Shown here in pieces: positions 1 to 61,667 of a stretch of DNA of 61,667 nucleotides (the stretch's first letter is position 1; each line of letters starts with the position of its first letter). The stretch is from a virus (taxonomy: Duplodnaviria > Caudoviricetes). The stretch is taken from the IMG/VR virus record IMGVR_UViG_3300020468_000006, positions 1 through 61,667 of that record; one strand, 5' to 3'. The position numbers were made by a program, and so were the translations under genes. The notes below the pieces were generated by a model. That model was not told the DNA's origin. It did no database searches and saw only the letters and a program-made list of their open reading frames with translations.

Positions 1-459
1 TTATGTCACAATGTACAGCAGGTTGGTAAAACAAACAAGATTCTCCAGGATTTACCAGATCTCGAAAAACAGTTATTAGAGTGTGTACACTTTCATAATA
101 ATGAAGGATTAAACTATGCATCTGAATTTCGACTATCCGATGTATATGTAGAATTAGCACATAGTGGAGCGATCTATGCACCACATGAACATGCTAATTG
201 CTTATTCTCAGGCACGTTTTTTATATCATATCAAGAAGAACAACATGCTTACCTTAAGTTTAAGAGACAAGTACAGAGTCAAATGTTCCCAGTTATGATG
301 CTACCATTTAAACAAATGACAGCATTTAATCTACAGGAAGCAACAGTTCCATTTAAGAATGGTGATGTAGTAATCTATCCATCTAATCTAACACATGGGT
401 ATGAGAGCAATCAATCAGATGGTAGAATCACTCTAACCTTTAATGTAGTTCCACAGTAG
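1..459 (+). CDS. 2OG-Fe(II) oxygenase superfamily protein (TIGR02466-like), 5'-truncated by window edge
   Basis: Frame 1 is open from base 1 to TAG at 457-459 and is not in the ORF track. My translation contains PHEHANCLFSGTFF and GDVVIYPSNLTHGYESNQSDGRITLTFN, matching the HxH...H...RxxxxFN pattern of phage 2OG-Fe(II) oxygenases. Confidence 0.85.
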   Translation, partial: LCHNVQQVGKTNKILQDLPDLEKQLLECVHFHNNEGLNYASEFRLSDVYVELAHSGAIYAPHEHANCLFSGTFFISYQEEQHAYLKFKRQVQSQMFPVMMLPFKQMTAFNLQEATVPFKNGDVVIYPSNLTHGYESNQSDGRITLTFNVVPQ

Positions 460-586
460 TCAGCGTATGCATTATTGTCACATTTACGGTAAAAGGATAG
501 TATCCTTGTGTATATTTTAAATGTTTAAATAAATATAGGTAAGATCTTTATTCATGGGATAATACACGGAGTTGCTACTGTCTCAA

Positions 587-615
587 ATTTTAAGGTATCG
601 ACACCGATTTGTCAA
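587..615 (-). promoter_or_regulatory. sigma70-type promoter, leftward
   Basis: The minus strand reads TTGACA (615-610), a 17-bp spacer, then TAAAAT (592-587). Confidence 0.6.
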
Positions 616-650
616 CAGTACAGGGACGAAATCAGAGAAACCACACACAT

Positions 651-679
651 TTGACAAACATTTGAGTTTCCTATATAAT
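651..679 (+). promoter_or_regulatory. sigma70-type early promoter, perfect consensus
   Basis: TTGACA (651-656), a 17-bp spacer, then TATAAT (674-679), upstream of the small ORFs at 786 and 956. Confidence 0.85.
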
Positions 680-704
680 ATACACATGGGTCAGTACCCC
701 ATAG

Positions 705-724
705 TTTTCCACAGGTGTGGATAA
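705..724. promoter_or_regulatory. pair of inverted DnaA boxes
   Basis: TTTTCCACA (705-713; cyanobacterial-type box), GG, then TGTGGATAA (716-724; reverse complement of canonical TTATCCACA). Confidence 0.6.
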
Positions 725-785
725 GTGTAGAGACATAATTGCCTTAATTGCCTAGACCATTTTGCCCTTATTGCCTCTCATGCAA

Positions 786-956
786 ATGACTAAAACAATC
801 ACCCTAGAGACCACCCCACCTGTTAGTGTTAAGATCTGGGAAAAGAACAGGAAACACTTTTGGGCGTATGACTATCCAGGATGCAGTAAGAACGGAGCAT
901 TTCGGAGTTATCAACAGGCACTTGAGGATGCTTACGAGTTCTCTACTACACTCTAA
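786..956 (+). CDS. small hypothetical early protein
   Basis: ORF track 762..956 starts at TTG; the ATG at 786 (or 780) is more plausible. It follows the sigma70 promoter, and its stop overlaps the next start (TAATG). Confidence 0.6.
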   Translation: MTKTITLETTPPVSVKIWEKNRKHFWAYDYPGCSKNGAFRSYQQALEDAYEFSTTL

Positions 957-1171
957 TGCAAATCCCTAGTAACCTAGAATTTCTCATGGAATTGTATGAC
1001 CTTGGGAGTCTACCACCTGATGAACAGATAGAACTCGCACAGGGTCTAATCGACTATGGACTGGTAGATGATCTCAGACAATACCAACCCCTATGCGACT
1101 ACTTCATTGCTGAGGGTCTATGCTATGATGTACACGTGGGAGACGAGAGTATAAATACTCAGGGCAGTTAG
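956..1171 (+). CDS. small acidic hypothetical protein
   Basis: 71-aa ORF translationally coupled to the upstream ORF; no recognisable domain. Confidence 0.65.
   Translation: MQIPSNLEFLMELYDLGSLPPDEQIELAQGLIDYGLVDDLRQYQPLCDYFIAEGLCYDVHVGDESINTQGS
1150..1157 (+). promoter_or_regulatory. T4-type late promoter (TATAAATA)
   Basis: Exact T4 gp55 late consensus near the end of ORF 956..1171, ahead of a non-coding stretch and the ORF at 1300. Confidence 0.5.
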
Positions 1172-1299
1172 GACAGGGTTATTTACGTATATTAAAAAAG
1201 TACCTTCTTCTTAAGCTATAAACGTATCCCAGAGGGGTCGTGATATCTAATGCATATCAAAAATATTTTCGTTATATAAAAATTCCCCATAGGTAAAAA

Positions 1300-1446
1300 A
1301 TGAGAGAGAAGGATCAAAGGAAGTATGCGAAGAAGTTAATAAAACTTGCAAAGTGTTGCCCACAGTGGTATACTAAGGGTGACGTAAGATTTGCCAAACT
1401 CATTAAGAGTCGCCTCAAGAAAAAGGATGACAAGACCAACGTATGA
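1300..1446 (+). CDS. small basic hypothetical protein (48 aa)
   Basis: Not in the ORF track. It translates as MREKDQRKYAKKLIKLAKCCPQWYTKGDVRFAKLIKSRLKKKDDKTNV*, resembling small cyanomyovirus proteins with an AK..IK.AK..P.WYT..DV..AK pattern (recalled, not searched). Confidence 0.65.
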   Translation: MREKDQRKYAKKLIKLAKCCPQWYTKGDVRFAKLIKSRLKKKDDKTNV

Positions 1447-1921
1447 CGTAGTGTGGAACAAATGGAAGGACTACATGAACCTTCCATGGTGGAAACAGAA
1501 GCAAAACATCGGAGGATGCTATGGAGTGATACTGAAGTTCTATGAAGAACAGTATGGTATACCTCTATATGATTATCCGAGTGAGAAGAAGTACTACTTT
1601 AAGACTGACTATATACACTCTGCTGCACCGAATGGGAGTACGATAATATATCAGGGAGATAATATGACATCCTTTGATCATCATATAATGAAGGAAGGGG
1701 ATGTTATTATCATGCGTCTATACATAGAACCTCTACAAGGGGGGTATAGGAACGCTGAAGGGCATCGTTTATGTAATCATATCGGAATATACCTAGAGGG
1801 CGGTTATATGCTACATCACCCATATCAAGGGCAGTCTACCATTATAGACTTAGAGGGAGATGGGGCGATGTATCTGTCATATGCTGAGTTGGTACTTCGT
1901 AAAAAAGAAATACCTATATAA
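1427..1921 (+). CDS. NlpC/P60-family (C40) peptidase-like protein
   Basis: GGCYGVILKFYEEQYGIPLYDY (catalytic Cys region), GDVII and NHIGIYLEGGYMLHH (catalytic His pair), as in lambda gpK-type NlpC/P60 domains. The ATG at 1427 is preferred over the TTG at 1391. Confidence 0.8.
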   Translation: MTRPTYDVVWNKWKDYMNLPWWKQKQNIGGCYGVILKFYEEQYGIPLYDYPSEKKYYFKTDYIHSAAPNGSTIIYQGDNMTSFDHHIMKEGDVIIMRLYIEPLQGGYRNAEGHRLCNHIGIYLEGGYMLHHPYQGQSTIIDLEGDGAMYLSYAELVLRKKEIPI

Positions 1922-1940
1922 AAATGAATACAAAGATACT

Positions 1941-2120
1941 ATGTTAATGTCTGATAGATATGCAATGCATCTAGAGGTTGACGATGATGGGGATTATTTC
2001 ATGAAGATCCCAGAAGATTTGGTCAATGATCTAAGATGGGTAGAGGGAGATACACTGGACTTCGAAGAAGATATAGATGGCACTGTAATCCTTACGAAAG
2101 TACAAAAAAAATCACCGTAA
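1941..2120 (+). CDS. AbrB/MazE/SpoVT-family DNA-binding protein
   Basis: GDYFMKIPEDLVNDLRWVEGDTLDFEEDIDGTVILTK fits the swapped-hairpin pattern IP.....L....GD.L......G.VIL. Start is probably the ATG at 1941 or 1947. Confidence 0.8.
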   Translation: MLMSDRYAMHLEVDDDGDYFMKIPEDLVNDLRWVEGDTLDFEEDIDGTVILTKVQKKSP

Positions 2121-2149
2121 AAAAAACCCACCGTTTACTCTAATATATT

Positions 2150-2389
2150 ATGGAAGAATTCTTAGACCAGTATAAGGAACATATGGAGATGATCAGTAAG
2201 GGACTCGAAAACCTTGCTAAGAGAATCGAAACACTGGAACATGGAATAAGTCACATGCCACCGCCAGGTGCTGATATGGTAAAGTATAAACCTGAGGGAT
2301 ATGCTGACCACTTAAATCTTGCTGAATTGTTTGACGATCTATATACCCGCCTAAATATGTTGGAGAGACGTATTAAGGAATTGGAGTAG
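2150..2389 (+). CDS. hypothetical coiled-coil protein
   Basis: 79 aa with heptad-like ends around PPPGADMVKYKP; its stop overlaps the next start. Confidence 0.7.
   Translation: MEEFLDQYKEHMEMISKGLENLAKRIETLEHGISHMPPPGADMVKYKPEGYADHLNLAELFDDLYTRLNMLERRIKELE
2351..2357 (+). promoter_or_regulatory. putative late promoter (CTAAATA)
   Basis: TAAATA core about 32 bp upstream of the 1255-aa structural gene. Confidence 0.45.
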
Positions 2390-5300
2390 TGCCATCCTAT
2401 ATTTTAGAAACAGGTAGGAGTTATCCTAACGTAGTGACCAGTAGCACCTTCGCTGCTGACTACCAACGTCCTGCTGATAGTAGATACCAGTCACATGATA
2501 ATCACAGTGGTCCAGGTACCAACTATAATATTACATTTAACGGATTCGGTCCTGGTTCTTTAATAGCAGGAAAGGATGTAGTCTTATATTTGGGTGATGA
2601 TGATGAAACTTGTGTAGGATCATCCTGTGATGGTGCTCGTCTACCAATTTATAGATGGTATCGTAGTAAATATCAAGATCATACCTATACACAACAGAAA
2701 GTATTAGACCATACTAGGGATTTTCCTGGTGATGGTAATGCAAAGAAGGTCATGCAGGGTTATAATAGAGAACCTCGTGACGGAAGAGCAGTATATCATA
2801 TAGCAAGAAAGGCAGCAACTGGTACAACAGCGTTATATGCTCATTATAATGCAACTCTGAATGACACAATGTTGTCTACGAATGCAACTCCTCCTTCTGG
2901 ATATGCATTAAGAGAGACGATTGGTTATATTTGGACAAGTTCATCCAATGCAGATGCATATAAAGCAGTTAGTGAGACAGTAAAACCTCTTTACGAGTAT
3001 TACTATCAGTCAAATACCATGAAGAGGGATCACTTCTATACGATTGATCCTACAAATGAGGTAAATTTACAGACAGGAATAGCAGGAGTACCTGATTGCA
3101 AGGATCCTAGAGACCAATCGTACACATATGTTGGGATAGTAGGCTATTGTTTTGAGTTAAACAAGGCAAGTAGTGCAGTTACTACCTATGCTGACATCGG
3201 ATCTATCGGTCCGACAGGGGAATGTAACGTAAATAGATCGAATTGGTACCAATGGAACAATAACTGGACACTCTTAAAGTATCTCCGAGAGCAGAATGGC
3301 GTACCTGCGGTACAAGGTTGGGGTAATCCTGACAATGTAGCTGGTGTTAATACTACAGATGCACTGTTTGAGTGGTTCTATGGAAGGAATGGTGCAGTAA
3401 AAGCAGCACTTCCCCGCTATCTTTCATTCGAGCAGTCGTATGATTCGCAGTTTATATACTATTTGTATGATACATCGTACCCATGGAACGGTCCTGTCTA
3501 TGGAATTAACTTCAGTTTGAGTGATGCAGCGTGTTGTCCTAACGATTTTGACTATGCAGACTGCCCAGTTTGTGTTCCTGTACCTGTAGAGTACAGTAGA
3601 TTCTATGAAATAAGGTCAGATTCATGGGAAACACTCAAAACTAAGATGACTATAAGTGATCTAAAGTCTAAAAATGTCAATGAATCCTTCTTAGTAGCGG
3701 ATACGGTCAGTCGTAGAATCCTTTTTAGGTACACAACGACCACTGGATCCTTCTTTATAGGTGAAAAAATCAACGGATGGGACATTACACAGATCAGATA
3801 CTTCGGTGATGAACTAAAAGTGGGGTATATGGAGCTGAATGGGGAAGGAAATGAGTTCACATATCTACAAGCATTCACTTCTACCGACAATGGTGGTATA
3901 CAAGTACTATCTGGATACGGTATAAAGGACAAAGGAGCGTTCTTTGGTGTCTATGAGTTCCCTAAAAAGATAACTTACTACAAAGTTGAGATAGATCCAC
4001 GCCAATTGATTGCTAATCGTACACTTGATACTGCAGATATAAGAGCAAATATAAATTCAGAGGGTCAAGTTGAGAGTGTAGAGATCATTAATGGTGGAAT
4101 GGGGTATGCTCAACCTCTTATTGACATCGAACAACCTGCTGTTTTGACTGAAAGGTCTGCAAATGACAATGCAAGGAAGACTTTACACAACATGGGAGGG
4201 TGGGATCAGACAATGATGGACTCTCCTAACGATCCTGTGAACAATCCATACGGTGAAAAGAACAATTTTAGCTTTAAGGACATCAAAAAGAAGCAGTCTG
4301 CTGTTCTAGAAGAGGATATGTCGCAGAGTTTTAACGAAAGAGAGAACTTAATACCCTATGGAAACGGTGCTCAGAGGGGAGAGGTGCAAATATCAGGCAC
4401 AGATGCCCAAGTTGATGTGGGAAATAAGCAATTAAGAAGAGCAACAGGTGAAGGAAAAGGTAAAACTCCCCTTAAGAAGGCAGAAATAGAGATAACACAG
4501 TTAGATGAGAACGGATCTATCATAGAATTGCTTATAAAAAACCGTGGTAGTGGTTATGATCCTGATCCAAACAACAGACCTGCGGTATTTGTGGTCGATG
4601 CTGAGAAGGATACGTATACTAATCGTGGTCCTAACGTAAATTTATCAACTAAAACGTTTAAAAACAACATTAGAGCAGAGAATGGACTCAAAGAGAAGAT
4701 AACTTCGGGTACAGATGCGTCAAGTGAGGAGATAGATCAGATGGATGACGGTATCATAGGTGGTTTTAACACTATGATGAACGGATTTACCACAAAGTAC
4801 CCTACTGGTTACCTCAGAATTAAGGAAATTGACGATGAGCACACTAATTTGTGCTCAAACTTCCCCGCAAGTTGCATAAACATCGAGATTCCTGGTATTT
4901 TCGAAGACGCATTGTTCACTGCAGAGGATGTAAGAGGTCCGACTAAGTATTCTGATTCATTTAAAGAGATGATGACCAACCAATACCCCGATATGCTTGG
5001 TGGAGTACGTCAAACTGACAAAAAGAGTGGTGACTTTAGTGATCTATGGGGTTGGAACAACAAACAGAGCTGTATAAATCTACCTCAACCTAAGTTATAC
5101 ACCGCTACACGCTTTTTTGAGATACCATGCCCCTATACTGAGTTGGATGAAGAGAAGAAACAGAAGGCATATGGGTATATGGTGTACAAATATTGTGCAT
5201 CAAGTGCAGAGAGAGCTAGTTTTAAGGTTTCGATGGCATTAGAGGGGCATACAACGGGTCCTCAGGGGCAAGATTTCATGAACTTCCTAAGAAATTTGCC

Positions 5301-6156
5301 AGAACCTAATTTAACATGGACTAGAGACTCAGGACCAGGTGGAAATAGCAAATGTTGGCCATGTAAACGAGGTGATATTGAGGGTAGATGCTATCGTGAC
5401 CCAAGTAATGCGTCTGATATTGTATTTGTGCCTGTTGGTAGTGATGAAAACACCTATGATTATAACAGAGGAGGGTTTTCGGAGTATGAACAGTTTAAAA
5501 CTTGGTTAGGTGACAATTTATCTTCCCATGATCCCAATGGGCAAGTTGGTTGGATTGCTCATGAGGCAGATCCTGAGACTGGGCAGGAACTTGATACACG
5601 ATATTGGAACTATACGAATATAAGTGTAGCCATGCCCGTAGGTGGAGTACCTCCTAATGAGTGTTGGGACACCTATCTCCGTCATTCTAGTAATACTAAT
5701 GGATGCTTAGATGTGTATTGCGGATATAACCCTGCAAATCCAGGTACTAATAAAACTGCATCTACGGGATACTGGGGAGTTGGGTATATTGCCAATCCTC
5801 CTTGTACTGGAGGAAATCTAGCACTTGACTTTGTATCTGACGCAGCGATAGCAGTTAACCCTAAGTTGTGTAGTGAGTTTGAGTTGCTCCTTGGACCGTT
5901 TAATGGTACAATGTCAGTATTAAACTATAATACAGGATCGACACTCACTTATGGTGATGCAGTCCGTAACTTCGGTAACCCATATTTCAGTGAATGCGAT
6001 CTAGTATTCGGAACCATGACTAGTATTACTAATCCTGGTACTCTAATAGATAACTCAAAGCGGGTTGCAGCACCTTCTTTCGACCCTACGGATTCGGATA
6101 GGGAGGAATATGACGAAGAGTATAAAATTCCCGACAGTCATTACACAACGGATTAG
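2389..6156 (+). CDS. large virion structural protein (baseplate/spike-associated) with DUF5648-like repeats
   Basis: 1255 aa. It has three PxYxxY...DHxYT...GY repeats near the N-terminus, INGGMGY/NRGSGY structural repeats shared with gp7, and a Cys-rich C-terminus. It abuts the PAAR gene. Confidence 0.7.
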   Translation: MPSYILETGRSYPNVVTSSTFAADYQRPADSRYQSHDNHSGPGTNYNITFNGFGPGSLIAGKDVVLYLGDDDETCVGSSCDGARLPIYRWYRSKYQDHTYTQQKVLDHTRDFPGDGNAKKVMQGYNREPRDGRAVYHIARKAATGTTALYAHYNATLNDTMLSTNATPPSGYALRETIGYIWTSSSNADAYKAVSETVKPLYEYYYQSNTMKRDHFYTIDPTNEVNLQTGIAGVPDCKDPRDQSYTYVGIVGYCFELNKASSAVTTYADIGSIGPTGECNVNRSNWYQWNNNWTLLKYLREQNGVPAVQGWGNPDNVAGVNTTDALFEWFYGRNGAVKAALPRYLSFEQSYDSQFIYYLYDTSYPWNGPVYGINFSLSDAACCPNDFDYADCPVCVPVPVEYSRFYEIRSDSWETLKTKMTISDLKSKNVNESFLVADTVSRRILFRYTTTTGSFFIGEKINGWDITQIRYFGDELKVGYMELNGEGNEFTYLQAFTSTDNGGIQVLSGYGIKDKGAFFGVYEFPKKITYYKVEIDPRQLIANRTLDTADIRANINSEGQVESVEIINGGMGYAQPLIDIEQPAVLTERSANDNARKTLHNMGGWDQTMMDSPNDPVNNPYGEKNNFSFKDIKKKQSAVLEEDMSQSFNERENLIPYGNGAQRGEVQISGTDAQVDVGNKQLRRATGEGKGKTPLKKAEIEITQLDENGSIIELLIKNRGSGYDPDPNNRPAVFVVDAEKDTYTNRGPNVNLSTKTFKNNIRAENGLKEKITSGTDASSEEIDQMDDGIIGGFNTMMNGFTTKYPTGYLRIKEIDDEHTNLCSNFPASCINIEIPGIFEDALFTAEDVRGPTKYSDSFKEMMTNQYPDMLGGVRQTDKKSGDFSDLWGWNNKQSCINLPQPKLYTATRFFEIPCPYTELDEEKKQKAYGYMVYKYCASSAERASFKVSMALEGHTTGPQGQDFMNFLRNLPEPNLTWTRDSGPGGNSKCWPCKRGDIEGRCYRDPSNASDIVFVPVGSDENTYDYNRGGFSEYEQFKTWLGDNLSSHDPNGQVGWIAHEADPETGQELDTRYWNYTNISVAMPVGGVPPNECWDTYLRHSSNTNGCLDVYCGYNPANPGTNKTASTGYWGVGYIANPPCTGGNLALDFVSDAAIAVNPKLCSEFELLLGPFNGTMSVLNYNTGSTLTYGDAVRNFGNPYFSECDLVFGTMTSITNPGTLIDNSKRVAAPSFDPTDSDREEYDEEYKIPDSHYTTD

Positions 6157-6687
6157 ATGGCATACGGTTTCCTATTACCAGTAGCACCTATTACAGGTTT
6201 ACCTTGTAGCGGACATGGCATATGCATTCCGTCTACGGTTCATTGTGTCATGGGATGTTCTGGTCCTCCACCAATGTATCCTATCAAGATCAAACAGTAT
6301 ACTTGTTGGTGGCCACCACTAGCACTTATACCTTTCGGTCCTCTGAATCCACTAAAGGCAACAGTGCTTACAAACTTCTTACCGACCATGACGTTCGGTG
6401 ATAGGTTTATAAATCATCCGTCGCCATGCACGAACATTGTAATACACATGTGTCCGTGTGGTAAATCCGTGTGTCCAAAACCAACTCCGTATCCATGTTC
6501 GGTATTAACGATCGAAGACGGGGGAGTCGGACATACCCGTATACTCATTGCACAGAGTAAGACGGTATTTGTAACCAAACTACCAATCGGTAGAATATAT
6601 GATCCATTAGGTATCGGGTTTCCTGGTTTCTCTTGGCCATGTTCATCAGTGGTTGCATATGGGTCACCAAATGTGCTATCATCATAA
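6157..6687 (+). CDS. gp5.4: PAAR-like baseplate spike tip protein (gp5.4-like), extended and Cys-rich
   Basis: Motifs CSGHG, GD...H, GH, SKTVFV...PIGRI.DP and C...VAYGSPNV; located shortly upstream of gp25 as in T4-like phages. Confidence 0.75.
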   Translation: MAYGFLLPVAPITGLPCSGHGICIPSTVHCVMGCSGPPPMYPIKIKQYTCWWPPLALIPFGPLNPLKATVLTNFLPTMTFGDRFINHPSPCTNIVIHMCPCGKSVCPKPTPYPCSVLTIEDGGVGHTRILIAQSKTVFVTKLPIGRIYDPLGIGFPGFSWPCSSVVAYGSPNVLSS

Positions 6688-6703
6688 TAACTAATTAATT
6701 ACT

Positions 6704-6856
6704 ATGGCAGTTAGAACCAAAGAAGGCTCATGGGGAGCATCAATCTATGTTGAGAAGAATAGGAAGAAGACAAAACAAGGTAGTAGCATGAATACAAAGT
6801 ATTCTGCGACATCTCGCAACCATGCAAAGAAGAAATATAGAGGTCAGGGTAAGTAA
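6704..6856 (+). CDS. small basic conserved phage protein (KKYRGQG motif), 50 aa
   Basis: Not in the ORF track. It translates as MAVRTKEGSWGASIYVEKNRKKTKQGSSMNTKYSATSRNHAKKKYRGQGK*; I recall this type of ORF lying between PAAR and gp25 in marine T4-like phages. Confidence 0.75.
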   Translation: MAVRTKEGSWGASIYVEKNRKKTKQGSSMNTKYSATSRNHAKKKYRGQGK

Positions 6857-7131
6857 TGGATACTCAAGCGATGTCAGCAGGAGGTGGAACAACCTCCGAT
6901 ATAGAAGCACAGAGAGATGCTATTCCACCTATGAAAACAAATAAGATGAATTTGTTATCAGATGCATTTAAAGAAGAACTTAAAGAACTCATTAACGAAG
7001 TCTTAGACGAGAGAGAACTCCGAGTAAAACTTAATGGTCCTTATGACTTTCCAGAGGATGAATCGGAGATAGTTATAAATGATGATGATCTTGATGGGGG
7101 AACTGAATGGCTTTATAGGGGCACATATTAG
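6856..7131 (+). CDS. acidic hypothetical protein
   Basis: 91-aa ORF with TAATG coupling to the upstream ORF. Confidence 0.65.
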   Translation: MDTQAMSAGGGTTSDIEAQRDAIPPMKTNKMNLLSDAFKEELKELINEVLDERELRVKLNGPYDFPEDESEIVINDDDLDGGTEWLYRGTY

Positions 7132-7148
7132 TTTTTCTGAAAACTCGT

Positions 7149-7155
7149 CTAAATA
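7149..7155 (+). promoter_or_regulatory. late promoter (CTAAATA) for gp25
   Basis: Intergenic TAAATA about 25 bp upstream of the gp25 start. Confidence 0.7.
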
Positions 7156-7179
7156 ACTATTGTTACAGTAAAAGCACTA

Positions 7180-7593
7180 GTGCCAGCTTATAGATTTAGA
7201 TCTGAGAAGTTTTTTAGTAGAGGGTTTAAGGACTTAGCAATTTCCTTAAAGGCAAATCCTAATACTAAAGATTTTAGTGCTGTGAGAAATGAGAATGCCA
7301 TAAAGCAGTCTGTTCGTAATTTAGTTTTAACTCAATTTGGTGAAAGACCATATCAATATGATATTGGATCTAGGGTAACTGGGTTGTTGTTCGAACCTTT
7401 TGATGTTTTCCTTGCTGAAGACCTTAGAGACGAAATTTATAATACTATCCAAAGACTAGAACCAAGAGTCGAAGTGGATGCGGTGAACGTTCGAGAGGGA
7501 ATCGATGAAAACTCGATTGATATAGGTATTCGATATACAATTATCGGACAACAACAGAGTCAAACTGTGGAATTCCTGTTAGAGAGAACGTAA
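7180..7593 (+). CDS. gp25: baseplate wedge subunit gp25
   Basis: NENAIKQSVRNLVLTQFGERPYQYDIGS...LFEP and I...EPRV are the GPW/gp25 signature. Confidence 0.95.
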   Translation: MPAYRFRSEKFFSRGFKDLAISLKANPNTKDFSAVRNENAIKQSVRNLVLTQFGERPYQYDIGSRVTGLLFEPFDVFLAEDLRDEIYNTIQRLEPRVEVDAVNVREGIDENSIDIGIRYTIIGQQQSQTVEFLLERT

Positions 7594-9699
7594 ATGCCAG
7601 CCACACCATCAGAATTAACGTCACTGGACTTCTTTGAGATCAAGGAGTCTATAAAGTCGTACCTAAGAACTCGTGATGAGTTCACTGACTACGACTTCGA
7701 GGGATCTGCTGCATCCTACATGATTGATATACTTGCTTACAACACGTATTACACATCATTTAATGCCAACATGTCTATGAACGAGGCATTCTTGGAATCA
7801 GCGACCGTAAGAGATAATATTGTAAGAGTAGCGAAGCAGTTAGGATATACACCAAGATCAATTAAGGCATCTAAGGCATGTGTGAGGATGGCAGTGCAGA
7901 CTGCACTGATTGCAGGGGGTCAAACCTACCCTGATACTGTTACTATTAAGAAGGGTGATGTATTTGTGTCTAAAAACACGAATGACACATACACTTACTG
8001 CTTGATGCAAGATACTACTGTAGCAGTTGACCAGAATAGTGGAATTGCTAACTTTGCTCAGGTTATAATTTATCAAGGTAACTTATTAACCTTTAATTAC
8101 ACTGTTGATGATACTAGAAAGCAAGAATTTGTAATTCCATCAGAATCTGTTGATACTGAACTACTAACTGTCTCTGTAAAACCATCAGAGCAGTCTGTAG
8201 AGATCGACCAGTACTCAATATCATCTAACGTAGTAGATATGACTGCTACATCTAGAAATTACTTCTTAGAAGAGACTGAAGACCTTAGATATAAGGTAAT
8301 TTTCGGTGATGGAGTTCTAGGACGTAAATTAATCGATAATGAATTTGTAATGCTGCAATATGTGACGACTGCAGGTACAGAAGCAAACGGATGTACCAAG
8401 TTTTCATTCATTGGTCGTGCAGTAGACTCTACTAATCGTCCTATACCTCCTTCTAGCATGTCTCTAGCGACTATAGACGGTAGTCAAGACGGTACAGACA
8501 GAGAATCGGCACTAGGTATCAAATTCCGTGCTCCAAGGCAGTTCTCGACCCAATCTAGGGCGGTTACAGAAGACGACTACGCTTATATCGTCTCTGACCT
8601 ATATCCTCAAGCAGCAGCAGTTACTGCATATGGTGGAGAGAAGTTAAGTCCTCCTGTATACGGTAAAGTATACATTGCTGTTAGATCAAAATCAGGTGTT
8701 AACCTTAATACCACTACAAAGACACGTATTAAGAACCAGTTGCTGAAATATTCGATGGCATCTATCGAACCAGTAATCGTTGACCCAACAATCTTTTATA
8801 TTACTCCTAAAGTTTACCCTTTCTATAATGGTAACAATACTACTAGATCAGCAAACGAACTAGGTACTGAAATTCTTAAATCAATTGATCAATATAATGG
8901 ACAAAACCGTGAGAACAGATTTGGTAGTAGATTAGAGAAGTCAAGGTTTAACTCAATGGTTGATGCATCAGATGATGCGATATCTGGAACTAGTACCCAG
9001 ATAACAATGGGACAGAATCTAGATCAGTTTACGTTTGGGAACGTATTTACTCAATGTCTAGACTTTGGTAACCCAATTACTAACCCTAGTGACCTTGGTG
9101 GAAACGATGCAGGAGACAGTACATGCCCTCCTAAGTATTCATCAGTTAAATCTGGTAAGTTCTATGCCACAGGGTACACAGAGAACCTTGCAGACCTCTT
9201 AGCGGATGGGTCTACTGCAGGTGGTGGAACAGCAAGTGGTGCAGCATCAGATGCTTCCGATGCTGTATATTCTTCTGCAAATAGAACCACTGAAGTGTTA
9301 GTACCTGTTAACATTAGAGATGATGGTAAGGGTAATTTACTCTTAGTAACTACACGTAACGAAAAAGAGGTAACTCTAAACAGTTCTATCGGAACTGTTG
9401 ATTACACAAACGGTGTTGTTTGTGTAGGACCTTTAGATGTTGCTGATACATCCGATGGAACAACCAGAATCCCTGTTGTAGTCTATCCTGACAGCGATTC
9501 TATCACTATACCACCAGGCGTTGATCCTACAATCTTTAACCCTGAAGTGTACCCAATTGATTATGTAACAAACCCTACCACAGTCCCAAGTTTTGATCCC
9601 AACAACTTTGGTGGATGGAACTATGGTGGAACCCCAATAAATATCATCAGTTACCCGATTGATGCGTTTACATACCCAGAAGTCGATTCCTGTTTCTAA
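7594..9699 (+). CDS. gp6: baseplate wedge subunit gp6
   Basis: LDFFEIKESIKSYL...FTDYDFEGS...DILAYNTYY...NEAFLESA..RDNIV..AKQLGYTPRS, plus FGDGVLG and RAVTEDDY. Confidence 0.95.
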   Translation: MPATPSELTSLDFFEIKESIKSYLRTRDEFTDYDFEGSAASYMIDILAYNTYYTSFNANMSMNEAFLESATVRDNIVRVAKQLGYTPRSIKASKACVRMAVQTALIAGGQTYPDTVTIKKGDVFVSKNTNDTYTYCLMQDTTVAVDQNSGIANFAQVIIYQGNLLTFNYTVDDTRKQEFVIPSESVDTELLTVSVKPSEQSVEIDQYSISSNVVDMTATSRNYFLEETEDLRYKVIFGDGVLGRKLIDNEFVMLQYVTTAGTEANGCTKFSFIGRAVDSTNRPIPPSSMSLATIDGSQDGTDRESALGIKFRAPRQFSTQSRAVTEDDYAYIVSDLYPQAAAVTAYGGEKLSPPVYGKVYIAVRSKSGVNLNTTTKTRIKNQLLKYSMASIEPVIVDPTIFYITPKVYPFYNGNNTTRSANELGTEILKSIDQYNGQNRENRFGSRLEKSRFNSMVDASDDAISGTSTQITMGQNLDQFTFGNVFTQCLDFGNPITNPSDLGGNDAGDSTCPPKYSSVKSGKFYATGYTENLADLLADGSTAGGGTASGAASDASDAVYSSANRTTEVLVPVNIRDDGKGNLLLVTTRNEKEVTLNSSIGTVDYTNGVVCVGPLDVADTSDGTTRIPVVVYPDSDSITIPPGVDPTIFNPEVYPIDYVTNPTTVPSFDPNNFGGWNYGGTPINIISYPIDAFTYPEVDSCF

Positions 9700-9702
9700 C
9701 GA

Positions 9703-12700
9703 ATGCAAACTATTAGTTCTGTAAATATATCCGATAGAGTCGAAGGTCAATTACCTGATTTTATCAAGCAAGAAGACGAGCAGTTTGTCTCGTTTCTGTT
9801 TGAGTATTATAAATCACAGGAAAAGACAGGTCGTCCTTATGATCTATTAAACAATATCCTAACTTACTTGGATATTGATGCATATGATCAAAAAGTCTTA
9901 GCGTCTTCTACTGAATTAATAAAAGACGTTGATACAGCAAACTCACTTATAGAAGTTGAGTCAATTGATGGATTTATGGATCGTGATGGATCTGTAATGA
10001 TCGATAACGAAGTAATTTACTACGAAGAGACAGTTCGTGGTCCTGATGCTATCCTAACACCAGGTTTATCACTAGAAGAATTTAATAAAAAGAGACAAGA
10101 ACTAGAAAGTCCATTTTTAGACTTTGATGGGGTCACTACAACCTTCCCACTTAAGTTTCTAGGTACTCCAGTCTCACCAGTCTCAGCAGAGCACTTAGCA
10201 GTCATAGTTTACAATCAAAGTATGATCCCTAATGTGGATTATACGATTAGTGGTACTAATATAACTTATACTGTTGCTCCTAGAGCTAGAATAGGTACTG
10301 ATATAGTTGGTTCTACTAGAATCCTTTATTACATTGGTTTTGCCGACTCTGTAATCAAAGAATTAGTCTTCCCTGCTCCTGCAGGACTTGCAGGTCAAGA
10401 TTCTATGACTCTTGGTTATGATAATCTAGCATATTCACCAATTTCAGAGATTGGTTTGATTATCAACCGTAATGGTCTTCTACTATCACCATATATCGAC
10501 TATGTGTTGACTGATAACAACACACAGATCAAGTATTTTGTAAATATCGCTCCAAACGATATATTTCACATTCGTTCTATCGAATATGTGTCACCTTCTG
10601 TTGGTACTGGTGCAAAAGCGGTTACTCGTGTTGGACTGAATGGAGAAATCGAAGCAATTCAGGTAAAAGATGGTGGTAAGCAATATGAACTAAACTTTGC
10701 ACCTAAAGTTTCTATTACATCGAGTACTGGAACAGGGCGTGGTTCGGCTGCACGAACATTAGTTGCAGGAATTAAAAATATACAGCTAATTAACGGTGGA
10801 CAAGGATACACAGCATACAACCCACCTAAAGTATTAATAACACCACCTACTGATCAGGTAAATGGTAGTGGTGCTAAGGCATCCATCACAGTTGATGATA
10901 CAACAGGTCAAGTTAGTTCTATTCAGATCACTAACTCTGGATCTGGTTATGACTTCATTCCTGCAATAAGTTTTGTAAACCCATCTGGTGCTATCATCAC
11001 TGATCCAACGATTGACTCCGAGGGTAGATTAAATGCAGGTACTATTACTATTACTGATGGTGGTATAGGTTACAGTAATCCACCTACAATCTATATTGAC
11101 GCTGCTCCCACTGACGGAGTTGATGCTGTTGCTGAGTGTACAGTGTCACCCGATGGTGAAATAGTAGCTGTTACTATTACTAACAGAGGTAGAGGATATA
11201 CTTCTGCCCCTAGAGCAAGAGTTGTGCAACCTATTGGTGCTCAAGTTCTAGATGTTACCGTTGCAAACGGTTCTGTTACTAATGTTAACTTATTAACTGG
11301 TGGAAAGGGATATACTGATGCTCCATCTGTTTATATTGTAGATGATCGTAAAGGACCTCTAGGAGAGTCAATTGGTGGTACTGGTGCAGAAGCAGCAGCA
11401 ACTATCTTTAACGGTGAGATTACAGATATCAATATTATATCATTTGGTACTGGATACTCAACTACAGAACCACCTAGAGTATACATCGCAGAACCCTTGT
11501 CAGCACAGTCATCTTGCGACGTTGGATTTGGGGAAGTTACTGGTTTTACCATTCTATCATCTGGTAGAGAGTATCAACCATCTTCATTAAAGGGATGTGC
11601 TAGAGGTGTATCTGAAATTGTAGAATTTGATAAGTTCGGTAATCAAATATATGCAAAAGAGTCACAACTAAGGCAAAGTAACCATACTACTGGTGCTATT
11701 GTACATAACCTTGATGCAAAGATCATTACACAGGTATTTGACAAGTTCCGTCGTCAATATATGCCTACAATCAACATTGACTATACTCAAGTCAACCCGA
11801 TTCAGGTTATTAAGACAATTAAGGACTTCTATGCATCTAAAGGTACGAAGACTGCTGCACAATATCTCTTTAAGATCTTATTTGGTGAAGAAGTTGATAT
11901 ATTCTATCCTAGAGACGAACTAATCAAACCATCTGATGCTTCTTGGGTAGTTGACACTATTTTACGTGCTGAGTTGATTTCGGGTGACCCTGCAAACTTA
12001 TCAAATGCTCAGTTAGTCCAGAATGCTGATGAGGTTGACCAAAATATTAAAGATGCTACTGTATTGATCGAAAACGTCATTTCTATTATAGAAGGAACTG
12101 ACGTAATCTACGAATTAGCAATATCTGAAGAAACTTTAACAGGTACCTTTAAGATTCCTTATAAAACAAGTCTTGTAGAACCTTTATCAACAACTGGTAA
12201 CATAATAACTGTTGACTCCACTATTGGATGGCCAGAAAAGAACGGAACTATCATAATTAACGATCAAGAGACTGTACAGTATAAAGATAAGTCACTTAAC
12301 CAGTTCATTGAGTGTACTAGGTCTAAAAATGGTGTAGTAGAAGACTGGGATCCTGGCACATTAGTTTATTCAGACATATTTGTCTATGTAAACCAAGGAT
12401 TAGCTAACGAAGTCAAATTAAGAGTCTTAGGTATTGCTGAAGCGGGTACTACAGTCCTAGAAGACAGTGGTTCTTACTATCTACCTGGTGACAAGTTAAA
12501 TGTTGCTGCTTTAGGATCAACTGACATTGATGAGAGACTACAATCATGGTTATATAACGTTAAGAAGTTAATTAGTGTTACTAGTATCACACCAGGTGGT
12601 ATAAACAACCAAACTGCAACTGTTGTTTGTTCTAATGCTCATGGTTTGCTTGTAGAAGACCAAGTTACCATCTATGGTGCTAACCCTGCTGTTTACAATG

Positions 12701-15700
12701 GTACATTTGAGGTTACATCTCGTCTAAACGACTTTACCTTCTCTTATAATATACCTACCCCAATGGATATCGTTCCACAGGGTAATATCTTACTTTCTGT
12801 TGACTTAAACAGAGGTAAGTCACAAACATCCACTATTAATGAAGTAGTTTCACTGTTTACTTCTAATATACAGAATGCTTTCTTTAATCAAGACTATGTT
12901 TATGTTGCAGCGTCTGGATTGCCCAACTATAAGATAGGTCCTTTCCAAGGTTCTGCTATTATACCAGGAAACCAAAGAAAACTACTTAGATTCCCTAGAA
13001 CAGTAGAAACTATTTCTACAAGAACAGCAATTGGTGCTAACAACCCAATTGGTGCTTGGGTTAACGGTGTTTCTGCTTGGTCTTACAAATCTTCCGAATT
13101 TGTCACCTTTGGTCCTCTTACTGCTATCAATATTACCAATTCAGGTATAGATTATGATGCAGGATCAAAACCAGCTCTAGAAATCACTGGTGGTGGCGGT
13201 ACAGGTGCTGCAGCGACTGTTACTGTTAATGGTTCATTAAGTAATGTAGAAGTTTTAACTGAAGGTACTGGATATACATCTCAACCTCTAATTTCTATCG
13301 TTGGTGGTGGTGGACAGGGTGCAACTGCACAAGCAGTTGTTACGAACGGTAGAGTAACAAGAATTCTAGTAGAAAACGCAGGAACTGGATATACATCACA
13401 ACCTACAATATCAATCACTGGTGGAAATGGTGCAGGTGCTACTGCTACTGCCTCTGTACGAGGTGTAATCAGTGCAGTTACACTAAGTAGCACAGGAAGT
13501 GGTTATACGTCTACACCGACCATAAAACTCAATTCTGGAGAAGGTGCATTAGCACAACCAATCGTTATCAACGGTAGAATCGTATCTATTGCTATTATTA
13601 ACTCTGGTTCAGCATATACATCAGCACCTACTGTTTATATTAATGGTGATGGATTTGGTGCTACTGCAACTGCAGTTATTGGTACATTAGGTGAAGATAA
13701 GGGTAAAGTTATCTCAGTATCAATTACAAACAGAGGTGTTGGATATACACAGGGAATGACTGCTGTTAGAATGGAAGCAGTTGGTCAATTAGCAACATTT
13801 ACTGCTGATGTCTTCCAGTGGAACAAAAACGTAGAATATCAATTAGATCCTGATCCTGCTAACCCCACAGCAACTAATGCTGACGGATCTCTTAAGAAAA
13901 GGTATGACATAGCAAGAGGATATGTATTTACTGGATTTAATAACCAGTATGGTGGAGAATATGCTCACGTTTCAGATCCTAAAGAACTACGTTATGTAAT
14001 TGGTGATAATGTATTCCTAAACCCAGAAACTAATCGTTTCCAAGAAGTTCCTTCTAATATAGACCATTCTCCTATCATTGGATGGGCATTTGATGGTAAC
14101 CCAATCTATGGTCCTTATGCATACATCGATCCTACTGATCAGAACAGTGGTATTAGAAGAATGCGTTCTTCTTATAAAATTAAGACAGAACTTATTTTTG
14201 ATGAAGATACAAACCCAACTCCTGCTAGAATAGATGGTCCTTTATTAGCAAATTACCCTGCAGGATACTTTGTTAATGACTATACCTATACATTCCAACA
14301 AGGTGACCTAGATCAGTACAATGGACGTTTCTGTAAGACCCCAGACTACCCTGCAGGTACATATGCATACTTTATAACCATTGATGAGTCAGATGCAGGT
14401 TTACCTGTCTTCCCATACATCATTGGATCAAGTTTTAACTCAGTTGTTGATACTTGGAACCTTTCACTTAATGCTGTACAAGAAAACATCCCACAAGACG
14501 TTGCACGTTTCAGAGATCCATACGTTAACGTTGATATTGACATTGATCGTCAACCTAACCAAGAATCAGATTCATTTGTAACTGAGAAAGAAGGAGATCT
14601 TCTAATATTCGAAATAGAAGATATAGATGGTGATGCAATTATATCTCCTGCTGAAATAGCAACATTACAAGCAATAACTGAAGAAGCAGCACTACAGATC
14701 TATGATTACTTCCCTAGAGTATCAGCTGAGTCAAGAGTTGATATCGAAGTTGATACAACGACTAAATTTGAGTCTGCACAGATAGATGGATTCGTTGTAG
14801 AGAATGCAGGTGTATCTTATCAGGTAAATGACACTTTATTCTTTGATAACACAGGAACAGACGGGTTCGGGGCTTCTGCCATTATTGAGTCCGTCCAGGG
14901 CCGAACAATAAGTGCATATACAAAGGAAATCATTAATGATGTCCCACATGGTAAAATAACCACTGCAACTGCACATGATCTGATTGCACAAGACCAAATA
15001 ATCGTAAATTCCAAGGTTATTACTGATAACACTAATAAACGTTATTATACTTCAGTTGTTACTGGTATTGAGACTATTACAGTGACACAAACTGGTATTG
15101 GTTATAATACACAGATTCCACCAACATATGAGATCATTACAACCACTGGACAAGACGTTGCCTTTAATATTGTCCTAGATGAGACAACTGGTAAGGTTGG
15201 AAACGTTAATATCGTTAATAGTGGTTTTGGATACGATACTGCTAACCCTCCACAGATTAGAGTCTCTCATCCACAACAATACAAGAAAACTTACTACTGG
15301 TTATCTGAATATTACGAAGATACCGATAAAATCAACATTATCGATTCTAAAGTTGCAACAGACCGCCATATTTACATTTGTGGTGAATTAACTCAAGTTA
15401 ATGGTGATACTTCTGCATTCCTTGCTAAATTTACTGATTTGGGTGTTTTAGTCTGGGATAGAACACTTATTTCAGTTACTACCAATAAAAAGGCACGTTG
15501 GAAGTCAATGTACCTAGATCAGACTTCTGCAGAGAATCATTTGATCTATATCATCGGTGAAACCGAATCTCAGACAACTGCGACTTATAATCCCGATATT
15601 TTAGTTGCTAAGTACGAATCTGGTTATGATAACGCTAATGCACCTGAAGGAATCGTTAGATGGCAAAAAGAGATAGCTGGTGTCTCTGGATCCGCTAGAA

Positions 15701-18700
15701 GAGACTATGCGGGTGATATTCATCTAGATGATGAGCAAAGAGTCTATATTTGTGGTTGGACTGATACTAACTCTCCAGATCCTAATGATATCTGGGTTAT
15801 GCAACTTAATAACCTAGGTGACGTTGTTGAGAAGCGTAAATTTGCTTCTGATGCTGAAGGGGAAGAAATGACCCAATTATATTTCATTGGTAACAATAAA
15901 CTTCTATTTACTGGTATTGATTCTGATAATCAAGATATTATCTTTGGTGAGATGTCATATGATGGTGCAAACATAGAATTAACATATACTAAGAGACTTG
16001 CTGTTTCTGGTGGTAATGTACAACGTCCTCGTTTTGTTCTTGATGAATGGGATGATTTGTTCTTTATCTGTGATATGTTTAATGGAACTAAGAACTATGG
16101 TATAGCATTCTTTAAGATACCTTTAGATCAACTTTCCACTAACCCATCTACTCCAACATACACATATTCTAAGATTATTGCTCCTAGTGGTACTTTCGAG
16201 TCAATCAACCATGCAGGAATTAACATGGATGTATTTGGCAACGTTAGTATCGTTGCTGACCTTAAGTATGCAGATAATGACCGTCAAGCGGTTGTTATGA
16301 ACTTTAAGTATGATGGAACTCTATTAAAGTCTACTAATATTGCAGATACCAATGATATTGGTATGATAACTAGAACTCACCAAGTTGATAACTCTGGTGA
16401 TGTCATATTAACAAGTAATAAGCAACTTCCTGTACAAACATATGTTGCTCGTTTCGAGAATGAAAATGATTTAGATGAGGATAGCACAAAGCAAGCACTT
16501 GTAACTACAACCTTCTCCACACCTGCTAACGCAGCACATAATACATCAGAATATAAGTTTGGTGCAGGATCAGTTAAGTTCTCTGGTGGTCCTACTAACA
16601 TGAAGGCAGCAGGTGCAGGTCTTACAGGTAAATGGACTACTGAAGTGTGGTCACTATTGACTGCATCTCATGCATCTAACAACCCTAAGGTTGAGATGTT
16701 CACTATTGACGATGCAACTGGTAATAGTCTTATCGTTACTGTTGATGGTAATGCATCTAGTGGTAACTTAGGTAAGATTGAGATGACCATTGCACCTCAG
16801 GGTGGTGGTGGATCTACAACTGCTTCTGTTGGTTCTACATACTGGACTACTCTACAAGATGCAGCATGGCATCATTGGGCAGTTGTTAAAGACGAACCTA
16901 CACTTGGTTCTTACTCATACTCTGTATACTTTGATGGTATACAAGTTTGTACTGCTACTGTAACTACTAATATTGGTCTTAATGATCTTTATGTTGGTGC
17001 TAATAAGACAACTCCTGCTACAGCAAACTGTTTCTTAGGTAGTATTGATGACCTAGTTATCGATCCAAACACTGTATATACTGGTGCATCATTCACTGTT
17101 GCTACAGAGAGATACAGAATTACTTCTAATGATTCTAAAGTTAACCTTATTAAGTTTGATAGACAGCATGATAAGAGAGGTGCATATACTGCATTCAGTG
17201 AAACAACACATACTAAGGCATTATCATTTACAGAAACTACTGCTATTAATGTCAATACTCTTTCTAATCCAGTCATTACTACATGGAATGTAGGTGCATC
17301 TGGTTTACAGATTCTTGATTACTCTGATGTTTCCTCTCAGTTAACACCAGGTACTTACTCATTTACTAGTGCAATTCATCAGTATGCATCTAAGACTTCT
17401 ACTATACCATCTCCACTTGGTAGAAAAGTCAAGGTTACTGCTGTTCCAATGGCGAAGTTCTACATTAGAGATGCAGGATATCAGAAGATTGACCTAGTTA
17501 AAGAATTTACATTTAACCAAGCAGTTAAGTTCACTAAGGGAACTTTAATACAGCAAAAGAATGAACAGGGTATTATTCAGGCATATGGTACTATCGTTGA
17601 GGTTCCAACTGGTACATTAGACAATCCTGGTCTTGGTAACAAGTATAAGGTTGGTAAGATCTATGGTAACTTTAATAATGATACAACTGATCTATATCAG
17701 AATGATACAGGTGAAGAGAATACAATTGATGGAGTAGTATTTGAGCAACCAAGATTGCAAGATCAGTGGGTAGCAAGTAAAGCATATACTACTGATACAC
17801 AGGTTTATAATGCAGGTAAGATATACAAAGCAACTAACACAGCTACATCTGGTTCTACACCACCTACACATAATATTGGTATTGTAACTGACGGTTCTGT
17901 AACGTGGCAGTATATTAGTGCTGCAGGTGCTATACAGGTTGACTTGTCTGAGCATCCATGGCCAACACCTACAGAGACACTTTGGACTGCTAACAGATCC
18001 TTCTCTGTCAATGATTTAGTTTACTTTGCTAGACAGAAGTACAAATGTACTGTTGCAGGTGTAACAAGTAGTGTTGCTCCTACTCATACTACTGGTACTG
18101 CAACTGATGGTACAGTAACATGGGAATGGCAATCTACATATGATCCATTATCAAGTTATGCTAGGTTCAGAACCTATGATCCTGGTGATTATGCAGTTAA
18201 GATTCTTGAGGTATATCCTGAGTCTGATTTCATTGTCGGTGATGTAATTTCGCTTGGTGGTAGTGTTACCGCAGGGCCAAACACAGATAACCCCAAAATC
18301 GCTGATATCAATGGAGTTACAACTGTTAAGAAACTAGAATTAACTGTTAGACTTGACAAAGATATTGTTAGAACTGCTGAAACAAGAACTGATCTTATAT
18401 ACTGCTCTGCACTCATTGCACATAGATTTACTGCAGGAGATATCCTATTTGTTACTGGATTCCAAGGAACTCAGTTTGATGGATCATTCTTCGTAGAGGA
18501 AATCTTCTCTTCTAGAGACTATACTTATAGGATGAGAGCAAATGCTGTTTCTGATCCTACATTTGATAACAATGCTATTGCTAATGTTAAGATATCTTCT
18601 AAGCACCCAACATTATTACTAGTAAGGAATCATTCATACATCTTTGACTTGAGTGATGCTTCTAACCAAGGATATTTCTTATCATTCTCTCAAGATAACC

Positions 18701-21700
18701 AGTTTAAACTAGAATACTCATTTAACGTTATTGAGAGATCTGGAACACCTGGTCAATCATCTACAACTGAAACTCCTACAGTTAAGTTTACAGTTGGTGG
18801 TGAAGTAACTAATATCACATACTACTTCGATCCTAGTAGAACACTTTCTACCAATTCTCCAGTTGGTGCTAACTCCTTTATTGATGTTATCAAGACACCT
18901 TATGATGGTACATTTACTATCTCAAATGTTATTAGTGATACTGAGTTCAGATTCCCATTAGATCAAGAACCAGAATTTAATAGTGCTGAGATTGGTGAGG
19001 ATGATCAAGATAGACCTAACTCTTTCTATTCTACAACGTCTACTAAAGCAATTGGTCCTATCAATACTATTAAGTTGATATCAGCAGGTGGATTCTACAA
19101 AAAATTACCGATCGTTTCTGACATTGCTTCTAATCGTAAGATCGAAAGAATTGTTATTGCTAACGGTGGTACTGAATATGCACCTGGCGTATATACACAG
19201 GTTCCTATTATAGGTGATGGTGAAGGTGGTCTATTAAACATTACAGTAGAAATAGATCAAGAAACTGATTCTGGTACTATTACCCAAGTTGCTCTTATTG
19301 ATCCAGGTTCAGGTTATACTACAGGTTCTGTTGATGTAGATGCTATACCAGGAATTTTAGGACAGACTCTATCTGGTTCTGGTGCAGAACTAACTGTTGT
19401 TATACCTGCTGAAGGTACAGGTGCTTCTGTATTCTTAACTGGTACACAGATTGGTAAGATCAAAACTCTTAAGAACAATGAATTTGGTTATGGTTACTCT
19501 CATGACTATACTCTACGTCCTGAGATTGCATTCCCAGTTAACTTACAACTCTTTAACACCTCAATACTTTCACAGATCAAGATAACTAATCCAGGTGCTG
19601 GCTATACATCTTCTCCTGTAGTTGTTATCTCTGGTGGTGGTGGAACTGGTGCTGATGCAGAAGCAATTGTTAAGAACAACAGGCTATCTGAAATTATTGT
19701 TAAAGATCCAGGTTCGGGATACAGTTCAGAACCAACTGTTCTTCTAAAATCAGAATTTACATACGTTGTTAACTTAGACCTTAACTACTTACAGTTTAAC
19801 TTCCCACACGGTATTACAACTGGTGCTGAGGTACAGTTTAGGGCAGAAGATATTGGTACTACAGTCGGTGAACTACCAAAACCAAGTTCAGTTGGTTTGA
19901 CATCACTATCTTCCACTCAGACATACTACGCTATTGCAGGTGATGCAAACTCTCTAGAATCTGATCAGTTACGTTTTGCTTTGACACCTGCTGATTCAGC
20001 GTCTGGTAACTTTATTACATTCCTAACACAAGGTGAAGGTAGACAGGTTCTTCTTACTCAAGTATTTGGTGGTACTGCTAGTGCTGTTGTTGAGACTTCT
20101 AGATTCTTAGCATCTGAGCAAGTATTCCAAGGTGAGTCTTTCGAATTAGCAAATGCTTTCGGTACAGTTTCTACTAACGATGGATGGCAGATAGGTCCTA
20201 AGATTCTTAAGGTTGTTAATCCTACAGGTGACTTCGTTGCAGGTGGTAAGGTTCAGGGTGTTATATCTCGTGCATCTGGTATTATTGATAACGTACAGAT
20301 CGCTAAAGGTATTCTAAACATTGATGCTCTTACTAGAACATCTGGTAGATTTATTGATGACGTTGGTAAACCATCAGAGATTGTACAGAAGATTCAGGAC
20401 TCTTACTTCTATCAGAACTTCTCATATGTTATTAAGTCACAAATTCCAATTAACCGTTGGAAGAAGCAGGTATTAGAGAATAACCACCCTGCAGGATTTA
20501 ATATGTTTGGTCAGTTAGAACTGACTGGTGGTAAGGACGTTTCTGGACGTAAGATTGGTACTGAGTTTACTAAACAGGTTAATATTAATGAGTATACAAA
20601 TGTCAACCAGATTACATCATTTGGTGCTGCACAACCAATCTATTCTACATTTAACAACTCTGAAGTTCTATTCAGAAAGAAAAGACTAACAAACTCTGAG
20701 GAAATCTTAACATCTATCGTTAAGAAGTTAGATAATATCTCAAGTCAGTTTGATGGTTCTACTAAGGCATTTAACCTTACTGTAGAAGGTGATCAGGTTA
20801 TTATTAAAGAGAATCAGATGTTGGTCACCTTAAACGGTGTTATCCAGTCACCTGGTACTGCATATCAAATTGTTGGTAATCAAATCGTATTTGCTGAACC
20901 ACCAAGACCAGATTCTAAGGTTGTTTATAGAAACGTAGATATACAGATATTACAGATTACTAAACTGAATCTAAACACTATTGGTGGTATATTCCCATCT
21001 ATCGGTGATTTTGTTTCTGGATTCACTTCTAATGCTAGTGCTAGAGTTGTTGCTACAGGTGCAACCAGTATTGACGTTATTGACATCACTGGTGGTCCTT
21101 TCCAAAACAATGAACGTATTGATGTAAATAGAACTGGATTTAGTGCATTGATCGGTAGTTTTGCACCTATCAACCAAGATACAATCTTTGAGTTTGCAGA
21201 AACAGTTACTAAGGTTTCATTAACAGCAGAGACTGCTAAAATCGAAGAAACTAACTTAGATCTTGATGGTAACATTGATTCTTCATTAGTTCTATCTAAG
21301 ACATCTGGTACTGCTGAATTTGAGACTGGTGTTTATAATATTCTCTTAAATGACTTTATATACTCTTCAGCATCAAATATTGCTGCTAAGATTGTTAGCA
21401 TATCTCCATATAGAGATCCTATCAGTTCTATTCAGTTAACAAGTGGTGCTGCCTTCTTAGAAGGTGATCAGGTTACTGGTGGTAATTCAGGTGCTGTGGC
21501 AGAGGTTGTACGAGTAGATGATGCTTTAAATCCTCCTGTATTGTACTTTGTTGCTAAATCAGTTGCATCATTCGTTAGTGGTGAAACAATTACTGCAGGT
21601 GCTATTAATGATATTGTTGTTGGAGATATCACAAGAGGTGACGTTGTTGACACTCTTATCATTAACAAAGGTTCATCATTCTTTGGATTAGTATTTGAGA

Positions 21701-24700
21701 GACTTATATCTCTTTCTAACCAGAATATCATCCTTGATAACATTGCTCAGACCACAATTACCCCTACTACTCTAACAAATGCAGCAGACAGAATTAATGC
21801 TGATTTCTTAGATTATGAAGAAGTAAGATCTACTGAGATCGAATATAACAACTTATCTGGTGGTGCTCTTGCTAATGATGATGTTATGCGTTCTGTTAAC
21901 GTAACTTATGGTAATACTACAGATGACGCTCTTAACAGATATAAGGATGCTGCTAGAAGTATAAGGAACAATAAACAAGAAATTATTGATTATGCAACAT
22001 CACAGATTGCAATTGACTATCCTGACTTCTATTATACTGGTGAAGCAGAAACTGCACCTTGGGGTAGATTTAGAGATGGTTATCGTCTAATACAGAAAAA
22101 CAAAGCATGGATCGTTGCTAAAGCATATCAGGACATGGTAGTTCAGTATCCTGGTTCTACAATCCCTAGTGCTACAAAATGTAAGAGAGATATCGGATAT
22201 ATGATCGATGCTCTATCAAGAGATACAGGATGGGGTGGAACAGTATATACACGTAAATTTATCCAGAAATACTTCTCTGCTGATGGTTTAACATATCTCT
22301 ATGTTAATGCTCAATCTAACGAGACAGTTTATGCATATGAGCAAGCATATGGATATATGCAGAATGCTATCCAAAACGATCTAACTGGATCTGAAACTAT
22401 CGATGCTGTTGCATATACCAAGTATAACGAGAGAACTAGTGGTCCTAACAACAATAGTGGAATCACTGCTGACCCTAATCCTGGTGGAAACTATGGAACT
22501 ACAGGAACTAACACTACTAACAATGGTACTGACAATTGTGCAGATGTACAAGCAGCACTACAAACTCTCTTTAATAACGTCAAGGAAGTATTAAATGCAG
22601 GTTCATTAACAGATCTTATTGACCTATCATTACCTGATGCTAATTACACTGCTAAAGAAATTAAGTGTAATAGAGACACAGGATACTTTGTTGATGCTAT
22701 TGCAGATGACTTAGATGGTGATGGTAACTTTGCAATCGTAACATTTACTAAAAAATTCTTTGATGCAAGCGGTATACCAATCAACAATGGTCTTCCAGAA
22801 ACAGAAGAAGCAATAACTGCATTTAACGCTGCTAAAGATCTATGTAAGCGTGCAATGAGAAACCTATTGTATAGTCAGACATTGACTACAAAAGGTTATA
22901 ACCTCAACGATCCTACAACTTACTCTGCTCCATACTTAGATGGTGGCGGTGGTACTACTGCACATTACTATGATCCTAACTATGCATCAGGATCTAATCA
23001 ACTTGATACAAACTGTGCAAACGTAGCATCTGCTATTGATACATTATCTAACCTTGCTACAACTGCATTTACTGGTGCTCAGTTTACTGCGTCAGGTGCA
23101 ACATACAATGCAGCAACTGGTGTGATGGTATTGACTATCGGTACTCACAGTTTAACAACTGCAGACACTGTTAGAATCGATGCTAATTCATTGACATTCA
23201 CATGTCTAATGGATGGTAACACTGCTAATAAAACATATCCAAGATCAACTGACCCTGCATATGAAACTCAGCGAGCAATCACTGCAACTACAAATAATAC
23301 AATCACTATCAACGTTGGTACATCTCCTCTAGTAAACCATGATGTTACTGGTGCAAATTACAACGTAACTTCAGGTGATTTACAATTAACAATCGGTGCA
23401 CATAACTTAGAAGTTGGAACTAGCATCAAGATTGCTACTGAATCATTAACATTCCAGTGTGCATATAACGGTGGTGGTACTAGCGTATATCCTCGTGCTT
23501 CAGGTGCTAACACTTCTAGTGGTGCTGACTATGCATATGACACTGCACTACCAATTACATCCAAAACTGGAACAACAATCACAGTTAATGTTAACGGTGG
23601 ACAGGGTGCTATCTCTAACACTGATGCCCATACATTTGTATCTGCAACAGCAGGTGCTGTTGTTTCTGGTGGTAACTATGCACATACCTTTGTAAGTGGA
23701 GTTGCTAACTCTATCAAGGCAGGTGGTAACCTTGACAATATTAATGCATTATCAGTTATATCTGATGGTACATACAGAGAGAATGAGAACATTCGTGTTA
23801 ACAAGTATGCCTATAAGGATAGAGGTGGTTCTGGATTCTTCGTTCCTGGTGATACTATTACAGGTGCAAAATCTGGTGCAAGTTTCGAACTTAAGGGTGC
23901 TAACTCTGGACTAAAATGGTTGTATGCTCAAACTGTTTCTGGAATACTAGAAAATAGAGAGTATATTACTAACACCAAGATGGTTAATAATCTAGGTGGT
24001 AGTAATGTCAACATGACACCTAGCAGTGCAGCGTATGATCCTCTTACTGGTCAACTAACACTTACTAGTACTGCTCATGGTTATTCAGTAGGAAATAAAA
24101 TCTCTCTTGCTAACAACTGCTTGACATTCAGTTGCGATATGGACGGTGGTAATGCAAGTAAGACATATCCAAGAACAACTGATCCTGTAGGACAAGGACA
24201 ACAACTTGATATCATCAGAACAACTGCAGATACATTTACTGTTGTTGTTGGTTCATCACCTATAGTTGAGAAAAATATAACAGGTGCAAACTATGATCCT
24301 GTTCTAGGTGAGATGCAGATCAATGTTGAGGGTGGACACAATCTTAACGTTGGTGAGAGTATTAGATTAAAACCTAATTCATTAGTCTTTACTTGTGACA
24401 CTGATGGTAATGCTACTGAGCACTCTTATCCTAGGGCATCTGGAGCAGGTAACCCTTCAGGTGGTGCTGACCCTGCTTACAATACTGCTGTTGCAATCAC
24501 TGCAGTTGGATTTAATACTTACACAGTAACTGATGCAACATACACTCCTCTAGATGGATCATTAGTTCTTAGTATTGTTAATCATGGAATGCAAAGTGGC
24601 GACAAGATTAAGATCGTTGATGGATCAATAAGATTTACATGTGCTAAAGATAATAATGCAACTAATCATGATTATCCAAGAACATCTGACCCAATCTCAT

Positions 24701-27700
24701 ATCAGTGGTATGATATTACTGTACTAGATGACAATAACATCGGTGTTAATGTTGGAGTATCTTCTGACACATCTGTACATACATTCGTATCTGCAAATTC
24801 TAACGGAGTACAAAAACAAGATGGCACTATTTTTATTAACGTTCTCGGAGGCTCTGCTCCTGCATCTGATACTTCTCCACACACTTTCATAAGAGCTACA
24901 GAGGGTGCTTTGATGACTGGTGGTGGATACACCCATCAGTTCGTATCAGCAGTAACTAACGGTGTTACTGTTTATCCTGCTAGTGTAAGACTTACCAACA
25001 CTCAAAAGCGTGCAGGTACTAAGTCTCTAGCATTTGATTCTGGTGCATACTTATCTTATGGTCTATCAGATATACCTGCATGGGGTACATCAGACTTTAC
25101 TATTGAGTTCTGGATCAGACCTACCACAGCAATGAATAGTACAAAGTATCTTGTTGATCTTCGTACAAGTGGTGCTACTGAAACTAACTCATTTAGTCTA
25201 TACATTGATAGTGGTAATCTAAAATGGAAACTCAATCAAACTGATCAAATAAGTGGTGCTCATGGTATGAGTCCAAATGTTTGGTATCATATTGCATTAA
25301 CAAGAACAAGTCAGATATTAAAACTTTGGGTCAATGGTTCTCAGGTAGGTAGTGACTACACAGATGCTGCTACTTACTATGAACGTAAGATGACTATTGG
25401 TGCTGAGTGGAATGGTCAGAATAACTTTGTTGGATTCATGGATAACTTCGTTATCTACCCAACAACTTCTAAGTACACTGCAACATTTACACCTCCTACA
25501 GTATTCCCAACATCAACAACTGACATCTCATTCTCTATGGACAATGAGTTGCCATTGATTATGAGCAACCAAGAGGCATATGCAACTTATACAGGTACTA
25601 CTAACTCTGCTGCTCAAGCAACTAGTATTGATTATGTTAACCGTGAAGTTATTGTTGAGGAGATTGAGATATCAAGAGACACACAACGTGCTTGTGCTGA
25701 TATCTTAGAACTTAACAGAGCATGGATTGCTGAGACTGCTGTTAATAAGATGAAGGCGAAATATCCTGATCTATTGATGCCTGGTGATACTGCTGATGGT
25801 GTAGGTCCTCAACTTGGTACTAACTTCTGTTTGAGAGATACTAAAGAATTCATTCTTAAAGGTGTTATCGAAGATTTACGTTATGGTGGTAACTATAATA
25901 GTACACTTGCTGCTAGAAACTACTTAACTGCATACGAAGGTCTAGATTACATCGCTAATGAAGTATTGATGTCTATCTACACTTATAGACTTCTTGCTCC
26001 AATCTGTAATTATGTTCTTACCACAACAAGCACTGATCTTAAGACATACGATGGAACTAAGTATACAGAGATACTAAGAATTCCTAATAACTTCTCATCC
26101 CCTGCTGCTCAATCTATACAAGATGAGATTACAAAACTATGTGATGATATTGGAGATGTTATAGGACCAACAGGTCAAAGATATAGAGACGCAGGTGATC
26201 TTCTATGGTTAAACAGAGATGTGATTGCTGCTGAAACTGTTGGTTGGTTGGAAGCAACGTATCAAGCAAATATTAACGGTACGACTTATGACTTCTATCA
26301 GAATCCTAATGCAAATCCTAATAAGTGCAGTTACGAAATCAAGCAATACATTATTCCTGCTGTTATTGCTGACTTGGTTACAGGTGGAACTTCTGCTATG
26401 CAGTACAACGCAAGCAAGTTCCTCAACAATAATAACGAACTTTATTCGGTTGACAATGAACTAAGTGCTGTAATTGATGCTTACAAGTTTGTTAAAATGC
26501 TTTGCGAGAAAGCAGTTAACAACACACTACTAACAAATGGAGTAGCATCTGGTGGTTTAGGTATTCCTTCTGCTTATCAGGATGACTACTATACAATGCA
26601 GTACACAACTTTAACAGTCTATAGAGATCCTACAATCACTATTGACCCAGAAGGTTATGATCCATCTCGTACAGCAAATGACAGACTTCTAGATACTGCT
26701 GAACTTCTAGAGAAGAATGCTAATGTAATTGCTTGGGAAGCAGTTCACACAATGAACGATCTTTCTAAGTTCCTTAACTTTACAGTTCCTGGTGGTGCTC
26801 AAAACTGTGTAGATGACGTTGTAGATATTATTGGTGCTGTTGGACATGACTTAAGAAAGGGTGGAAACAGTAAGACATACGAAGCTGCTAAACTATACCT
26901 TGACTCTGAAACTAATAATCTTATCCAGTTAAATGGTCGTCAGCATACTCATCAATTTGTAAGAGCAGAATTAAATGCAATCCAATCAGGTGGTACTTAC
27001 AATCATACATTTGTAACTTCATCAACTAATGCTGTTACTGCAAATGGTGGTGCACAATTTACTCCATCAAATGTTGTCTATCAACCTGCAACTGGTAACT
27101 TAATTCTTACCATGCCTAGTCATGGATTGACAACTTCTAATACTATTACTATTGCAGAGAACGGATTCACCTTCACTTGTGGAATGGATCAAGATGAAAG
27201 CAATCATACTTACCCACGTAAAGGTGATCCTGCATATGGCAAATCCATTGCTATCACTGGATATACACTATCTACAATTACAGTTAATGTTGGTGCTTCA
27301 CCTCTCGTTAACTATAACGTTTCTCAAGCATCATACGATGCAACTAACGGTGAATTAATATTAAGTATTGGTGCTCACCAATTAGCAGTAGGTAAGAGTT
27401 TCAGATTTAAGCAAGAGTCATTAGTATTCACATGTGATAGAGATGACTATGCAACTGAGCATGCTTATCCAAGATCTACTGATCCTACTTTTGACACTGC
27501 TGTAGATATTAGTGCTGTAGGAACAACAGCACATACTGCTACAAGTGCTGCATACGACCCATCAACAGGTGTTATGACATTGACTCTTAATGGTCATAAC
27601 TTAGCAGGAGAAACAACACACACTGCAACTGATGCTGCATATAATCCTGAGACAGGTATCTTAACTCTAACTGTTGGCAACCACGGATTTGCTTCTGGGG

Positions 27701-30700
27701 ATAGTGTAAAACTTGCTGATAATTCAGTTACATTTACATGTACTTTAGATAGTAATGCTACAAACCATGCATATCCAAGATCAACTGACCCTGCATCAGG
27801 ATCATTCTTACCAATCCGTAACGTAACTCAGAATACATTTGATGTACAAATATTAGAAACAATCCCATCTACTAACGTAACTGCACATACATTCGTATCT
27901 GCAACTACTAATGGAATTACAAAAGCAAATGATTATGTTTGGATAGAAGAAGATGCAGTTGTATTTACATGTGGTCAAGATGGTAATGGATCAAACCATG
28001 CATATCCAAGACCTCAGGATCCTGCATACAAAGCGTGGTTACCTATAACAAGAATCGATGCTAATAATTTCTCTGTACAGACTTTATCAACTGCACCTTC
28101 CACAAACACAACTCCACACGTATTTGTATCCTTCGCAACTGATGGACTTAAGAAACAAACAGGTACGATTACTTGTAATGTAGGTGTTGCACCTGGCGAA
28201 GATGCTGCAGGTATTAGTGTAATTAAGATCGCAACTGAGATTGCTCAGTTAACAATGAGAAATGCATTTGGTCGTGAGAACCTTTACATTTACAATCCCG
28301 ATGCAGGAACTGGTGATGGTGATGGTATAACTGGTGGTGGTTCAGAATCTATTGATAATGTCGATGTATCATCTTATGAAAGAAATGCTGTTAAGGATAG
28401 ATTCATTAACGCTGCTGATGTAATCGATAGAAACATTAGAGTTATTGCTGAAGAAACTATTGCTGCTGCTAAAGCACAGTATCCTTCACTTCAGATTCCT
28501 GGTGGAAATATTAACTGTGTACATGACTTAACTGACTTCTTATATGCTATCCAGTGGAACTTACGTCACGGTGGTAATAACAAGGTCTTCCATGCTGCTG
28601 AATACTATGTTAACGAAGGTCTAACACATGCTACTGAAGCAACATGGATTATGAATTATGCTAGAGATCTAGCAATTCAGGTAATGAGAAATGAGTCTCT
28701 TGCTCTTAACTATGGTGCTGATCCTTCATATGATACTGCTATTGATATTGTTGATATTGCATCTACATCTCACACAGCAACCAATGCTGCTTATAATGCA
28801 TCAACAGGTCTTCTAACCTTAACTATCTCAGGTCATGGATTTGATGTAGGAAACAGAATTAACATTGCTGACAACTCATTGACATTGACTTGCTCAATGG
28901 ATAATCAGAGAAGTAATCATGTATATCCAAGATCTACTGACCCTGTTAGTGGACAATGGTTACCAATCATTTCTAAGACTAATGACACATTTGTTGTTAA
29001 CGTTGGTACATCTAGACTTATTAAGTTTACACCTACTCAGGTCATTTACGAACCTAACACTGGTAACTTAATCCTAACAATAGGACCACACAAGTTAACA
29101 ACAGGAACTAACATCAAGATATTAGGTAACTCATTAACATTCACTTGTACTCAAGATGCTAATGCTACTAACCACACATATCCTCGTACAACTGACCCAA
29201 TCTATGATGAACCAGTTGCTATTGTTGGTACTACTGCTAACACTGTAACAGTTAACGTTGGTACATCTGTAATTAAGAACTATGATATTCATGGTGCAAA
29301 CTTTAACCACACAACTGGTAACATCGTTCTTTCAGTTGGTCCTCATGACTTTAGAACTGGACAGAGTGTTAAGTTAGCAACTAGTTCTTTAGTGTTTAGA
29401 TGTGATGAAGATGCACAAGCAACTGATCACGTATATCCTCGTGCTTCAGCACCTAATGGTCCTGACCCTGCTTGGAATACAAGCATCAATATTGACGCTG
29501 TTGGATACACACAGCATACACCAACAAATGCAACTTATAATTCATCTACTGGTGTTGTACAATTAACTCTTGCTAATCATGGATTAACAGGACACACAAC
29601 TCATACTCCAACCAATGCAGTATTCACACCTGCTGATGGTAAGATGGTTGTTACTCTTGCCAATCATGGTTTTGCAAATAACGATAGAGTTAAACTTGCT
29701 ATTGGAGCGATAACATTTACTTGTGCTTTGGATAATAATGCAACCCTTCATCCATATCCTAGACAGTATGGATCTAATGCACCTGGTGGATCTGACTATG
29801 CATTCGATAAGTGGATACAAGTTACTAACGTAACTCAAGATACATTCGAAATCAACGTTGGTATTTCCTCTAACACTACAACTCATACATTTATATCTGC
29901 TCTTACTAATGGTCTAACACATGCAGGAGACATGGTTAAGGTTGCAGAAAATGCACTAACATTTACATGTACTAAAGATGGAAACTCTGCTAACAAATCA
30001 TATCCTAGAACATCTGACCCATCATACGATGAGTGGTTACCTGTTACTAAGATTGATAACAATACTATTAGTATCGTTGTAGGTGACTCTGGTCCTAATG
30101 ATCAATACACTCACTCATTTGTATCCTTCGCATCTAACGGACTTTGGAAGCAAGACGGAACAATAACATTAGATGTTAACGATGGATCTGGTGCTATATC
30201 TAACCAGACAAACCACGTATTCCAGTATGCAGTATCTGGAGCATTGATAACTGGTGGTAACTATACACATACATTTAAGTCTGCAACTGCAGGTGCTGTA
30301 CAAACTGGTGGTAACTACACTCATGAGTTTGTATCTGCAACAGCAAATGGAATTAAGAGACAAGATCCTGCAGGTAATGTAACATTACAAGTTGGAACAT
30401 CTGGTCCTAATGATCAATACACTCACGCATTTGTAAGTGCTAACTCTGGTGCTTTGATAACTGGTGGTAACTATCAACATAGATTTGTTACTGCAGAATC
30501 ACAAGCAGTGATAACTGGTGGTAATTATCTACACACATTTGTAAGTGCTGCAACTAACGCAGTTGCTGTTGGTGGATCTCCTACTAACTTAACTCCTAAT
30601 GGAGCAACTTATGATGGTGAAACTGGTAAGTTAGTTCTATCATTTGCTTCAGCACATAACTTAACTAATTCCAATACTATCACAATTGCTGATAATGGAT

Positions 30701-33700
30701 TAAACTTCTCATGTACATTTGATGGTAACTCAACAGTTCATGGATATCCAAGATCTACTGACTATGCATCTGGACAGGTATTACAAGTAACTGAATGGAC
30801 AACAAACACAATTACAGTTAACGTAACTACAACTCCGATCGTTAACTATGATGTTACTAATGCAACTTATGATGCAGGTACAGGACACTTAGTATTAGAT
30901 ATTGGATCTGTAGGTGTTGCTACACTTAAAGGACCAACAGCAGGATTGACTGCTACTGATGCTTCATACGATCCATCAACAGGTGTCATGACATTGACTG
31001 TTACAGGTCACAATATGGCAAATGGAGACAGAGTTAACATTGCTGATAATTCATTAACATTCACATGTACACAAGGTTCAGGTAACCACTCTTATCCAAG
31101 ATCATCTGACCCTGCAAGTGGAAACTGGTTAGATATCTCTAACGTAACTACAAACACATTTGATGTACAGGTTCTAGAAAATATTCCTTCTACTAACACT
31201 ACAACTCATACATTTGTATCTGCAGTAAATGGTGGAATTACTAAGGCAGGTGAGAACATTAGAGTTAGAACTGACTCCTTGACATTTACATGTTCACAGG
31301 ATGATTACGCTACAACTCACACATATCCTCGTGCTAAAGATCCTGCATTCGATCGTCCAGTACCTATCGTTGCTAAGTCTGGTTCTACAATCACAGTTGA
31401 TGTTGGACAGTCACCTATCGTTGCTTACACACCAACAAATGCTACCTATGATCCTGCAACTGGATTCTTAGTATTGACTATCGGTGCACACAGTCTAGTT
31501 AATGGAACTACTGCTAAGTTAGCACCTAACTCATTGACATTCACATGCTCAAGAGATGGCAACACTGCACAGAAGACATATCCTAGAAGTGGACATAAGT
31601 TTAAGCAATCATTCTATAATGATCTAGATTACTACCCATACAATAAGGGTGATTATGTTATCACTGCTGATACTGAGAGTCCTCTATGTGCTGACGTAGC
31701 ATCTGCTATCACAACAATGATGGCAATCGTTACTGATTCTATTGCAACTCCTGCATCTCTAACAGATGGTACAATCACTAAGACTCTACCAACAATCTGG
31801 CCAGTTAAGTATGCACCTGAAATGGTAGAACGTGATGTTAGCATTACATACTATGCTGATGCAGGTGATAATTGGAACCAGACATGCCCTAACTCTGCTG
31901 CAGCGATAGAATCATTAATGAACATCGTTGTTGATACTATCAAGTTAGCGAAAGATGGTGGTGGTAGTCATCTAGATGCTATTGAGAAAGTAGAACCATG
32001 GACATTTAACAGACAGTATCAGACATGGACATGTTATAACGTTAAATCTTCTATCCATACATTATTCGATGTATTGATGAAGACATTATCAGGTGGATCT
32101 AAATCTGATCTTAAGTCTGCACGTCATATACTCTTTAATAAGCATGCGATAACTGCTAGAGCATATGAGAGAACAACTAACCAATATCCTGGTACTGCTG
32201 CAACACTTCAGTTTGCTGATGATATGGTTCATTCATTATTGTATGACCTTAACACAGGTGGTAACCAAGGTATGCTTAAGTTGGTTAACTCATGGTTCGA
32301 TGGTGAGGGTAACTTTATTGCATTCCAAGATGTTGTTAGACAGCACTTACTCTTCTACACAACACGTATTCGTGAATATGTAAAACGTGCATTATATGAT
32401 CAGAACAATACTACTCAGTGGGATGGTTATGATATCTACAAGGATACAACCAACACTGCTGCTATTGATGCTAGATTTGAGTATGAGTGGGAAAGTACAG
32501 AGTTTAGAATTGACAGTTCACTAAACCTTGCATACCATGGTCTAAACAGATCTGCACCTCCATCAAATAACCAAGTTACATTCATCAATAGTACTGATGC
32601 TACTAACTTACAGAATCTATATGATGAAGGTGAAGATTATAATACTGATCCAGAACTAGTTCTATTGACACCAACTATCGAAGTTGGATTCGAAAGAAGA
32701 GAAAGTGTTGTGAGAATTACACGTCCTAACTTCTTCTCTCGTGGTGACATCGTTGCTTATATCCCTGCCTCTGGTCAAATAGAACCTGCATTACAAGATC
32801 AAGATTACTACTATGTTCTAAACGCTACTGCAGAATGGTTTGAGATTGCTCGTGAGATTCGTCATGATGCAAGATACAGACTCTTCGAAGTTGATAGAAA
32901 TCTAACAGGTCAGCAAAGAGTACAAACAGTCGTACGTCAAGGTATTATCGTACCGACTGCAACATACGCAATGCGTGATTTGGATCAACCAATTAGTGCA
33001 GGATTTAACACTGCTGACATTCTTATTGGTGCAACATCTAATGCAACATCTGAGGTTATTAGAATACGTAATAACGAAGCAGATATCATTAAACTATACT
33101 ACAAGTATAACATCGATGCTGCTACAGGTAGATTCACAAATGGTGAAACAATACAGCAACAAGGTGCTACATCTAACAATGCTGTAGTTGTTCAGACTTC
33201 TGTATTGACTGGTGATGGAACTGACGAAGGTTGGATTTATGTAGAATCATTAAATGGTGCGTTATCAGATAACGCTGTTATGGAGGGAGTAACTTCAGGA
33301 CTAACTGCATCTATAAACGGAACACCAACAACTCGTATGTTGATCAACCTTAATAGAGGTCAGTTTGCTGCAGGTGAGAAAGTCTTTAATAAATCAAATG
33401 CTGCTACAGCAGATATAGTTTCCTACGAGAACTCAGCAGGTGCATTGGTAGGTAATACTGGTGGACGTATAACAATCGATATCGAAACTATACAGGAAGA
33501 CTTTACTGACGGTGATATAATCTATGGTTCTATTACTGATACAATCTTAGACATTGCTAATATCACTGCAGGTGGATTCGAAGCACTAGAACTTAATCAG
33601 TATGTACATGCTGTATCAACAATAGAATTAGACATCTCTAGTGTTGTTCGTGATGGTGGTTACAATGGTGACTTTAGTGCAGGTGACACAGTTTACTTAC

Positions 33701-35445
33701 TACAAGGTACAATTATTAAGGAACCTGGTTTCACTGCTGTTGTTACTCAGTACCAAGCACCTGACCCTGCTGCTAACCCTCCAGTTCCACATAAGATGTG
33801 GATTGCAAACTTACTACCATATGGTACAGATTCAGATGGCAACCAAGTTACACCTGATGCTGCAGCACAACTTGTAGGACAAGGTACAGCACTTGGTAAG
33901 TTTGAGAACCTCAACAACTTCCCAATAATTCTTGCTGAAGCAAGTGGTGCTACTGAAACTAATGTAGAAGGTTATGGTAAAGTTTCTGGACTATATCAGA
34001 GTGGTGTTACAGGTAGAATTTGGTTAGAAGATGTTGTTGGAACATTCCCAACTAACTTAACAATCATTTCTGATAATGACTGGTCTGCAGGTGTAACACA
34101 ATCTAAAGAACTTCTTGGAAGATGTAACAGATTCTTCAGAGGATTTGATGGTACACAAACTACATTTAAACTTACTATTAATAATGGTGAAGCATACTTC
34201 CCAGATCCTGCAGGACACCTACTAACATTCGTTAATGGTATCTTACAACCACCTGGTGCAAACTTCGCATACACAGCGTTCTCTGATCAGATTCAGTTTA
34301 CTGAAGCACCTACAATCGGATCTGAGTTTATTGGATACTATGTTGGTAAGTTACGTCAGTTAGATGACATATCATTCGAGTTTGACTCCTTACGTTCATC
34401 CTTTAACTTACGTTACGCAGGTGGATTCTACTCACTAACACTAACTGAAGGTGTTAGTAGCTCTACTATACTTCCTGAAAACAATATTGTTGTTTCCCTG
34501 AATGGTGTTATTCAGGAACCAGGCGTAGGTTACGAACTAGTTGGTTCTAGAATAATCTTTGCTGAAGTTCCTCGTGCAGGATCTACATTCGTAGCATTCT
34601 CATACATTGGTTCTGACGCTGACGTTATCGCTGCTACTATCGTACCTCCTGTAGAAGCAGGTGACCTCTTACAAATCGAGGGTGAGAATGACGATCGTGA
34701 AGTTGCGTTGATCGAATCTTCTAACTCCTTAATTACTTTCGAGTACACAGGAACTGTTAAGGGACGTAACGCTGAAGCACTTTCAGCAATCACAACAGGT
34801 GAAATTAAGACAGCAATCATTACATCACCTGGTGACGGATATACCTCACGTCCAAACGTTGACGTTATTTCATCTTCTGGATTCGATGGACGTGTACGTG
34901 CGTTGATGGGTCTTCTAAGAGTTGATGTTAAGACTGCAGGTGTTGGATACTCTAGTCCTGTGGTTACTGTTGAGAATGTAGTTGAGGATGATTGGGTTGC
35001 ACCTGTAGGTCCTGCTGTTAACCAAGGTTTTGATACCTACGCAGGTGAAGGAACTGACAGTGAAGGTAACCCAATTGTAATTGTTCCAGGATTCATCAGA
35101 ATCACAACTCAACCAGTTAACGTAACAGTTAACCAAGGTCAGACTGCAGGATTTACTGTTATCAGTGAGTTTGTTAAAGCATCTGATGGACTAGTAGGAA
35201 CTACACCTCTTAACTATCAGTGGCAACGTAAGCAGTATGGTGAAACTAACTGGGCTAACATAACTGGTGCTACTGCTGCTCTCTATAGTTCTGCAAGTGC
35301 TGAACAGGCAGATGACGGTGATGAGTTCCGTGTTGCTATAACTGCTGCAGGTGCTTCACCAATTTACTCTAACTCTGTGATCCTCACAGTACAGACTGGT
35401 GCAACGATAGTCTCTAACTTTGTACCTACTCAATTGTTCCAATAA
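9703..35445 (+). CDS. gp7: giant baseplate wedge initiator gp7-like multidomain protein (8580 aa)
   Basis: Follows gp6. It has the N-terminal QLPDFI...FVSFLFEYYKSQE, IKDFYASKGT...LFKILFGEE and KIQDSYFYQNFSYVIKS...HPAGF motifs of cyanophage gp7. Accessory modules visible by eye: GxGY repeats, a YHYH-like domain, a beta-propeller-like region, two LamG domains, two CBM-like modules, helical repeats, nested beta repeats and a C-terminal Ig domain. Confidence 0.85.
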   Translation: MQTISSVNISDRVEGQLPDFIKQEDEQFVSFLFEYYKSQEKTGRPYDLLNNILTYLDIDAYDQKVLASSTELIKDVDTANSLIEVESIDGFMDRDGSVMIDNEVIYYEETVRGPDAILTPGLSLEEFNKKRQELESPFLDFDGVTTTFPLKFLGTPVSPVSAEHLAVIVYNQSMIPNVDYTISGTNITYTVAPRARIGTDIVGSTRILYYIGFADSVIKELVFPAPAGLAGQDSMTLGYDNLAYSPISEIGLIINRNGLLLSPYIDYVLTDNNTQIKYFVNIAPNDIFHIRSIEYVSPSVGTGAKAVTRVGLNGEIEAIQVKDGGKQYELNFAPKVSITSSTGTGRGSAARTLVAGIKNIQLINGGQGYTAYNPPKVLITPPTDQVNGSGAKASITVDDTTGQVSSIQITNSGSGYDFIPAISFVNPSGAIITDPTIDSEGRLNAGTITITDGGIGYSNPPTIYIDAAPTDGVDAVAECTVSPDGEIVAVTITNRGRGYTSAPRARVVQPIGAQVLDVTVANGSVTNVNLLTGGKGYTDAPSVYIVDDRKGPLGESIGGTGAEAAATIFNGEITDINIISFGTGYSTTEPPRVYIAEPLSAQSSCDVGFGEVTGFTILSSGREYQPSSLKGCARGVSEIVEFDKFGNQIYAKESQLRQSNHTTGAIVHNLDAKIITQVFDKFRRQYMPTINIDYTQVNPIQVIKTIKDFYASKGTKTAAQYLFKILFGEEVDIFYPRDELIKPSDASWVVDTILRAELISGDPANLSNAQLVQNADEVDQNIKDATVLIENVISIIEGTDVIYELAISEETLTGTFKIPYKTSLVEPLSTTGNIITVDSTIGWPEKNGTIIINDQETVQYKDKSLNQFIECTRSKNGVVEDWDPGTLVYSDIFVYVNQGLANEVKLRVLGIAEAGTTVLEDSGSYYLPGDKLNVAALGSTDIDERLQSWLYNVKKLISVTSITPGGINNQTATVVCSNAHGLLVEDQVTIYGANPAVYNGTFEVTSRLNDFTFSYNIPTPMDIVPQGNILLSVDLNRGKSQTSTINEVVSLFTSNIQNAFFNQDYVYVAASGLPNYKIGPFQGSAIIPGNQRKLLRFPRTVETISTRTAIGANNPIGAWVNGVSAWSYKSSEFVTFGPLTAINITNSGIDYDAGSKPALEITGGGGTGAAATVTVNGSLSNVEVLTEGTGYTSQPLISIVGGGGQGATAQAVVTNGRVTRILVENAGTGYTSQPTISITGGNGAGATATASVRGVISAVTLSSTGSGYTSTPTIKLNSGEGALAQPIVINGRIVSIAIINSGSAYTSAPTVYINGDGFGATATAVIGTLGEDKGKVISVSITNRGVGYTQGMTAVRMEAVGQLATFTADVFQWNKNVEYQLDPDPANPTATNADGSLKKRYDIARGYVFTGFNNQYGGEYAHVSDPKELRYVIGDNVFLNPETNRFQEVPSNIDHSPIIGWAFDGNPIYGPYAYIDPTDQNSGIRRMRSSYKIKTELIFDEDTNPTPARIDGPLLANYPAGYFVNDYTYTFQQGDLDQYNGRFCKTPDYPAGTYAYFITIDESDAGLPVFPYIIGSSFNSVVDTWNLSLNAVQENIPQDVARFRDPYVNVDIDIDRQPNQESDSFVTEKEGDLLIFEIEDIDGDAIISPAEIATLQAITEEAALQIYDYFPRVSAESRVDIEVDTTTKFESAQIDGFVVENAGVSYQVNDTLFFDNTGTDGFGASAIIESVQGRTISAYTKEIINDVPHGKITTATAHDLIAQDQIIVNSKVITDNTNKRYYTSVVTGIETITVTQTGIGYNTQIPPTYEIITTTGQDVAFNIVLDETTGKVGNVNIVNSGFGYDTANPPQIRVSHPQQYKKTYYWLSEYYEDTDKINIIDSKVATDRHIYICGELTQVNGDTSAFLAKFTDLGVLVWDRTLISVTTNKKARWKSMYLDQTSAENHLIYIIGETESQTTATYNPDILVAKYESGYDNANAPEGIVRWQKEIAGVSGSARRDYAGDIHLDDEQRVYICGWTDTNSPDPNDIWVMQLNNLGDVVEKRKFASDAEGEEMTQLYFIGNNKLLFTGIDSDNQDIIFGEMSYDGANIELTYTKRLAVSGGNVQRPRFVLDEWDDLFFICDMFNGTKNYGIAFFKIPLDQLSTNPSTPTYTYSKIIAPSGTFESINHAGINMDVFGNVSIVADLKYADNDRQAVVMNFKYDGTLLKSTNIADTNDIGMITRTHQVDNSGDVILTSNKQLPVQTYVARFENENDLDEDSTKQALVTTTFSTPANAAHNTSEYKFGAGSVKFSGGPTNMKAAGAGLTGKWTTEVWSLLTASHASNNPKVEMFTIDDATGNSLIVTVDGNASSGNLGKIEMTIAPQGGGGSTTASVGSTYWTTLQDAAWHHWAVVKDEPTLGSYSYSVYFDGIQVCTATVTTNIGLNDLYVGANKTTPATANCFLGSIDDLVIDPNTVYTGASFTVATERYRITSNDSKVNLIKFDRQHDKRGAYTAFSETTHTKALSFTETTAINVNTLSNPVITTWNVGASGLQILDYSDVSSQLTPGTYSFTSAIHQYASKTSTIPSPLGRKVKVTAVPMAKFYIRDAGYQKIDLVKEFTFNQAVKFTKGTLIQQKNEQGIIQAYGTIVEVPTGTLDNPGLGNKYKVGKIYGNFNNDTTDLYQNDTGEENTIDGVVFEQPRLQDQWVASKAYTTDTQVYNAGKIYKATNTATSGSTPPTHNIGIVTDGSVTWQYISAAGAIQVDLSEHPWPTPTETLWTANRSFSVNDLVYFARQKYKCTVAGVTSSVAPTHTTGTATDGTVTWEWQSTYDPLSSYARFRTYDPGDYAVKILEVYPESDFIVGDVISLGGSVTAGPNTDNPKIADINGVTTVKKLELTVRLDKDIVRTAETRTDLIYCSALIAHRFTAGDILFVTGFQGTQFDGSFFVEEIFSSRDYTYRMRANAVSDPTFDNNAIANVKISSKHPTLLLVRNHSYIFDLSDASNQGYFLSFSQDNQFKLEYSFNVIERSGTPGQSSTTETPTVKFTVGGEVTNITYYFDPSRTLSTNSPVGANSFIDVIKTPYDGTFTISNVISDTEFRFPLDQEPEFNSAEIGEDDQDRPNSFYSTTSTKAIGPINTIKLISAGGFYKKLPIVSDIASNRKIERIVIANGGTEYAPGVYTQVPIIGDGEGGLLNITVEIDQETDSGTITQVALIDPGSGYTTGSVDVDAIPGILGQTLSGSGAELTVVIPAEGTGASVFLTGTQIGKIKTLKNNEFGYGYSHDYTLRPEIAFPVNLQLFNTSILSQIKITNPGAGYTSSPVVVISGGGGTGADAEAIVKNNRLSEIIVKDPGSGYSSEPTVLLKSEFTYVVNLDLNYLQFNFPHGITTGAEVQFRAEDIGTTVGELPKPSSVGLTSLSSTQTYYAIAGDANSLESDQLRFALTPADSASGNFITFLTQGEGRQVLLTQVFGGTASAVVETSRFLASEQVFQGESFELANAFGTVSTNDGWQIGPKILKVVNPTGDFVAGGKVQGVISRASGIIDNVQIAKGILNIDALTRTSGRFIDDVGKPSEIVQKIQDSYFYQNFSYVIKSQIPINRWKKQVLENNHPAGFNMFGQLELTGGKDVSGRKIGTEFTKQVNINEYTNVNQITSFGAAQPIYSTFNNSEVLFRKKRLTNSEEILTSIVKKLDNISSQFDGSTKAFNLTVEGDQVIIKENQMLVTLNGVIQSPGTAYQIVGNQIVFAEPPRPDSKVVYRNVDIQILQITKLNLNTIGGIFPSIGDFVSGFTSNASARVVATGATSIDVIDITGGPFQNNERIDVNRTGFSALIGSFAPINQDTIFEFAETVTKVSLTAETAKIEETNLDLDGNIDSSLVLSKTSGTAEFETGVYNILLNDFIYSSASNIAAKIVSISPYRDPISSIQLTSGAAFLEGDQVTGGNSGAVAEVVRVDDALNPPVLYFVAKSVASFVSGETITAGAINDIVVGDITRGDVVDTLIINKGSSFFGLVFERLISLSNQNIILDNIAQTTITPTTLTNAADRINADFLDYEEVRSTEIEYNNLSGGALANDDVMRSVNVTYGNTTDDALNRYKDAARSIRNNKQEIIDYATSQIAIDYPDFYYTGEAETAPWGRFRDGYRLIQKNKAWIVAKAYQDMVVQYPGSTIPSATKCKRDIGYMIDALSRDTGWGGTVYTRKFIQKYFSADGLTYLYVNAQSNETVYAYEQAYGYMQNAIQNDLTGSETIDAVAYTKYNERTSGPNNNSGITADPNPGGNYGTTGTNTTNNGTDNCADVQAALQTLFNNVKEVLNAGSLTDLIDLSLPDANYTAKEIKCNRDTGYFVDAIADDLDGDGNFAIVTFTKKFFDASGIPINNGLPETEEAITAFNAAKDLCKRAMRNLLYSQTLTTKGYNLNDPTTYSAPYLDGGGGTTAHYYDPNYASGSNQLDTNCANVASAIDTLSNLATTAFTGAQFTASGATYNAATGVMVLTIGTHSLTTADTVRIDANSLTFTCLMDGNTANKTYPRSTDPAYETQRAITATTNNTITINVGTSPLVNHDVTGANYNVTSGDLQLTIGAHNLEVGTSIKIATESLTFQCAYNGGGTSVYPRASGANTSSGADYAYDTALPITSKTGTTITVNVNGGQGAISNTDAHTFVSATAGAVVSGGNYAHTFVSGVANSIKAGGNLDNINALSVISDGTYRENENIRVNKYAYKDRGGSGFFVPGDTITGAKSGASFELKGANSGLKWLYAQTVSGILENREYITNTKMVNNLGGSNVNMTPSSAAYDPLTGQLTLTSTAHGYSVGNKISLANNCLTFSCDMDGGNASKTYPRTTDPVGQGQQLDIIRTTADTFTVVVGSSPIVEKNITGANYDPVLGEMQINVEGGHNLNVGESIRLKPNSLVFTCDTDGNATEHSYPRASGAGNPSGGADPAYNTAVAITAVGFNTYTVTDATYTPLDGSLVLSIVNHGMQSGDKIKIVDGSIRFTCAKDNNATNHDYPRTSDPISYQWYDITVLDDNNIGVNVGVSSDTSVHTFVSANSNGVQKQDGTIFINVLGGSAPASDTSPHTFIRATEGALMTGGGYTHQFVSAVTNGVTVYPASVRLTNTQKRAGTKSLAFDSGAYLSYGLSDIPAWGTSDFTIEFWIRPTTAMNSTKYLVDLRTSGATETNSFSLYIDSGNLKWKLNQTDQISGAHGMSPNVWYHIALTRTSQILKLWVNGSQVGSDYTDAATYYERKMTIGAEWNGQNNFVGFMDNFVIYPTTSKYTATFTPPTVFPTSTTDISFSMDNELPLIMSNQEAYATYTGTTNSAAQATSIDYVNREVIVEEIEISRDTQRACADILELNRAWIAETAVNKMKAKYPDLLMPGDTADGVGPQLGTNFCLRDTKEFILKGVIEDLRYGGNYNSTLAARNYLTAYEGLDYIANEVLMSIYTYRLLAPICNYVLTTTSTDLKTYDGTKYTEILRIPNNFSSPAAQSIQDEITKLCDDIGDVIGPTGQRYRDAGDLLWLNRDVIAAETVGWLEATYQANINGTTYDFYQNPNANPNKCSYEIKQYIIPAVIADLVTGGTSAMQYNASKFLNNNNELYSVDNELSAVIDAYKFVKMLCEKAVNNTLLTNGVASGGLGIPSAYQDDYYTMQYTTLTVYRDPTITIDPEGYDPSRTANDRLLDTAELLEKNANVIAWEAVHTMNDLSKFLNFTVPGGAQNCVDDVVDIIGAVGHDLRKGGNSKTYEAAKLYLDSETNNLIQLNGRQHTHQFVRAELNAIQSGGTYNHTFVTSSTNAVTANGGAQFTPSNVVYQPATGNLILTMPSHGLTTSNTITIAENGFTFTCGMDQDESNHTYPRKGDPAYGKSIAITGYTLSTITVNVGASPLVNYNVSQASYDATNGELILSIGAHQLAVGKSFRFKQESLVFTCDRDDYATEHAYPRSTDPTFDTAVDISAVGTTAHTATSAAYDPSTGVMTLTLNGHNLAGETTHTATDAAYNPETGILTLTVGNHGFASGDSVKLADNSVTFTCTLDSNATNHAYPRSTDPASGSFLPIRNVTQNTFDVQILETIPSTNVTAHTFVSATTNGITKANDYVWIEEDAVVFTCGQDGNGSNHAYPRPQDPAYKAWLPITRIDANNFSVQTLSTAPSTNTTPHVFVSFATDGLKKQTGTITCNVGVAPGEDAAGISVIKIATEIAQLTMRNAFGRENLYIYNPDAGTGDGDGITGGGSESIDNVDVSSYERNAVKDRFINAADVIDRNIRVIAEETIAAAKAQYPSLQIPGGNINCVHDLTDFLYAIQWNLRHGGNNKVFHAAEYYVNEGLTHATEATWIMNYARDLAIQVMRNESLALNYGADPSYDTAIDIVDIASTSHTATNAAYNASTGLLTLTISGHGFDVGNRINIADNSLTLTCSMDNQRSNHVYPRSTDPVSGQWLPIISKTNDTFVVNVGTSRLIKFTPTQVIYEPNTGNLILTIGPHKLTTGTNIKILGNSLTFTCTQDANATNHTYPRTTDPIYDEPVAIVGTTANTVTVNVGTSVIKNYDIHGANFNHTTGNIVLSVGPHDFRTGQSVKLATSSLVFRCDEDAQATDHVYPRASAPNGPDPAWNTSINIDAVGYTQHTPTNATYNSSTGVVQLTLANHGLTGHTTHTPTNAVFTPADGKMVVTLANHGFANNDRVKLAIGAITFTCALDNNATLHPYPRQYGSNAPGGSDYAFDKWIQVTNVTQDTFEINVGISSNTTTHTFISALTNGLTHAGDMVKVAENALTFTCTKDGNSANKSYPRTSDPSYDEWLPVTKIDNNTISIVVGDSGPNDQYTHSFVSFASNGLWKQDGTITLDVNDGSGAISNQTNHVFQYAVSGALITGGNYTHTFKSATAGAVQTGGNYTHEFVSATANGIKRQDPAGNVTLQVGTSGPNDQYTHAFVSANSGALITGGNYQHRFVTAESQAVITGGNYLHTFVSAATNAVAVGGSPTNLTPNGATYDGETGKLVLSFASAHNLTNSNTITIADNGLNFSCTFDGNSTVHGYPRSTDYASGQVLQVTEWTTNTITVNVTTTPIVNYDVTNATYDAGTGHLVLDIGSVGVATLKGPTAGLTATDASYDPSTGVMTLTVTGHNMANGDRVNIADNSLTFTCTQGSGNHSYPRSSDPASGNWLDISNVTTNTFDVQVLENIPSTNTTTHTFVSAVNGGITKAGENIRVRTDSLTFTCSQDDYATTHTYPRAKDPAFDRPVPIVAKSGSTITVDVGQSPIVAYTPTNATYDPATGFLVLTIGAHSLVNGTTAKLAPNSLTFTCSRDGNTAQKTYPRSGHKFKQSFYNDLDYYPYNKGDYVITADTESPLCADVASAITTMMAIVTDSIATPASLTDGTITKTLPTIWPVKYAPEMVERDVSITYYADAGDNWNQTCPNSAAAIESLMNIVVDTIKLAKDGGGSHLDAIEKVEPWTFNRQYQTWTCYNVKSSIHTLFDVLMKTLSGGSKSDLKSARHILFNKHAITARAYERTTNQYPGTAATLQFADDMVHSLLYDLNTGGNQGMLKLVNSWFDGEGNFIAFQDVVRQHLLFYTTRIREYVKRALYDQNNTTQWDGYDIYKDTTNTAAIDARFEYEWESTEFRIDSSLNLAYHGLNRSAPPSNNQVTFINSTDATNLQNLYDEGEDYNTDPELVLLTPTIEVGFERRESVVRITRPNFFSRGDIVAYIPASGQIEPALQDQDYYYVLNATAEWFEIAREIRHDARYRLFEVDRNLTGQQRVQTVVRQGIIVPTATYAMRDLDQPISAGFNTADILIGATSNATSEVIRIRNNEADIIKLYYKYNIDAATGRFTNGETIQQQGATSNNAVVVQTSVLTGDGTDEGWIYVESLNGALSDNAVMEGVTSGLTASINGTPTTRMLINLNRGQFAAGEKVFNKSNAATADIVSYENSAGALVGNTGGRITIDIETIQEDFTDGDIIYGSITDTILDIANITAGGFEALELNQYVHAVSTIELDISSVVRDGGYNGDFSAGDTVYLLQGTIIKEPGFTAVVTQYQAPDPAANPPVPHKMWIANLLPYGTDSDGNQVTPDAAAQLVGQGTALGKFENLNNFPIILAEASGATETNVEGYGKVSGLYQSGVTGRIWLEDVVGTFPTNLTIISDNDWSAGVTQSKELLGRCNRFFRGFDGTQTTFKLTINNGEAYFPDPAGHLLTFVNGILQPPGANFAYTAFSDQIQFTEAPTIGSEFIGYYVGKLRQLDDISFEFDSLRSSFNLRYAGGFYSLTLTEGVSSSTILPENNIVVSLNGVIQEPGVGYELVGSRIIFAEVPRAGSTFVAFSYIGSDADVIAATIVPPVEAGDLLQIEGENDDREVALIESSNSLITFEYTGTVKGRNAEALSAITTGEIKTAIITSPGDGYTSRPNVDVISSSGFDGRVRALMGLLRVDVKTAGVGYSSPVVTVENVVEDDWVAPVGPAVNQGFDTYAGEGTDSEGNPIVIVPGFIRITTQPVNVTVNQGQTAGFTVISEFVKASDGLVGTTPLNYQWQRKQYGETNWANITGATAALYSSASAEQADDGDEFRVAITAAGASPIYSNSVILTVQTGATIVSNFVPTQLFQ
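21937..32400 (+). repeat. about 7 helical phycobiliprotein-like repeats within gp7
   Basis: Recurrent pattern R..DA...I..N...I...A......YP....PG...C.RD......A...DL..GG, with a closing helix C..V..AI..L. Confidence 0.6.
23080..31593 (+). repeat. 18 nested ~100-aa beta-module repeats in four clusters within gp7
   Basis: Each module reads A.Y...TG...L....H......I....L.F.C..D.....H.YPR..DP...I...T..V.VG...H.FVSA. The clusters are at 23080-23727 (2 modules), 24004-24978 (3), 26941-28197 (4) and 28711-31593 (9). Confidence 0.9.
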
Positions 35446-35448
35446 ATA
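35442..35448 (+). promoter_or_regulatory. late promoter (ATAAATA)
   Basis: Overlaps the gp7 stop codon, directly before the ORF at 35453. Confidence 0.6.
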
Positions 35449-35452
35449 AAAC

Positions 35453-37048
35453 ATGGCTGCTACATCGACATACAATTCAGGAACTAAAAACATCACAGTA
35501 GATGGAGATGGATTACCCAATCCAGTATTGTATGGAACGTTCCCTAATGCAAATAATCCTAGTTCTGTAACGGAGCAGGATTTTGAGCATACCTTTTATT
35601 ATAGAGGTGGTACATTTGGTGTTAGTAGAACATTTGATGATGCTAATTTTGCACAGACTGGATTTGTAATTACTATTAGTATATCTACTGCAGACAATGC
35701 TTTGTTAGGTTCTAGTATTCAGGTAGGAGATAGAGTATTATTCATATTAGATGCAGGAACAGCTAACGAGAAGAAGCAAGTATTTAAGTATACTGGTACA
35801 CAACAGACTGTTGCATCTGGTGAGTTTTGGAGAGCAACATCTAACACATTAGAATTAATTGTAGATTATACAAGATCAGCATATTCAGGAACCTATACTT
35901 ATTACGATCAAAGAAATGGAAGAGCAGCTACACCTTTAGGTGCTATTGGTATTGCTTCTAATGGCGTTGTATTTTTTAATCCTAGTGCAGGAGCAGGTGG
36001 TAACCCTCCTACAGGATTTAACTGGAATGCACACTTCCCTGACTCTCCTGTAAACTTTGGAGATGACTCATGTGGCGGGCATCCTGAACAGACAGGACAG
36101 TATCATTATCACGATACAGACTTTATATCATGTTGGAAAGCTAACTCTGTAATGGCATCATACAATGACTATTATGGATCAAGTCAGTATAACGGTGACA
36201 ACTTAAGACACCCAGACGGTCATTCCAAAATGCTAGGTTTAGCATTTGATGGTTTCCCTGTATATGGTCCTCATTGCTATAGTAATCCTTGGTTAAATTC
36301 ATCAGACCTAACTTTAGCAAGTACATCATATAGAGTGAAATCAGAAGAAGCTGTTGGTAGACCCACATATGGAACTAGTCAACAGAATCCTCCAGCTGGT
36401 TCATTAATTCAGGACTGGGAATATCAAGAGGGGCTAGGAATGCTAGACTATCATAATGGTAGATTCTGTGTAACACCTGAGTTCCCTGATGGTACCTATG
36501 CTTATTTCTTATCTACATCATATGACAGTGAAAATAATCTGGTTGCTGAGTTTCCATATTTACTAGGAATTACTAGTAGAGAGGCATTAAACCAACCAGC
36601 CAACAATGGTGCTGCTACACCACCTGCACCACCTTCAGGAGGAGGTGCTCCACCTCCAGCAACAATTTTGATTGGTGCTCAACCTCAGTCAGCTACTGTA
36701 GCTGCAAATGCTTCTGTCACCTTTACTACTACAGTGTCAATCAGCCCTCAAGATGGACCGAAGACATACCAGTGGTACAGGTCTACTGACGGTGGTTACT
36801 CCTTTGCTGTTCTTACTGGAGCTACAGCAAACTCTTTGACATTCACAGCACTTGCATACATGTCTGGATATAAATTCAGATGCGTGATTGCAGGTCCTGT
36901 AGGTGGTACTGCTGCTACCAACTCTCCTCTAACAACTGACGTTGCGACTCTCACTGTGACAGGTGGTGGCGGTGGTCAGACAGCTGAGGACTTCTCAAGT
37001 ACCAACGTTTCGTTGGATACTACTGGCATATCCTTCGATGCCACATAA
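35453..37048 (+). CDS. YHYH-domain virion protein with C-terminal Ig-like domain
   Basis: GAIGIASNGVVFFNP, DSCGGHP..TGQYHYH, GHSKMLGLAFDGFPVYGP and LDYHNGRF..TPEFPDGTYAY, then a Pro-rich linker and an Ig pattern QPQS...YQWYRS...FRCVI. Confidence 0.85.
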   Translation: MAATSTYNSGTKNITVDGDGLPNPVLYGTFPNANNPSSVTEQDFEHTFYYRGGTFGVSRTFDDANFAQTGFVITISISTADNALLGSSIQVGDRVLFILDAGTANEKKQVFKYTGTQQTVASGEFWRATSNTLELIVDYTRSAYSGTYTYYDQRNGRAATPLGAIGIASNGVVFFNPSAGAGGNPPTGFNWNAHFPDSPVNFGDDSCGGHPEQTGQYHYHDTDFISCWKANSVMASYNDYYGSSQYNGDNLRHPDGHSKMLGLAFDGFPVYGPHCYSNPWLNSSDLTLASTSYRVKSEEAVGRPTYGTSQQNPPAGSLIQDWEYQEGLGMLDYHNGRFCVTPEFPDGTYAYFLSTSYDSENNLVAEFPYLLGITSREALNQPANNGAATPPAPPSGGGAPPPATILIGAQPQSATVAANASVTFTTTVSISPQDGPKTYQWYRSTDGGYSFAVLTGATANSLTFTALAYMSGYKFRCVIAGPVGGTAATNSPLTTDVATLTVTGGGGGQTAEDFSSTNVSLDTTGISFDAT

Positions 37049-37051
37049 ATA
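37045..37051 (+). promoter_or_regulatory. late promoter (ATAAATA)
   Basis: Lies at the stop of the YHYH gene, 23 bp before the next ATG. Confidence 0.7.
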
Positions 37052-37073
37052 AAACTGTACAAACTGTAAAAAA

Positions 37074-38573
37074 ATGGCTAAACAATCAGTTGGTATTGGA
37101 TCTTCGGCAAATGATGGCACAGGTGATACCCTGCGTGATGGTGCGATTAAAGTAAATTCCAACTTTGACGAATTATATACAGCCTTAGGTAACGATACAT
37201 CAATCCAAGTTGATATCAGTGGGTCTCCTGCTGATGGACAAGTATTAAAGTGGTCTTCCAGCCCTAGTGGAGCATTTCGTGCGAGTGATTATAACTTGCT
37301 AAGCTCTGATCTTGATACAAATGGCAATCAGATAGTCTCTGACGGGACAGATGCTATTACAATCAAACAAACTGGAACAGGTAATATCAATTTATGGGCT
37401 GGTGGATCTGGATCTGCATACAGTTATGTTGATGGTAGTGATGGATATTTTAAATGGTATGCACCATATGCAACAGAGGGAGACCTTCCCAATGCAACAA
37501 ACCATCATGGTATGTTTGCACATGCACATGCTACTGGTAAAGGATATTTTGCACACAGTGCTGCTTGGGTTCCTCTCATCTCAGAGAACAGCAGTGTTAG
37601 TTTATTGAGTGATGTTGATACAACTATAAACGGTGGTCCTAGTGATGGTCAGGTTCTTAAGTGGGTAGCATCAACATCTAAATGGTCACCTGCTAACGAT
37701 GAGCAAGGAACTGGTGGTAGTGGTGGAACTACACAAAACTTATTTGAGACAGTTAATGGAGATACAGGCACAACAACTGCATCTGCTGCTAACGACACAT
37801 TAATAATCGCAGGTGGAACCAATATCACTACGTCTATTACAGGCGATACACTGACTATTGACATGACAGGTGCATTAGGTGCCCCTGATCAGAACCTATT
37901 CTCAACAATTAATGCTGACAATGGTGGTACTAGTGCTACTGTAACTACAGACTCTATTACATTTGCAGGTGGTACAGGAGTTTCGACCAACCTGAATGCA
38001 GGTACTATCACCATAACAAACACATCACCTAACGTAACACAGAGTTTATTTTCTACTGTTGCTGGTGACACGGGTTCTCAGGCTGCAGGAAGTGCAACTA
38101 CCACACTAACAATAGCTGGTGGTACTGGTGCTACTACTGCACAGTCTGGTGATACACTGACAGTTAACGTTGATAATCCTCTCCCAGGTGGTTCAGGAGG
38201 ACAGAATTTATTTTATGATGGAGCAGCTAGTGCATGGGCAACTAGTGCATCTCCTACAATATGGTATTCAGTAGGTTCTAACGGTGCAAGTTCATATAGG
38301 TTTACAGGACCAGGTTTATCATCTGCAACTGATAATCCTACAATCTATGTCTATAGAGGGTTTACATATAGATTCTACAATACGACTGGATCAAGTCACC
38401 CATTTGAGATAAGAGTTTCATCCCAAGGAGCTGCGGTTACTAGTGGTATTAGTGGTTCTATAACAGGCACATTAATATACACAGTTCCAATGACTGTTGC
38501 TGCAGGAACGACATACAAGTATCAGTGTACTATCCATGAGACTAACATGGTTGGCGACATAGTGGTGGTGTAA
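37074..38573 (+). CDS. gp9/gp10-like fibre or baseplate connector with C-terminal cupredoxin-like domain
   Basis: The N-terminus KQSVGIGSSANDGTGDTLRDGAIKVNSNFDELY is the T4 gp9/gp10 N-terminal motif. It also has DGQVLKW repeats, three QNLF.T...D.G repeats, and a C-terminal HPF...YQCTIH..MVG. Confidence 0.8.
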   Translation: MAKQSVGIGSSANDGTGDTLRDGAIKVNSNFDELYTALGNDTSIQVDISGSPADGQVLKWSSSPSGAFRASDYNLLSSDLDTNGNQIVSDGTDAITIKQTGTGNINLWAGGSGSAYSYVDGSDGYFKWYAPYATEGDLPNATNHHGMFAHAHATGKGYFAHSAAWVPLISENSSVSLLSDVDTTINGGPSDGQVLKWVASTSKWSPANDEQGTGGSGGTTQNLFETVNGDTGTTTASAANDTLIIAGGTNITTSITGDTLTIDMTGALGAPDQNLFSTINADNGGTSATVTTDSITFAGGTGVSTNLNAGTITITNTSPNVTQSLFSTVAGDTGSQAAGSATTTLTIAGGTGATTAQSGDTLTVNVDNPLPGGSGGQNLFYDGAASAWATSASPTIWYSVGSNGASSYRFTGPGLSSATDNPTIYVYRGFTYRFYNTTGSSHPFEIRVSSQGAAVTSGISGSITGTLIYTVPMTVAAGTTYKYQCTIHETNMVGDIVVV

Positions 38574-38574
38574 T

Positions 38575-40419
38575 ATGACAAGAACAGTACCAGGTAGCGG
38601 TGCAGCAATAGAACCAGTCTTTAACTCTGTATACGGAGTGAGGGATGTTATTGTGACCAATCCTGGTTCTGGTTACAGTCAAACTGATCCCCCAAAACTT
38701 AGTGTTGGTAACTGTGGTACTCCTATTAGAGATGCAGTTCTTCGTGCAAACATTGGTGTTAACGGTGATCTTCTATCTGTGGATGTTGTAGATCCTGGTG
38801 AAGGATATGATCCATTAAGATTAGAGATAACAAGTGACGATGCGGGCGTTGTTCAGGCAGATGCAAATATTGTATTAACGACTGATGGTGTTGGTGGTAT
38901 AGGTAACTTACAAGTCACGCAGCCTGGTGATGGATATTATAGTGCTGAAGCTGAGATAAAAGGTGGTGGTGGATCTGGTGCAGAACTAGTTCCCATCACT
39001 GGTGGTGTAACTGGTCTTGCTATCGAAGGTAAAGGTAGGAACTACAATCTCAACGATATCACTCTTGTTATATCAGGTGGTGGTGGAGACGGAGCAACAG
39101 GTGTTGCTGAGGTTAATCAGTTCGGCTCAGTTACCTCAATTAGTATCAGTAACCCAGGTGAGTTTTTTGAGACTCCTCCAATTATACAGCTAATTGGTGG
39201 TGGTGGATCTGGTGCTACTGCTGAAGCACAGATCAATCTTGGAAGGATAACAAGTATTGATATACTAAATCCAGGTGGTAGTTACGTTACAGCACCGTCA
39301 GTTATATTCACTAGAGACACTAACTTAATTAGAACTCAAAGGAATAGAACTTCGTTAGAGAGTACATTATATAATGTAACTGCACTATTAAGAAATGCTG
39401 CAGCAGCAGATACTGTTCTATATGTTCAGACTACTGATGCATTTGCAGGTTCTGGTAAGTTCCAAATAGGAACTGAGATCGTAAGATACACTGGTAAGAC
39501 TACTACTAGTTTTACTGGATGTACTAGAGGACTGAACTTTAGATATGATCAGAGGGTTGTATTAGATGCTTTAGCAGATTCTGGTGGACAGTCTGGATAT
39601 AACTTTACTGTTTCAGATAGAATCAGAAGAGTTACAGAAGACAAGACCAATAAAGTTGCTGTTGTATATGACTGGAATAAGGTAACTAAAGAGTTATTCT
39701 TAATATTCGAAGTTGATGAATTAGCGTTTATCGATGGTGGTCGTTCTAACGAATCGACTGCTGTGATTCAGTTTATTGGAGGTGTTGCTAGTTCTTCTGG
39801 TACAGGTGAATCTCCACATGTACTTCTTGAGTCAATAGGAAAGAATATTCCAATCTTCACTGATCCTGTCGGTGTATTGGAAAATTTTGAGTTCGAAGAC
39901 AACGATGAATTGGATGGAGCTGGTGATGGTATCCCTGACCTGGTAAATACTGGTACAGAGTTTGAGAATGAAATAAGTCTAGATGGTGGTATTGCATCAT
40001 CTCTTTATGGTATTGAGGAAACTGTTGGTGGTCAAAACACCACACTATTCCAACAAGGGGATCAGTTATATGATTCTAGTTTAGTGCCATTAGTGTCTAC
40101 TGTATCTACTGCAGGTGCTCTTGGTGATGGTGTTGCACATAGTGCGACCTCTTTCATTATTGCTAAATCATGGAATAGCGTTAATTATCAAGTAGATGAA
40201 ATCCTAACTGGTAACTCTACTGGTGTAACTGCTAAAGTAGTTTCATTTAATAATGCATATGCTACTGGATATGTACAGTTAGAAGTAAAAGATCTAACAA
40301 ATAATGGTAATACTTACCAATTTACGACCAGTGATACCCTAACAGGTGGTACATCTGGTGCGACGGTTGTATTCTTTAAAACGGAGTATACTAACCTCGT
40401 TAGAAACGAACCTGAATAA
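38575..40419 (+). CDS. virion structural protein with GxGY repeats
   Basis: 614 aa with repeated NPGSGY / GGGGSGA.A.A motifs shared with gp7; lies between the fibre gene and gp8. Confidence 0.75.
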   Translation: MTRTVPGSGAAIEPVFNSVYGVRDVIVTNPGSGYSQTDPPKLSVGNCGTPIRDAVLRANIGVNGDLLSVDVVDPGEGYDPLRLEITSDDAGVVQADANIVLTTDGVGGIGNLQVTQPGDGYYSAEAEIKGGGGSGAELVPITGGVTGLAIEGKGRNYNLNDITLVISGGGGDGATGVAEVNQFGSVTSISISNPGEFFETPPIIQLIGGGGSGATAEAQINLGRITSIDILNPGGSYVTAPSVIFTRDTNLIRTQRNRTSLESTLYNVTALLRNAAAADTVLYVQTTDAFAGSGKFQIGTEIVRYTGKTTTSFTGCTRGLNFRYDQRVVLDALADSGGQSGYNFTVSDRIRRVTEDKTNKVAVVYDWNKVTKELFLIFEVDELAFIDGGRSNESTAVIQFIGGVASSSGTGESPHVLLESIGKNIPIFTDPVGVLENFEFEDNDELDGAGDGIPDLVNTGTEFENEISLDGGIASSLYGIEETVGGQNTTLFQQGDQLYDSSLVPLVSTVSTAGALGDGVAHSATSFIIAKSWNSVNYQVDEILTGNSTGVTAKVVSFNNAYATGYVQLEVKDLTNNGNTYQFTTSDTLTGGTSGATVVFFKTEYTNLVRNEPE

Positions 40420-40424
40420 GTCAC

Positions 40425-40431
40425 ATAAATA
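40425..40431 (+). promoter_or_regulatory. late promoter (ATAAATA) for gp8
   Basis: Intergenic, 23 bp upstream of the gp8 ATG. Confidence 0.75.
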
Positions 40432-40453
40432 AAAGGAAGGTAACCACTGCGTC

Positions 40454-41989
40454 ATGGCACTACTCACCGATCAATTTAGAATTTTTACTGCCGAGAGATT
40501 CATTAAAGCTCTTGAGGGAGCAGATGCGTCGCAGTCAGACCTTGAGGCGGGTACGTCTAGAGATAGGTTGTACGTATTCATTGGCAGACCACAAGAATGG
40601 GATAACGAAAACGCACCTCCTACACCTGTTGACTCTTTCCAAGAGTTCTCAGATACATTTGCAGACATGATTTCACTGAAACGTGTTCTTGCGAATGACA
40701 CTATACAGGTTGTTAGAAGAATCGACTGGACACCCCCAGAGCAAACAACTGGTGGATTAGGTTATGTTTATGATATGTATAGACATGATTATAGTTCTAC
40801 AAAGACTGCTTCATCTGGTGCAACCAAGTTGTACGATGCAGACTTTTATGTTGTAAACTCACAATATCAAACTTATAAATGTATCTACAATGGCACGTCT
40901 CCTTCGGACCCCAATGGTAAACCGTCTACGGTTGAGCCAACTGGCACGTCAACAAGTATTATCACTACCTCCGATGGTTATCGTTGGAAGTATCTTTATA
41001 CTATACCTGTTGGTCAGGTCTTAAAATTCTTCTCTAACGACTATATGCCTGTTCTTAGCGATGTCGCTGTTACAGGTGATGCTGTTGGTGGAGAGATTGA
41101 TACAGTTGTTATCCAAGCATCAGGTACTGGATACAACAACGGAACCTATGAAAACGTCCCTATTAAAGGTGACGGAGTTGGTGGAAGAGTATCACTGGTT
41201 GTAGATGGTGGACGTATAGTTAACGCTACTGTGACATCTGGTGGATCTGGATACAACTTTGGTAAGATCGTTATTGATGAGGTCAACGGTATTGGTGCAG
41301 GAACTGGTACTGGTGCTGCTATTGACGTTATCATTCCCCCTGAGACAGGACATGGTGCTGAACCAGACTCTGAGTTAGGTGGATACCGTGTGATGATCAA
41401 CACCAAGTTTACCTACGCTGAAGGTTCAGGTGACTTCCCAACTGATAACGATTATCGTCGTATTGGTTTGGTGATCAATCCTAAGCAGTATGGAACTACA
41501 GCTCTTACATCTGCTATTACATTATCTGCGACTCAAGCGGTGATATTCTCACCAACCTTTACAGGTCAGTTCCAAACTGATGAGATCGTAACCCAATCTC
41601 GTACCGTTGGTGGTCAACAGGTGACTGCTAGAGGTAGAGTTATATCATGGAATGATACCACTAAAGTCCTGAAGTTCTATCAAAATAGAATCGATGGTGT
41701 GTTCCCAGAAATTACTGGTAACTTAACTGACTTCGAAGGTGGTAACCCTGTGGTAGGTGCTACATCAGGTACATCTGCTGACCCAGACATCAACTTCCCA
41801 ATAGTCTCTGGTTCATCCACTCGTATTATTAACAATACAGAATATGACTTGGGTATGTCATTTACTAATGGTTATGCAAAACCTGAGATCGAGCCAAATA
41901 GCGGTGAGATTATTTACATAGATAACAGAGGTGCTATCTCCAGAGCAGGAGACCAAATCGAAGATATCAAGATCGTAGTCGAGTTCTAA
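40454..41989 (+). CDS. gp8: baseplate wedge subunit gp8
   Basis: LLTDQFRIF.A, LYVFIGRP..W, RRIDW, YDMYRHDY, FYVVN..Y..YKCIYNG, DGYRWKYLYTI, NDYRRIGL and SGEIIYIDNR..ISR..DQIEDIKIVVEF. Confidence 0.93.
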   Translation: MALLTDQFRIFTAERFIKALEGADASQSDLEAGTSRDRLYVFIGRPQEWDNENAPPTPVDSFQEFSDTFADMISLKRVLANDTIQVVRRIDWTPPEQTTGGLGYVYDMYRHDYSSTKTASSGATKLYDADFYVVNSQYQTYKCIYNGTSPSDPNGKPSTVEPTGTSTSIITTSDGYRWKYLYTIPVGQVLKFFSNDYMPVLSDVAVTGDAVGGEIDTVVIQASGTGYNNGTYENVPIKGDGVGGRVSLVVDGGRIVNATVTSGGSGYNFGKIVIDEVNGIGAGTGTGAAIDVIIPPETGHGAEPDSELGGYRVMINTKFTYAEGSGDFPTDNDYRRIGLVINPKQYGTTALTSAITLSATQAVIFSPTFTGQFQTDEIVTQSRTVGGQQVTARGRVISWNDTTKVLKFYQNRIDGVFPEITGNLTDFEGGNPVVGATSGTSADPDINFPIVSGSSTRIINNTEYDLGMSFTNGYAKPEIEPNSGEIIYIDNRGAISRAGDQIEDIKIVVEF

Positions 41990-41992
41990 ACA

Positions 41993-44900
41993 ATGCCACA
42001 AAATACCAATCTGAATATCGCTCCGTATTTCGACGATTTCAGTAAAGCAAATAATTTTTATAGAGTACTCTTTAGACCAGGATTTCCAATCCAGGCTAGA
42101 GAACTTACTACTATGCAATCGATTCTACAGAATCAGATTGAGAATATGGGTACGCACCTCTTTAAAGAAGGTGCTATGGTCATACCTGGTCAAATAGGAT
42201 ATGACTTAACTGTACATAACATCCTTATTCAGCAAGCATTTTTAGGAGTAGACGTAGAGACATATAGAACACAGTTACATGGAAAGATTGTAGAGGGTCT
42301 TACTACTGGCATTAAAGCTAAGATTCTTTTCTCTATTCCTGCTACTGAATCTACTCGTGGTTATATTAGTTTCTATCTTAAGTATATTGAGTCAGGTGAT
42401 ACTACATCTGATGTAACTACAAAAGTATTCCAGAACAATGAACAGTTAATTTGTGAAAATGAATTGACTTTCGGTAATACTTTGATCGAAGTTGGATCAC
42501 CATTTGCTCAGTTATTACCTGTGGAAGCATCACAGATTGGTACTACTGCATATATTAACGAAGGTGTATATTTTATTAGAGGTCACTTTGTAGATATTGC
42601 ATCTGCATACATCATCTTAGATCAGTATACTAACAACCCATCTTATAGAGTTGGTTTCGAAGTATCAGAATCTATTATAACTCCAGAAGACGATCCTGCA
42701 TTGACTGATAATGCTATCGGATCATCAAACTATTCTGCACCAGGTTCACATAGATTTAAAATTAATTGTACATTAGTTAAGAAACCAATAACTGATGACA
42801 CGGATAAGAACTTTATAGAATTGTTACGTCTTAATAATTCTATTGTAGAAAACTTTGTTGATCGTACTGAGTATAATGAGATTGAGAAATCTATTGCTCG
42901 TCGTACTTATGAGACACACGGTGACTATGTTGTAAACTCATTTGAGGTACGTCCTAGAGAACACCTAGATGATTTCTTTAACAATGGTGTATATAAAGCA
43001 GGTGTAACTTCTGCTGATGGTAATGTAGCAAGTCAGAACTATGCTGCATTGGAAGTTGGTAAAGGAAAGGCATATGTAAAAGGATTTAGAACTGAACTTC
43101 TAACAGCAAACTACGTTGATGCACCAAAACCTCGTACATTTGTTGGACGTAATAACCAGATCATTCCTATTGACTTCTCACAGTCATGTGAGGTATATGA
43201 CATCTGGGGTTGGCCAGAGATCGCAGGAGAGGGTGTAACCAACTGTTATCAGGTATTGGAACTAAGAGACAACTGGTCTGGTACAGGTGCTTCTAACAGC
43301 GTACAGGGTCGTCTCATAGGTATGGCACGTACTCTACAGTTAGAGCGTGATGGTAGTAAGTATAATCTGTTTATGTTTGACCTACAGATGATGACTGCTA
43401 TTAACTTTGCAAACAGTCAAACAGTTAACAGTGGAGAAGTATTAAGAGGTCGTCAATCTGGTGCTACAGGTTTTGTATACAGTGGATCTGGTGCTGCAGC
43501 AATGCTTCATCAGGTATCTGGACAATTCCAGATTGGTGAAGTTATCGAAAGAGATGGTAGAGTATTAGATACATTAGATGCAGTATATCCATATGAGCCA
43601 TCTGACATTCGTCAGGTAGTTGGTAAGGATGGTGCTACTGTTATCTTTACTGCTTCATTAACACTTAACTTAAGAGAGTCATTACCAGGCACAACTATTA
43701 CTATTGATGCTGTAGGTGGTAACGATAGAATAGAAGGTTATGGTACTTTATTTGAGAATGATATTCGTGCAGGTGAAGTTCTAACTGCAACTGCTACCGA
43801 TGGTAAAGCACAGAACTCTATTCGTGTTAAGAGAATAGATCCTGCTGCTATTGGATTTACTACTGCAAACAGGAATGATCCTGGTACTGCAGTTGTGTTT
43901 GATTTTACACAACAGCATGCTGCATTAGATACAGGTTTGACAAAAGGTACTGTTAGTGATGCTGAGTACCCTGCAGGGCAGGTTGTACGTTTACGTCCTC
44001 TCTTTAATCAGAAGACTGTAATGGATGGGGAATTGGTTATTGATATGCCTAAGAGAGCTATCAAGTCAATCTCTGACGAATCATTTACTATACTAAAAAC
44101 ATTTGCTAACAAACAGTTATCATCTGGTGACGTTACATTTACATTACCTGAGAACGAACAGTTTACTACATTAGATGGTGAGAATTATATTCTTACAGTT
44201 ACTGCAGGTTCTAACTCTCATACTGGATATGGTTGGACACCTGGTACTAACGTTGATATTGAGGCAGAGTCAGAAAAGAACTCTCCTACTATCGGTGTAT
44301 CGTTTGGTGCTAATAGACAATCACTACAGGTCACTGGTATGAACGGTGGTAGTGGTGGTTCATCAAATATATCTGAAGTAACTCTAACTGCTGCAGTTTC
44401 TGTTAATACAGTATCGAAGAAGATTAAGACTGCTGCTAAGATGAGAACAATGAAAGTTGTTCGTACTAGAAACAATACTGATGTACAGAACTATGGTTTA
44501 ACATATGGTAACTTATATGGTACACGTATTGAGGATGAAGAGATATCATTTGCACTAAACGATGTCTACAAGGTTCATGCTGTATATGAATCAGAAGCAG
44601 ATACCGATGCACAAGTTCCTTTTATTGTTCTAACTGAGAACGTATTCTTCGATCCAGGATCTATTGTCGTTGGTAGAACTAGTGGTGCACGTGCAAGAGT
44701 TGTATCATTTAACTCTAATAATCTTAGACTATACATCGTACCTACAAGTTCTGAGTTCTTTAACTCAGGTGAAACTGTTGATGGTTTTGATGATGCTCTA
44801 AATGCTTTAGTTGGTGTTGTTGATGACGCTGACGGATCATTAGAAAGAGGATCAAAGAATATCACAGCAAACTTTGATTTAGATTCTAATCTAAACTCAT

Positions 44901-47900
44901 ACTACTATAGTGTATCTAAAATTGTTAGAAAGGGTGGTACTGCTGAACCTCGTAGAAAACTAGCAGTTGTATTTGACTACTTCATTCATGAAGCATCAGG
45001 AGATTACTTCTCTAACCAGTCTTATTCTGGTATTGACTTCGCTGATATTCCTAGATGGAGAGGAGATAACAGTCAGAGATACTTAACTGATACTGTAGAC
45101 TTCAGACCTGCTGTTGGTGAATTAGCATCTGGATCTGGTACTGTTGAGCAACCATACTACACTAACTGTGTTAGTTTAGACTTTGATGCAAGAGTATTTA
45201 CATCTACTGGTGGTGCAGGTGGTTCTACAATCTTTAATCCACCTAAGGTAGAAGAAGAATTTAGATGTGATTATGATTACTATCTTCCACGTCGTGACAA
45301 GTTATTCATGACTCATGATGGTGATCTAAAACTATCACAAGGTATCCCTGCTGAAGATCCCCCTGAGGCAGATAATCTTGACAATGCAATGTTACTTGCC
45401 AAGATTACATACGAACCATATGTTTATGATGTAGATGAAGATATTACTATCTCATTACATCAACAGCGTCGTTATACAATGGAAGACATTGGTAACATGG
45501 ACAGACGTTTACAAGACGTTGAGTACTACACTTCTCTATCACTTCTTGAGAGTGATGCTAGAAATGTAAAAGCGTATGATGATGATGGATTTGATCGTCT
45601 TAAGAATGGATTTATGGTTGATGACTTTACATCTCATGGAACATCTGCAACACAATCAATTGACTTTAAGTGTTCATTAGACTTTACTGAAGGAGAATTA
45701 CGTCCACAGCACTATACTACTAACGTAGCATTAGAGTGGAACCAGACTGCTTCTTCTAATATACAGAAAGCAGTTGCTAATATTTTAACTCTTCCATATA
45801 CATCTGATGCATTAATCATACAACCATATGCTTCTAGAATGGAGAACGTTAACCCATTTAACGTCTTCACATTCATTGGTCGTATTGATCTAACTCCTGC
45901 ATCTGATGACTGGACAGATACACGTCGTGCTCCTGTTAGAATAACAAACATAGAAGGTAACTTCGAAGCAACTCGTAGAAGGTTAGGTGCAAACCAACAA
46001 GGTTTTGCTCCTATACAGTGGAGAGCATGGAGAACAGCATGGACTGGTGTTAGAAGATCTGAAACAAGAAGATGGAGAGAAACAACATTTGCTCGTGGTG
46101 TACCTAGAAGAGTTCTATCTGGTGAGACTATCACTACAACTCGTCGTCAGGTAAGAAGTGGTGTAAGAACCAGAGTTGTACCTAGGATTGACAGAAGATC
46201 ATTAGGTGATAGTATTATTGACTCAACATTCGTACCATGGATTCGTTCCAGAAACGTTGGGTTCGATGTACAGCGTATCAAACCAAAAACAAGAATGTAT
46301 GCATTCTTTGATGGTGATCAGGTAATGACTTACATTACACCTAAGTTGATTGAGATAGTTAAGAACTCCACAGAAGATGCTAGAACGAACGAAACACCAT
46401 TTGTTATTGGTGAAACTGTTATTGGTGCACAATCTGGATCAAGGTTTAGAATTGCTGCTCCTAACGACGGATTATCTACTAACCCATATAGTCAGACTAA
46501 TTCTTTACTACCAGACTCATATGCGTCACAAACAGATATCATAAACATTGATACTGTTGTTATGGCACAAACTATATCACCTGATTACTATGGTAATGCT
46601 AGAATCGGTGAGATATTAATTGGTCAAACATCTGGTGCACGTGCTGTTGTAAAAGATAGAAGATTGATTTCTGACTTAGTTGGAAACATGAAAGGTATAT
46701 TCTTTATACCTAACCCTCAGAACAGTTCTAACCCACGTTGGGCAACTGGTTCCAGAGTGTTTAGATTATCCTCCTCAGAGACCGATAGCAGACTCCCTGG
46801 TGCAGTTGATTCTGCTGCTGAGGCAGATTATACAGCAAGAGGTACTCTTAATACTGTACAAGAAAATATCCTTGCAGTTAGAAATGCAAGTGTTGTTCGT
46901 GATACTGTCAATGATACAAGAACAGTTCGTTCTACAAGAACAAACGTAAGACAGGTTGGTTGGTGGGATCCACTTGCTCAATCATTCTTATTAGAGCAAC
47001 AAGGTGGTACATATGTTACTGCTGTTGATATCTTCTTTGGAACTAAGGATACAAATATTCCTATCTCTATGCAGATACGTCCTATGGAGAATGGATATCC
47101 TACTAAAGACATCCTACCTTTCTCTGATGTTACTATAGAACCATCAGGTGTTGAGGTATCTGAGAACGCATCGATTGCAACTAGATTTGTATTCCCTGCT
47201 CCTGTGTACATTCCACAGTCTGAAGAGCATTGCTTCGTTCTATTCTCTGACTCTAACGAGTATAAGGTGTGGATATCACGAATGGGTGATATCGATATTA
47301 GTGGAACCCGAACCATATCTGAGCAACCATATGCAGGTGTTCTCTTTAAATCACAGAACGCTTCTACTTGGACTGCAGACCAGTATGAGGATCTTAAGTT
47401 CACATTATACCGTGCTACATTTGATACATCTGTCACTGGTAGAGCAGTGTTTAACAACACTAAATTGGGTCTAGCGAACGATGGAATATTAAGTTTGGTA
47501 AATAATCCTATAACAACAATTAAACCACAGCAGTTAATTACACTACCTGCAGGTACAAACTACTCATTCACTGTGGGTGCCCGTATCAAACAGACCCCTT
47601 CCAATGCAGAAGGAACTGTGGTAGAATTTGATTCTGTCGCTAACCCAGAAGTGATAACTGTTACAGATATCGTGGGTACATTTGCACAAGGTTTCTTAGA
47701 TGGATCGGGAGATCCCTTCCAAGCACTGAAATCTTCACAGTCAACTGTATCACTTGTCATGTCAGTGGTTAACAATGGTGTGTTCGAACCAGGTGATGTT
47801 ATCACAGGTTCTTCCTCAGGTGCGACTGCAGTGGTTACTGCATACGATTCTGGTACAACAACAATTACAGCTAACTATGTTGACTCTCAATTTGATACTA

Positions 47901-49360
47901 GCAACGACACCCTTTCGGAGCCTGGTGGAGTTTCTGGTACTATCAGTTCTGCTTCCTACAGTGGTGACTCTTACACCGCTTACCCAAGTTTAACTCCTAC
48001 TGCAAGGGCAGTAGATAAGAAGATTCATGTCTTCCATCCTAATCACGGTATGCACAGTCGTGCAAATAACGTAACGATTACTGGTGTGAAGTCAGAGATT
48101 CCTTCTACAGTACTTACTACAACGCTTTCTTCTACAGCAACATCTATTGCTATACAGGAAGCAGGTACCTTCCATAAAATTATTAATGGACAAAGTATAA
48201 GCAATACAAACCAAGGATACCTTAAGATCTATGCTGCTGAGTTCCCATCTGCTGTAGGTTCTATACCTGGCACAGATGAAGCAACAGAAGCATGGCAAGG
48301 ATGGGATCCAGTACATGAGATTGTTGCTTACAGTGCAATCAACTCAACTGGTACTACAATTACTGTAGCAACATCAGGTAGGGCATCTGCTTCTACAGTT
48401 GCTAGAGAGTGGCCAGCAGGTTCTATTGTAGAATGCTATAACCTTGATGGTATACCTCTAACAGAAATCAATAAGACACACACTGCTCTTGATGATCCAA
48501 CCTTAGATTCATATACTCTCACCACAACTTCCACTGCTAGTGTTGGTATTAGAACTGGAGGACCAGGTATAACAGCTACACAGAACGTTCCATTCGAACT
48601 TATAACTCCTACAATTCAGGTAATGAACTTTAAGGAGACTAGTATGGTTGCCTCACTGAATACCACATCTGGTACTTCTATAGGTAACAGTGGAACTATT
48701 GTTGACCAAGCATCCTTTGTTAACAATGGTACCTATGATATTATCCAAATGAATGAAGAGAACTATTATGATAATCCTAGGATTATTTGTTCACAGATCA
48801 ATGAAGATAATAAACTAGAAGGTAACAAGTCATTTATTATGCGTATCGACATGGCATCGGAGAAAGATAACCTTACTCCTGTCATTGACTTGGATCGTGT
48901 TTCTGCTATTACTACTAGTAACAGAATCAATAAGTGGCCAGGTGGTCAGCAAGTATTAGGTCTACAAGCTGATATTGATACCACTGCGGATGTCTCTCTA
49001 TTACCTGCAGGTGACCAGAATGAGGCAGTCTATATAACTAAGATAGCGAAACTTTCTAATGTCTCTCGTTCTATCAGATTAATGATATCAATGAAGAGAT
49101 ATGGTGATGCTAATATTAGTGTCTACTACAGAACCCAAAAACCAGGTTCTGATAAAATGGTAGAGGAAATTGGATTCACCAAGGTTCCAATACCTGAAGT
49201 TGGTTCTACCAACATTGGTGAGGAAGAGTGGGAAGACTTCGAATACACAGTCGAAGGTGAGGAATTCCAAGCATTCCAAATTAAGATCGTTATGACAGGA
49301 ACCAACCAAGCGAAAGTTCCTTTAGTGAAAGACCTACGTGCAATCGCATTTGCTTCATAA
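41993..49360 (+). CDS. VrlC-like / DUF4815 large structural protein
   Basis: MPQNTNLNIAPYFDDF...FYRVLFRPG.PIQARELTTMQSILQNQIE, RRYTMEDIG..D.RL..VEYYTSLSLLE, DPLAQSF, GVLFKSQNASTW...QYEDLKF and FQIKIVM...N....P..KDLRAIA. Confidence 0.88.
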   Translation: MPQNTNLNIAPYFDDFSKANNFYRVLFRPGFPIQARELTTMQSILQNQIENMGTHLFKEGAMVIPGQIGYDLTVHNILIQQAFLGVDVETYRTQLHGKIVEGLTTGIKAKILFSIPATESTRGYISFYLKYIESGDTTSDVTTKVFQNNEQLICENELTFGNTLIEVGSPFAQLLPVEASQIGTTAYINEGVYFIRGHFVDIASAYIILDQYTNNPSYRVGFEVSESIITPEDDPALTDNAIGSSNYSAPGSHRFKINCTLVKKPITDDTDKNFIELLRLNNSIVENFVDRTEYNEIEKSIARRTYETHGDYVVNSFEVRPREHLDDFFNNGVYKAGVTSADGNVASQNYAALEVGKGKAYVKGFRTELLTANYVDAPKPRTFVGRNNQIIPIDFSQSCEVYDIWGWPEIAGEGVTNCYQVLELRDNWSGTGASNSVQGRLIGMARTLQLERDGSKYNLFMFDLQMMTAINFANSQTVNSGEVLRGRQSGATGFVYSGSGAAAMLHQVSGQFQIGEVIERDGRVLDTLDAVYPYEPSDIRQVVGKDGATVIFTASLTLNLRESLPGTTITIDAVGGNDRIEGYGTLFENDIRAGEVLTATATDGKAQNSIRVKRIDPAAIGFTTANRNDPGTAVVFDFTQQHAALDTGLTKGTVSDAEYPAGQVVRLRPLFNQKTVMDGELVIDMPKRAIKSISDESFTILKTFANKQLSSGDVTFTLPENEQFTTLDGENYILTVTAGSNSHTGYGWTPGTNVDIEAESEKNSPTIGVSFGANRQSLQVTGMNGGSGGSSNISEVTLTAAVSVNTVSKKIKTAAKMRTMKVVRTRNNTDVQNYGLTYGNLYGTRIEDEEISFALNDVYKVHAVYESEADTDAQVPFIVLTENVFFDPGSIVVGRTSGARARVVSFNSNNLRLYIVPTSSEFFNSGETVDGFDDALNALVGVVDDADGSLERGSKNITANFDLDSNLNSYYYSVSKIVRKGGTAEPRRKLAVVFDYFIHEASGDYFSNQSYSGIDFADIPRWRGDNSQRYLTDTVDFRPAVGELASGSGTVEQPYYTNCVSLDFDARVFTSTGGAGGSTIFNPPKVEEEFRCDYDYYLPRRDKLFMTHDGDLKLSQGIPAEDPPEADNLDNAMLLAKITYEPYVYDVDEDITISLHQQRRYTMEDIGNMDRRLQDVEYYTSLSLLESDARNVKAYDDDGFDRLKNGFMVDDFTSHGTSATQSIDFKCSLDFTEGELRPQHYTTNVALEWNQTASSNIQKAVANILTLPYTSDALIIQPYASRMENVNPFNVFTFIGRIDLTPASDDWTDTRRAPVRITNIEGNFEATRRRLGANQQGFAPIQWRAWRTAWTGVRRSETRRWRETTFARGVPRRVLSGETITTTRRQVRSGVRTRVVPRIDRRSLGDSIIDSTFVPWIRSRNVGFDVQRIKPKTRMYAFFDGDQVMTYITPKLIEIVKNSTEDARTNETPFVIGETVIGAQSGSRFRIAAPNDGLSTNPYSQTNSLLPDSYASQTDIINIDTVVMAQTISPDYYGNARIGEILIGQTSGARAVVKDRRLISDLVGNMKGIFFIPNPQNSSNPRWATGSRVFRLSSSETDSRLPGAVDSAAEADYTARGTLNTVQENILAVRNASVVRDTVNDTRTVRSTRTNVRQVGWWDPLAQSFLLEQQGGTYVTAVDIFFGTKDTNIPISMQIRPMENGYPTKDILPFSDVTIEPSGVEVSENASIATRFVFPAPVYIPQSEEHCFVLFSDSNEYKVWISRMGDIDISGTRTISEQPYAGVLFKSQNASTWTADQYEDLKFTLYRATFDTSVTGRAVFNNTKLGLANDGILSLVNNPITTIKPQQLITLPAGTNYSFTVGARIKQTPSNAEGTVVEFDSVANPEVITVTDIVGTFAQGFLDGSGDPFQALKSSQSTVSLVMSVVNNGVFEPGDVITGSSSGATAVVTAYDSGTTTITANYVDSQFDTSNDTLSEPGGVSGTISSASYSGDSYTAYPSLTPTARAVDKKIHVFHPNHGMHSRANNVTITGVKSEIPSTVLTTTLSSTATSIAIQEAGTFHKIINGQSISNTNQGYLKIYAAEFPSAVGSIPGTDEATEAWQGWDPVHEIVAYSAINSTGTTITVATSGRASASTVAREWPAGSIVECYNLDGIPLTEINKTHTALDDPTLDSYTLTTTSTASVGIRTGGPGITATQNVPFELITPTIQVMNFKETSMVASLNTTSGTSIGNSGTIVDQASFVNNGTYDIIQMNEENYYDNPRIICSQINEDNKLEGNKSFIMRIDMASEKDNLTPVIDLDRVSAITTSNRINKWPGGQQVLGLQADIDTTADVSLLPAGDQNEAVYITKIAKLSNVSRSIRLMISMKRYGDANISVYYRTQKPGSDKMVEEIGFTKVPIPEVGSTNIGEEEWEDFEYTVEGEEFQAFQIKIVMTGTNQAKVPLVKDLRAIAFAS

Positions 49361-49620
49361 TGGACTATAAATTTACTGGAAAGAAATTTATCCCTGTCGA
49401 GGGTGACGAAAACAAAGGATACTACAGAGATGTAGATTCCAATGCTATCGTAATGACCGATGGTGATGAGTATTCTAAATACATGCAGTCTTTTAATGAA
49501 AGACAACGTAAGAAAAGTGAATTTACCTCTTTACAAAAGGAAGTAAATGAACTAAAATCTGATGTAACAGACATTAAAACTTTACTATTACAACTCGTGG
49601 AGAAGAAACATGCCAGCTGA
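49360..49620 (+). CDS. small conserved phage protein with coiled-coil C-terminus
   Basis: VEG....YYRD.DSNAIV...Y..Y followed by heptads (EVNELKSDVTDIKTLLLQL); coupled to the VrlC stop. Confidence 0.75.
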   Translation: MDYKFTGKKFIPVEGDENKGYYRDVDSNAIVMTDGDEYSKYMQSFNERQRKKSEFTSLQKEVNELKSDVTDIKTLLLQLVEKKHAS

Positions 49621-49822
49621 CGTGACTGAATCAAAAGAACCTTCTGTATTATTGCAGGAGTTTAAGGATCGTTATTCCAACATCCAAAAAGAGACTCAAC
49701 AACTCCAAGGAAAGATCAGGGAGAATGAGTCAACAGCTCTTAAATTGTTAGGAGCAATAGAAACTTTAGAGTATCTTAATCCACCTGTTGCTGAAGAACC
49801 AGTGACAGAACCAACCGAATAA
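49610..49822 (+). CDS. small coiled-coil protein, possible fibre chaperone
   Basis: 70 aa with a LKLLGAIETLE motif, immediately before the tail fibre gene. Confidence 0.65.
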   Translation: MPADVTESKEPSVLLQEFKDRYSNIQKETQQLQGKIRENESTALKLLGAIETLEYLNPPVAEEPVTEPTE

Positions 49823-49844
49823 GCTCTAAGGTCTCATTTGTGGC

Positions 49845-49851
49845 ATAAATA
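49845..49851 (+). promoter_or_regulatory. late promoter (ATAAATA) for tail fibre
   Basis: Intergenic, 34 bp upstream of the fibre ATG. Confidence 0.75.
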
Positions 49852-49884
49852 AACAAGAGAGCTTATAGCTAGCGTTTAAATTAA

Positions 49885-52800
49885 ATGGCAAATAGACTAC
49901 AATTACGACGTGACGGTGCACAGCAATGGGCAAACGTTAATGCAATCCTTGCTCAGGGTGAACTTGGCATCGAACTTGATACCTCACGGATCAAGATAGG
50001 AGATGGTGTCACACCATGGAACTCTCTTAAATACGAAAGACCATTAGAGACGGAAAGTAATACTGCAAACACACTTGTAAAACGTGATGCTGACGGTAAC
50101 TTTGAGGCAGGTGCCATTACTGCTTCTATTATCGGTAACAGTGCTACTGCTACAAGACTTGCTAACGCTCGTTCATTCACCCTAACAGGTGACATGTCGG
50201 GTTCTGCTTCGTTTGATGGATCAGCAAACATTAATATTACTGCTGAACTAAACTACCAACCTGGTCTGCCACATTATGATCCTAATAATCTTACAGCACA
50301 AGCATCATATACTAGACTAACAATTGACTCTCGTGGTCGTGTTGTTACTGGTGACAACCCAACAACGTTGGCACAGTATGGTATTGCTGACGCTCAACCT
50401 GCAGATCCAGAACTACAGTCTCTAGCAGACATGTCTGGTTTTGGTATTATTGCTCGTACTGCTGCAGGAACATTATCAAACAGACAGATCGCAGTTAGTT
50501 CGGGTCGTTTACTCGTAACTAATGGTACTGGACAAAACGGAAACCCTGTATTAGATCTTGCTGATACACCTGTTGTTGTTGGTTCTTACAACCCTGTAGG
50601 AAACTTAGACACACCTTTAGTGTCAGTCACAACTGGTGATGAGACAGTAAACACAACGAACTTTACTGTCGATAGATATGGTCGTCTTACTGCTGCGACT
50701 ACATCTGCTATTGCTACAGCAACACAAGGTACTGAAGTAATAGCGTACGACGCAGGTACATCATATACAAGAAATGATAAGATCAAAAACTCAAGTGATA
50801 GGCTTTACCAGGCTTTGCTTGATATTACTAGTGGTGGCGGGGAACCAACACACACAGATGGAAGTGATACGGGGTCTTGGAGATATCTCGGATCTAGTTT
50901 AGCACCTCAAAAAGGTCTAGCATCATTTAACCAAGAAGATTTTGACGTTACTGCATGGAATGCTGCAGGTAACTATGAAGGTGGTTTTGTTACTATTGCA
51001 CAGGCAGGTGTAGATAACGGTCAGTTACAGAACTCACGTGTATCATTTGCTGATGGAAATACTAAAGAAGATTTTGATCTAGATCAAGAACTTACAGCAA
51101 CTACAGGATACAGAGGATTTAATTATCTAAACTACGTTAAGATAAACAACACATCTGGTAGTCTTTTATTTGGAGCGAACAATACAGGAGATAGTGGTGC
51201 AGGAGAAATTGATATTAATGTTAGATCATACTTTAGTGATCCAGACATAACACTTGATGGTACTGTTGCACAGACTTTAGATAAGACTGGTGATGGTAAC
51301 TTAATATTCCAGACTACACAGAACTCAACTTCTGCTAGGAGTCTTAGTATACTTGCAACCAACTCAGGTTCGGGTGATTCTAATATTATTATTCAGTCAG
51401 AGAATGATATTACAATCGCAGCAACGAATGTCTCTAACAGAGTTCATGTAGAAGACTATTGGTTACAAGATAACGTCTTATCAACTACCAATGCAACAAT
51501 GGTACTTGACCCTAATGATGACGATGATGTCACAGGTCTAGTACAAGTTCGTGGTAACTTGCAAGTAGATGGAACTACAACAACAGTTAACTCTACTGTT
51601 GTAACTATCGATGATCCTATATTTACACTGGGTGGTGATACTACTCCAGTAGCAGATGACAATAAGGATCGTGGTATTGAGTTTAAATATTATGATTCAG
51701 AAGCAAGAGTTGGATTCTTTGGATGGGATGAAGATTATGCTGACTCTAATATATGGAGTTCTACTGGTGGATATAGATTATTATATAATGCAACTAATAC
51801 ATCCGAAGTTTTCTCTGGTACTGATGCTCCCCTAATCGCAGGTAACCTAAGACTTACAACAAACACAGGTTCTACCTGGAAGACACCTACAACTGGTACA
51901 CTGGTTGTAACTGGTGGTGTAGGTATTTCTGAAAACATTAACGTTGGTGGAACATCCCACTTAAACGGTAACGTTGAGATTGATGGCACTGTTGATATAG
52001 ATGCCAACTTCGCTGTTAGAAATAATACTACTGATAAGTTTACTATTGCTAGTGCGACAGGTAACACAGTTATTGAGGGTACAGTTGACATTCAGTTAGC
52101 AACAACTATAACTGATGGTCTTCTTATACAAGCAGACGATAAAAAATTCGAAGTTCAGACTGCAGGTGGTACTAGCGTATTTGATATTGATACAGATAAT
52201 GGTAATACACATACAGATGGTACATTAGATGTAGATAGCGGAGTAACATTTAATAGCACTCTTGATGTAGATAACAACGTAACTCTTAATGCTGAGTTAG
52301 ATGTTGATGGCAACTCATTATTCCATAACAACATCACTCTTGATACAACTGGTAAGAACTTTAAGATCACAAACGGATCTGCAGATAAGTTTACTGTTCT
52401 ATCTACAAATGGTAATACAGATATCAGAGGTACATTAGATGTAGGTTCTGCAGTCGTATTCGAAAATAACTTTAATGCTAATGGTAATAACACTACTATT
52501 GGTAACGCTAATACTGATGTATTCACTGTCAACTCAGTCACAACATTTACCGATAATATCACAGTCAATGGTGACGTTGATTTCGACACTAATCTAAATG
52601 TAGATGGTCATGCAGACTTTAATACAACTGTAATTATAGATGGTCAAACTACAATCTATGATTCAGTAATTATTCAGTCTGATAACGAAGTCTTTAACGT
52701 TAATAACGCAGCAGCACAGACCCAATTCTCTATCGACTCTGACAACGGTAACACCGTAATAGGTAGAGCAGGTCTTGGTACTGCATCTGTAGGTCTATTG

Positions 52801-55800
52801 ACTGTTCATGGTGATACTCTACTGAACCGTGACTTAGTAGTTGATGGCAATACAACCATAGGTGATGCTAATACAGATACATTAACTGTTAACTCAGAAT
52901 CAACATTTAATGCAGATGTAACAATCGCAGGTTCTAATAATTTCCAAGTAACGGGTAATGCAATAGTTGACGGGAACCTAACAGTTCACGGTACTACAAC
53001 AACAGTTAACTCTACTGTAGTTACTTTAGATGATCCTATCATTACTTTGGGTGGTGACACTGCTCCTGCTAATGATGACGGTAAAGACCGTGGTGTTGAG
53101 TTTAGATACTACAGTGGTTCGGCTAAACTTGGATGGTTTGGTTGGGATAATAATATAGGGCGTTTTGCACTCTTTAATGATGCAACAAACTCTAGTGAAG
53201 TATTCTCAGGAACTAGATCAGGTATTGATGCAGGTAGTATAAAACTATTTGACACAACAAACGCTACTACCTCCTCTACAGGTACATTAATAGTTGGTGG
53301 TGGTGCAGGTATTGGTTTAGATCTATATGTTGGAGATGATCTTAACGTTGCTGACGATGCTTCTATCGGTGGAAACTTAGATGTTACAGGAACATTTGAT
53401 GTAACTAATGACTTAGCAGTTAACACTTCTAAGATGACAGTTGCTTCTGCAACTGGTAATACAGTTATCCAAGGTTCACTACAAGTAGATCAGGGTGTAA
53501 CTCTTGGTGATGCTGCAGGTGATAACCACACTATTACTGGTACTGTAACCTTTAACCAAGCAATTACATCAACAGATATCACTGCTGATAATATTCAGAT
53601 CGGTGTATCGGGTGCTACTGAGATTGATACTACTTCAGGTAATCTAGTTTTAGATTCTGCAGGTGGTACAATTCACATTACAGATCATGCTGACATCGAT
53701 GGAAACTTAAATGTTGATGGTAATCAACAATTAGATGGTACACTGACTGTTGATAGTACATCAACCTTTAAAGACCATGTATCAATAGAAGATAATAAGT
53801 ATTTAAAATTAGGTGATGATAGTGATTACAGTATAGGATTTGTTACTGCAATTAGTGCAGTTTGGGAAAATGTTGGTACAGGAGCAACCCAGAAAATTAC
53901 CCAAGCACCAGGCATCACTTTACAAGACGGTAGTGGTAATAAATTCTTTAAAGCAGGAAGTTCTGATACTGGTTTGTATCATGTGGGATCTCAGAAACTT
54001 GCTACAACTTCTGGAGGGGTTACGGTAACTGGGTTAACAACTACTGATACTCTCTTAGTCAACACAACTTCTACATTTAGCGGTGCGATTACATCAACAG
54101 ATATTACTGCTGATAACATTCAGATTGGTGTTAGTGGATCTAGTGAAGTTGATACAGCATCTGGTGCGTTAACATTAGACTCTGCTACTGGTGAGACTAT
54201 CGTTGATGACAACTTAACTATCAATGGAACATTAGATGTAGATGCGTTAACAACAATAACTGACGCTCTAACAGTTAAGGCAGATAACAAACTAGTATCA
54301 TTCCAGACTGCTGCAGGTGCTACTGTGTTCAGTGTCGATACTGACAACGGTAACACAGATATACAGGGTACTCTTAATGTGGAGGGTGCAACAACTATTG
54401 ACGATACATTTAATGTTACTCAGGCAACTGATCTAGATAGCACTCTAAATGTTGATGGTGTTGCTACTTTCCAAAACAATGTAGTATTAAACGCTGATAA
54501 TAAAGAATTTGCAATACAGTTAGATGATGGCACTGACAAGTTTACAGTCCAATCAGCAACTGGTAATACAGATATACAAGGAACTCTTGATGTTAATGGA
54601 GCAACAAATGTTACCAACACATTAGGAGTCACAGGACTTACATCTCTTACAAATAACACTAACCCAACATCTCTATCTGGCAATGCTGCTTTGATGGTTA
54701 CTGCAGGTGGTGCAACTGTTGATGAAGATGTGTACATTGGTTCTGATCTATTCTTAGGTCCTAACGCAGGTACAACAATCACCCTAAATGGTGGTAGTGG
54801 TAATGCAGACTTTGGTGGAACATTAGACGTAGCTGGACAGACAACATTATCAACTATCGATGCTACTAGTTTGACAACATCTTCTGGTTTGACAATCGGT
54901 GGTTCGATAGCAGTTAACTCCACTAAGTTTACAGTGGCAGGTGCTACTGGTAACACTGCTGTTGATGGAACATTAGATGTCAACAACGCAACAACAATAA
55001 CAGATACACTGAACGTTACTAACAACGTTGACTTTGATGCTGCGTTAAATGTAGATGGAACTACAACATTAAATGATGCTCTCACACAGAACAGTACATC
55101 ACTCTTTAAAGATAATGTTGTACTAAGAGGATCTACTAAGACATTAAAACTTCAGAACGGATCTGGAACTGATAAGATAACTCTTAACTCCACTTCTGGT
55201 GCTGCAACAATCACAGGATTAACAACAACTAATTCTCTTGACGTTACAACCAACACCACGATAGGTGGAACTCTTGGAGTTACAGGTCAGATCACTGGTA
55301 ACGTAACAGGTGCTTTGACAGGTAATGCTGATACTGCATCGTTGGTTGACGTTACTGATACTACATCATCTAACCTTACATACTATCCAACTTTCGTTTC
55401 TACTAACACAGGAAACACAGAAGTTAGAACTGACTCTACTAACCTTACATACAACCCTTCTACTAACAGACTAACTGTTACAAACTTCAGATCAACAACT
55501 GACTTTGAGGTTCAGGGTAACTTGACTATTACTGGTAACATTGCATATAACCAGTCAGAGGTTGGTAGTATTGCGAACCATGATACTGATGCACTTACTG
55601 AAGGATCAACTAATCTATACTTCACTAACGAAAGAGTTGATGATAGAGTTGATGCTCTAATCACAGGTGGTACAGGTATTACTGCGACTTACGATGACGC
55701 AGGTAACATCTTAACCTTGAGCACTACTCAAGCAGATATTAATACAGACAACGTTACTGAAGGAACAACTAATCTATTCACTACTGCTGCTAGAACTAGA

Positions 55801-57276
55801 ACACACTTCACATATGGTAATGGTATTGCACTAGCAGGTTCTGGTGAACTAACTGTAACTCAGTCACAAATTAGCACAGACAATGTAACTGAAGGATCAA
55901 CAAACCTCTTTACTACTGCTGCTAGAACTCGTGGACATATTAGTGTAACTGGAGACTTAGCATACAATGCTTCTACTGGTGTCATCTCTTACACAATCCC
56001 AACAACGATTGCTTCTATATCTAATCATGATACTGGTGATCTAACAGAAGGAACAAATCTATACTACACAGATGAGAGAGTAGATGACAGAGTTAATGCT
56101 CTTATAACTGCAGGTACAGGACTAACTAAGACTTACGATGATGCTTCTAACACATACACACTAGCATTCTCATTCTCTGAGTTTGATACAGACAGTGTTG
56201 TAGAAGGATCAACTAATCTCTTTACTACTGCTGCCAGAACAAGAACACACTTTACATATGGCACAGGTATCACTCACTCTGGTGGTACTCTATCTGTCAC
56301 ACAGGCAGACATTGACACAGACAATATAACTGAAGGTTCATCTAACCTCTTTACAACTGCTGCTAGAACTAGAACTCACTTCACATACGGAACTGGTATT
56401 ACACACAGTAGTGGAACTCTTTCTGTTACTCAATCTGATATTGATACAGACAATGTAACTGAAGGATCTACAAATCTATTCACAACTGCTGCTCGCACTA
56501 GAGGACACATCTCTGTTGGTGGAGACCTAGCATACAATAGTGGCACAGGTGTTATCTCCTTTACTGAGAGAACTGATGCTCAGGTTAATACTCTTGCAGA
56601 TGCAAGAATTACTGCTGCTGATACCGATGATCTATCTGAAGGATCAACCAACCTTTACTACACCAACGCTCGTGCTGATGCTCGTGTCGTTGCAGGTATC
56701 ACTGGAAAACTTGATGCTTCTGCAATCAGCACATTCGGTCTAACACTAGTTGATGACGCTGATGCTGCTGCTGTCATAGCCACTCTTGGACTTGGCACTG
56801 CTGCTGTTACTGCATCAACTGCCTATGCTACTGCTGCACAGGGTACACTTGCTGCATCTGCTACACAACCAGGTGACTTATCAACTGTGGCAACCAGTGG
56901 AGCATACAATGACCTAACTGGCAAACCTACATTATTCTCTGGTGATTATGATGACCTATCTAACAAACCTACATTAGGAACTGCTGCTGCAACTGCAACA
57001 ACTGCCTATGCTACTGCTGCACAAGGTACACTTGCCACTAACGCAGCACCATTAGCATCTCCTACGCTGACAGGTACACCAGCTGCACCAACTGCTGCTC
57101 AAGCAACTAACACAACACAGATTGCTACCACAGCATTTGTCCAGTCTAATTTGACTGCTGCATTACTTCGCACTGCTCTTGGTATTGTATCGGCAGTTAA
57201 CGATGCTGGCTCTGGTCTCGCATCAGGTGAAATGTACTTTAATACTACTTCTAATACTTACGTACTTGTAGCATAA
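49885..57276 (+). CDS. long tail fibre protein (2463 aa)
   Basis: The N-terminus RLQLRRD....W...N.ILAQGELGIELDT.RIKIGDGVTPWNSL.Y is an Mtd_N/hyaluronidase-type anchor. It also has GNSATATRLANAR..TL.GD..GS.SFDGSAN, many G.L.V.G beta repeats, TD.L.EG.TNL repeats and APLASP.LTGTP.APT. Confidence 0.88.
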   Translation: MANRLQLRRDGAQQWANVNAILAQGELGIELDTSRIKIGDGVTPWNSLKYERPLETESNTANTLVKRDADGNFEAGAITASIIGNSATATRLANARSFTLTGDMSGSASFDGSANINITAELNYQPGLPHYDPNNLTAQASYTRLTIDSRGRVVTGDNPTTLAQYGIADAQPADPELQSLADMSGFGIIARTAAGTLSNRQIAVSSGRLLVTNGTGQNGNPVLDLADTPVVVGSYNPVGNLDTPLVSVTTGDETVNTTNFTVDRYGRLTAATTSAIATATQGTEVIAYDAGTSYTRNDKIKNSSDRLYQALLDITSGGGEPTHTDGSDTGSWRYLGSSLAPQKGLASFNQEDFDVTAWNAAGNYEGGFVTIAQAGVDNGQLQNSRVSFADGNTKEDFDLDQELTATTGYRGFNYLNYVKINNTSGSLLFGANNTGDSGAGEIDINVRSYFSDPDITLDGTVAQTLDKTGDGNLIFQTTQNSTSARSLSILATNSGSGDSNIIIQSENDITIAATNVSNRVHVEDYWLQDNVLSTTNATMVLDPNDDDDVTGLVQVRGNLQVDGTTTTVNSTVVTIDDPIFTLGGDTTPVADDNKDRGIEFKYYDSEARVGFFGWDEDYADSNIWSSTGGYRLLYNATNTSEVFSGTDAPLIAGNLRLTTNTGSTWKTPTTGTLVVTGGVGISENINVGGTSHLNGNVEIDGTVDIDANFAVRNNTTDKFTIASATGNTVIEGTVDIQLATTITDGLLIQADDKKFEVQTAGGTSVFDIDTDNGNTHTDGTLDVDSGVTFNSTLDVDNNVTLNAELDVDGNSLFHNNITLDTTGKNFKITNGSADKFTVLSTNGNTDIRGTLDVGSAVVFENNFNANGNNTTIGNANTDVFTVNSVTTFTDNITVNGDVDFDTNLNVDGHADFNTTVIIDGQTTIYDSVIIQSDNEVFNVNNAAAQTQFSIDSDNGNTVIGRAGLGTASVGLLTVHGDTLLNRDLVVDGNTTIGDANTDTLTVNSESTFNADVTIAGSNNFQVTGNAIVDGNLTVHGTTTTVNSTVVTLDDPIITLGGDTAPANDDGKDRGVEFRYYSGSAKLGWFGWDNNIGRFALFNDATNSSEVFSGTRSGIDAGSIKLFDTTNATTSSTGTLIVGGGAGIGLDLYVGDDLNVADDASIGGNLDVTGTFDVTNDLAVNTSKMTVASATGNTVIQGSLQVDQGVTLGDAAGDNHTITGTVTFNQAITSTDITADNIQIGVSGATEIDTTSGNLVLDSAGGTIHITDHADIDGNLNVDGNQQLDGTLTVDSTSTFKDHVSIEDNKYLKLGDDSDYSIGFVTAISAVWENVGTGATQKITQAPGITLQDGSGNKFFKAGSSDTGLYHVGSQKLATTSGGVTVTGLTTTDTLLVNTTSTFSGAITSTDITADNIQIGVSGSSEVDTASGALTLDSATGETIVDDNLTINGTLDVDALTTITDALTVKADNKLVSFQTAAGATVFSVDTDNGNTDIQGTLNVEGATTIDDTFNVTQATDLDSTLNVDGVATFQNNVVLNADNKEFAIQLDDGTDKFTVQSATGNTDIQGTLDVNGATNVTNTLGVTGLTSLTNNTNPTSLSGNAALMVTAGGATVDEDVYIGSDLFLGPNAGTTITLNGGSGNADFGGTLDVAGQTTLSTIDATSLTTSSGLTIGGSIAVNSTKFTVAGATGNTAVDGTLDVNNATTITDTLNVTNNVDFDAALNVDGTTTLNDALTQNSTSLFKDNVVLRGSTKTLKLQNGSGTDKITLNSTSGAATITGLTTTNSLDVTTNTTIGGTLGVTGQITGNVTGALTGNADTASLVDVTDTTSSNLTYYPTFVSTNTGNTEVRTDSTNLTYNPSTNRLTVTNFRSTTDFEVQGNLTITGNIAYNQSEVGSIANHDTDALTEGSTNLYFTNERVDDRVDALITGGTGITATYDDAGNILTLSTTQADINTDNVTEGTTNLFTTAARTRTHFTYGNGIALAGSGELTVTQSQISTDNVTEGSTNLFTTAARTRGHISVTGDLAYNASTGVISYTIPTTIASISNHDTGDLTEGTNLYYTDERVDDRVNALITAGTGLTKTYDDASNTYTLAFSFSEFDTDSVVEGSTNLFTTAARTRTHFTYGTGITHSGGTLSVTQADIDTDNITEGSSNLFTTAARTRTHFTYGTGITHSSGTLSVTQSDIDTDNVTEGSTNLFTTAARTRGHISVGGDLAYNSGTGVISFTERTDAQVNTLADARITAADTDDLSEGSTNLYYTNARADARVVAGITGKLDASAISTFGLTLVDDADAAAVIATLGLGTAAVTASTAYATAAQGTLAASATQPGDLSTVATSGAYNDLTGKPTLFSGDYDDLSNKPTLGTAAATATTAYATAAQGTLATNAAPLASPTLTGTPAAPTAAQATNTTQIATTAFVQSNLTAALLRTALGIVSAVNDAGSGLASGEMYFNTTSNTYVLVA
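55579..56690 (+). repeat. 8 TDxxxEGxxNL(F/Y)xTxxR repeats in tail fibre
   Basis: Eight protein-level repeats with near-identical DNA stretches, e.g. gacaatgtaactgaaggatc and actgctgctagaact. Confidence 0.9.
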
Positions 57277-58076
57277 TGGCACAACCAAACTCAAAAGCAA
57301 CCCTTAAAGAATACTGTTTACGTAGATTAGGTAAACCAGTATTAGAGATCAACGTATCTGATGATCAAATCGATGATGCTATCGATTATGGAATACAAAA
57401 ATTCCAACAGTATCATTATGATGGTGCTGAGAGAGTTTATCTTAAACACCTATTTACAGCAGCTGAGATCGCTGCAGGTAAACAAACAGATAGTACTACA
57501 GGTGTAGATGGTACTACAGCATGGGGTGAGCAAACAAACTATCTTTCTATACCAGATCATATACTAGCGGTAGAAGGTCTCTTTGCATTTACTGACAAAG
57601 GAACTAGAAATATGTTTGACATTCGTTATCAGATCAGACTAAATGATCTATACGATTTTACATCAACACAGTTCTATCATTACTTTATGATTCAGTCACA
57701 CTTAGAAAGTATTGACTGGTTATTAGAAGGTATGAAACCAGTAAGATATTCGCAGGTACAGAATAGATTACATATAGATTTTGACTGGACAGAAGATTCC
57801 CTAGCAGATCAGTATGTTGTTATCAAAGCATGGAGAGCATTAGATCCAACTACATGGACAGAGATATACAATCAGATGTGGTTAAAAGATTATTGTTCTG
57901 CAAAAATTAAGAAGCAGTGGGGACAGAATATGACCAAGTTCCAGAACGTTCAGATGCCAGGTGGAGTAACTCTTAACGGTGAAATGATATACAATGATGC
58001 AGTAGAAGAGTTAAAAATCTTAGATGAGTCCCTACGTAATACATGGGAAACTCCTCCACTAGACATGATAGGATGA
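57276..58076 (+). CDS. gp13: neck protein gp13
   Basis: LKEYCLRRLGKPVLEINV.DDQIDD.ID, WLKDY..A.IK.QWGQN..KF...Q.PGGVTLNG and PPLDMIG. Confidence 0.95.
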   Translation: MAQPNSKATLKEYCLRRLGKPVLEINVSDDQIDDAIDYGIQKFQQYHYDGAERVYLKHLFTAAEIAAGKQTDSTTGVDGTTAWGEQTNYLSIPDHILAVEGLFAFTDKGTRNMFDIRYQIRLNDLYDFTSTQFYHYFMIQSHLESIDWLLEGMKPVRYSQVQNRLHIDFDWTEDSLADQYVVIKAWRALDPTTWTEIYNQMWLKDYCSAKIKKQWGQNMTKFQNVQMPGGVTLNGEMIYNDAVEELKILDESLRNTWETPPLDMIG

Positions 58077-58077
58077 T

Positions 58078-58953
58078 ATGGCACTTAACACTTATTTTTC
58101 ACAAGGAACTACAGGTGAGCAAGGTCTTACCCAAGATCTAGTTGACGAACAAATTAAGATGTTTGGGAAGAATGTGTTTTACATTCCTAGAACATTAGTA
58201 AAAGAAGATGGAGTATTTGGTGAAGATACCCTATCCAAGTTTGAGGGTGCATTCGAAGTAGAAGTTTATATCGAAGACTCAGGTGGGTTTCGTGGTGATG
58301 GAGATATCTTTAGTAAGTTTGGTGTGCAAATATCTGATCAGGTTACTCTGGTTATGTCACGAAGAAGATTTACTGCTGCTGTAGATGATAACGCACAGTT
58401 AATTGTAGAAGGTAGACCTAACGAAGGTGATCTAATTCATATACCATTAGCAAACAAAACATTCGAAATACAATTCGTAGAGCATGAACAACCTTTCTAT
58501 CAGTTAGGTAGTTTATATGTTTGGGGATTACGCTGTGAGTTGTTCCAGTACAGCGACGAGGATATCGATACTGGTGTTGCTGCAGTAGATGCTATAGAAG
58601 CAAACTTTGCAAATGCAATAGCAGTAAACCTAGTTGCAGGTGGTACAGGTACATTCTCAGTGGGAGAGATTATCACTGGTGGTACATCTAATGTATCTGC
58701 TGAGGTTAAGTCCTTTGATGCAGCAACACAACAGATACAGGTATACAATCGTACAGGCATCTTTACGGTGCCTGAGACCCTCACAGGGCAGACTTCAGGG
58801 GCAGCTTGGACAACTGCTACATATAATACAATAAATAATGTTAACAGTGAGTTTGATATCAATGCAACAGTTGAGACTCAAGCAGATGCTGTTGTTGATT
58901 TCACACAAGGTAATCCCTTTGGTGAATTTGGAAATAAAGGGAGTAGCATCTAA
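58078..58953 (+). CDS. gp14: neck protein gp14
   Basis: EQ.L..DLV.EQIKMFG..V.YIPR, SKFG, RPNEGDLI, FEIQFVEHEQPFYQLG, L.CELFQYS.E.IDTG and NPFG. Confidence 0.95.
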   Translation: MALNTYFSQGTTGEQGLTQDLVDEQIKMFGKNVFYIPRTLVKEDGVFGEDTLSKFEGAFEVEVYIEDSGGFRGDGDIFSKFGVQISDQVTLVMSRRRFTAAVDDNAQLIVEGRPNEGDLIHIPLANKTFEIQFVEHEQPFYQLGSLYVWGLRCELFQYSDEDIDTGVAAVDAIEANFANAIAVNLVAGGTGTFSVGEIITGGTSNVSAEVKSFDAATQQIQVYNRTGIFTVPETLTGQTSGAAWTTATYNTINNVNSEFDINATVETQADAVVDFTQGNPFGEFGNKGSSI

Positions 58954-59993
58954 TGCTTGGCACATACAGTTATCATGAGATAATAAAGAAGACAGTTGTC
59001 GGTTTCGGTACACTGTTTAATAATATAGAACTTAGACGCACATCTGGTTCTAAAACTGAGGTGATGAAAGTTCCCCTAGCATATGGTCCTAAGCAAAAGT
59101 TTCTTGCTAGACTACAACAGTTAGGAGATCTAAGTACTAAGAATCAGGTACAGATCACCCTACCTCGTATATCATTTGAGATTACAGGTATTCAGTATGA
59201 TGCAACAAGGAAGGTTGCACCCACTCAGTACATAAGACACACTAGTGGTACTACTACTAACAAAGGTTTTATGCCTATACCATATAATGTAAACTTTGAG
59301 TTAGCAATTCTTGCCAAGAATCAGGATGATTCACTTCAGATCCTTGAGCAAATTTTACCATTCTTCCAACCAAGTTTTAATATTACGATGAACTTGGTTC
59401 CTTCTTTAGGTGAGAAAAGAGACTATCCTATCACTCTAACTGATGTCGCTTATGATGATCAGTATGAAGGTGATTATGATACTCGTAGAACTTTGATTTA
59501 CACTTTGCAATTTATTGCAAAAACCTATCTTTACGGTCCTGTATTGGACAAGTCAGGAGAGGTTATCAAGAAGTCTATCGTGGACTACTCAACAGACAGT
59601 GCTCGTACTGCTCCAAGAGAAGTCAGATATACTGCTACACCTAGATCACTTGTTGATAGAACAGGTGATGCTGTAACTACACTCTCTAATAGTATAGATC
59701 TTAACGATGGAATCTTCGAGGTTGCATCAGTAGCAGATCTAGTAGTTGGAGATGAGTTCCAAGTCGATACCGAGGTTATGCACATCACTCGTATAGTAGG
59801 TACTACATTACACGTTAGTCGTGGATATAATCAGAGTACTATTGCTACACATACAGGTGGTGCAGGATTACTTAAGATCGATGCTGCAGACAATACACTT
59901 GTAGAATCAGACGATGACTTTGGTTTTAATGAATTGTATTCTGAGTTCACCGATGGAAAATCAAGAAACCCAACCACAGGATCCGATGAATAA
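58953..59993 (+). CDS. gp15: tail sheath stabilizer and completion protein gp15
   Basis: YHEIIKKTVVGFGTLFNNI, KVPLAYGPKQKFLARL, LPRISFE, QILEQILPFFQP and DDDFGF. Confidence 0.95.
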   Translation: MLGTYSYHEIIKKTVVGFGTLFNNIELRRTSGSKTEVMKVPLAYGPKQKFLARLQQLGDLSTKNQVQITLPRISFEITGIQYDATRKVAPTQYIRHTSGTTTNKGFMPIPYNVNFELAILAKNQDDSLQILEQILPFFQPSFNITMNLVPSLGEKRDYPITLTDVAYDDQYEGDYDTRRTLIYTLQFIAKTYLYGPVLDKSGEVIKKSIVDYSTDSARTAPREVRYTATPRSLVDRTGDAVTTLSNSIDLNDGIFEVASVADLVVGDEFQVDTEVMHITRIVGTTLHVSRGYNQSTIATHTGGAGLLKIDAADNTLVESDDDFGFNELYSEFTDGKSRNPTTGSDE

Positions 59994-60390
59994 ATTTGAT
60001 GGGATTGAGGATGCTCTCAATGTAGAAGCATCTATCATACCAAAAGAAGAAGTTAAACCTGTCGTTAAGATAGATAACTCCAAAGATCTTAAACAGGACT
60101 ATGAATATTCTCGTGGTCAACTTTATAATCTTATTGAGAAAGGTCAAGAAGCAATTAGTGGTATCATGGATGTCGCTAATCAATCTGATCAACCTAGAGC
60201 ATATGAAGTCGCAGGACAACTTATCAAACACGTCGGTGATGTGGCAGATAAACTAGTTGATTTGCAGAAAAAAGTAAACGATATAGAAAATCCTAAAGCA
60301 AGTAAGACACAAGAAGTTACTAACAATACTATGTTCGTTGGTAGTACTAGTGACCTTGCAAAGTTTCTAAAGAAGAAACAAGATAAATAA
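59986..60390 (+). CDS. gp16: terminase small subunit gp16
   Basis: DYEYSRGQLYNLIEKGQEAI......A..SD.PRAYEVAGQLIK.V.D..DKL.DLQKK and NN.MFVGST.DL.K.LK. The likely start is the ATG at 59986, overlapping the gp15 end, rather than 59914. Confidence 0.92.
   Translation: MNKFDGIEDALNVEASIIPKEEVKPVVKIDNSKDLKQDYEYSRGQLYNLIEKGQEAISGIMDVANQSDQPRAYEVAGQLIKHVGDVADKLVDLQKKVNDIENPKASKTQEVTNNTMFVGSTSDLAKFLKKKQDK
60383..60389 (+). promoter_or_regulatory. late promoter (ATAAATA)
   Basis: At the end of gp16, 35 bp before the ORF at 60424. Confidence 0.65.
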
Positions 60391-60423
60391 CACTGTAGAT
60401 AGGTAATACCTAGAGAGGCAACA

Positions 60424-60969
60424 ATGTCAGTTTTAAATGTATTAGATACCCAAACAATCTCTGCTAATGGCAGTGGTTTTATTGTGGTGAAAACAGGAGT
60501 GCTCAGAGCATTCTGCACAGCAGCATCAACTATAAAAGTTGACGCAGGTCCTGCAATCGTACTTGCAGCAGGTGAAGCAATATTAATTTATTGTGGTAAA
60601 CCAAAGCATGCAAAGATCGCTGCAGCTACCGATGCTAACCCAACAGTCTTGACCATATCAGGATTCTCTGGTGGTGGTCGTCATACATTTAGTGCTGATG
60701 ATTATATCGAAACTGTAGATGGTGGTGACACTGATGGTTTCGTTGCTGCATTCGAATCTGCTGCTAGTGCAGGTAAAAAGGTTGCATCTGCAACTGGAAG
60801 TACCATCACTACAGATATAGATGCATCTGCTGCATCTGGTGATTATGCATTATCTGCTGCTGATTCTACTGCAGGAAATATTCCTCAAGTATCAAGAGCA
60901 GTTAAACTTACCGCAGGAGCTGGATCTGGTGGTGTAGTCATTGAGCAAGTCCAGATAGTAGGGGGTTAA
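60424..60969 (+). CDS. hypothetical Ala/Gly-rich protein, probably virion-associated
   Basis: 181 aa downstream of a late promoter. KIAAATDANPTVLT...HTF...DYI resembles beta modules of virion proteins. Confidence 0.7.
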   Translation: MSVLNVLDTQTISANGSGFIVVKTGVLRAFCTAASTIKVDAGPAIVLAAGEAILIYCGKPKHAKIAAATDANPTVLTISGFSGGGRHTFSADDYIETVDGGDTDGFVAAFESAASAGKKVASATGSTITTDIDASAASGDYALSAADSTAGNIPQVSRAVKLTAGAGSGGVVIEQVQIVGG

Positions 60970-60975
60970 GTTGGA

Positions 60976-61667
60976 ATGCCCGCAGTCTCCAAAAAACAAC
61001 AACGATTCTTCGGGATGGTTAGACAAGCTCAAAAGGAGGGTCAAGCGAAAGCTGCCTCACCTGAGGTTGCCAGAGTTGCTTCCAGCATAAAGAAAAAAGA
61101 TGCAAAAGACTTCGCATCCACTAAACATAAAGGGTTACCCATGAAAAAAGAATCTGCAATCAGTGAGGAAGGTTACGACAAGATGCGTGACAAGAAACTT
61201 GAGCGTGGAGAATGGAAAGGTGGTAAGTCCAATTACAAAGCACCTTACGAAACTGATAAGCAAAGATCAGAACGTATGAAAAAATCAGCAGCAAATTCCA
61301 TGAAAGCATTAAACATTGTCAAAGATGCCATTCGTAAGAAGCACGGTAAAGGTGCTATTATGGGTGAAGAGAATCTTTCTGAACTAGATAAAAAGACACT
61401 AGGAAGTTATGTTAGAAAGTCTTCTGCTAGTATGGCAGGTGCTGCAATCGATAATGATATGAAAAAGGTTGGTAAAAGATACTCTGGTATCCAGAAAGCA
61501 ACTAAGAAGATGGCAGAGCATCATGAGAAAGATGAGAATGGCAAAGTTATAGAGCATGAGGTGGAAGATACTACACCCAGTTCAGTAGAAGAAGCAGCGT
61601 ACACAGGACCTAACAAAGAAGATAGAAAGCAAATAAAGAAAATGGATAAACCTAGTTATGCTAAGAA
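60976..61667 (+). CDS. Lys-rich protein with DUF3008-like N-terminus, 3'-truncated by window edge
   Basis: Not in the ORF track. It is open from the ATG at 60976 to the window end: MPAVSKKQQRFFGMVR...DAKDFASTKHKGLP..., followed by basic segments separated by Glu motifs. Confidence 0.8.
   Translation, partial: MPAVSKKQQRFFGMVRQAQKEGQAKAASPEVARVASSIKKKDAKDFASTKHKGLPMKKESAISEEGYDKMRDKKLERGEWKGGKSNYKAPYETDKQRSERMKKSAANSMKALNIVKDAIRKKHGKGAIMGEENLSELDKKTLGSYVRKSSASMAGAAIDNDMKKVGKRYSGIQKATKKMAEHHEKDENGKVIEHEVEDTTPSSVEEAAYTGPNKEDRKQIKKMDKPSYAK

Follow-up and report, generated by a model that had tools for sequence, protein, structure and literature searches.

To our knowledge, SI3 of RNA polymerase is the main known case of a domain that is recursively inserted into itself. 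The passages on the SI3 region of the cyanobacterial RNA polymerase β′ subunit (RpoC2) in a survey of 2.7 million domains report recursively nested sandwich-barrel hybrid motifs (SBHM) in the order A1-B1-C-B2-A2, with bifurcating nodes, and highlight Prochlorococcus RpoC2 SI3, with eight domains over six levels, as the deepest case (PMC13114784). Here we describe a 61,667-nucleotide stretch of viral DNA (Duplodnaviria; Caudoviricetes; hereafter the window) in which one giant gene encodes 18 copies of a small module that appear to be inserted into one another (Table 1). Full-text searches of the literature, which covered passages of Sullivan et al. 2010 (PMC3037559), did not turn up this architecture in cyanophage gp7.

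Table 1 Features of the window discussed in the text.
Feature	Position (nt)	Strand	Remarks
Wedge-PHROG gene upstream	7180-7593		phrog_261
gp6-like wedge subunit, 5′ of giant ORF	7594-9699		phrog_219
Giant ORF, gp7 position (baseplate wedge / virion structural protein)	9703-35445	+	8580 aa
Cluster 1, two modules, M1[M2]	23080-23727	+	M2 between strand e and closer of M1; tokens ABABFF parse without rotation
Cluster 2, three modules, M1[M2[M3]]	24004-24978	+	M3 in the I-x-A-V-G turn of M2; from token parse
Laminin_G_3 (concanavalin A-like) domain	25063-25464	+	Pfam E 1.4e-18, 67.9 bits; directly after cluster 2, outside the nest
Cluster 3, four modules, circularly permuted	26941-28197	+	Two closers first (His at aa 5750 and 5768), then Ma, then Mb[Md[Mc]]
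Cluster 4, nine modules, rotated	28711-31593	+	Split root-side M9 hosts M1[M2[M3[M4[M5]]]]; after the closer run, M6[M7[M8], M9 front half]
Strand e and closer of M3, then closers of M2 and M1	30127-30372	+	His at aa 6838, 6856 and 6874; 82-aa partner chain of the split test
Strand e and closer given to split M9; two closers given to M7 and M6	30367-30567	+	His at aa 6908; 6926 and 6944; by grammar
Module M7, candidate fork	30862-31437	+	Children M8 (H-x-L loop) and M9 (after strand e); sequence reading

A giant gene in the gp7 position

The whole nested region (aa 4460-7297) lies inside a single ORF, which encodes the baseplate wedge protein in the gp7 position of a T4-like cyanophage. The ORF matches Pfam Baseplate_wedge (PF23786) at aa 696-740 with 29.7 bits against a cut-off of 27, a match confined to profile positions 177-221 of 284, as well as phrog_701 and phrog_2885 (the latter 'baseplate wedge subunit', at E = 0); further Pfam domains within it are YHYH and Laminin_G_3. 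It resembles T4 gp7 in this Pfam match and in its slot between a gp6-like gene and more wedge genes, with a connector (phrog_677) and a wedge subunit (phrog_438) on the 3′ side, and the gene order is the same in P-RSM6. In P-HM1, P-HM2 and P-SSM4, the relatives carry the annotation gp7, baseplate wedge initiator. The protein differs from T4 gp7 in its nested module region, which has no counterpart in the non-cyanophage records of the phage collection, and it is about eight times as long. All 325 matching records of that collection are marine cyanophages or marine viruses, and a genome-collection scan with 12 more closely related modules returned 12 loci, most of them on MAG or SAG contigs of marine origin.

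The P-RSM6 orthologue CPXG_00128 (YP_007675165.1), a virion structural protein of 8573 aa with 78% nucleotide identity over the region, is recorded under a generic product name and without a domain description. The module region is also matched, in 16 stretches (E 3.5e-166), by phrog_1276 (function not annotated), a sequence cluster that carries no fold, function or architecture.

Modules and the grammar of their order

The module is predicted to be an all-β unit of about 95 residues, which runs from an opening hairpin with an H-x-L loop at its end through strands b and c (the latter with an invariant Cys), the loop YPR-x-x-DP and strands d and e to a closing H-x-F-V-S strand, the closer. Opening hairpins, Cys...YPR cores and H-x-F closing strands each number 18, all within the nested region. 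YPR occurs 19 times in the protein, 18 of these at aa 4512-7293 and each with [FL]-x-C 11-13 residues upstream; the expression H.F[VIQK][STYR] has 18 matches in the entire 8581-residue frame, all at aa 4643-7169; and the opening-hairpin expression likewise has 18, every one within the region, so that by regular expression closer and hairpin motifs are absent from the remaining ~5700 residues. The nineteenth YPR, at aa 735, is unrelated to the modules. Since the motifs are confined to the region, and since the token HMMs gave 1-2 hits on reversed sequences compared with 1814-1986 on the real ones, chance is excluded. Across 70 diverse uninterrupted modules, His19, Cys38, YPR, Asp54 and His87 are invariant, the invariance of Cys and YPR being partly built in by the choice of modules.

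The module falls outside the families against which it was compared. The fibre tip of T4 gp37, a trimeric, iron-binding needle, carries repeated H-x-H motifs; the closers here read H-x-F in 17 of 18 cases, the exception being the first closer of cluster 3. Pfam-A and NCBIfam scans of the whole region, and a Pfam scan of five modules taken singly (E up to 10), gave no match above cut-off and none common to the modules, and an ESM Atlas lead to E1_FCCH (score 0.91) was not reproduced by the single-module Pfam scan. Profile searches against PDB sequences returned nothing significant for the module; matches to MinD (E 0.068) and iota-carbonic anhydrase (E 5e-4, three weak stretches) in the PDB sequence and profile searches were judged to be chance.

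The preliminary description of this DNA had reported 18 modules in four clusters with equal numbers of cores and closers, and regular-expression counts agree (2/2 at aa 4460-4675, 3/3 at 4768-5092, 4/4 at 5747-6165 and 9/9 at 6337-7297). Nesting over several levels emerges from the token parse of the window and its relatives. The 150 reading frames yielded 165 internal clusters, 92 of which are balanced with automatic (HMM) tokens; all 92 parse as nests when rotation is allowed and 42 do so without it. Of the 18 unique balanced strings with two or more modules, all parse when rotated and 13 do so unrotated, compared with 2.9% and 0.36% of shuffles, respectively (n = 3600). The other 73 clusters are unbalanced with automatic tokens, and the four patterns inspected, which account for 20 of the 73, were all token misses. 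A simple PSSM tokeniser, less sensitive than the HMM, balanced 73 of 163 clusters, every one of which parses (shuffle rate 4.8%). A linker signature accompanies the two kinds of closer: those coming up to 50 aa after their own core lack a GG-x-Y prefix in 600 of 604 cases, whereas those coming up to 24 aa after another closer carry it in 344 of 395. Distances from core to hairpin peak at 8-15, 24-35 and 36-43 aa; cut-offs on these distances failed to separate the insertion sites, one module type having a longer loop, and the site tallies were left unused.

Parsing both upheld and amended the order first proposed. The insertion points after the H-x-L loop, I-x-A-V-G and V-G-x-S-P are real, but they are not the only three, as a fourth, directly after YPR, is used in cluster 4 and in an orthologue insert. 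Balanced-parenthesis order holds in clusters 1 and 2, the layout of cluster 1 being that of cluster 2 minus M3, whereas clusters 3 and 4 parse only after rotation; because closers stand first in both, strict last-opened-first-closed order applies to them only after circular permutation. Cluster 3, set within a helical domain, keeps its layout in 11 of 11 aligned orthologues, and assignment of its two leading closers to another cluster was rejected because each cluster is self-balanced in all orthologues. The first element of cluster 4 is a module's back half and the last is a front half, which stops at the YPR of aa 7293-7295; two closers (His 6926 and 6944) stand ahead of the cores that they must serve. 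In the rotated clusters the linker from closer to next hairpin is short. In P-RSM6 the token strings of clusters 3 and 4 equal those of the window, and the automatic tokens of clusters 1-2 are one closer short, a pattern that elsewhere reflects an overlooked H-x-Y closer.

Parse depths of 3, 4 and 8 were obtained for the window's clusters, from tokens and not from structures. Repeated forking is seen by token parse in relatives, which have up to 6 forks per cluster, depths of up to 8 with 4-6 forks, and 17 modules in one rooted tree, but the window, where it was originally envisaged, is nearly linear: its one fork falls in cluster 4 (depth 8), and on our reading M7 would be that fork. Among phages, 20 parseable topologies occur, and module number and tree shape vary widely. 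In one orthologue group, cluster 4 has 14 modules, and a single insert of ~530 aa accounts for the difference from the 9-module form. The insert uses the site right after YPR and was read by eye as N1[N2[N3[N4[N5]]]], with 5 cores and 5 closers in exact balance. This comparison bears out the expectation that indels would correspond to whole balanced sub-trees, and shows that such sub-trees are gained or lost among orthologues.

Predicted structures and competing readings

AlphaFold2 folded cluster 3, with a 48-row alignment, at a mean pLDDT of 86.0 and a pTM of 0.76, the leading closers forming β strands (block pLDDT 73-92), and an independent BFVD model of an orthologue superposes on this model with a TM of 0.74. 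Searched against the PDB with Foldseek, the model resembled nothing (best TM 0.14), and no RNA polymerase, as would be expected of an SBHM fold, was among the listed hits. Cluster 4, predicted with 16 orthologue rows, reached a pLDDT of 62.1 and a pTM of 0.34, with the closer run (residues 503-581) and both half-module ends below 50, and with block pLDDT of 37-83 over the second closer segment of Table 1; a composite alignment was set aside, as MAFFT had misplaced 48 of 60 rows. Because the model of the whole of cluster 4 is poor, the closers at His 6908, 6926 and 6944 are assigned by the grammar alone, according to which they would belong to M9, M7 and M6.

Split-chain prediction bears on the remaining closers of the run. 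The partner chain of Table 1 docks on the product of 28762-30126 with an ipSAE of 0.74, compared with 0.00 for the best of three controls, the two chains being consecutive pieces of one polypeptide, a case that tends to pass; of 80 solved complexes, 58 reached the mark for this test, as did 2 of 110 mismatched pairs. Contacts agree by at least 94% among runs, partner pLDDT is at least 74, and each run yields 418-426 confident contacts (418 in the best). In each of M1, M2 and M3, interface residues are found on the hairpin, on strand b and on strand c, the one that bears the Cys. Error is lowest for pairs that link partner residues 6-15, a stretch that takes in strand e of M3, with the M3 hairpin and strand d/linker (chain-1 residues 189-197 and 244-253), and for one further pair, which reaches chain-1 residue 393, in M4. 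Last-opened-first-closed order for M1 and M2 is suggested by linker logic. The three docked cores lie up to 1.4 kb upstream of the closers, in line with the original proposal that closer runs complete cores more than 1 kb away. Together with the grammar and the cluster 3 fold, this docking argues that an interrupted host completes its fold, and that the modules are, as first described, inserted into one another and not arranged in tandem.

An arrangement as beads on a string, in which degenerate tandem modules partly lack their last strand and the GG-N-Y-x-H-x-F-V-S-A runs form a β ribbon or solenoid of their own, would sit well with the 18-aa period at which closers recur, with the sole repeat that TRF reports for the module architecture (a 54-nt, two-copy tandem repeat at 30455-30563) and with the low confidence of the cluster 4 closer run in AlphaFold2. 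We regard it as extremely improbable, given that balance is exact at 18/18/18 and holds in every parsed relative, that the closer run confidently contacts three separate cores and not itself, that the pTM of cluster 3 would be unusual for flexible beads, and that the orthologue insert brings exactly as many closers as cores. Nor do we give much credence to an intermolecular swap, with the early closers of clusters 3 and 4 completing modules of a neighbouring protein copy and so tying wedges together. Wedge proteins are present in several copies per baseplate, as established for T4, which favours such an exchange, as do the closers lying ahead of cores and the unplaced half-module ends of cluster 4; however, the confident cluster 3 model is a monomer that includes both leading closers, the rotated clusters balance within themselves in all orthologues, and the linkers to the next hairpin are short, which makes a swap very unlikely.

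A further alternative accepts the nest and concerns its role: the modules may be passive rigid spacers or scaffolding, with host recognition residing in Laminin_G_3, YHYH or separate fibre genes. The module matches no known binding family, its invariant Cys, His, YPR and Asp are of a buried or structural type, and a lectin-like domain follows cluster 2. Against this stands the variation among phages, with its 20 topologies and changing module number, a pattern expected of host-range determinants, although tuning of length is compatible with it as well. We consider purely passive spacers a genuine possibility, if a rather doubtful one.

Proposed architecture and its relation to SI3

The nested-module explanation seems to us highly probable. 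The chain would exit its host through one of four loops (those following H-x-L and YPR, the d/e turn, and the one from strand e to the closer), build one or more complete child modules and then return to finish the host, with a recursion depth of 6-8; by such an out-and-back excursion, each cluster would become a rooted tree. Two clusters would be entered through a loop of the root module, not via its ends, and this circular permutation would be the reason that closers precede cores in them. The closer may be locked by a metal or hydrogen-bond clasp made up of the invariant His of the loop, Cys of strand c, Asp, and His of the closer itself. The trees would project rigidly from helical hub domains at the periphery of the baseplate; they might make contact with the host surface or act as spacers, and might diversify as sub-trees are grafted and pruned.

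In its fullest form this would be a self-similar 'protein tree', self-inserted at four loops to a depth of 8 with 17 modules per tree, held by His/Cys/Asp/His clasps and forming rigid, branched baseplate appendages that are re-shaped in marine cyanophages as whole sub-trees are grafted, pruned or rotated. We advance this full form tentatively, leaning slightly against it; if true, it would provide a combinatorial, topology-level route to host-range variation. Nesting explains why these giant genes have resisted domain annotation and repeat finders, and the parse rule could annotate them automatically. It also suggests that the baseplate appendages of Prochlorococcus and Synechococcus phages vary through gain and loss of sub-trees. 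With up to about 480 residues separating closers from their own cores, the protein offers a demanding test case for protein folding.

The closest analogue of the gp7 nest is SI3, which is unrelated in fold and sequence. In both, as far as the SI3 passages of the survey describe it, one small β domain family provides host and insert alike. The gp7 nest differs in belonging to a virion protein and not an enzyme, in having four insertion sites per module and in the circular permutation of whole clusters; its token-parse depth of 8, with 17-module rooted trees in relatives, would exceed the six levels given for SI3 in those passages. The principle of SI3 recurs here in a virion protein of unrelated fold, with more insertion sites, forks and circular permutation, and it does so in hundreds of genomes of abundant ocean phages.

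A giant gp7-position gene and its setting

The modules all lie in one giant open reading frame, which is followed by genes for a structural protein, then a wedge-fibre connector and then another wedge subunit. Its product is hit by Pfam Baseplate_wedge at aa 696-740 (29.7 bits; cut-off 27), YHYH and Laminin_G_3, matches PHROGs 701 and 2885, and is annotated in remoter relatives as 'gp7 baseplate wedge initiator'. Together, the baseplate neighbours, these matches and the relatives' annotation mark it as the wedge protein that a T4-like cyanomyovirus encodes at the gp7 position. Across 10 kb the DNA is 78.2% identical to that of cyanophage P-RSM6 (host Prochlorococcus NATL2A), whose 8573-aa orthologue is annotated solely as 'virion structural protein'.

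The Laminin_G_3 and YHYH domains are candidate binding domains. By eye, a helical domain of ~150 aa (signature …Y-P…C-x-x-D…D-L-x-x-G-G-N…, with short C-A-[DN]-V…A-I helices) recurs and carries the module clusters; cluster 3 interrupts one of its copies.

Features of the giant gene and its surroundings. X[Y], module Y inserted into module X; cluster layouts were read by eye from the sequence.
Feature	Position (nt)	Strand	Details
PAAR-motif protein	6157-6687		176 aa, phrog_281; 5′ of wedge genes
Wedge subunit	7180-7593		Upstream of giant ORF
Wedge subunit	7594-9699		Upstream of giant ORF
Giant ORF	9703..35445	+	8580 aa; contains whole nested-module region
YHYH domain	13945-14385		aa 1415-1561
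Cluster 1	23080-23727		M1[M2]
Cluster 2	24004-24978		M1[M2[M3]]
Laminin_G_3 (concanavalin A-like) domain	25063-25464		Directly after cluster 2
Helical-domain repeats	25678-26937, 28198-28707, 31594-32600		Approximate, by eye only
Cluster 3	26941-28197		closer(b), closer(a), Ma, Mb[Md[Mc]], strand e of Mb, then helical domain
Cluster 4	28711-31593		First part: M9 back half hosting M1[M2[M3[M4[M5]]]], then M3, M2, M1 closers; middle: M9 strand e + closer, then two more closers; last part: M6[M7[M8], M9 front half up to YPR], then helical domain
Very large ORF	41993-49360		2455 aa, phrog_358 (function unknown); downstream of wedge genes
Very large ORF	49885-57276		2463 aa, phrog_697 structural protein; downstream of wedge genes

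Module anatomy and nested layout

The protein has 18 YPR cores at aa 4512-7293, and each is preceded by [FL]-x-C at a distance of 11-13 residues; one further YPR, at aa 735, is unrelated to the modules. Regular expressions for the closer (the last strand, H-x-F-V-S) and for the opening hairpin each give 18 matches in the whole frame, every one inside the module region. Cores and closers balance in each cluster (2/2, 3/3, 4/4 and 9/9 by motif counts), and the preliminary description of beta modules inserted into one another is confirmed. Ordinary repeat finders do miss this architecture, as it had proposed, since Tandem Repeats Finder gives only a 54-nt two-copy repeat at 30455-30563.

An uninterrupted module (e.g., aa 5977-6076) runs from a hairpin with an H-x-L/F loop through strands b and c (…F-T-C), a (H)-x-Y-P-R-x-x-D-P loop and strands d and e to the closer. 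His19, Cys38, YPR, Asp54 and His87 are invariant across 70 diverse uninterrupted modules, the invariance of Cys and YPR being partly due to how these were selected. Given the invariant residues and predicted contacts of closers with strand c, we infer that the closer would be locked by a clasp, which may be a metal site.

To the three recurring insertion points named earlier we add a fourth, an insertion/exit site directly after YPR, which in relatives also takes ordinary insertions. In clusters 3 and 4 the proposed open/close balance stands in number but not in order, and as read from the sequence both are circular permutations, entered via a loop of a root-side module.

Nesting grammar and predicted closer docking

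We assembled 71 viral loci, 79 metagenome loci and P-RSM6, and built HMMs for hairpin (A) and closer (F) tokens, which matched 1986 and 1814 times, respectively (1-2 on reversed sequences); cores (B) were marked by Cys…YP[RK]. In our stack parser, A pushes a module, B advances the top module only, and F closes the top module only if its core is already present. Among 165 clusters uncut by locus ends, 92 are balanced, and all 92 parse with rotation (42 without), as do 18/18 unique balanced strings of at least two modules (13/18 without), compared with 2.9% of shuffled strings (0.36% without; n=3600). In four patterns inspected, covering 20 of the 73 unbalanced clusters, the absent token was each time a degenerate copy (an H-x-Y or H-x-L closer, or a hairpin Tyr changed to His). 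A cruder PSSM tokeniser on fewer clusters had the same outcome (73/73 balanced clusters parse).

Because the tokens are unlabelled, the parser is blind to nested versus crossed closer pairing. The linkers bear on this choice: a GG-x-Y prefix is absent in 600 of 604 non-redundant closers at most 50 aa after their own core, and present in 344 of 395 closers at most 24 aa after another closer. The innermost module thus keeps the short e-to-closer link of the uninterrupted type, while later closers have a distinct 'return' linker, the combination that last-opened, first-closed order would predict.

The AlphaFold2 model of cluster 3 (window 26905-28257, 451 aa; alignment of 48 rows, made up of orthologues plus collinear paralogous segments and checked against HMMER ranges) has mean pLDDT 86.0 and pTM 0.76, falls below pLDDT 50 at residues 1-12 and 431-451 only, and agrees at TM 0.74, across 449 columns, with BFVD's model for a fragment of an orthologue; its two leading closers are predicted as strands (16-21 and 34-39, block pLDDT 73-92). 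Cluster 4 (996 aa, 16 orthologue rows) gave a low-confidence model (pLDDT 62.1, pTM 0.34), in which pLDDT fell below 50 at either end and along the closer run (residues 503-581). We cut its deep nest into two chains, aa 6354-6808 (M1, M2 and M3 cores plus complete M4[M5]) and a partner, aa 6809-6890 (M3 strand e and closer, then the M2 and M1 closers). The predicted pair scored 0.74, versus 0.00 for the best of three controls, a score reached by 58/80 solved complexes and 2/110 mismatched pairs, counts that hold only roughly because our own alignments were used. Contact agreement between runs was at least 94%, with partner pLDDT at least 74. In M1, M2 and M3 alike, the confident chain-1 interface falls on three places: the hairpin, strand b, and strand c, where it takes in Cys 6397, 6482 and 6567. 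The pairs with the lowest error connect partner residues 6-15, M3 strand e among them, with the M3 hairpin and M3 strand d/linker, and in one more case with residue 393 in M4.

This prediction supports, rather than shows, binding of the closer run to upstream cores. The two chains directly follow each other in a single polypeptide, and pairs of that kind tend to pass. Memory of a known complex is an unlikely source of the score because no similar solved structure exists. With the M1 closer 477 residues (1.43 kb) from the M1 Cys, the predicted docking on M1-M3 cores agrees with the proposal that some closers complete modules more than 1 kb upstream. In clusters 1-3, and in cluster 4 for M1-M5, nesting has good support; the M6, M7 and M9 assignments are putative and come from the grammar only.

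Tree shape, distribution and known systems

The cluster 3 layout is the same in 11/11 aligned orthologues. Cluster 4 has a 9-module form (window, P-RSM6 and loci L013, L015, L020-22 and L085-88) and a 14-module form (L016-18, L023, L089, L090 and L134; L091 ends early), the single difference being a ~530-aa insert after M4, placed as its sibling in the same loop of M3 and read by eye as N1[N2[N3[N4[N5]]]]. With five cores and five closers, this one large indel behaves as the whole balanced sub-tree that had been anticipated. By token parse the window's trees have one fork, in cluster 4, which we read from the sequence as M7, hosting M8 and M9 as its children, whereas 12 of 20 parseable topologies have at least one, and the largest trees, in relatives, have a single root, 17 modules, depth 6-8 and 4-6 forks. 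The proposed branched tree therefore holds topologically, mostly in relatives. Such trees may project from the baseplate as rigid, variable structures that contact the host or act as spacers.

Pfam, NCBIfam and PDB searches with the module gave no matching family; phrog_1276 (function unknown) covers it. An ESM Atlas lead to E1_FCCH (0.91) was absent on re-check by Pfam scan of single modules. All 325 matching phage records are marine cyanophage or marine virus records. One-per-species prokaryote genomes yield only 12 matching loci, mostly on marine MAG or SAG contigs that are phage-like in size or doubtful in binning. Module-bearing contigs filed as non-cyanobacterial or archaeal are L170 (Nonlabens xiamenensis isolate, 188 kb), L164/L168 and L174 (archaeal MAGs), and the module also occurs on L165 and L173, cyanomyovirus-sized (189-194 kb) contigs in cyanobacterial assemblies (Prochlorococcus SAG, Synechococcus MAG). 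All of them probably represent phage sequence that was co-assembled or binned together with cellular DNA.

Viral contigs L067 and L082 carry ~650-aa stand-alone ORFs with four nested modules and a conserved C-terminal tail, so the module tree exists outside giant gp7 genes too. Names of module-bearing cyanophage proteins among BFVD matches conflict (baseplate wedge initiator, tail protein, long tail fiber, Gp14 neck protein, endosialidase, LamG-like), and annotation of these genes appears unreliable.

Full-text literature searches yielded no description of nested-module architecture for cyanophage gp7. In a 2026 domain-insertion survey (PMC13114784), the extreme case highlighted is the six-level recursive hybrid-motif nesting of Prochlorococcus RpoC2 SI3. 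The nesting principle is common to both, although the cyanophage module lies outside the SI3 fold; the cyanophage architecture goes beyond SI3 as described there in having four insertion sites, in its rotation and in its deeper nesting.

Follow-up and report, generated by a model that had tools for sequence, protein, structure and literature searches.

The question raised by this locus is whether the helical repeats inside a giant baseplate protein of a cyanophage are relatives of the light-harvesting phycobiliproteins (PBPs) of the host, and whether they may still carry pigment. The window analyzed, the whole stretch of 61,667 nucleotides, belongs to a P-RSM6-like T4-type cyanomyovirus, and all repeats are found within a single open reading frame on the plus strand (9703..35445) that encodes 8580 amino acids. 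In the list of open reading frames it lies immediately 3' of a gp6-like gene (7594-9699), the position of the baseplate wedge gene gp7, with gp10-like (37074-38573) and gp8-like (40454-41989) genes as further neighbors. The giant protein matches PF23786 (Baseplate_wedge) at residues 696-740, with 29.9 bits at a cut-off of 27, as well as phrog_701 and phrog_2885. The gp7 protein of T4, with a length of about 1000 residues, shares the place after gp6, the Baseplate_wedge match and phrog_2885, but PBP-like domains are absent from it.

Nucleotides 21937-32637 of this reading frame comprise seven very divergent PBP descendants with a globin-like fold of helices B, E, F, G and H. About seven helical repeats had been proposed in the initial annotation, and an HMM of the repeats retrieved seven full copies (D1 to D7) and one weakly matching fragment with a helix-B-like segment alone (21937..22050, residues 4079-4116; HMM positions 3-40, E 0.046). 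The other plus-strand reading frames of at least 80 residues in the window yielded no further copy. As evidenced by phmmer searches of each copy against its own protein, the repeats are paralogous (D1 and D2, 1e-10; D3 and D4, 3e-8; D5 and D6, 1e-14; D3 and D6, 3e-6), with E-values that were computed for a one-sequence database and are therefore optimistic. All motifs quoted in the annotation were recovered and its eleven cysteine codons are exact (22180, 22666, 25828, 26326, 26806, 28516, 22537, 23014, 31687, 31885 and 32032), but the R..DA..I..N helix described as preceding each repeat is helix B and part of the domain itself.

All features of this region are encoded on the plus strand, and D1, D2, D3 and D7 are contiguous. 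D1 (22063..22602, residues 4121-4300), detected by the HMM and PF00502, contains KC(4160)KRD followed by GGT at the spacing of CpcA, and its last helix begins with NC(4279)ADV. D2 (22537..23085, residues 4279/4301-4461), with KC(4322)NRD and the last helix NC(4438)ANV, lacks its own helix B, and the HMM places the last helix of D1 there. It is separated from D3 by a beta-rich spacer (23086..25677) of F-x-C...YPR repeats that includes a lectin-like Laminin_G_3 domain (residues 5121-5254, nucleotides 25063-25464, E 1.1e-18). D3 (25678..26175, residues 5326-5491) carries FC(5376)LRD, and its last helix starts without a cysteine. In D7 (32107..32637, residues 7469-7645), assigned by the HMM and motif inspection, the attachment motif has lost Cys, Arg and Asp (TLQF for CxRD) and DL..GGN is retained; the sequence LQFADDMVH at 32206 agrees with the earlier description of a seventh repeat without the first cysteine.

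The remaining three domains are predicted to be nested like Russian dolls, each closed by one cysteine-started helix at 31687-32088, as mapped from a model of the insert-free ortholog L137 (pLDDT 78.2, pTM 0.77). The D4 core (26176..26640, residues 5492-5646) provides helices B, E, F and G with KC(5542)SYE and would be completed by a far-off helix H at 32032..32088 (C7444 and residues 7445-7462, TCYNVKSSI). The N-terminal part of D5 (26671..26934, residues 5657-5744), also recognized by the HMM, contains helices B, E and F with NC(5702)VDD; its F-G loop holds insert 1 (26935..28194, residues 5745-6164), after which follow helix G (28201..28257, residues 6167-6185) and, much later, the presumed helix H (31885..31953, C7395 and residues 7396-7417, TCPNSAAAI). 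The D6 core (28396..28764, residues 6232-6354; HMM and ortholog model), with helices B, E, F and G and the motif QYPSLQIPGGNINC(6272)VHD, accommodates insert 2 (28765..31647, residues 6355-7315) in its G-H loop, and its probable helix H lies at 31687..31746 (C7329 and residues 7330-7348, LCADVASAI). The beta-repeat inserts in these two loops are hence 420 and 961 residues long. The first, placed by alignment and repeat motifs, consists of F-x-C...YPR repeats and is missing from orthologs such as L137 and P0002, and the first 400 residues of the second gave no convincing match to PDB sequences. Within the L137 model, ApcB (8imk_G) fits residues 338..502, the D6 core plus the helix at 31687 (Z 12.7, rmsd 1.9, 116 aligned), phycoerythrin alpha (1b8d_A) fits 180..566 with D6 skipped (Z 12.3, rmsd 2.4, 125 aligned), and the globin HemAT (1or4_A) fits 1..618, corresponding to D4 (Z 8.7, 139 aligned). 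The pairing of D4 with the helix at 32032 is the weakest of the three modelled assignments. Of the five cysteine-started closing helices in the annotation the cysteine positions stand, but those at 31687, 31885 and 32032 belong to the nested D6, D5 and D4, respectively.

The relationship to PBPs was assessed at the level of sequence and of predicted fold. Summed over the region 21937-32400, PF00502 scores 41.8 bits (E 1.4e-10) at a cut-off of 22.2. Three of the seven copies match singly, all on the profile stretch 29-91, and none exceeds the Pfam cut-off on its own (D1, 19.9 bits, E 7.4e-4, profile 36-84; D3, 17.0 bits; D6, 14.8 bits, E 0.029), while D2 alone gives no match. A helical repeat that mimics PBP motifs by chance or convergence would be in keeping with these low single scores, with the phmmer search using D6 alone, where two unrelated chains rank first and PBPs make up 5 of 13 rows, and with matches of PF00502 to the E. 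coli control genome at E up to 1. Profile searches are nevertheless specific for PBPs: a 10-copy profile retrieved phycocyanin alpha (2vjr_A, E 5.4e-7) from the PDB, and a 110-copy profile found CpcA (8iml_A, E 2.2e-7), with all 60 of the matches listed being PBPs or fluorescent proteins of PBP size. In hhalign against 139 CpcA/CpcB sequences the probability was 94.3% (E 1e-7, 67 columns), and the cysteine column fell on Cys84. Four of six other family members tested exceed the PF00502 cut-off. The sequence likeness is confined to about 65 residues from helix B to GGN. PBPs also lead the fold matches of the whole domain. The AF2 model of D3 (pLDDT 84.7, pTM 0.85) is closest to phycoerythrin beta in VIA (5aqd_M, Z 15.7, rmsd 2.7, 150 aligned), followed by allophycocyanin, ApcB, phycoerythrin alpha and ApcE at Z 13.4-14.6, with other globins at 12 or below. 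Its top Foldseek rows are all PBPs, with TM scores of 0.6-0.68 over about 165 columns and none at E 1e-3 or better. Together with the restriction of the domain to viruses of PBP-bearing hosts described below, this makes a chance resemblance exceedingly improbable; the seven domains are almost certainly true relatives of the host proteins, and the globin-fold homologues claimed for gp7 in the initial annotation are borne out.

With the PBP alpha and beta subunits (PF00502: CpcA/CpcB, CpeA/CpeB, ApcA/ApcB) the phage domains share the globin-like fold of helices B-H (Z 13-16), the sequence similarity from helix B to GGT, the placement of Cys, Arg and Asp on Cys84, Arg86 and Asp87, the 11-residue spacing to GGT/GGN as in CpcA, and a last helix that begins with a second cysteine, compared with GDC(153)S in CpcB. 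The PBP consensus quoted in the initial annotation is present in retrieved CpcA/CpcB genes, as KCARDIGY-11 residues-GGT in CpcA and as PQLIQPGGN...CLRD and GDCSALMSEI..YFDRA in CpcB. Unlike PBPs, which are free subunits of 160-180 residues, seven copies reside in one virion protein, three of them nested; they have no phycobilisome function, and their bilin binding is putative. The modelled D3 lacks the dimerization helices X-Y, its alignment starting at residue 27 of the chain; identity is about 15-20%, the arginine is often lost, and the L-R-x-x-T-Y stretch downstream of the motif is replaced by I-D-A-I-x-x-D-L. In ApcE (LCM), the core-membrane linker of the phycobilisome, a PBP-like domain is likewise embedded in a very large protein of several domains and has an insertion in a loop (4xxi_A against D3: Z 13.4, rmsd 2.1, 118 aligned), but ApcE has a single such domain, is part of the antenna rather than of a virion and shows no domain-in-domain nesting. 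Its bilin attachment is autocatalytic and occurs at another cysteine. Photocobilins (8j2w/8j2y), globin-coupled sensors and RsbR N-domains use the fold class of D3 for sensing instead of light harvesting (8j2w_B, Z 12.1; sensor globins, 9-12), but they rank below the PBPs and no sequence similarity to the phage domains was detected; they may serve as a mere analogy for a PBP-like domain acting as a sensor.

The giant protein contains only 50 cysteines (0.58%); the PBP-like parts (1229 residues) contain 16, of which 11 occupy the two positions equivalent to PBP attachment sites. A cysteine is present at the site of Cys84 in six of the seven window copies, with Asp or Glu three residues on, and C-x-R-D is complete in three. 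The second cysteine, at the start of helix H in five of the seven, was equated with CpcB Cys153 in a low-confidence alignment that was forced to be global. Among 110 non-identical family copies the first cysteine is retained in 109, and the fourth position of the motif is Asp in 99 and Glu in 10, so that the Cys-x-x-Asp pocket, proposed earlier as a point to check, is conserved. In PBPs, this Asp binds the pyrrole nitrogens. The helix-B Asn is likewise kept in 109 copies. Such retention at about 20% pairwise identity, in a protein this poor in cysteine, indicates that the thiol is needed for a chemical role. A rival reading is a disulfide or redox role, with the domain cysteines pairing mutually or with those of the insert repeats and stapling the extracellular baseplate without any bilin. 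Disulfides are stable in the extracellular surroundings in which virion proteins act, one conserved cysteine occurs in every one of the 17 F-x-C...YPR repeats, and the cysteines of the three nested helices are invariant in 34 orthologs. The second cysteine is however present in only 65 of the 98 family copies in which that position is occupied, and an intradomain disulfide cannot account for an invariant first cysteine if its partner is missing in 33; D3 and all eight S-PM2 copies examined also lack it. The sites moreover match PBP positions 84 and 153, which in beta subunits lie far apart and bear separate chromophores. We consider disulfide stapling improbable.

A more serious alternative, a real possibility although well short of an even chance, is an apo module: a PBP fold captured from the host that serves as a pigment-free, compact helical hub, tolerates insertions and spaces the beta-repeat modules, with Cys, Asp and GGN kept for folding or packing. 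The domain occurs in a structural protein, with up to 36 copies in a single protein of the family, and several of its loops take insertions of hundreds of residues. The pocket arginine, present in 68 of 110 family copies, is lost in 42 (replaced by Asp in 30) and in four of the seven window copies, and D7 has lost the entire site. D57, an Asp absent from PBPs, is near-invariant (108 of 110), suggesting that the family has constraints of its own. To our knowledge, colored or fluorescent cyanophage particles have never been reported. The near-universal cysteine exactly at Cys84, with its accompanying Asp, speaks against such a module.

We give an even chance to the proposition that at least some copies carry bilin. 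Bilins, supplied by the host or by phage HO/PebS/PcyA, would then be joined to the domain cysteines by thioether bonds during protein folding in the infected cell, through phage CpeT, host lyases or autocatalysis, and the baseplate would become pigment-bearing. The pigment-loaded globin modules could act as hubs whose loops display the inserted beta-repeat and lectin-like modules, the probable receptor binders, and adsorption could be gated by a change that light induces at the bilin. This joint reading, PBP-derived and bilin-loaded baseplate domains that display receptor binders and are possibly light-gated, is put forward tentatively, at slightly below even chances, and the view taken in the initial annotation, homology combined with a pigment or light role, is partly supported as a whole. 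Kinship with PBPs and the retained attachment cysteines make pigment and light sensing by a virion testable.

Searches by tblastn of 50,697 phage records retrieved 258 records with D3, 353 with D1 and 355 with D6, every one labelled as cyanophage. Among these records the repeat was absent from phages of non-phototrophs, where an equal frequency had been named beforehand as evidence against the pigment reading, and from gp8-bearing phages of heterotrophs at tblastn sensitivity. Such confinement to viruses whose hosts possess PBPs is consistent with acquisition from the host. The record of the window, a 33%-complete fragment, contains no cpeT, bilin reductase or haem oxygenase, and the nearest complete relative, P-RSM6, has nine domain matches and cpeT. 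Across 29 genomes, a non-random sample with three chosen for having the domain and eight from divergent gp8 rows, domain and cpeT were both present in 19, both absent in 8, and only two (Sf-CH5 and ACG-2014f) had the domain with no detectable cpeT. None of the 19 cpeT-positive genomes lacked the domain, which the apo module does not predict. In a quick gp8 tree the T4-like absences all fall in one 9-row clade and the long-branch ME01, and thus represent about three independent events rather than 29. In one clade (S-PM2, S-CAM3, Syn1, S-MbCM7 and S-RSM4) the giant tail gene that encodes the domain is preceded at 1-4 kb by a co-oriented cpeT. Co-occurrence and adjacency are circumstantial evidence in favor of a pigment or light role. 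T-type lyases are said, in the review PMC10452541, to serve Cys153, the cysteine missing from the eight S-PM2 copies examined even though a full-length cpeT adjoins the gene. P-SSM2 has a bilin reductase and neither cpeT nor the domain, so that, at least there, phage bilin genes serve another use.

Gating of adsorption by light through these domains we regard as doubtful. PMC6628666 describes P-HM2 and P-HM1 as not adsorbing in the dark, S-PM2 adsorption as light-dependent but independent of photosynthesis, and P-SSM2 and P-SSP7 as adsorbing in the dark. The respective numbers of domain matches are 6, 6, 13, 0 and 0. The occurrence of the domain in three light-dependent adsorbers and not in two dark adsorbers, a contrast among five phages of which P-HM1 and P-HM2 are near-identical, circumstantially favors a role in light response.

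The window is a block of baseplate and tail genes from a T4-like cyanomyovirus, with about 82% DNA identity to cyanophage P-RSM6. Its giant open reading frame (9703-35445, 8580 residues) lies after a gp6-like gene and before gp10- and gp8-like genes, all flanking genes being members of baseplate wedge families. The frame matches Baseplate_wedge PF23786 with 29.9 bits (cut-off 27) and PHROG families whose members include giant baseplate and virion proteins of cyanophages, and its ortholog in P-RSM6 and relatives is labelled as a baseplate wedge or virion structural protein. Both the domain and the gp6-like and gp8-gp10-like neighbours of a T4 gp7-type wedge protein are thus in place. The same frame holds a YHYH domain upstream (13945-14385, aa 1415-1561, E 2.1e-28) and a Laminin_G_3 domain of the concanavalin-like lectin type (25063-25464, aa 5121-5254, E 1.1e-18) just before D3, the third of the phycobiliprotein (PBP)-like domains D1 to D7; each may serve to bind carbohydrates or a receptor. 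Elsewhere in the block, a PAAR-motif-like protein of 176 aa (6157-6687; phrog_281, E 5e-23) is encoded just upstream of the gp6-like gene, and two minus-strand frames, 46978-47460 (160 aa) and 54420-55085 (221 aa), lie wholly within large plus-strand structural genes and are probably not genes.

The initial annotation had described about seven helical repeats in this protein, and a hidden Markov model built from the copies recovered exactly seven full domains plus one fragment comprising helix B only. The model found no match in the other plus-strand frames of at least 80 aa in the window. Pairwise phmmer comparisons, calculated for a database of one sequence, related D1 to D2 (1e-10), D3 to D4 (3e-8), D5 to D6 (1e-14) and D3 to D6 (3e-6). 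The quoted motifs and all 11 cysteine codons were found precisely where they had been placed. Cysteine is scarce in the giant protein, with 50 out of 8580 residues, and 11 of the 16 that occur in PBP-like parts fall on the two positions compared with bilin attachment sites, the first corresponding to PBP Cys84 and the second to the start of helix H.

Matches to the phycobiliprotein family PF00502 across 21937-32400 add up to 41.8 bits (E 1.4e-10, gathering cut-off 22.2), a sum of several weak stretches. No single copy exceeds the PF00502 cut-off: the best three score 19.9, 17.0 and 14.8 bits, all of them on profile positions 29-91, and the other four of the seven yield no match. By sequence, D1 to D7 are best described as divergent relatives of the phycobiliproteins rather than as ordinary members of PF00502. 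When single copies were searched against the PDB, nine of 11 rows for D3 were of the allophycocyanin type at a marginal best E of 0.047, and for D6 phycobiliproteins filled only five of 13 rows, with two unrelated chains on top. A profile of 10 copies retrieved phycocyanin alpha with an E of 5.4e-7; with 110 copies CpcA was reached at 2.2e-7, and among the matches listed 60 of 60 were phycobiliproteins or fluorescent proteins of the same size. Direct alignment with hhalign to 139 CpcA and CpcB sequences, collected by motif scan, gave a probability of 94.3% and an E of 1e-7 over 67 columns. In every profile alignment the family cysteine falls on Cys84, the arginine on Arg86 and the aspartate on Asp87. 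The sequence alignment is limited to about 65 residues, and it is the fold that supports the remainder.

The AlphaFold2 model of D3 was obtained with a pLDDT of 84.7 and a pTM of 0.85. In Foldseek its top rows were phycobiliproteins only, with TM scores of 0.6-0.68 over about 165 columns and no E below 1e-3. A structural search against representatives ranked phycoerythrin beta (5aqd_M) first, with a Z-score of 15.7 and an rmsd of 2.7 for 150 aligned residues, followed by allophycocyanin, ApcB, phycoerythrin alpha and the bilin domain of ApcE (Z 13.4-14.6); photocobilins and sensor globins ranked below. Of the comparisons proposed at the outset, the profile searches with the copies and the AlphaFold and Foldseek analysis of D3 placed phycobiliproteins at the top. 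The models predict the globin-like phycobiliprotein fold with helices B, E, F, G and H in D3 and in the nested copies described below. As to the N-terminal X-Y helices, through which alpha and beta subunits join in the monomer, the D3 model aligns from chain residue 27 of the phycobiliprotein onward, and in the model of the nested copies residues 5-30 of the 5aqd_M chain are matched by an adjacent helix. With profile searches at E values around 1e-7 and the predicted fold in agreement, the homology claimed in the initial annotation is borne out, and we have very little doubt that D1 to D7 are genuine phycobiliprotein homologues.

In a tblastn search of 50,697 phage records D3 matched 258 (E ≤1e-3) and D1 and D6 matched 353 and 355 (E ≤0.1), and every record matched by the three queries carries a cyanophage label. 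The repeat was accordingly not found in phages of non-phototrophs, where an equal frequency had been named as an argument for a purely structural role; for comparison, the neighbouring gp8 gene matched 474 records, 10 of them from phages of heterotrophs. A profile search of 1.84 billion representatives returned 1467 proteins with E ≤0.001. The best 150 of these range from 479 to 7903 residues and contain up to 36 matched stretches each, and the PF00502 cut-off was passed by four of six family proteins tested. Three metagenomic members (P0012, P0014 and P0013) have 30-36 matched domain stretches in 4800-6400 aa, far above the copy number in the window. A full-text literature search of the main text of openly accessible papers retrieved no description of a phycobiliprotein-like domain in phage virion proteins.

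Conservation was analyzed in 110 non-identical copies at about 20% identity, seven from the window and 103 from viral contigs, gathered with single divergent copies as queries. The first cysteine is present in six of the seven window copies and in 109 of the 110 family copies. The aspartate of the site is retained in 99 copies and replaced by glutamate in 10 more, the asparagine of helix B occurs in 109, and most copies have a GGN turn. Within the window the full C-x-R-D motif is found in three of seven copies, and aspartate or glutamate in six. The pocket arginine is kept in only 68 of 110 copies, with aspartate in 30 and histidine in five. The second cysteine begins helix H in five of seven window copies and in 65 of 110 in the family, 12 being gapped at this position; in a forced global profile alignment, of low confidence, its column falls on Cys153 of CpcB. 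An intradomain disulfide had been raised as an alternative role for the two cysteines. The frequent absence of the second residue while the first is nearly invariant means that such a bond cannot explain the invariance of the first.

We know of no substrate that has ever been identified for a phage CpeT. As the record of the window is a 61.7-kb fragment (33% complete), the absence of bilin or lyase genes from it says little. A set of 29 complete genomes, 28 named cyanomyoviruses and the podovirus P-SSP7, was searched with the domain profile and the Pfam CpeT model. Five had been chosen by adsorption phenotype, 13 were classical isolates taken blind to status, three were known to bear the domain and eight were divergent gp8 rows; a gp8-based sampling of IMG/VR gave 80 loci, nearly all of them Syn9-like fragments, and none was used. 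Domain and cpeT occur together in 19 genomes and are both missing from eight; two have the domain without a detected cpeT (Sf-CH5 and ACG-2014f), and none has cpeT alone. Fisher's test gives a naive p of 1e-5 when the 29 genomes are treated as independent. On a quick gp8 tree, the absences among the T4-like phages cluster in one clade of nine rows and the long-branch ME01, so that only about three independent events underlie the pattern. The co-occurrence with the lyase gene, which the initial annotation had suggested examining, is found within this limit. P-SSM2 has a bilin reductase, yet neither cpeT nor the domain.

In the clade of S-PM2, Syn1, S-RSM4, S-CAM3 and S-MbCM7, a giant tail gene with the domain is preceded at 1-4 kb by a co-oriented, full-length cpeT; in the remaining genomes the two are separated by tens of kilobases. 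These five genes cover all 181 Pfam positions (E 1e-35 to 1e-43), and the shorter cpeT of Syn9-like and P-HM phages (about 135-165 aa) gives a weak match in two pieces. The second cysteine is missing from all eight S-PM2 copies examined, which counts against a simple model in which CpeT serves this residue. Note that the S-PM2 RefSeq entry NC_006820 annotates 16 tRNAs within 165928-177267, an 11.3-kb CDS named 'short tail fiber' that is an open frame containing PBP-like domains; this looks like a problem of annotation coordinates. The text of the P-HM2 light/dark transcriptome paper does not mention cpeT. Many cyanomyoviruses carry cpeT but not the other genes of the host cpeESTR operon, and passages of Sullivan et al. 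(2010, PMC3037559) term its role 'unresolved'; the presence of bilin synthesis genes in some, even on phycobilisome-free Prochlorococcus hosts, is called 'a mystery' there.

An invariant cysteine at the canonical site, the conserved aspartate and the cpeT pattern all favor attachment of a bilin to the PBP-like domains, and the loss of the arginine in many copies and the observations on S-PM2 and P-SSM2 speak against it; on balance we consider the question evenly poised. According to sections of Liu et al. (2019, PMC6628666), darkness prevents the adsorption of P-HM2 and P-HM1 but not that of P-SSM2 and P-SSP7, adsorption of S-PM2 is light-dependent and independent of photosynthesis (citing Jia et al. 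2010), and light dependence may stem from host receptors or from phage tail fibres. The domain profile matches six times each in P-HM2 and P-HM1, 13 times in S-PM2 and not at all in P-SSM2 and P-SSP7, a correspondence among five phages, two of them near-identical, that is a lead and not a test. In a possible mechanism, the PBP-fold domains of giant baseplate and tail proteins would receive bilins while still in the infected cell, with phage CpeT as the lyase dedicated to this step. On absorbing light, these bilins would act as a switch for the inserted receptor-binding modules, and this could be the basis of the light-dependent, photosynthesis-independent adsorption of S-PM2, P-HM1 and P-HM2. 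Light-gated adsorption through the PBP-like domains seems to us rather unlikely, and we are slightly more skeptical about the complete scheme, in which the baseplate of most T4-like cyanophages would be a CpeT-loaded, pigment-bearing photoreceptor underlying light-dependent adsorption. A phage protein with conserved bilin-attachment sites in the adsorption organelle would join the three questions of cpeT, the bilin genes and light-dependent adsorption, so that standard co-expression, mass-spectrometric and adsorption experiments could address them. Should no pigment be bound, DNA for a host light-harvesting protein has still become a building block of the virion.

D4, D5 and D6 each lack their own last helix, and three lone helices starting with cysteine are found at 31687, 31885 and 32032. 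The relatives P0002 and L137 are devoid of the big inserts, and in L137, an ortholog 54% identical to the window, the 641 residues from D4 to the third of these helices were folded together with 34 orthologs (pLDDT 78.2, pTM 0.77). In this model ApcB aligns to residues 338..502, the core of D6 together with the first of the lone helices (Z 12.7, rmsd 1.9), phycoerythrin alpha to 180..566, corresponding to D5 with D6 skipped (Z 12.3, rmsd 2.4), and a globin to 1..618, or D4 around D5 and D6 (Z 8.7, the weakest of the three). These discontinuous alignments imply the nesting order D4[D5[D6]], and from the L137 model and the alignment of orthologs of 26140-32127 the same order is predicted for the window. 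It would represent a natural example of three mutually nested globin domains with inserts of hundreds of residues. The alternative that a closing helix simply opens a further, degenerate repeat was rejected, as the models assign the three to D6, D5 and D4, each as the helix H of its domain.

As mapped from the ortholog model, the F-G loop of D5 accommodates a first insert of 420 residues (aa 5745-6164) and the G-H loop of D6 a second of 961 residues (aa 6355-7315). In some of the aligned orthologs an F-x-C...YPR repeat interrupts the B-E loop of D6 just ahead of the first cysteine, so that at least three different loops of the PBP-like fold tolerate inserts. The spacer between D2 and D3 and both inserts are occupied by 17 copies of a beta-rich repeat, about 85-100 aa long, at 23086-31647 (motif starts aa 4499-7280), each with one conserved cysteine within an F-x-C...YPR..DP motif. 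The repeat has no match in Pfam, and a PDB sequence search with the first 400 aa of the second insert returned nothing convincing. At the DNA level, Tandem Repeats Finder detected a single 54-bp repeat, at 30455-30563 with two copies and 78% matches; it belongs to the second insert and encodes repeated GGNY.HTFVSA units.
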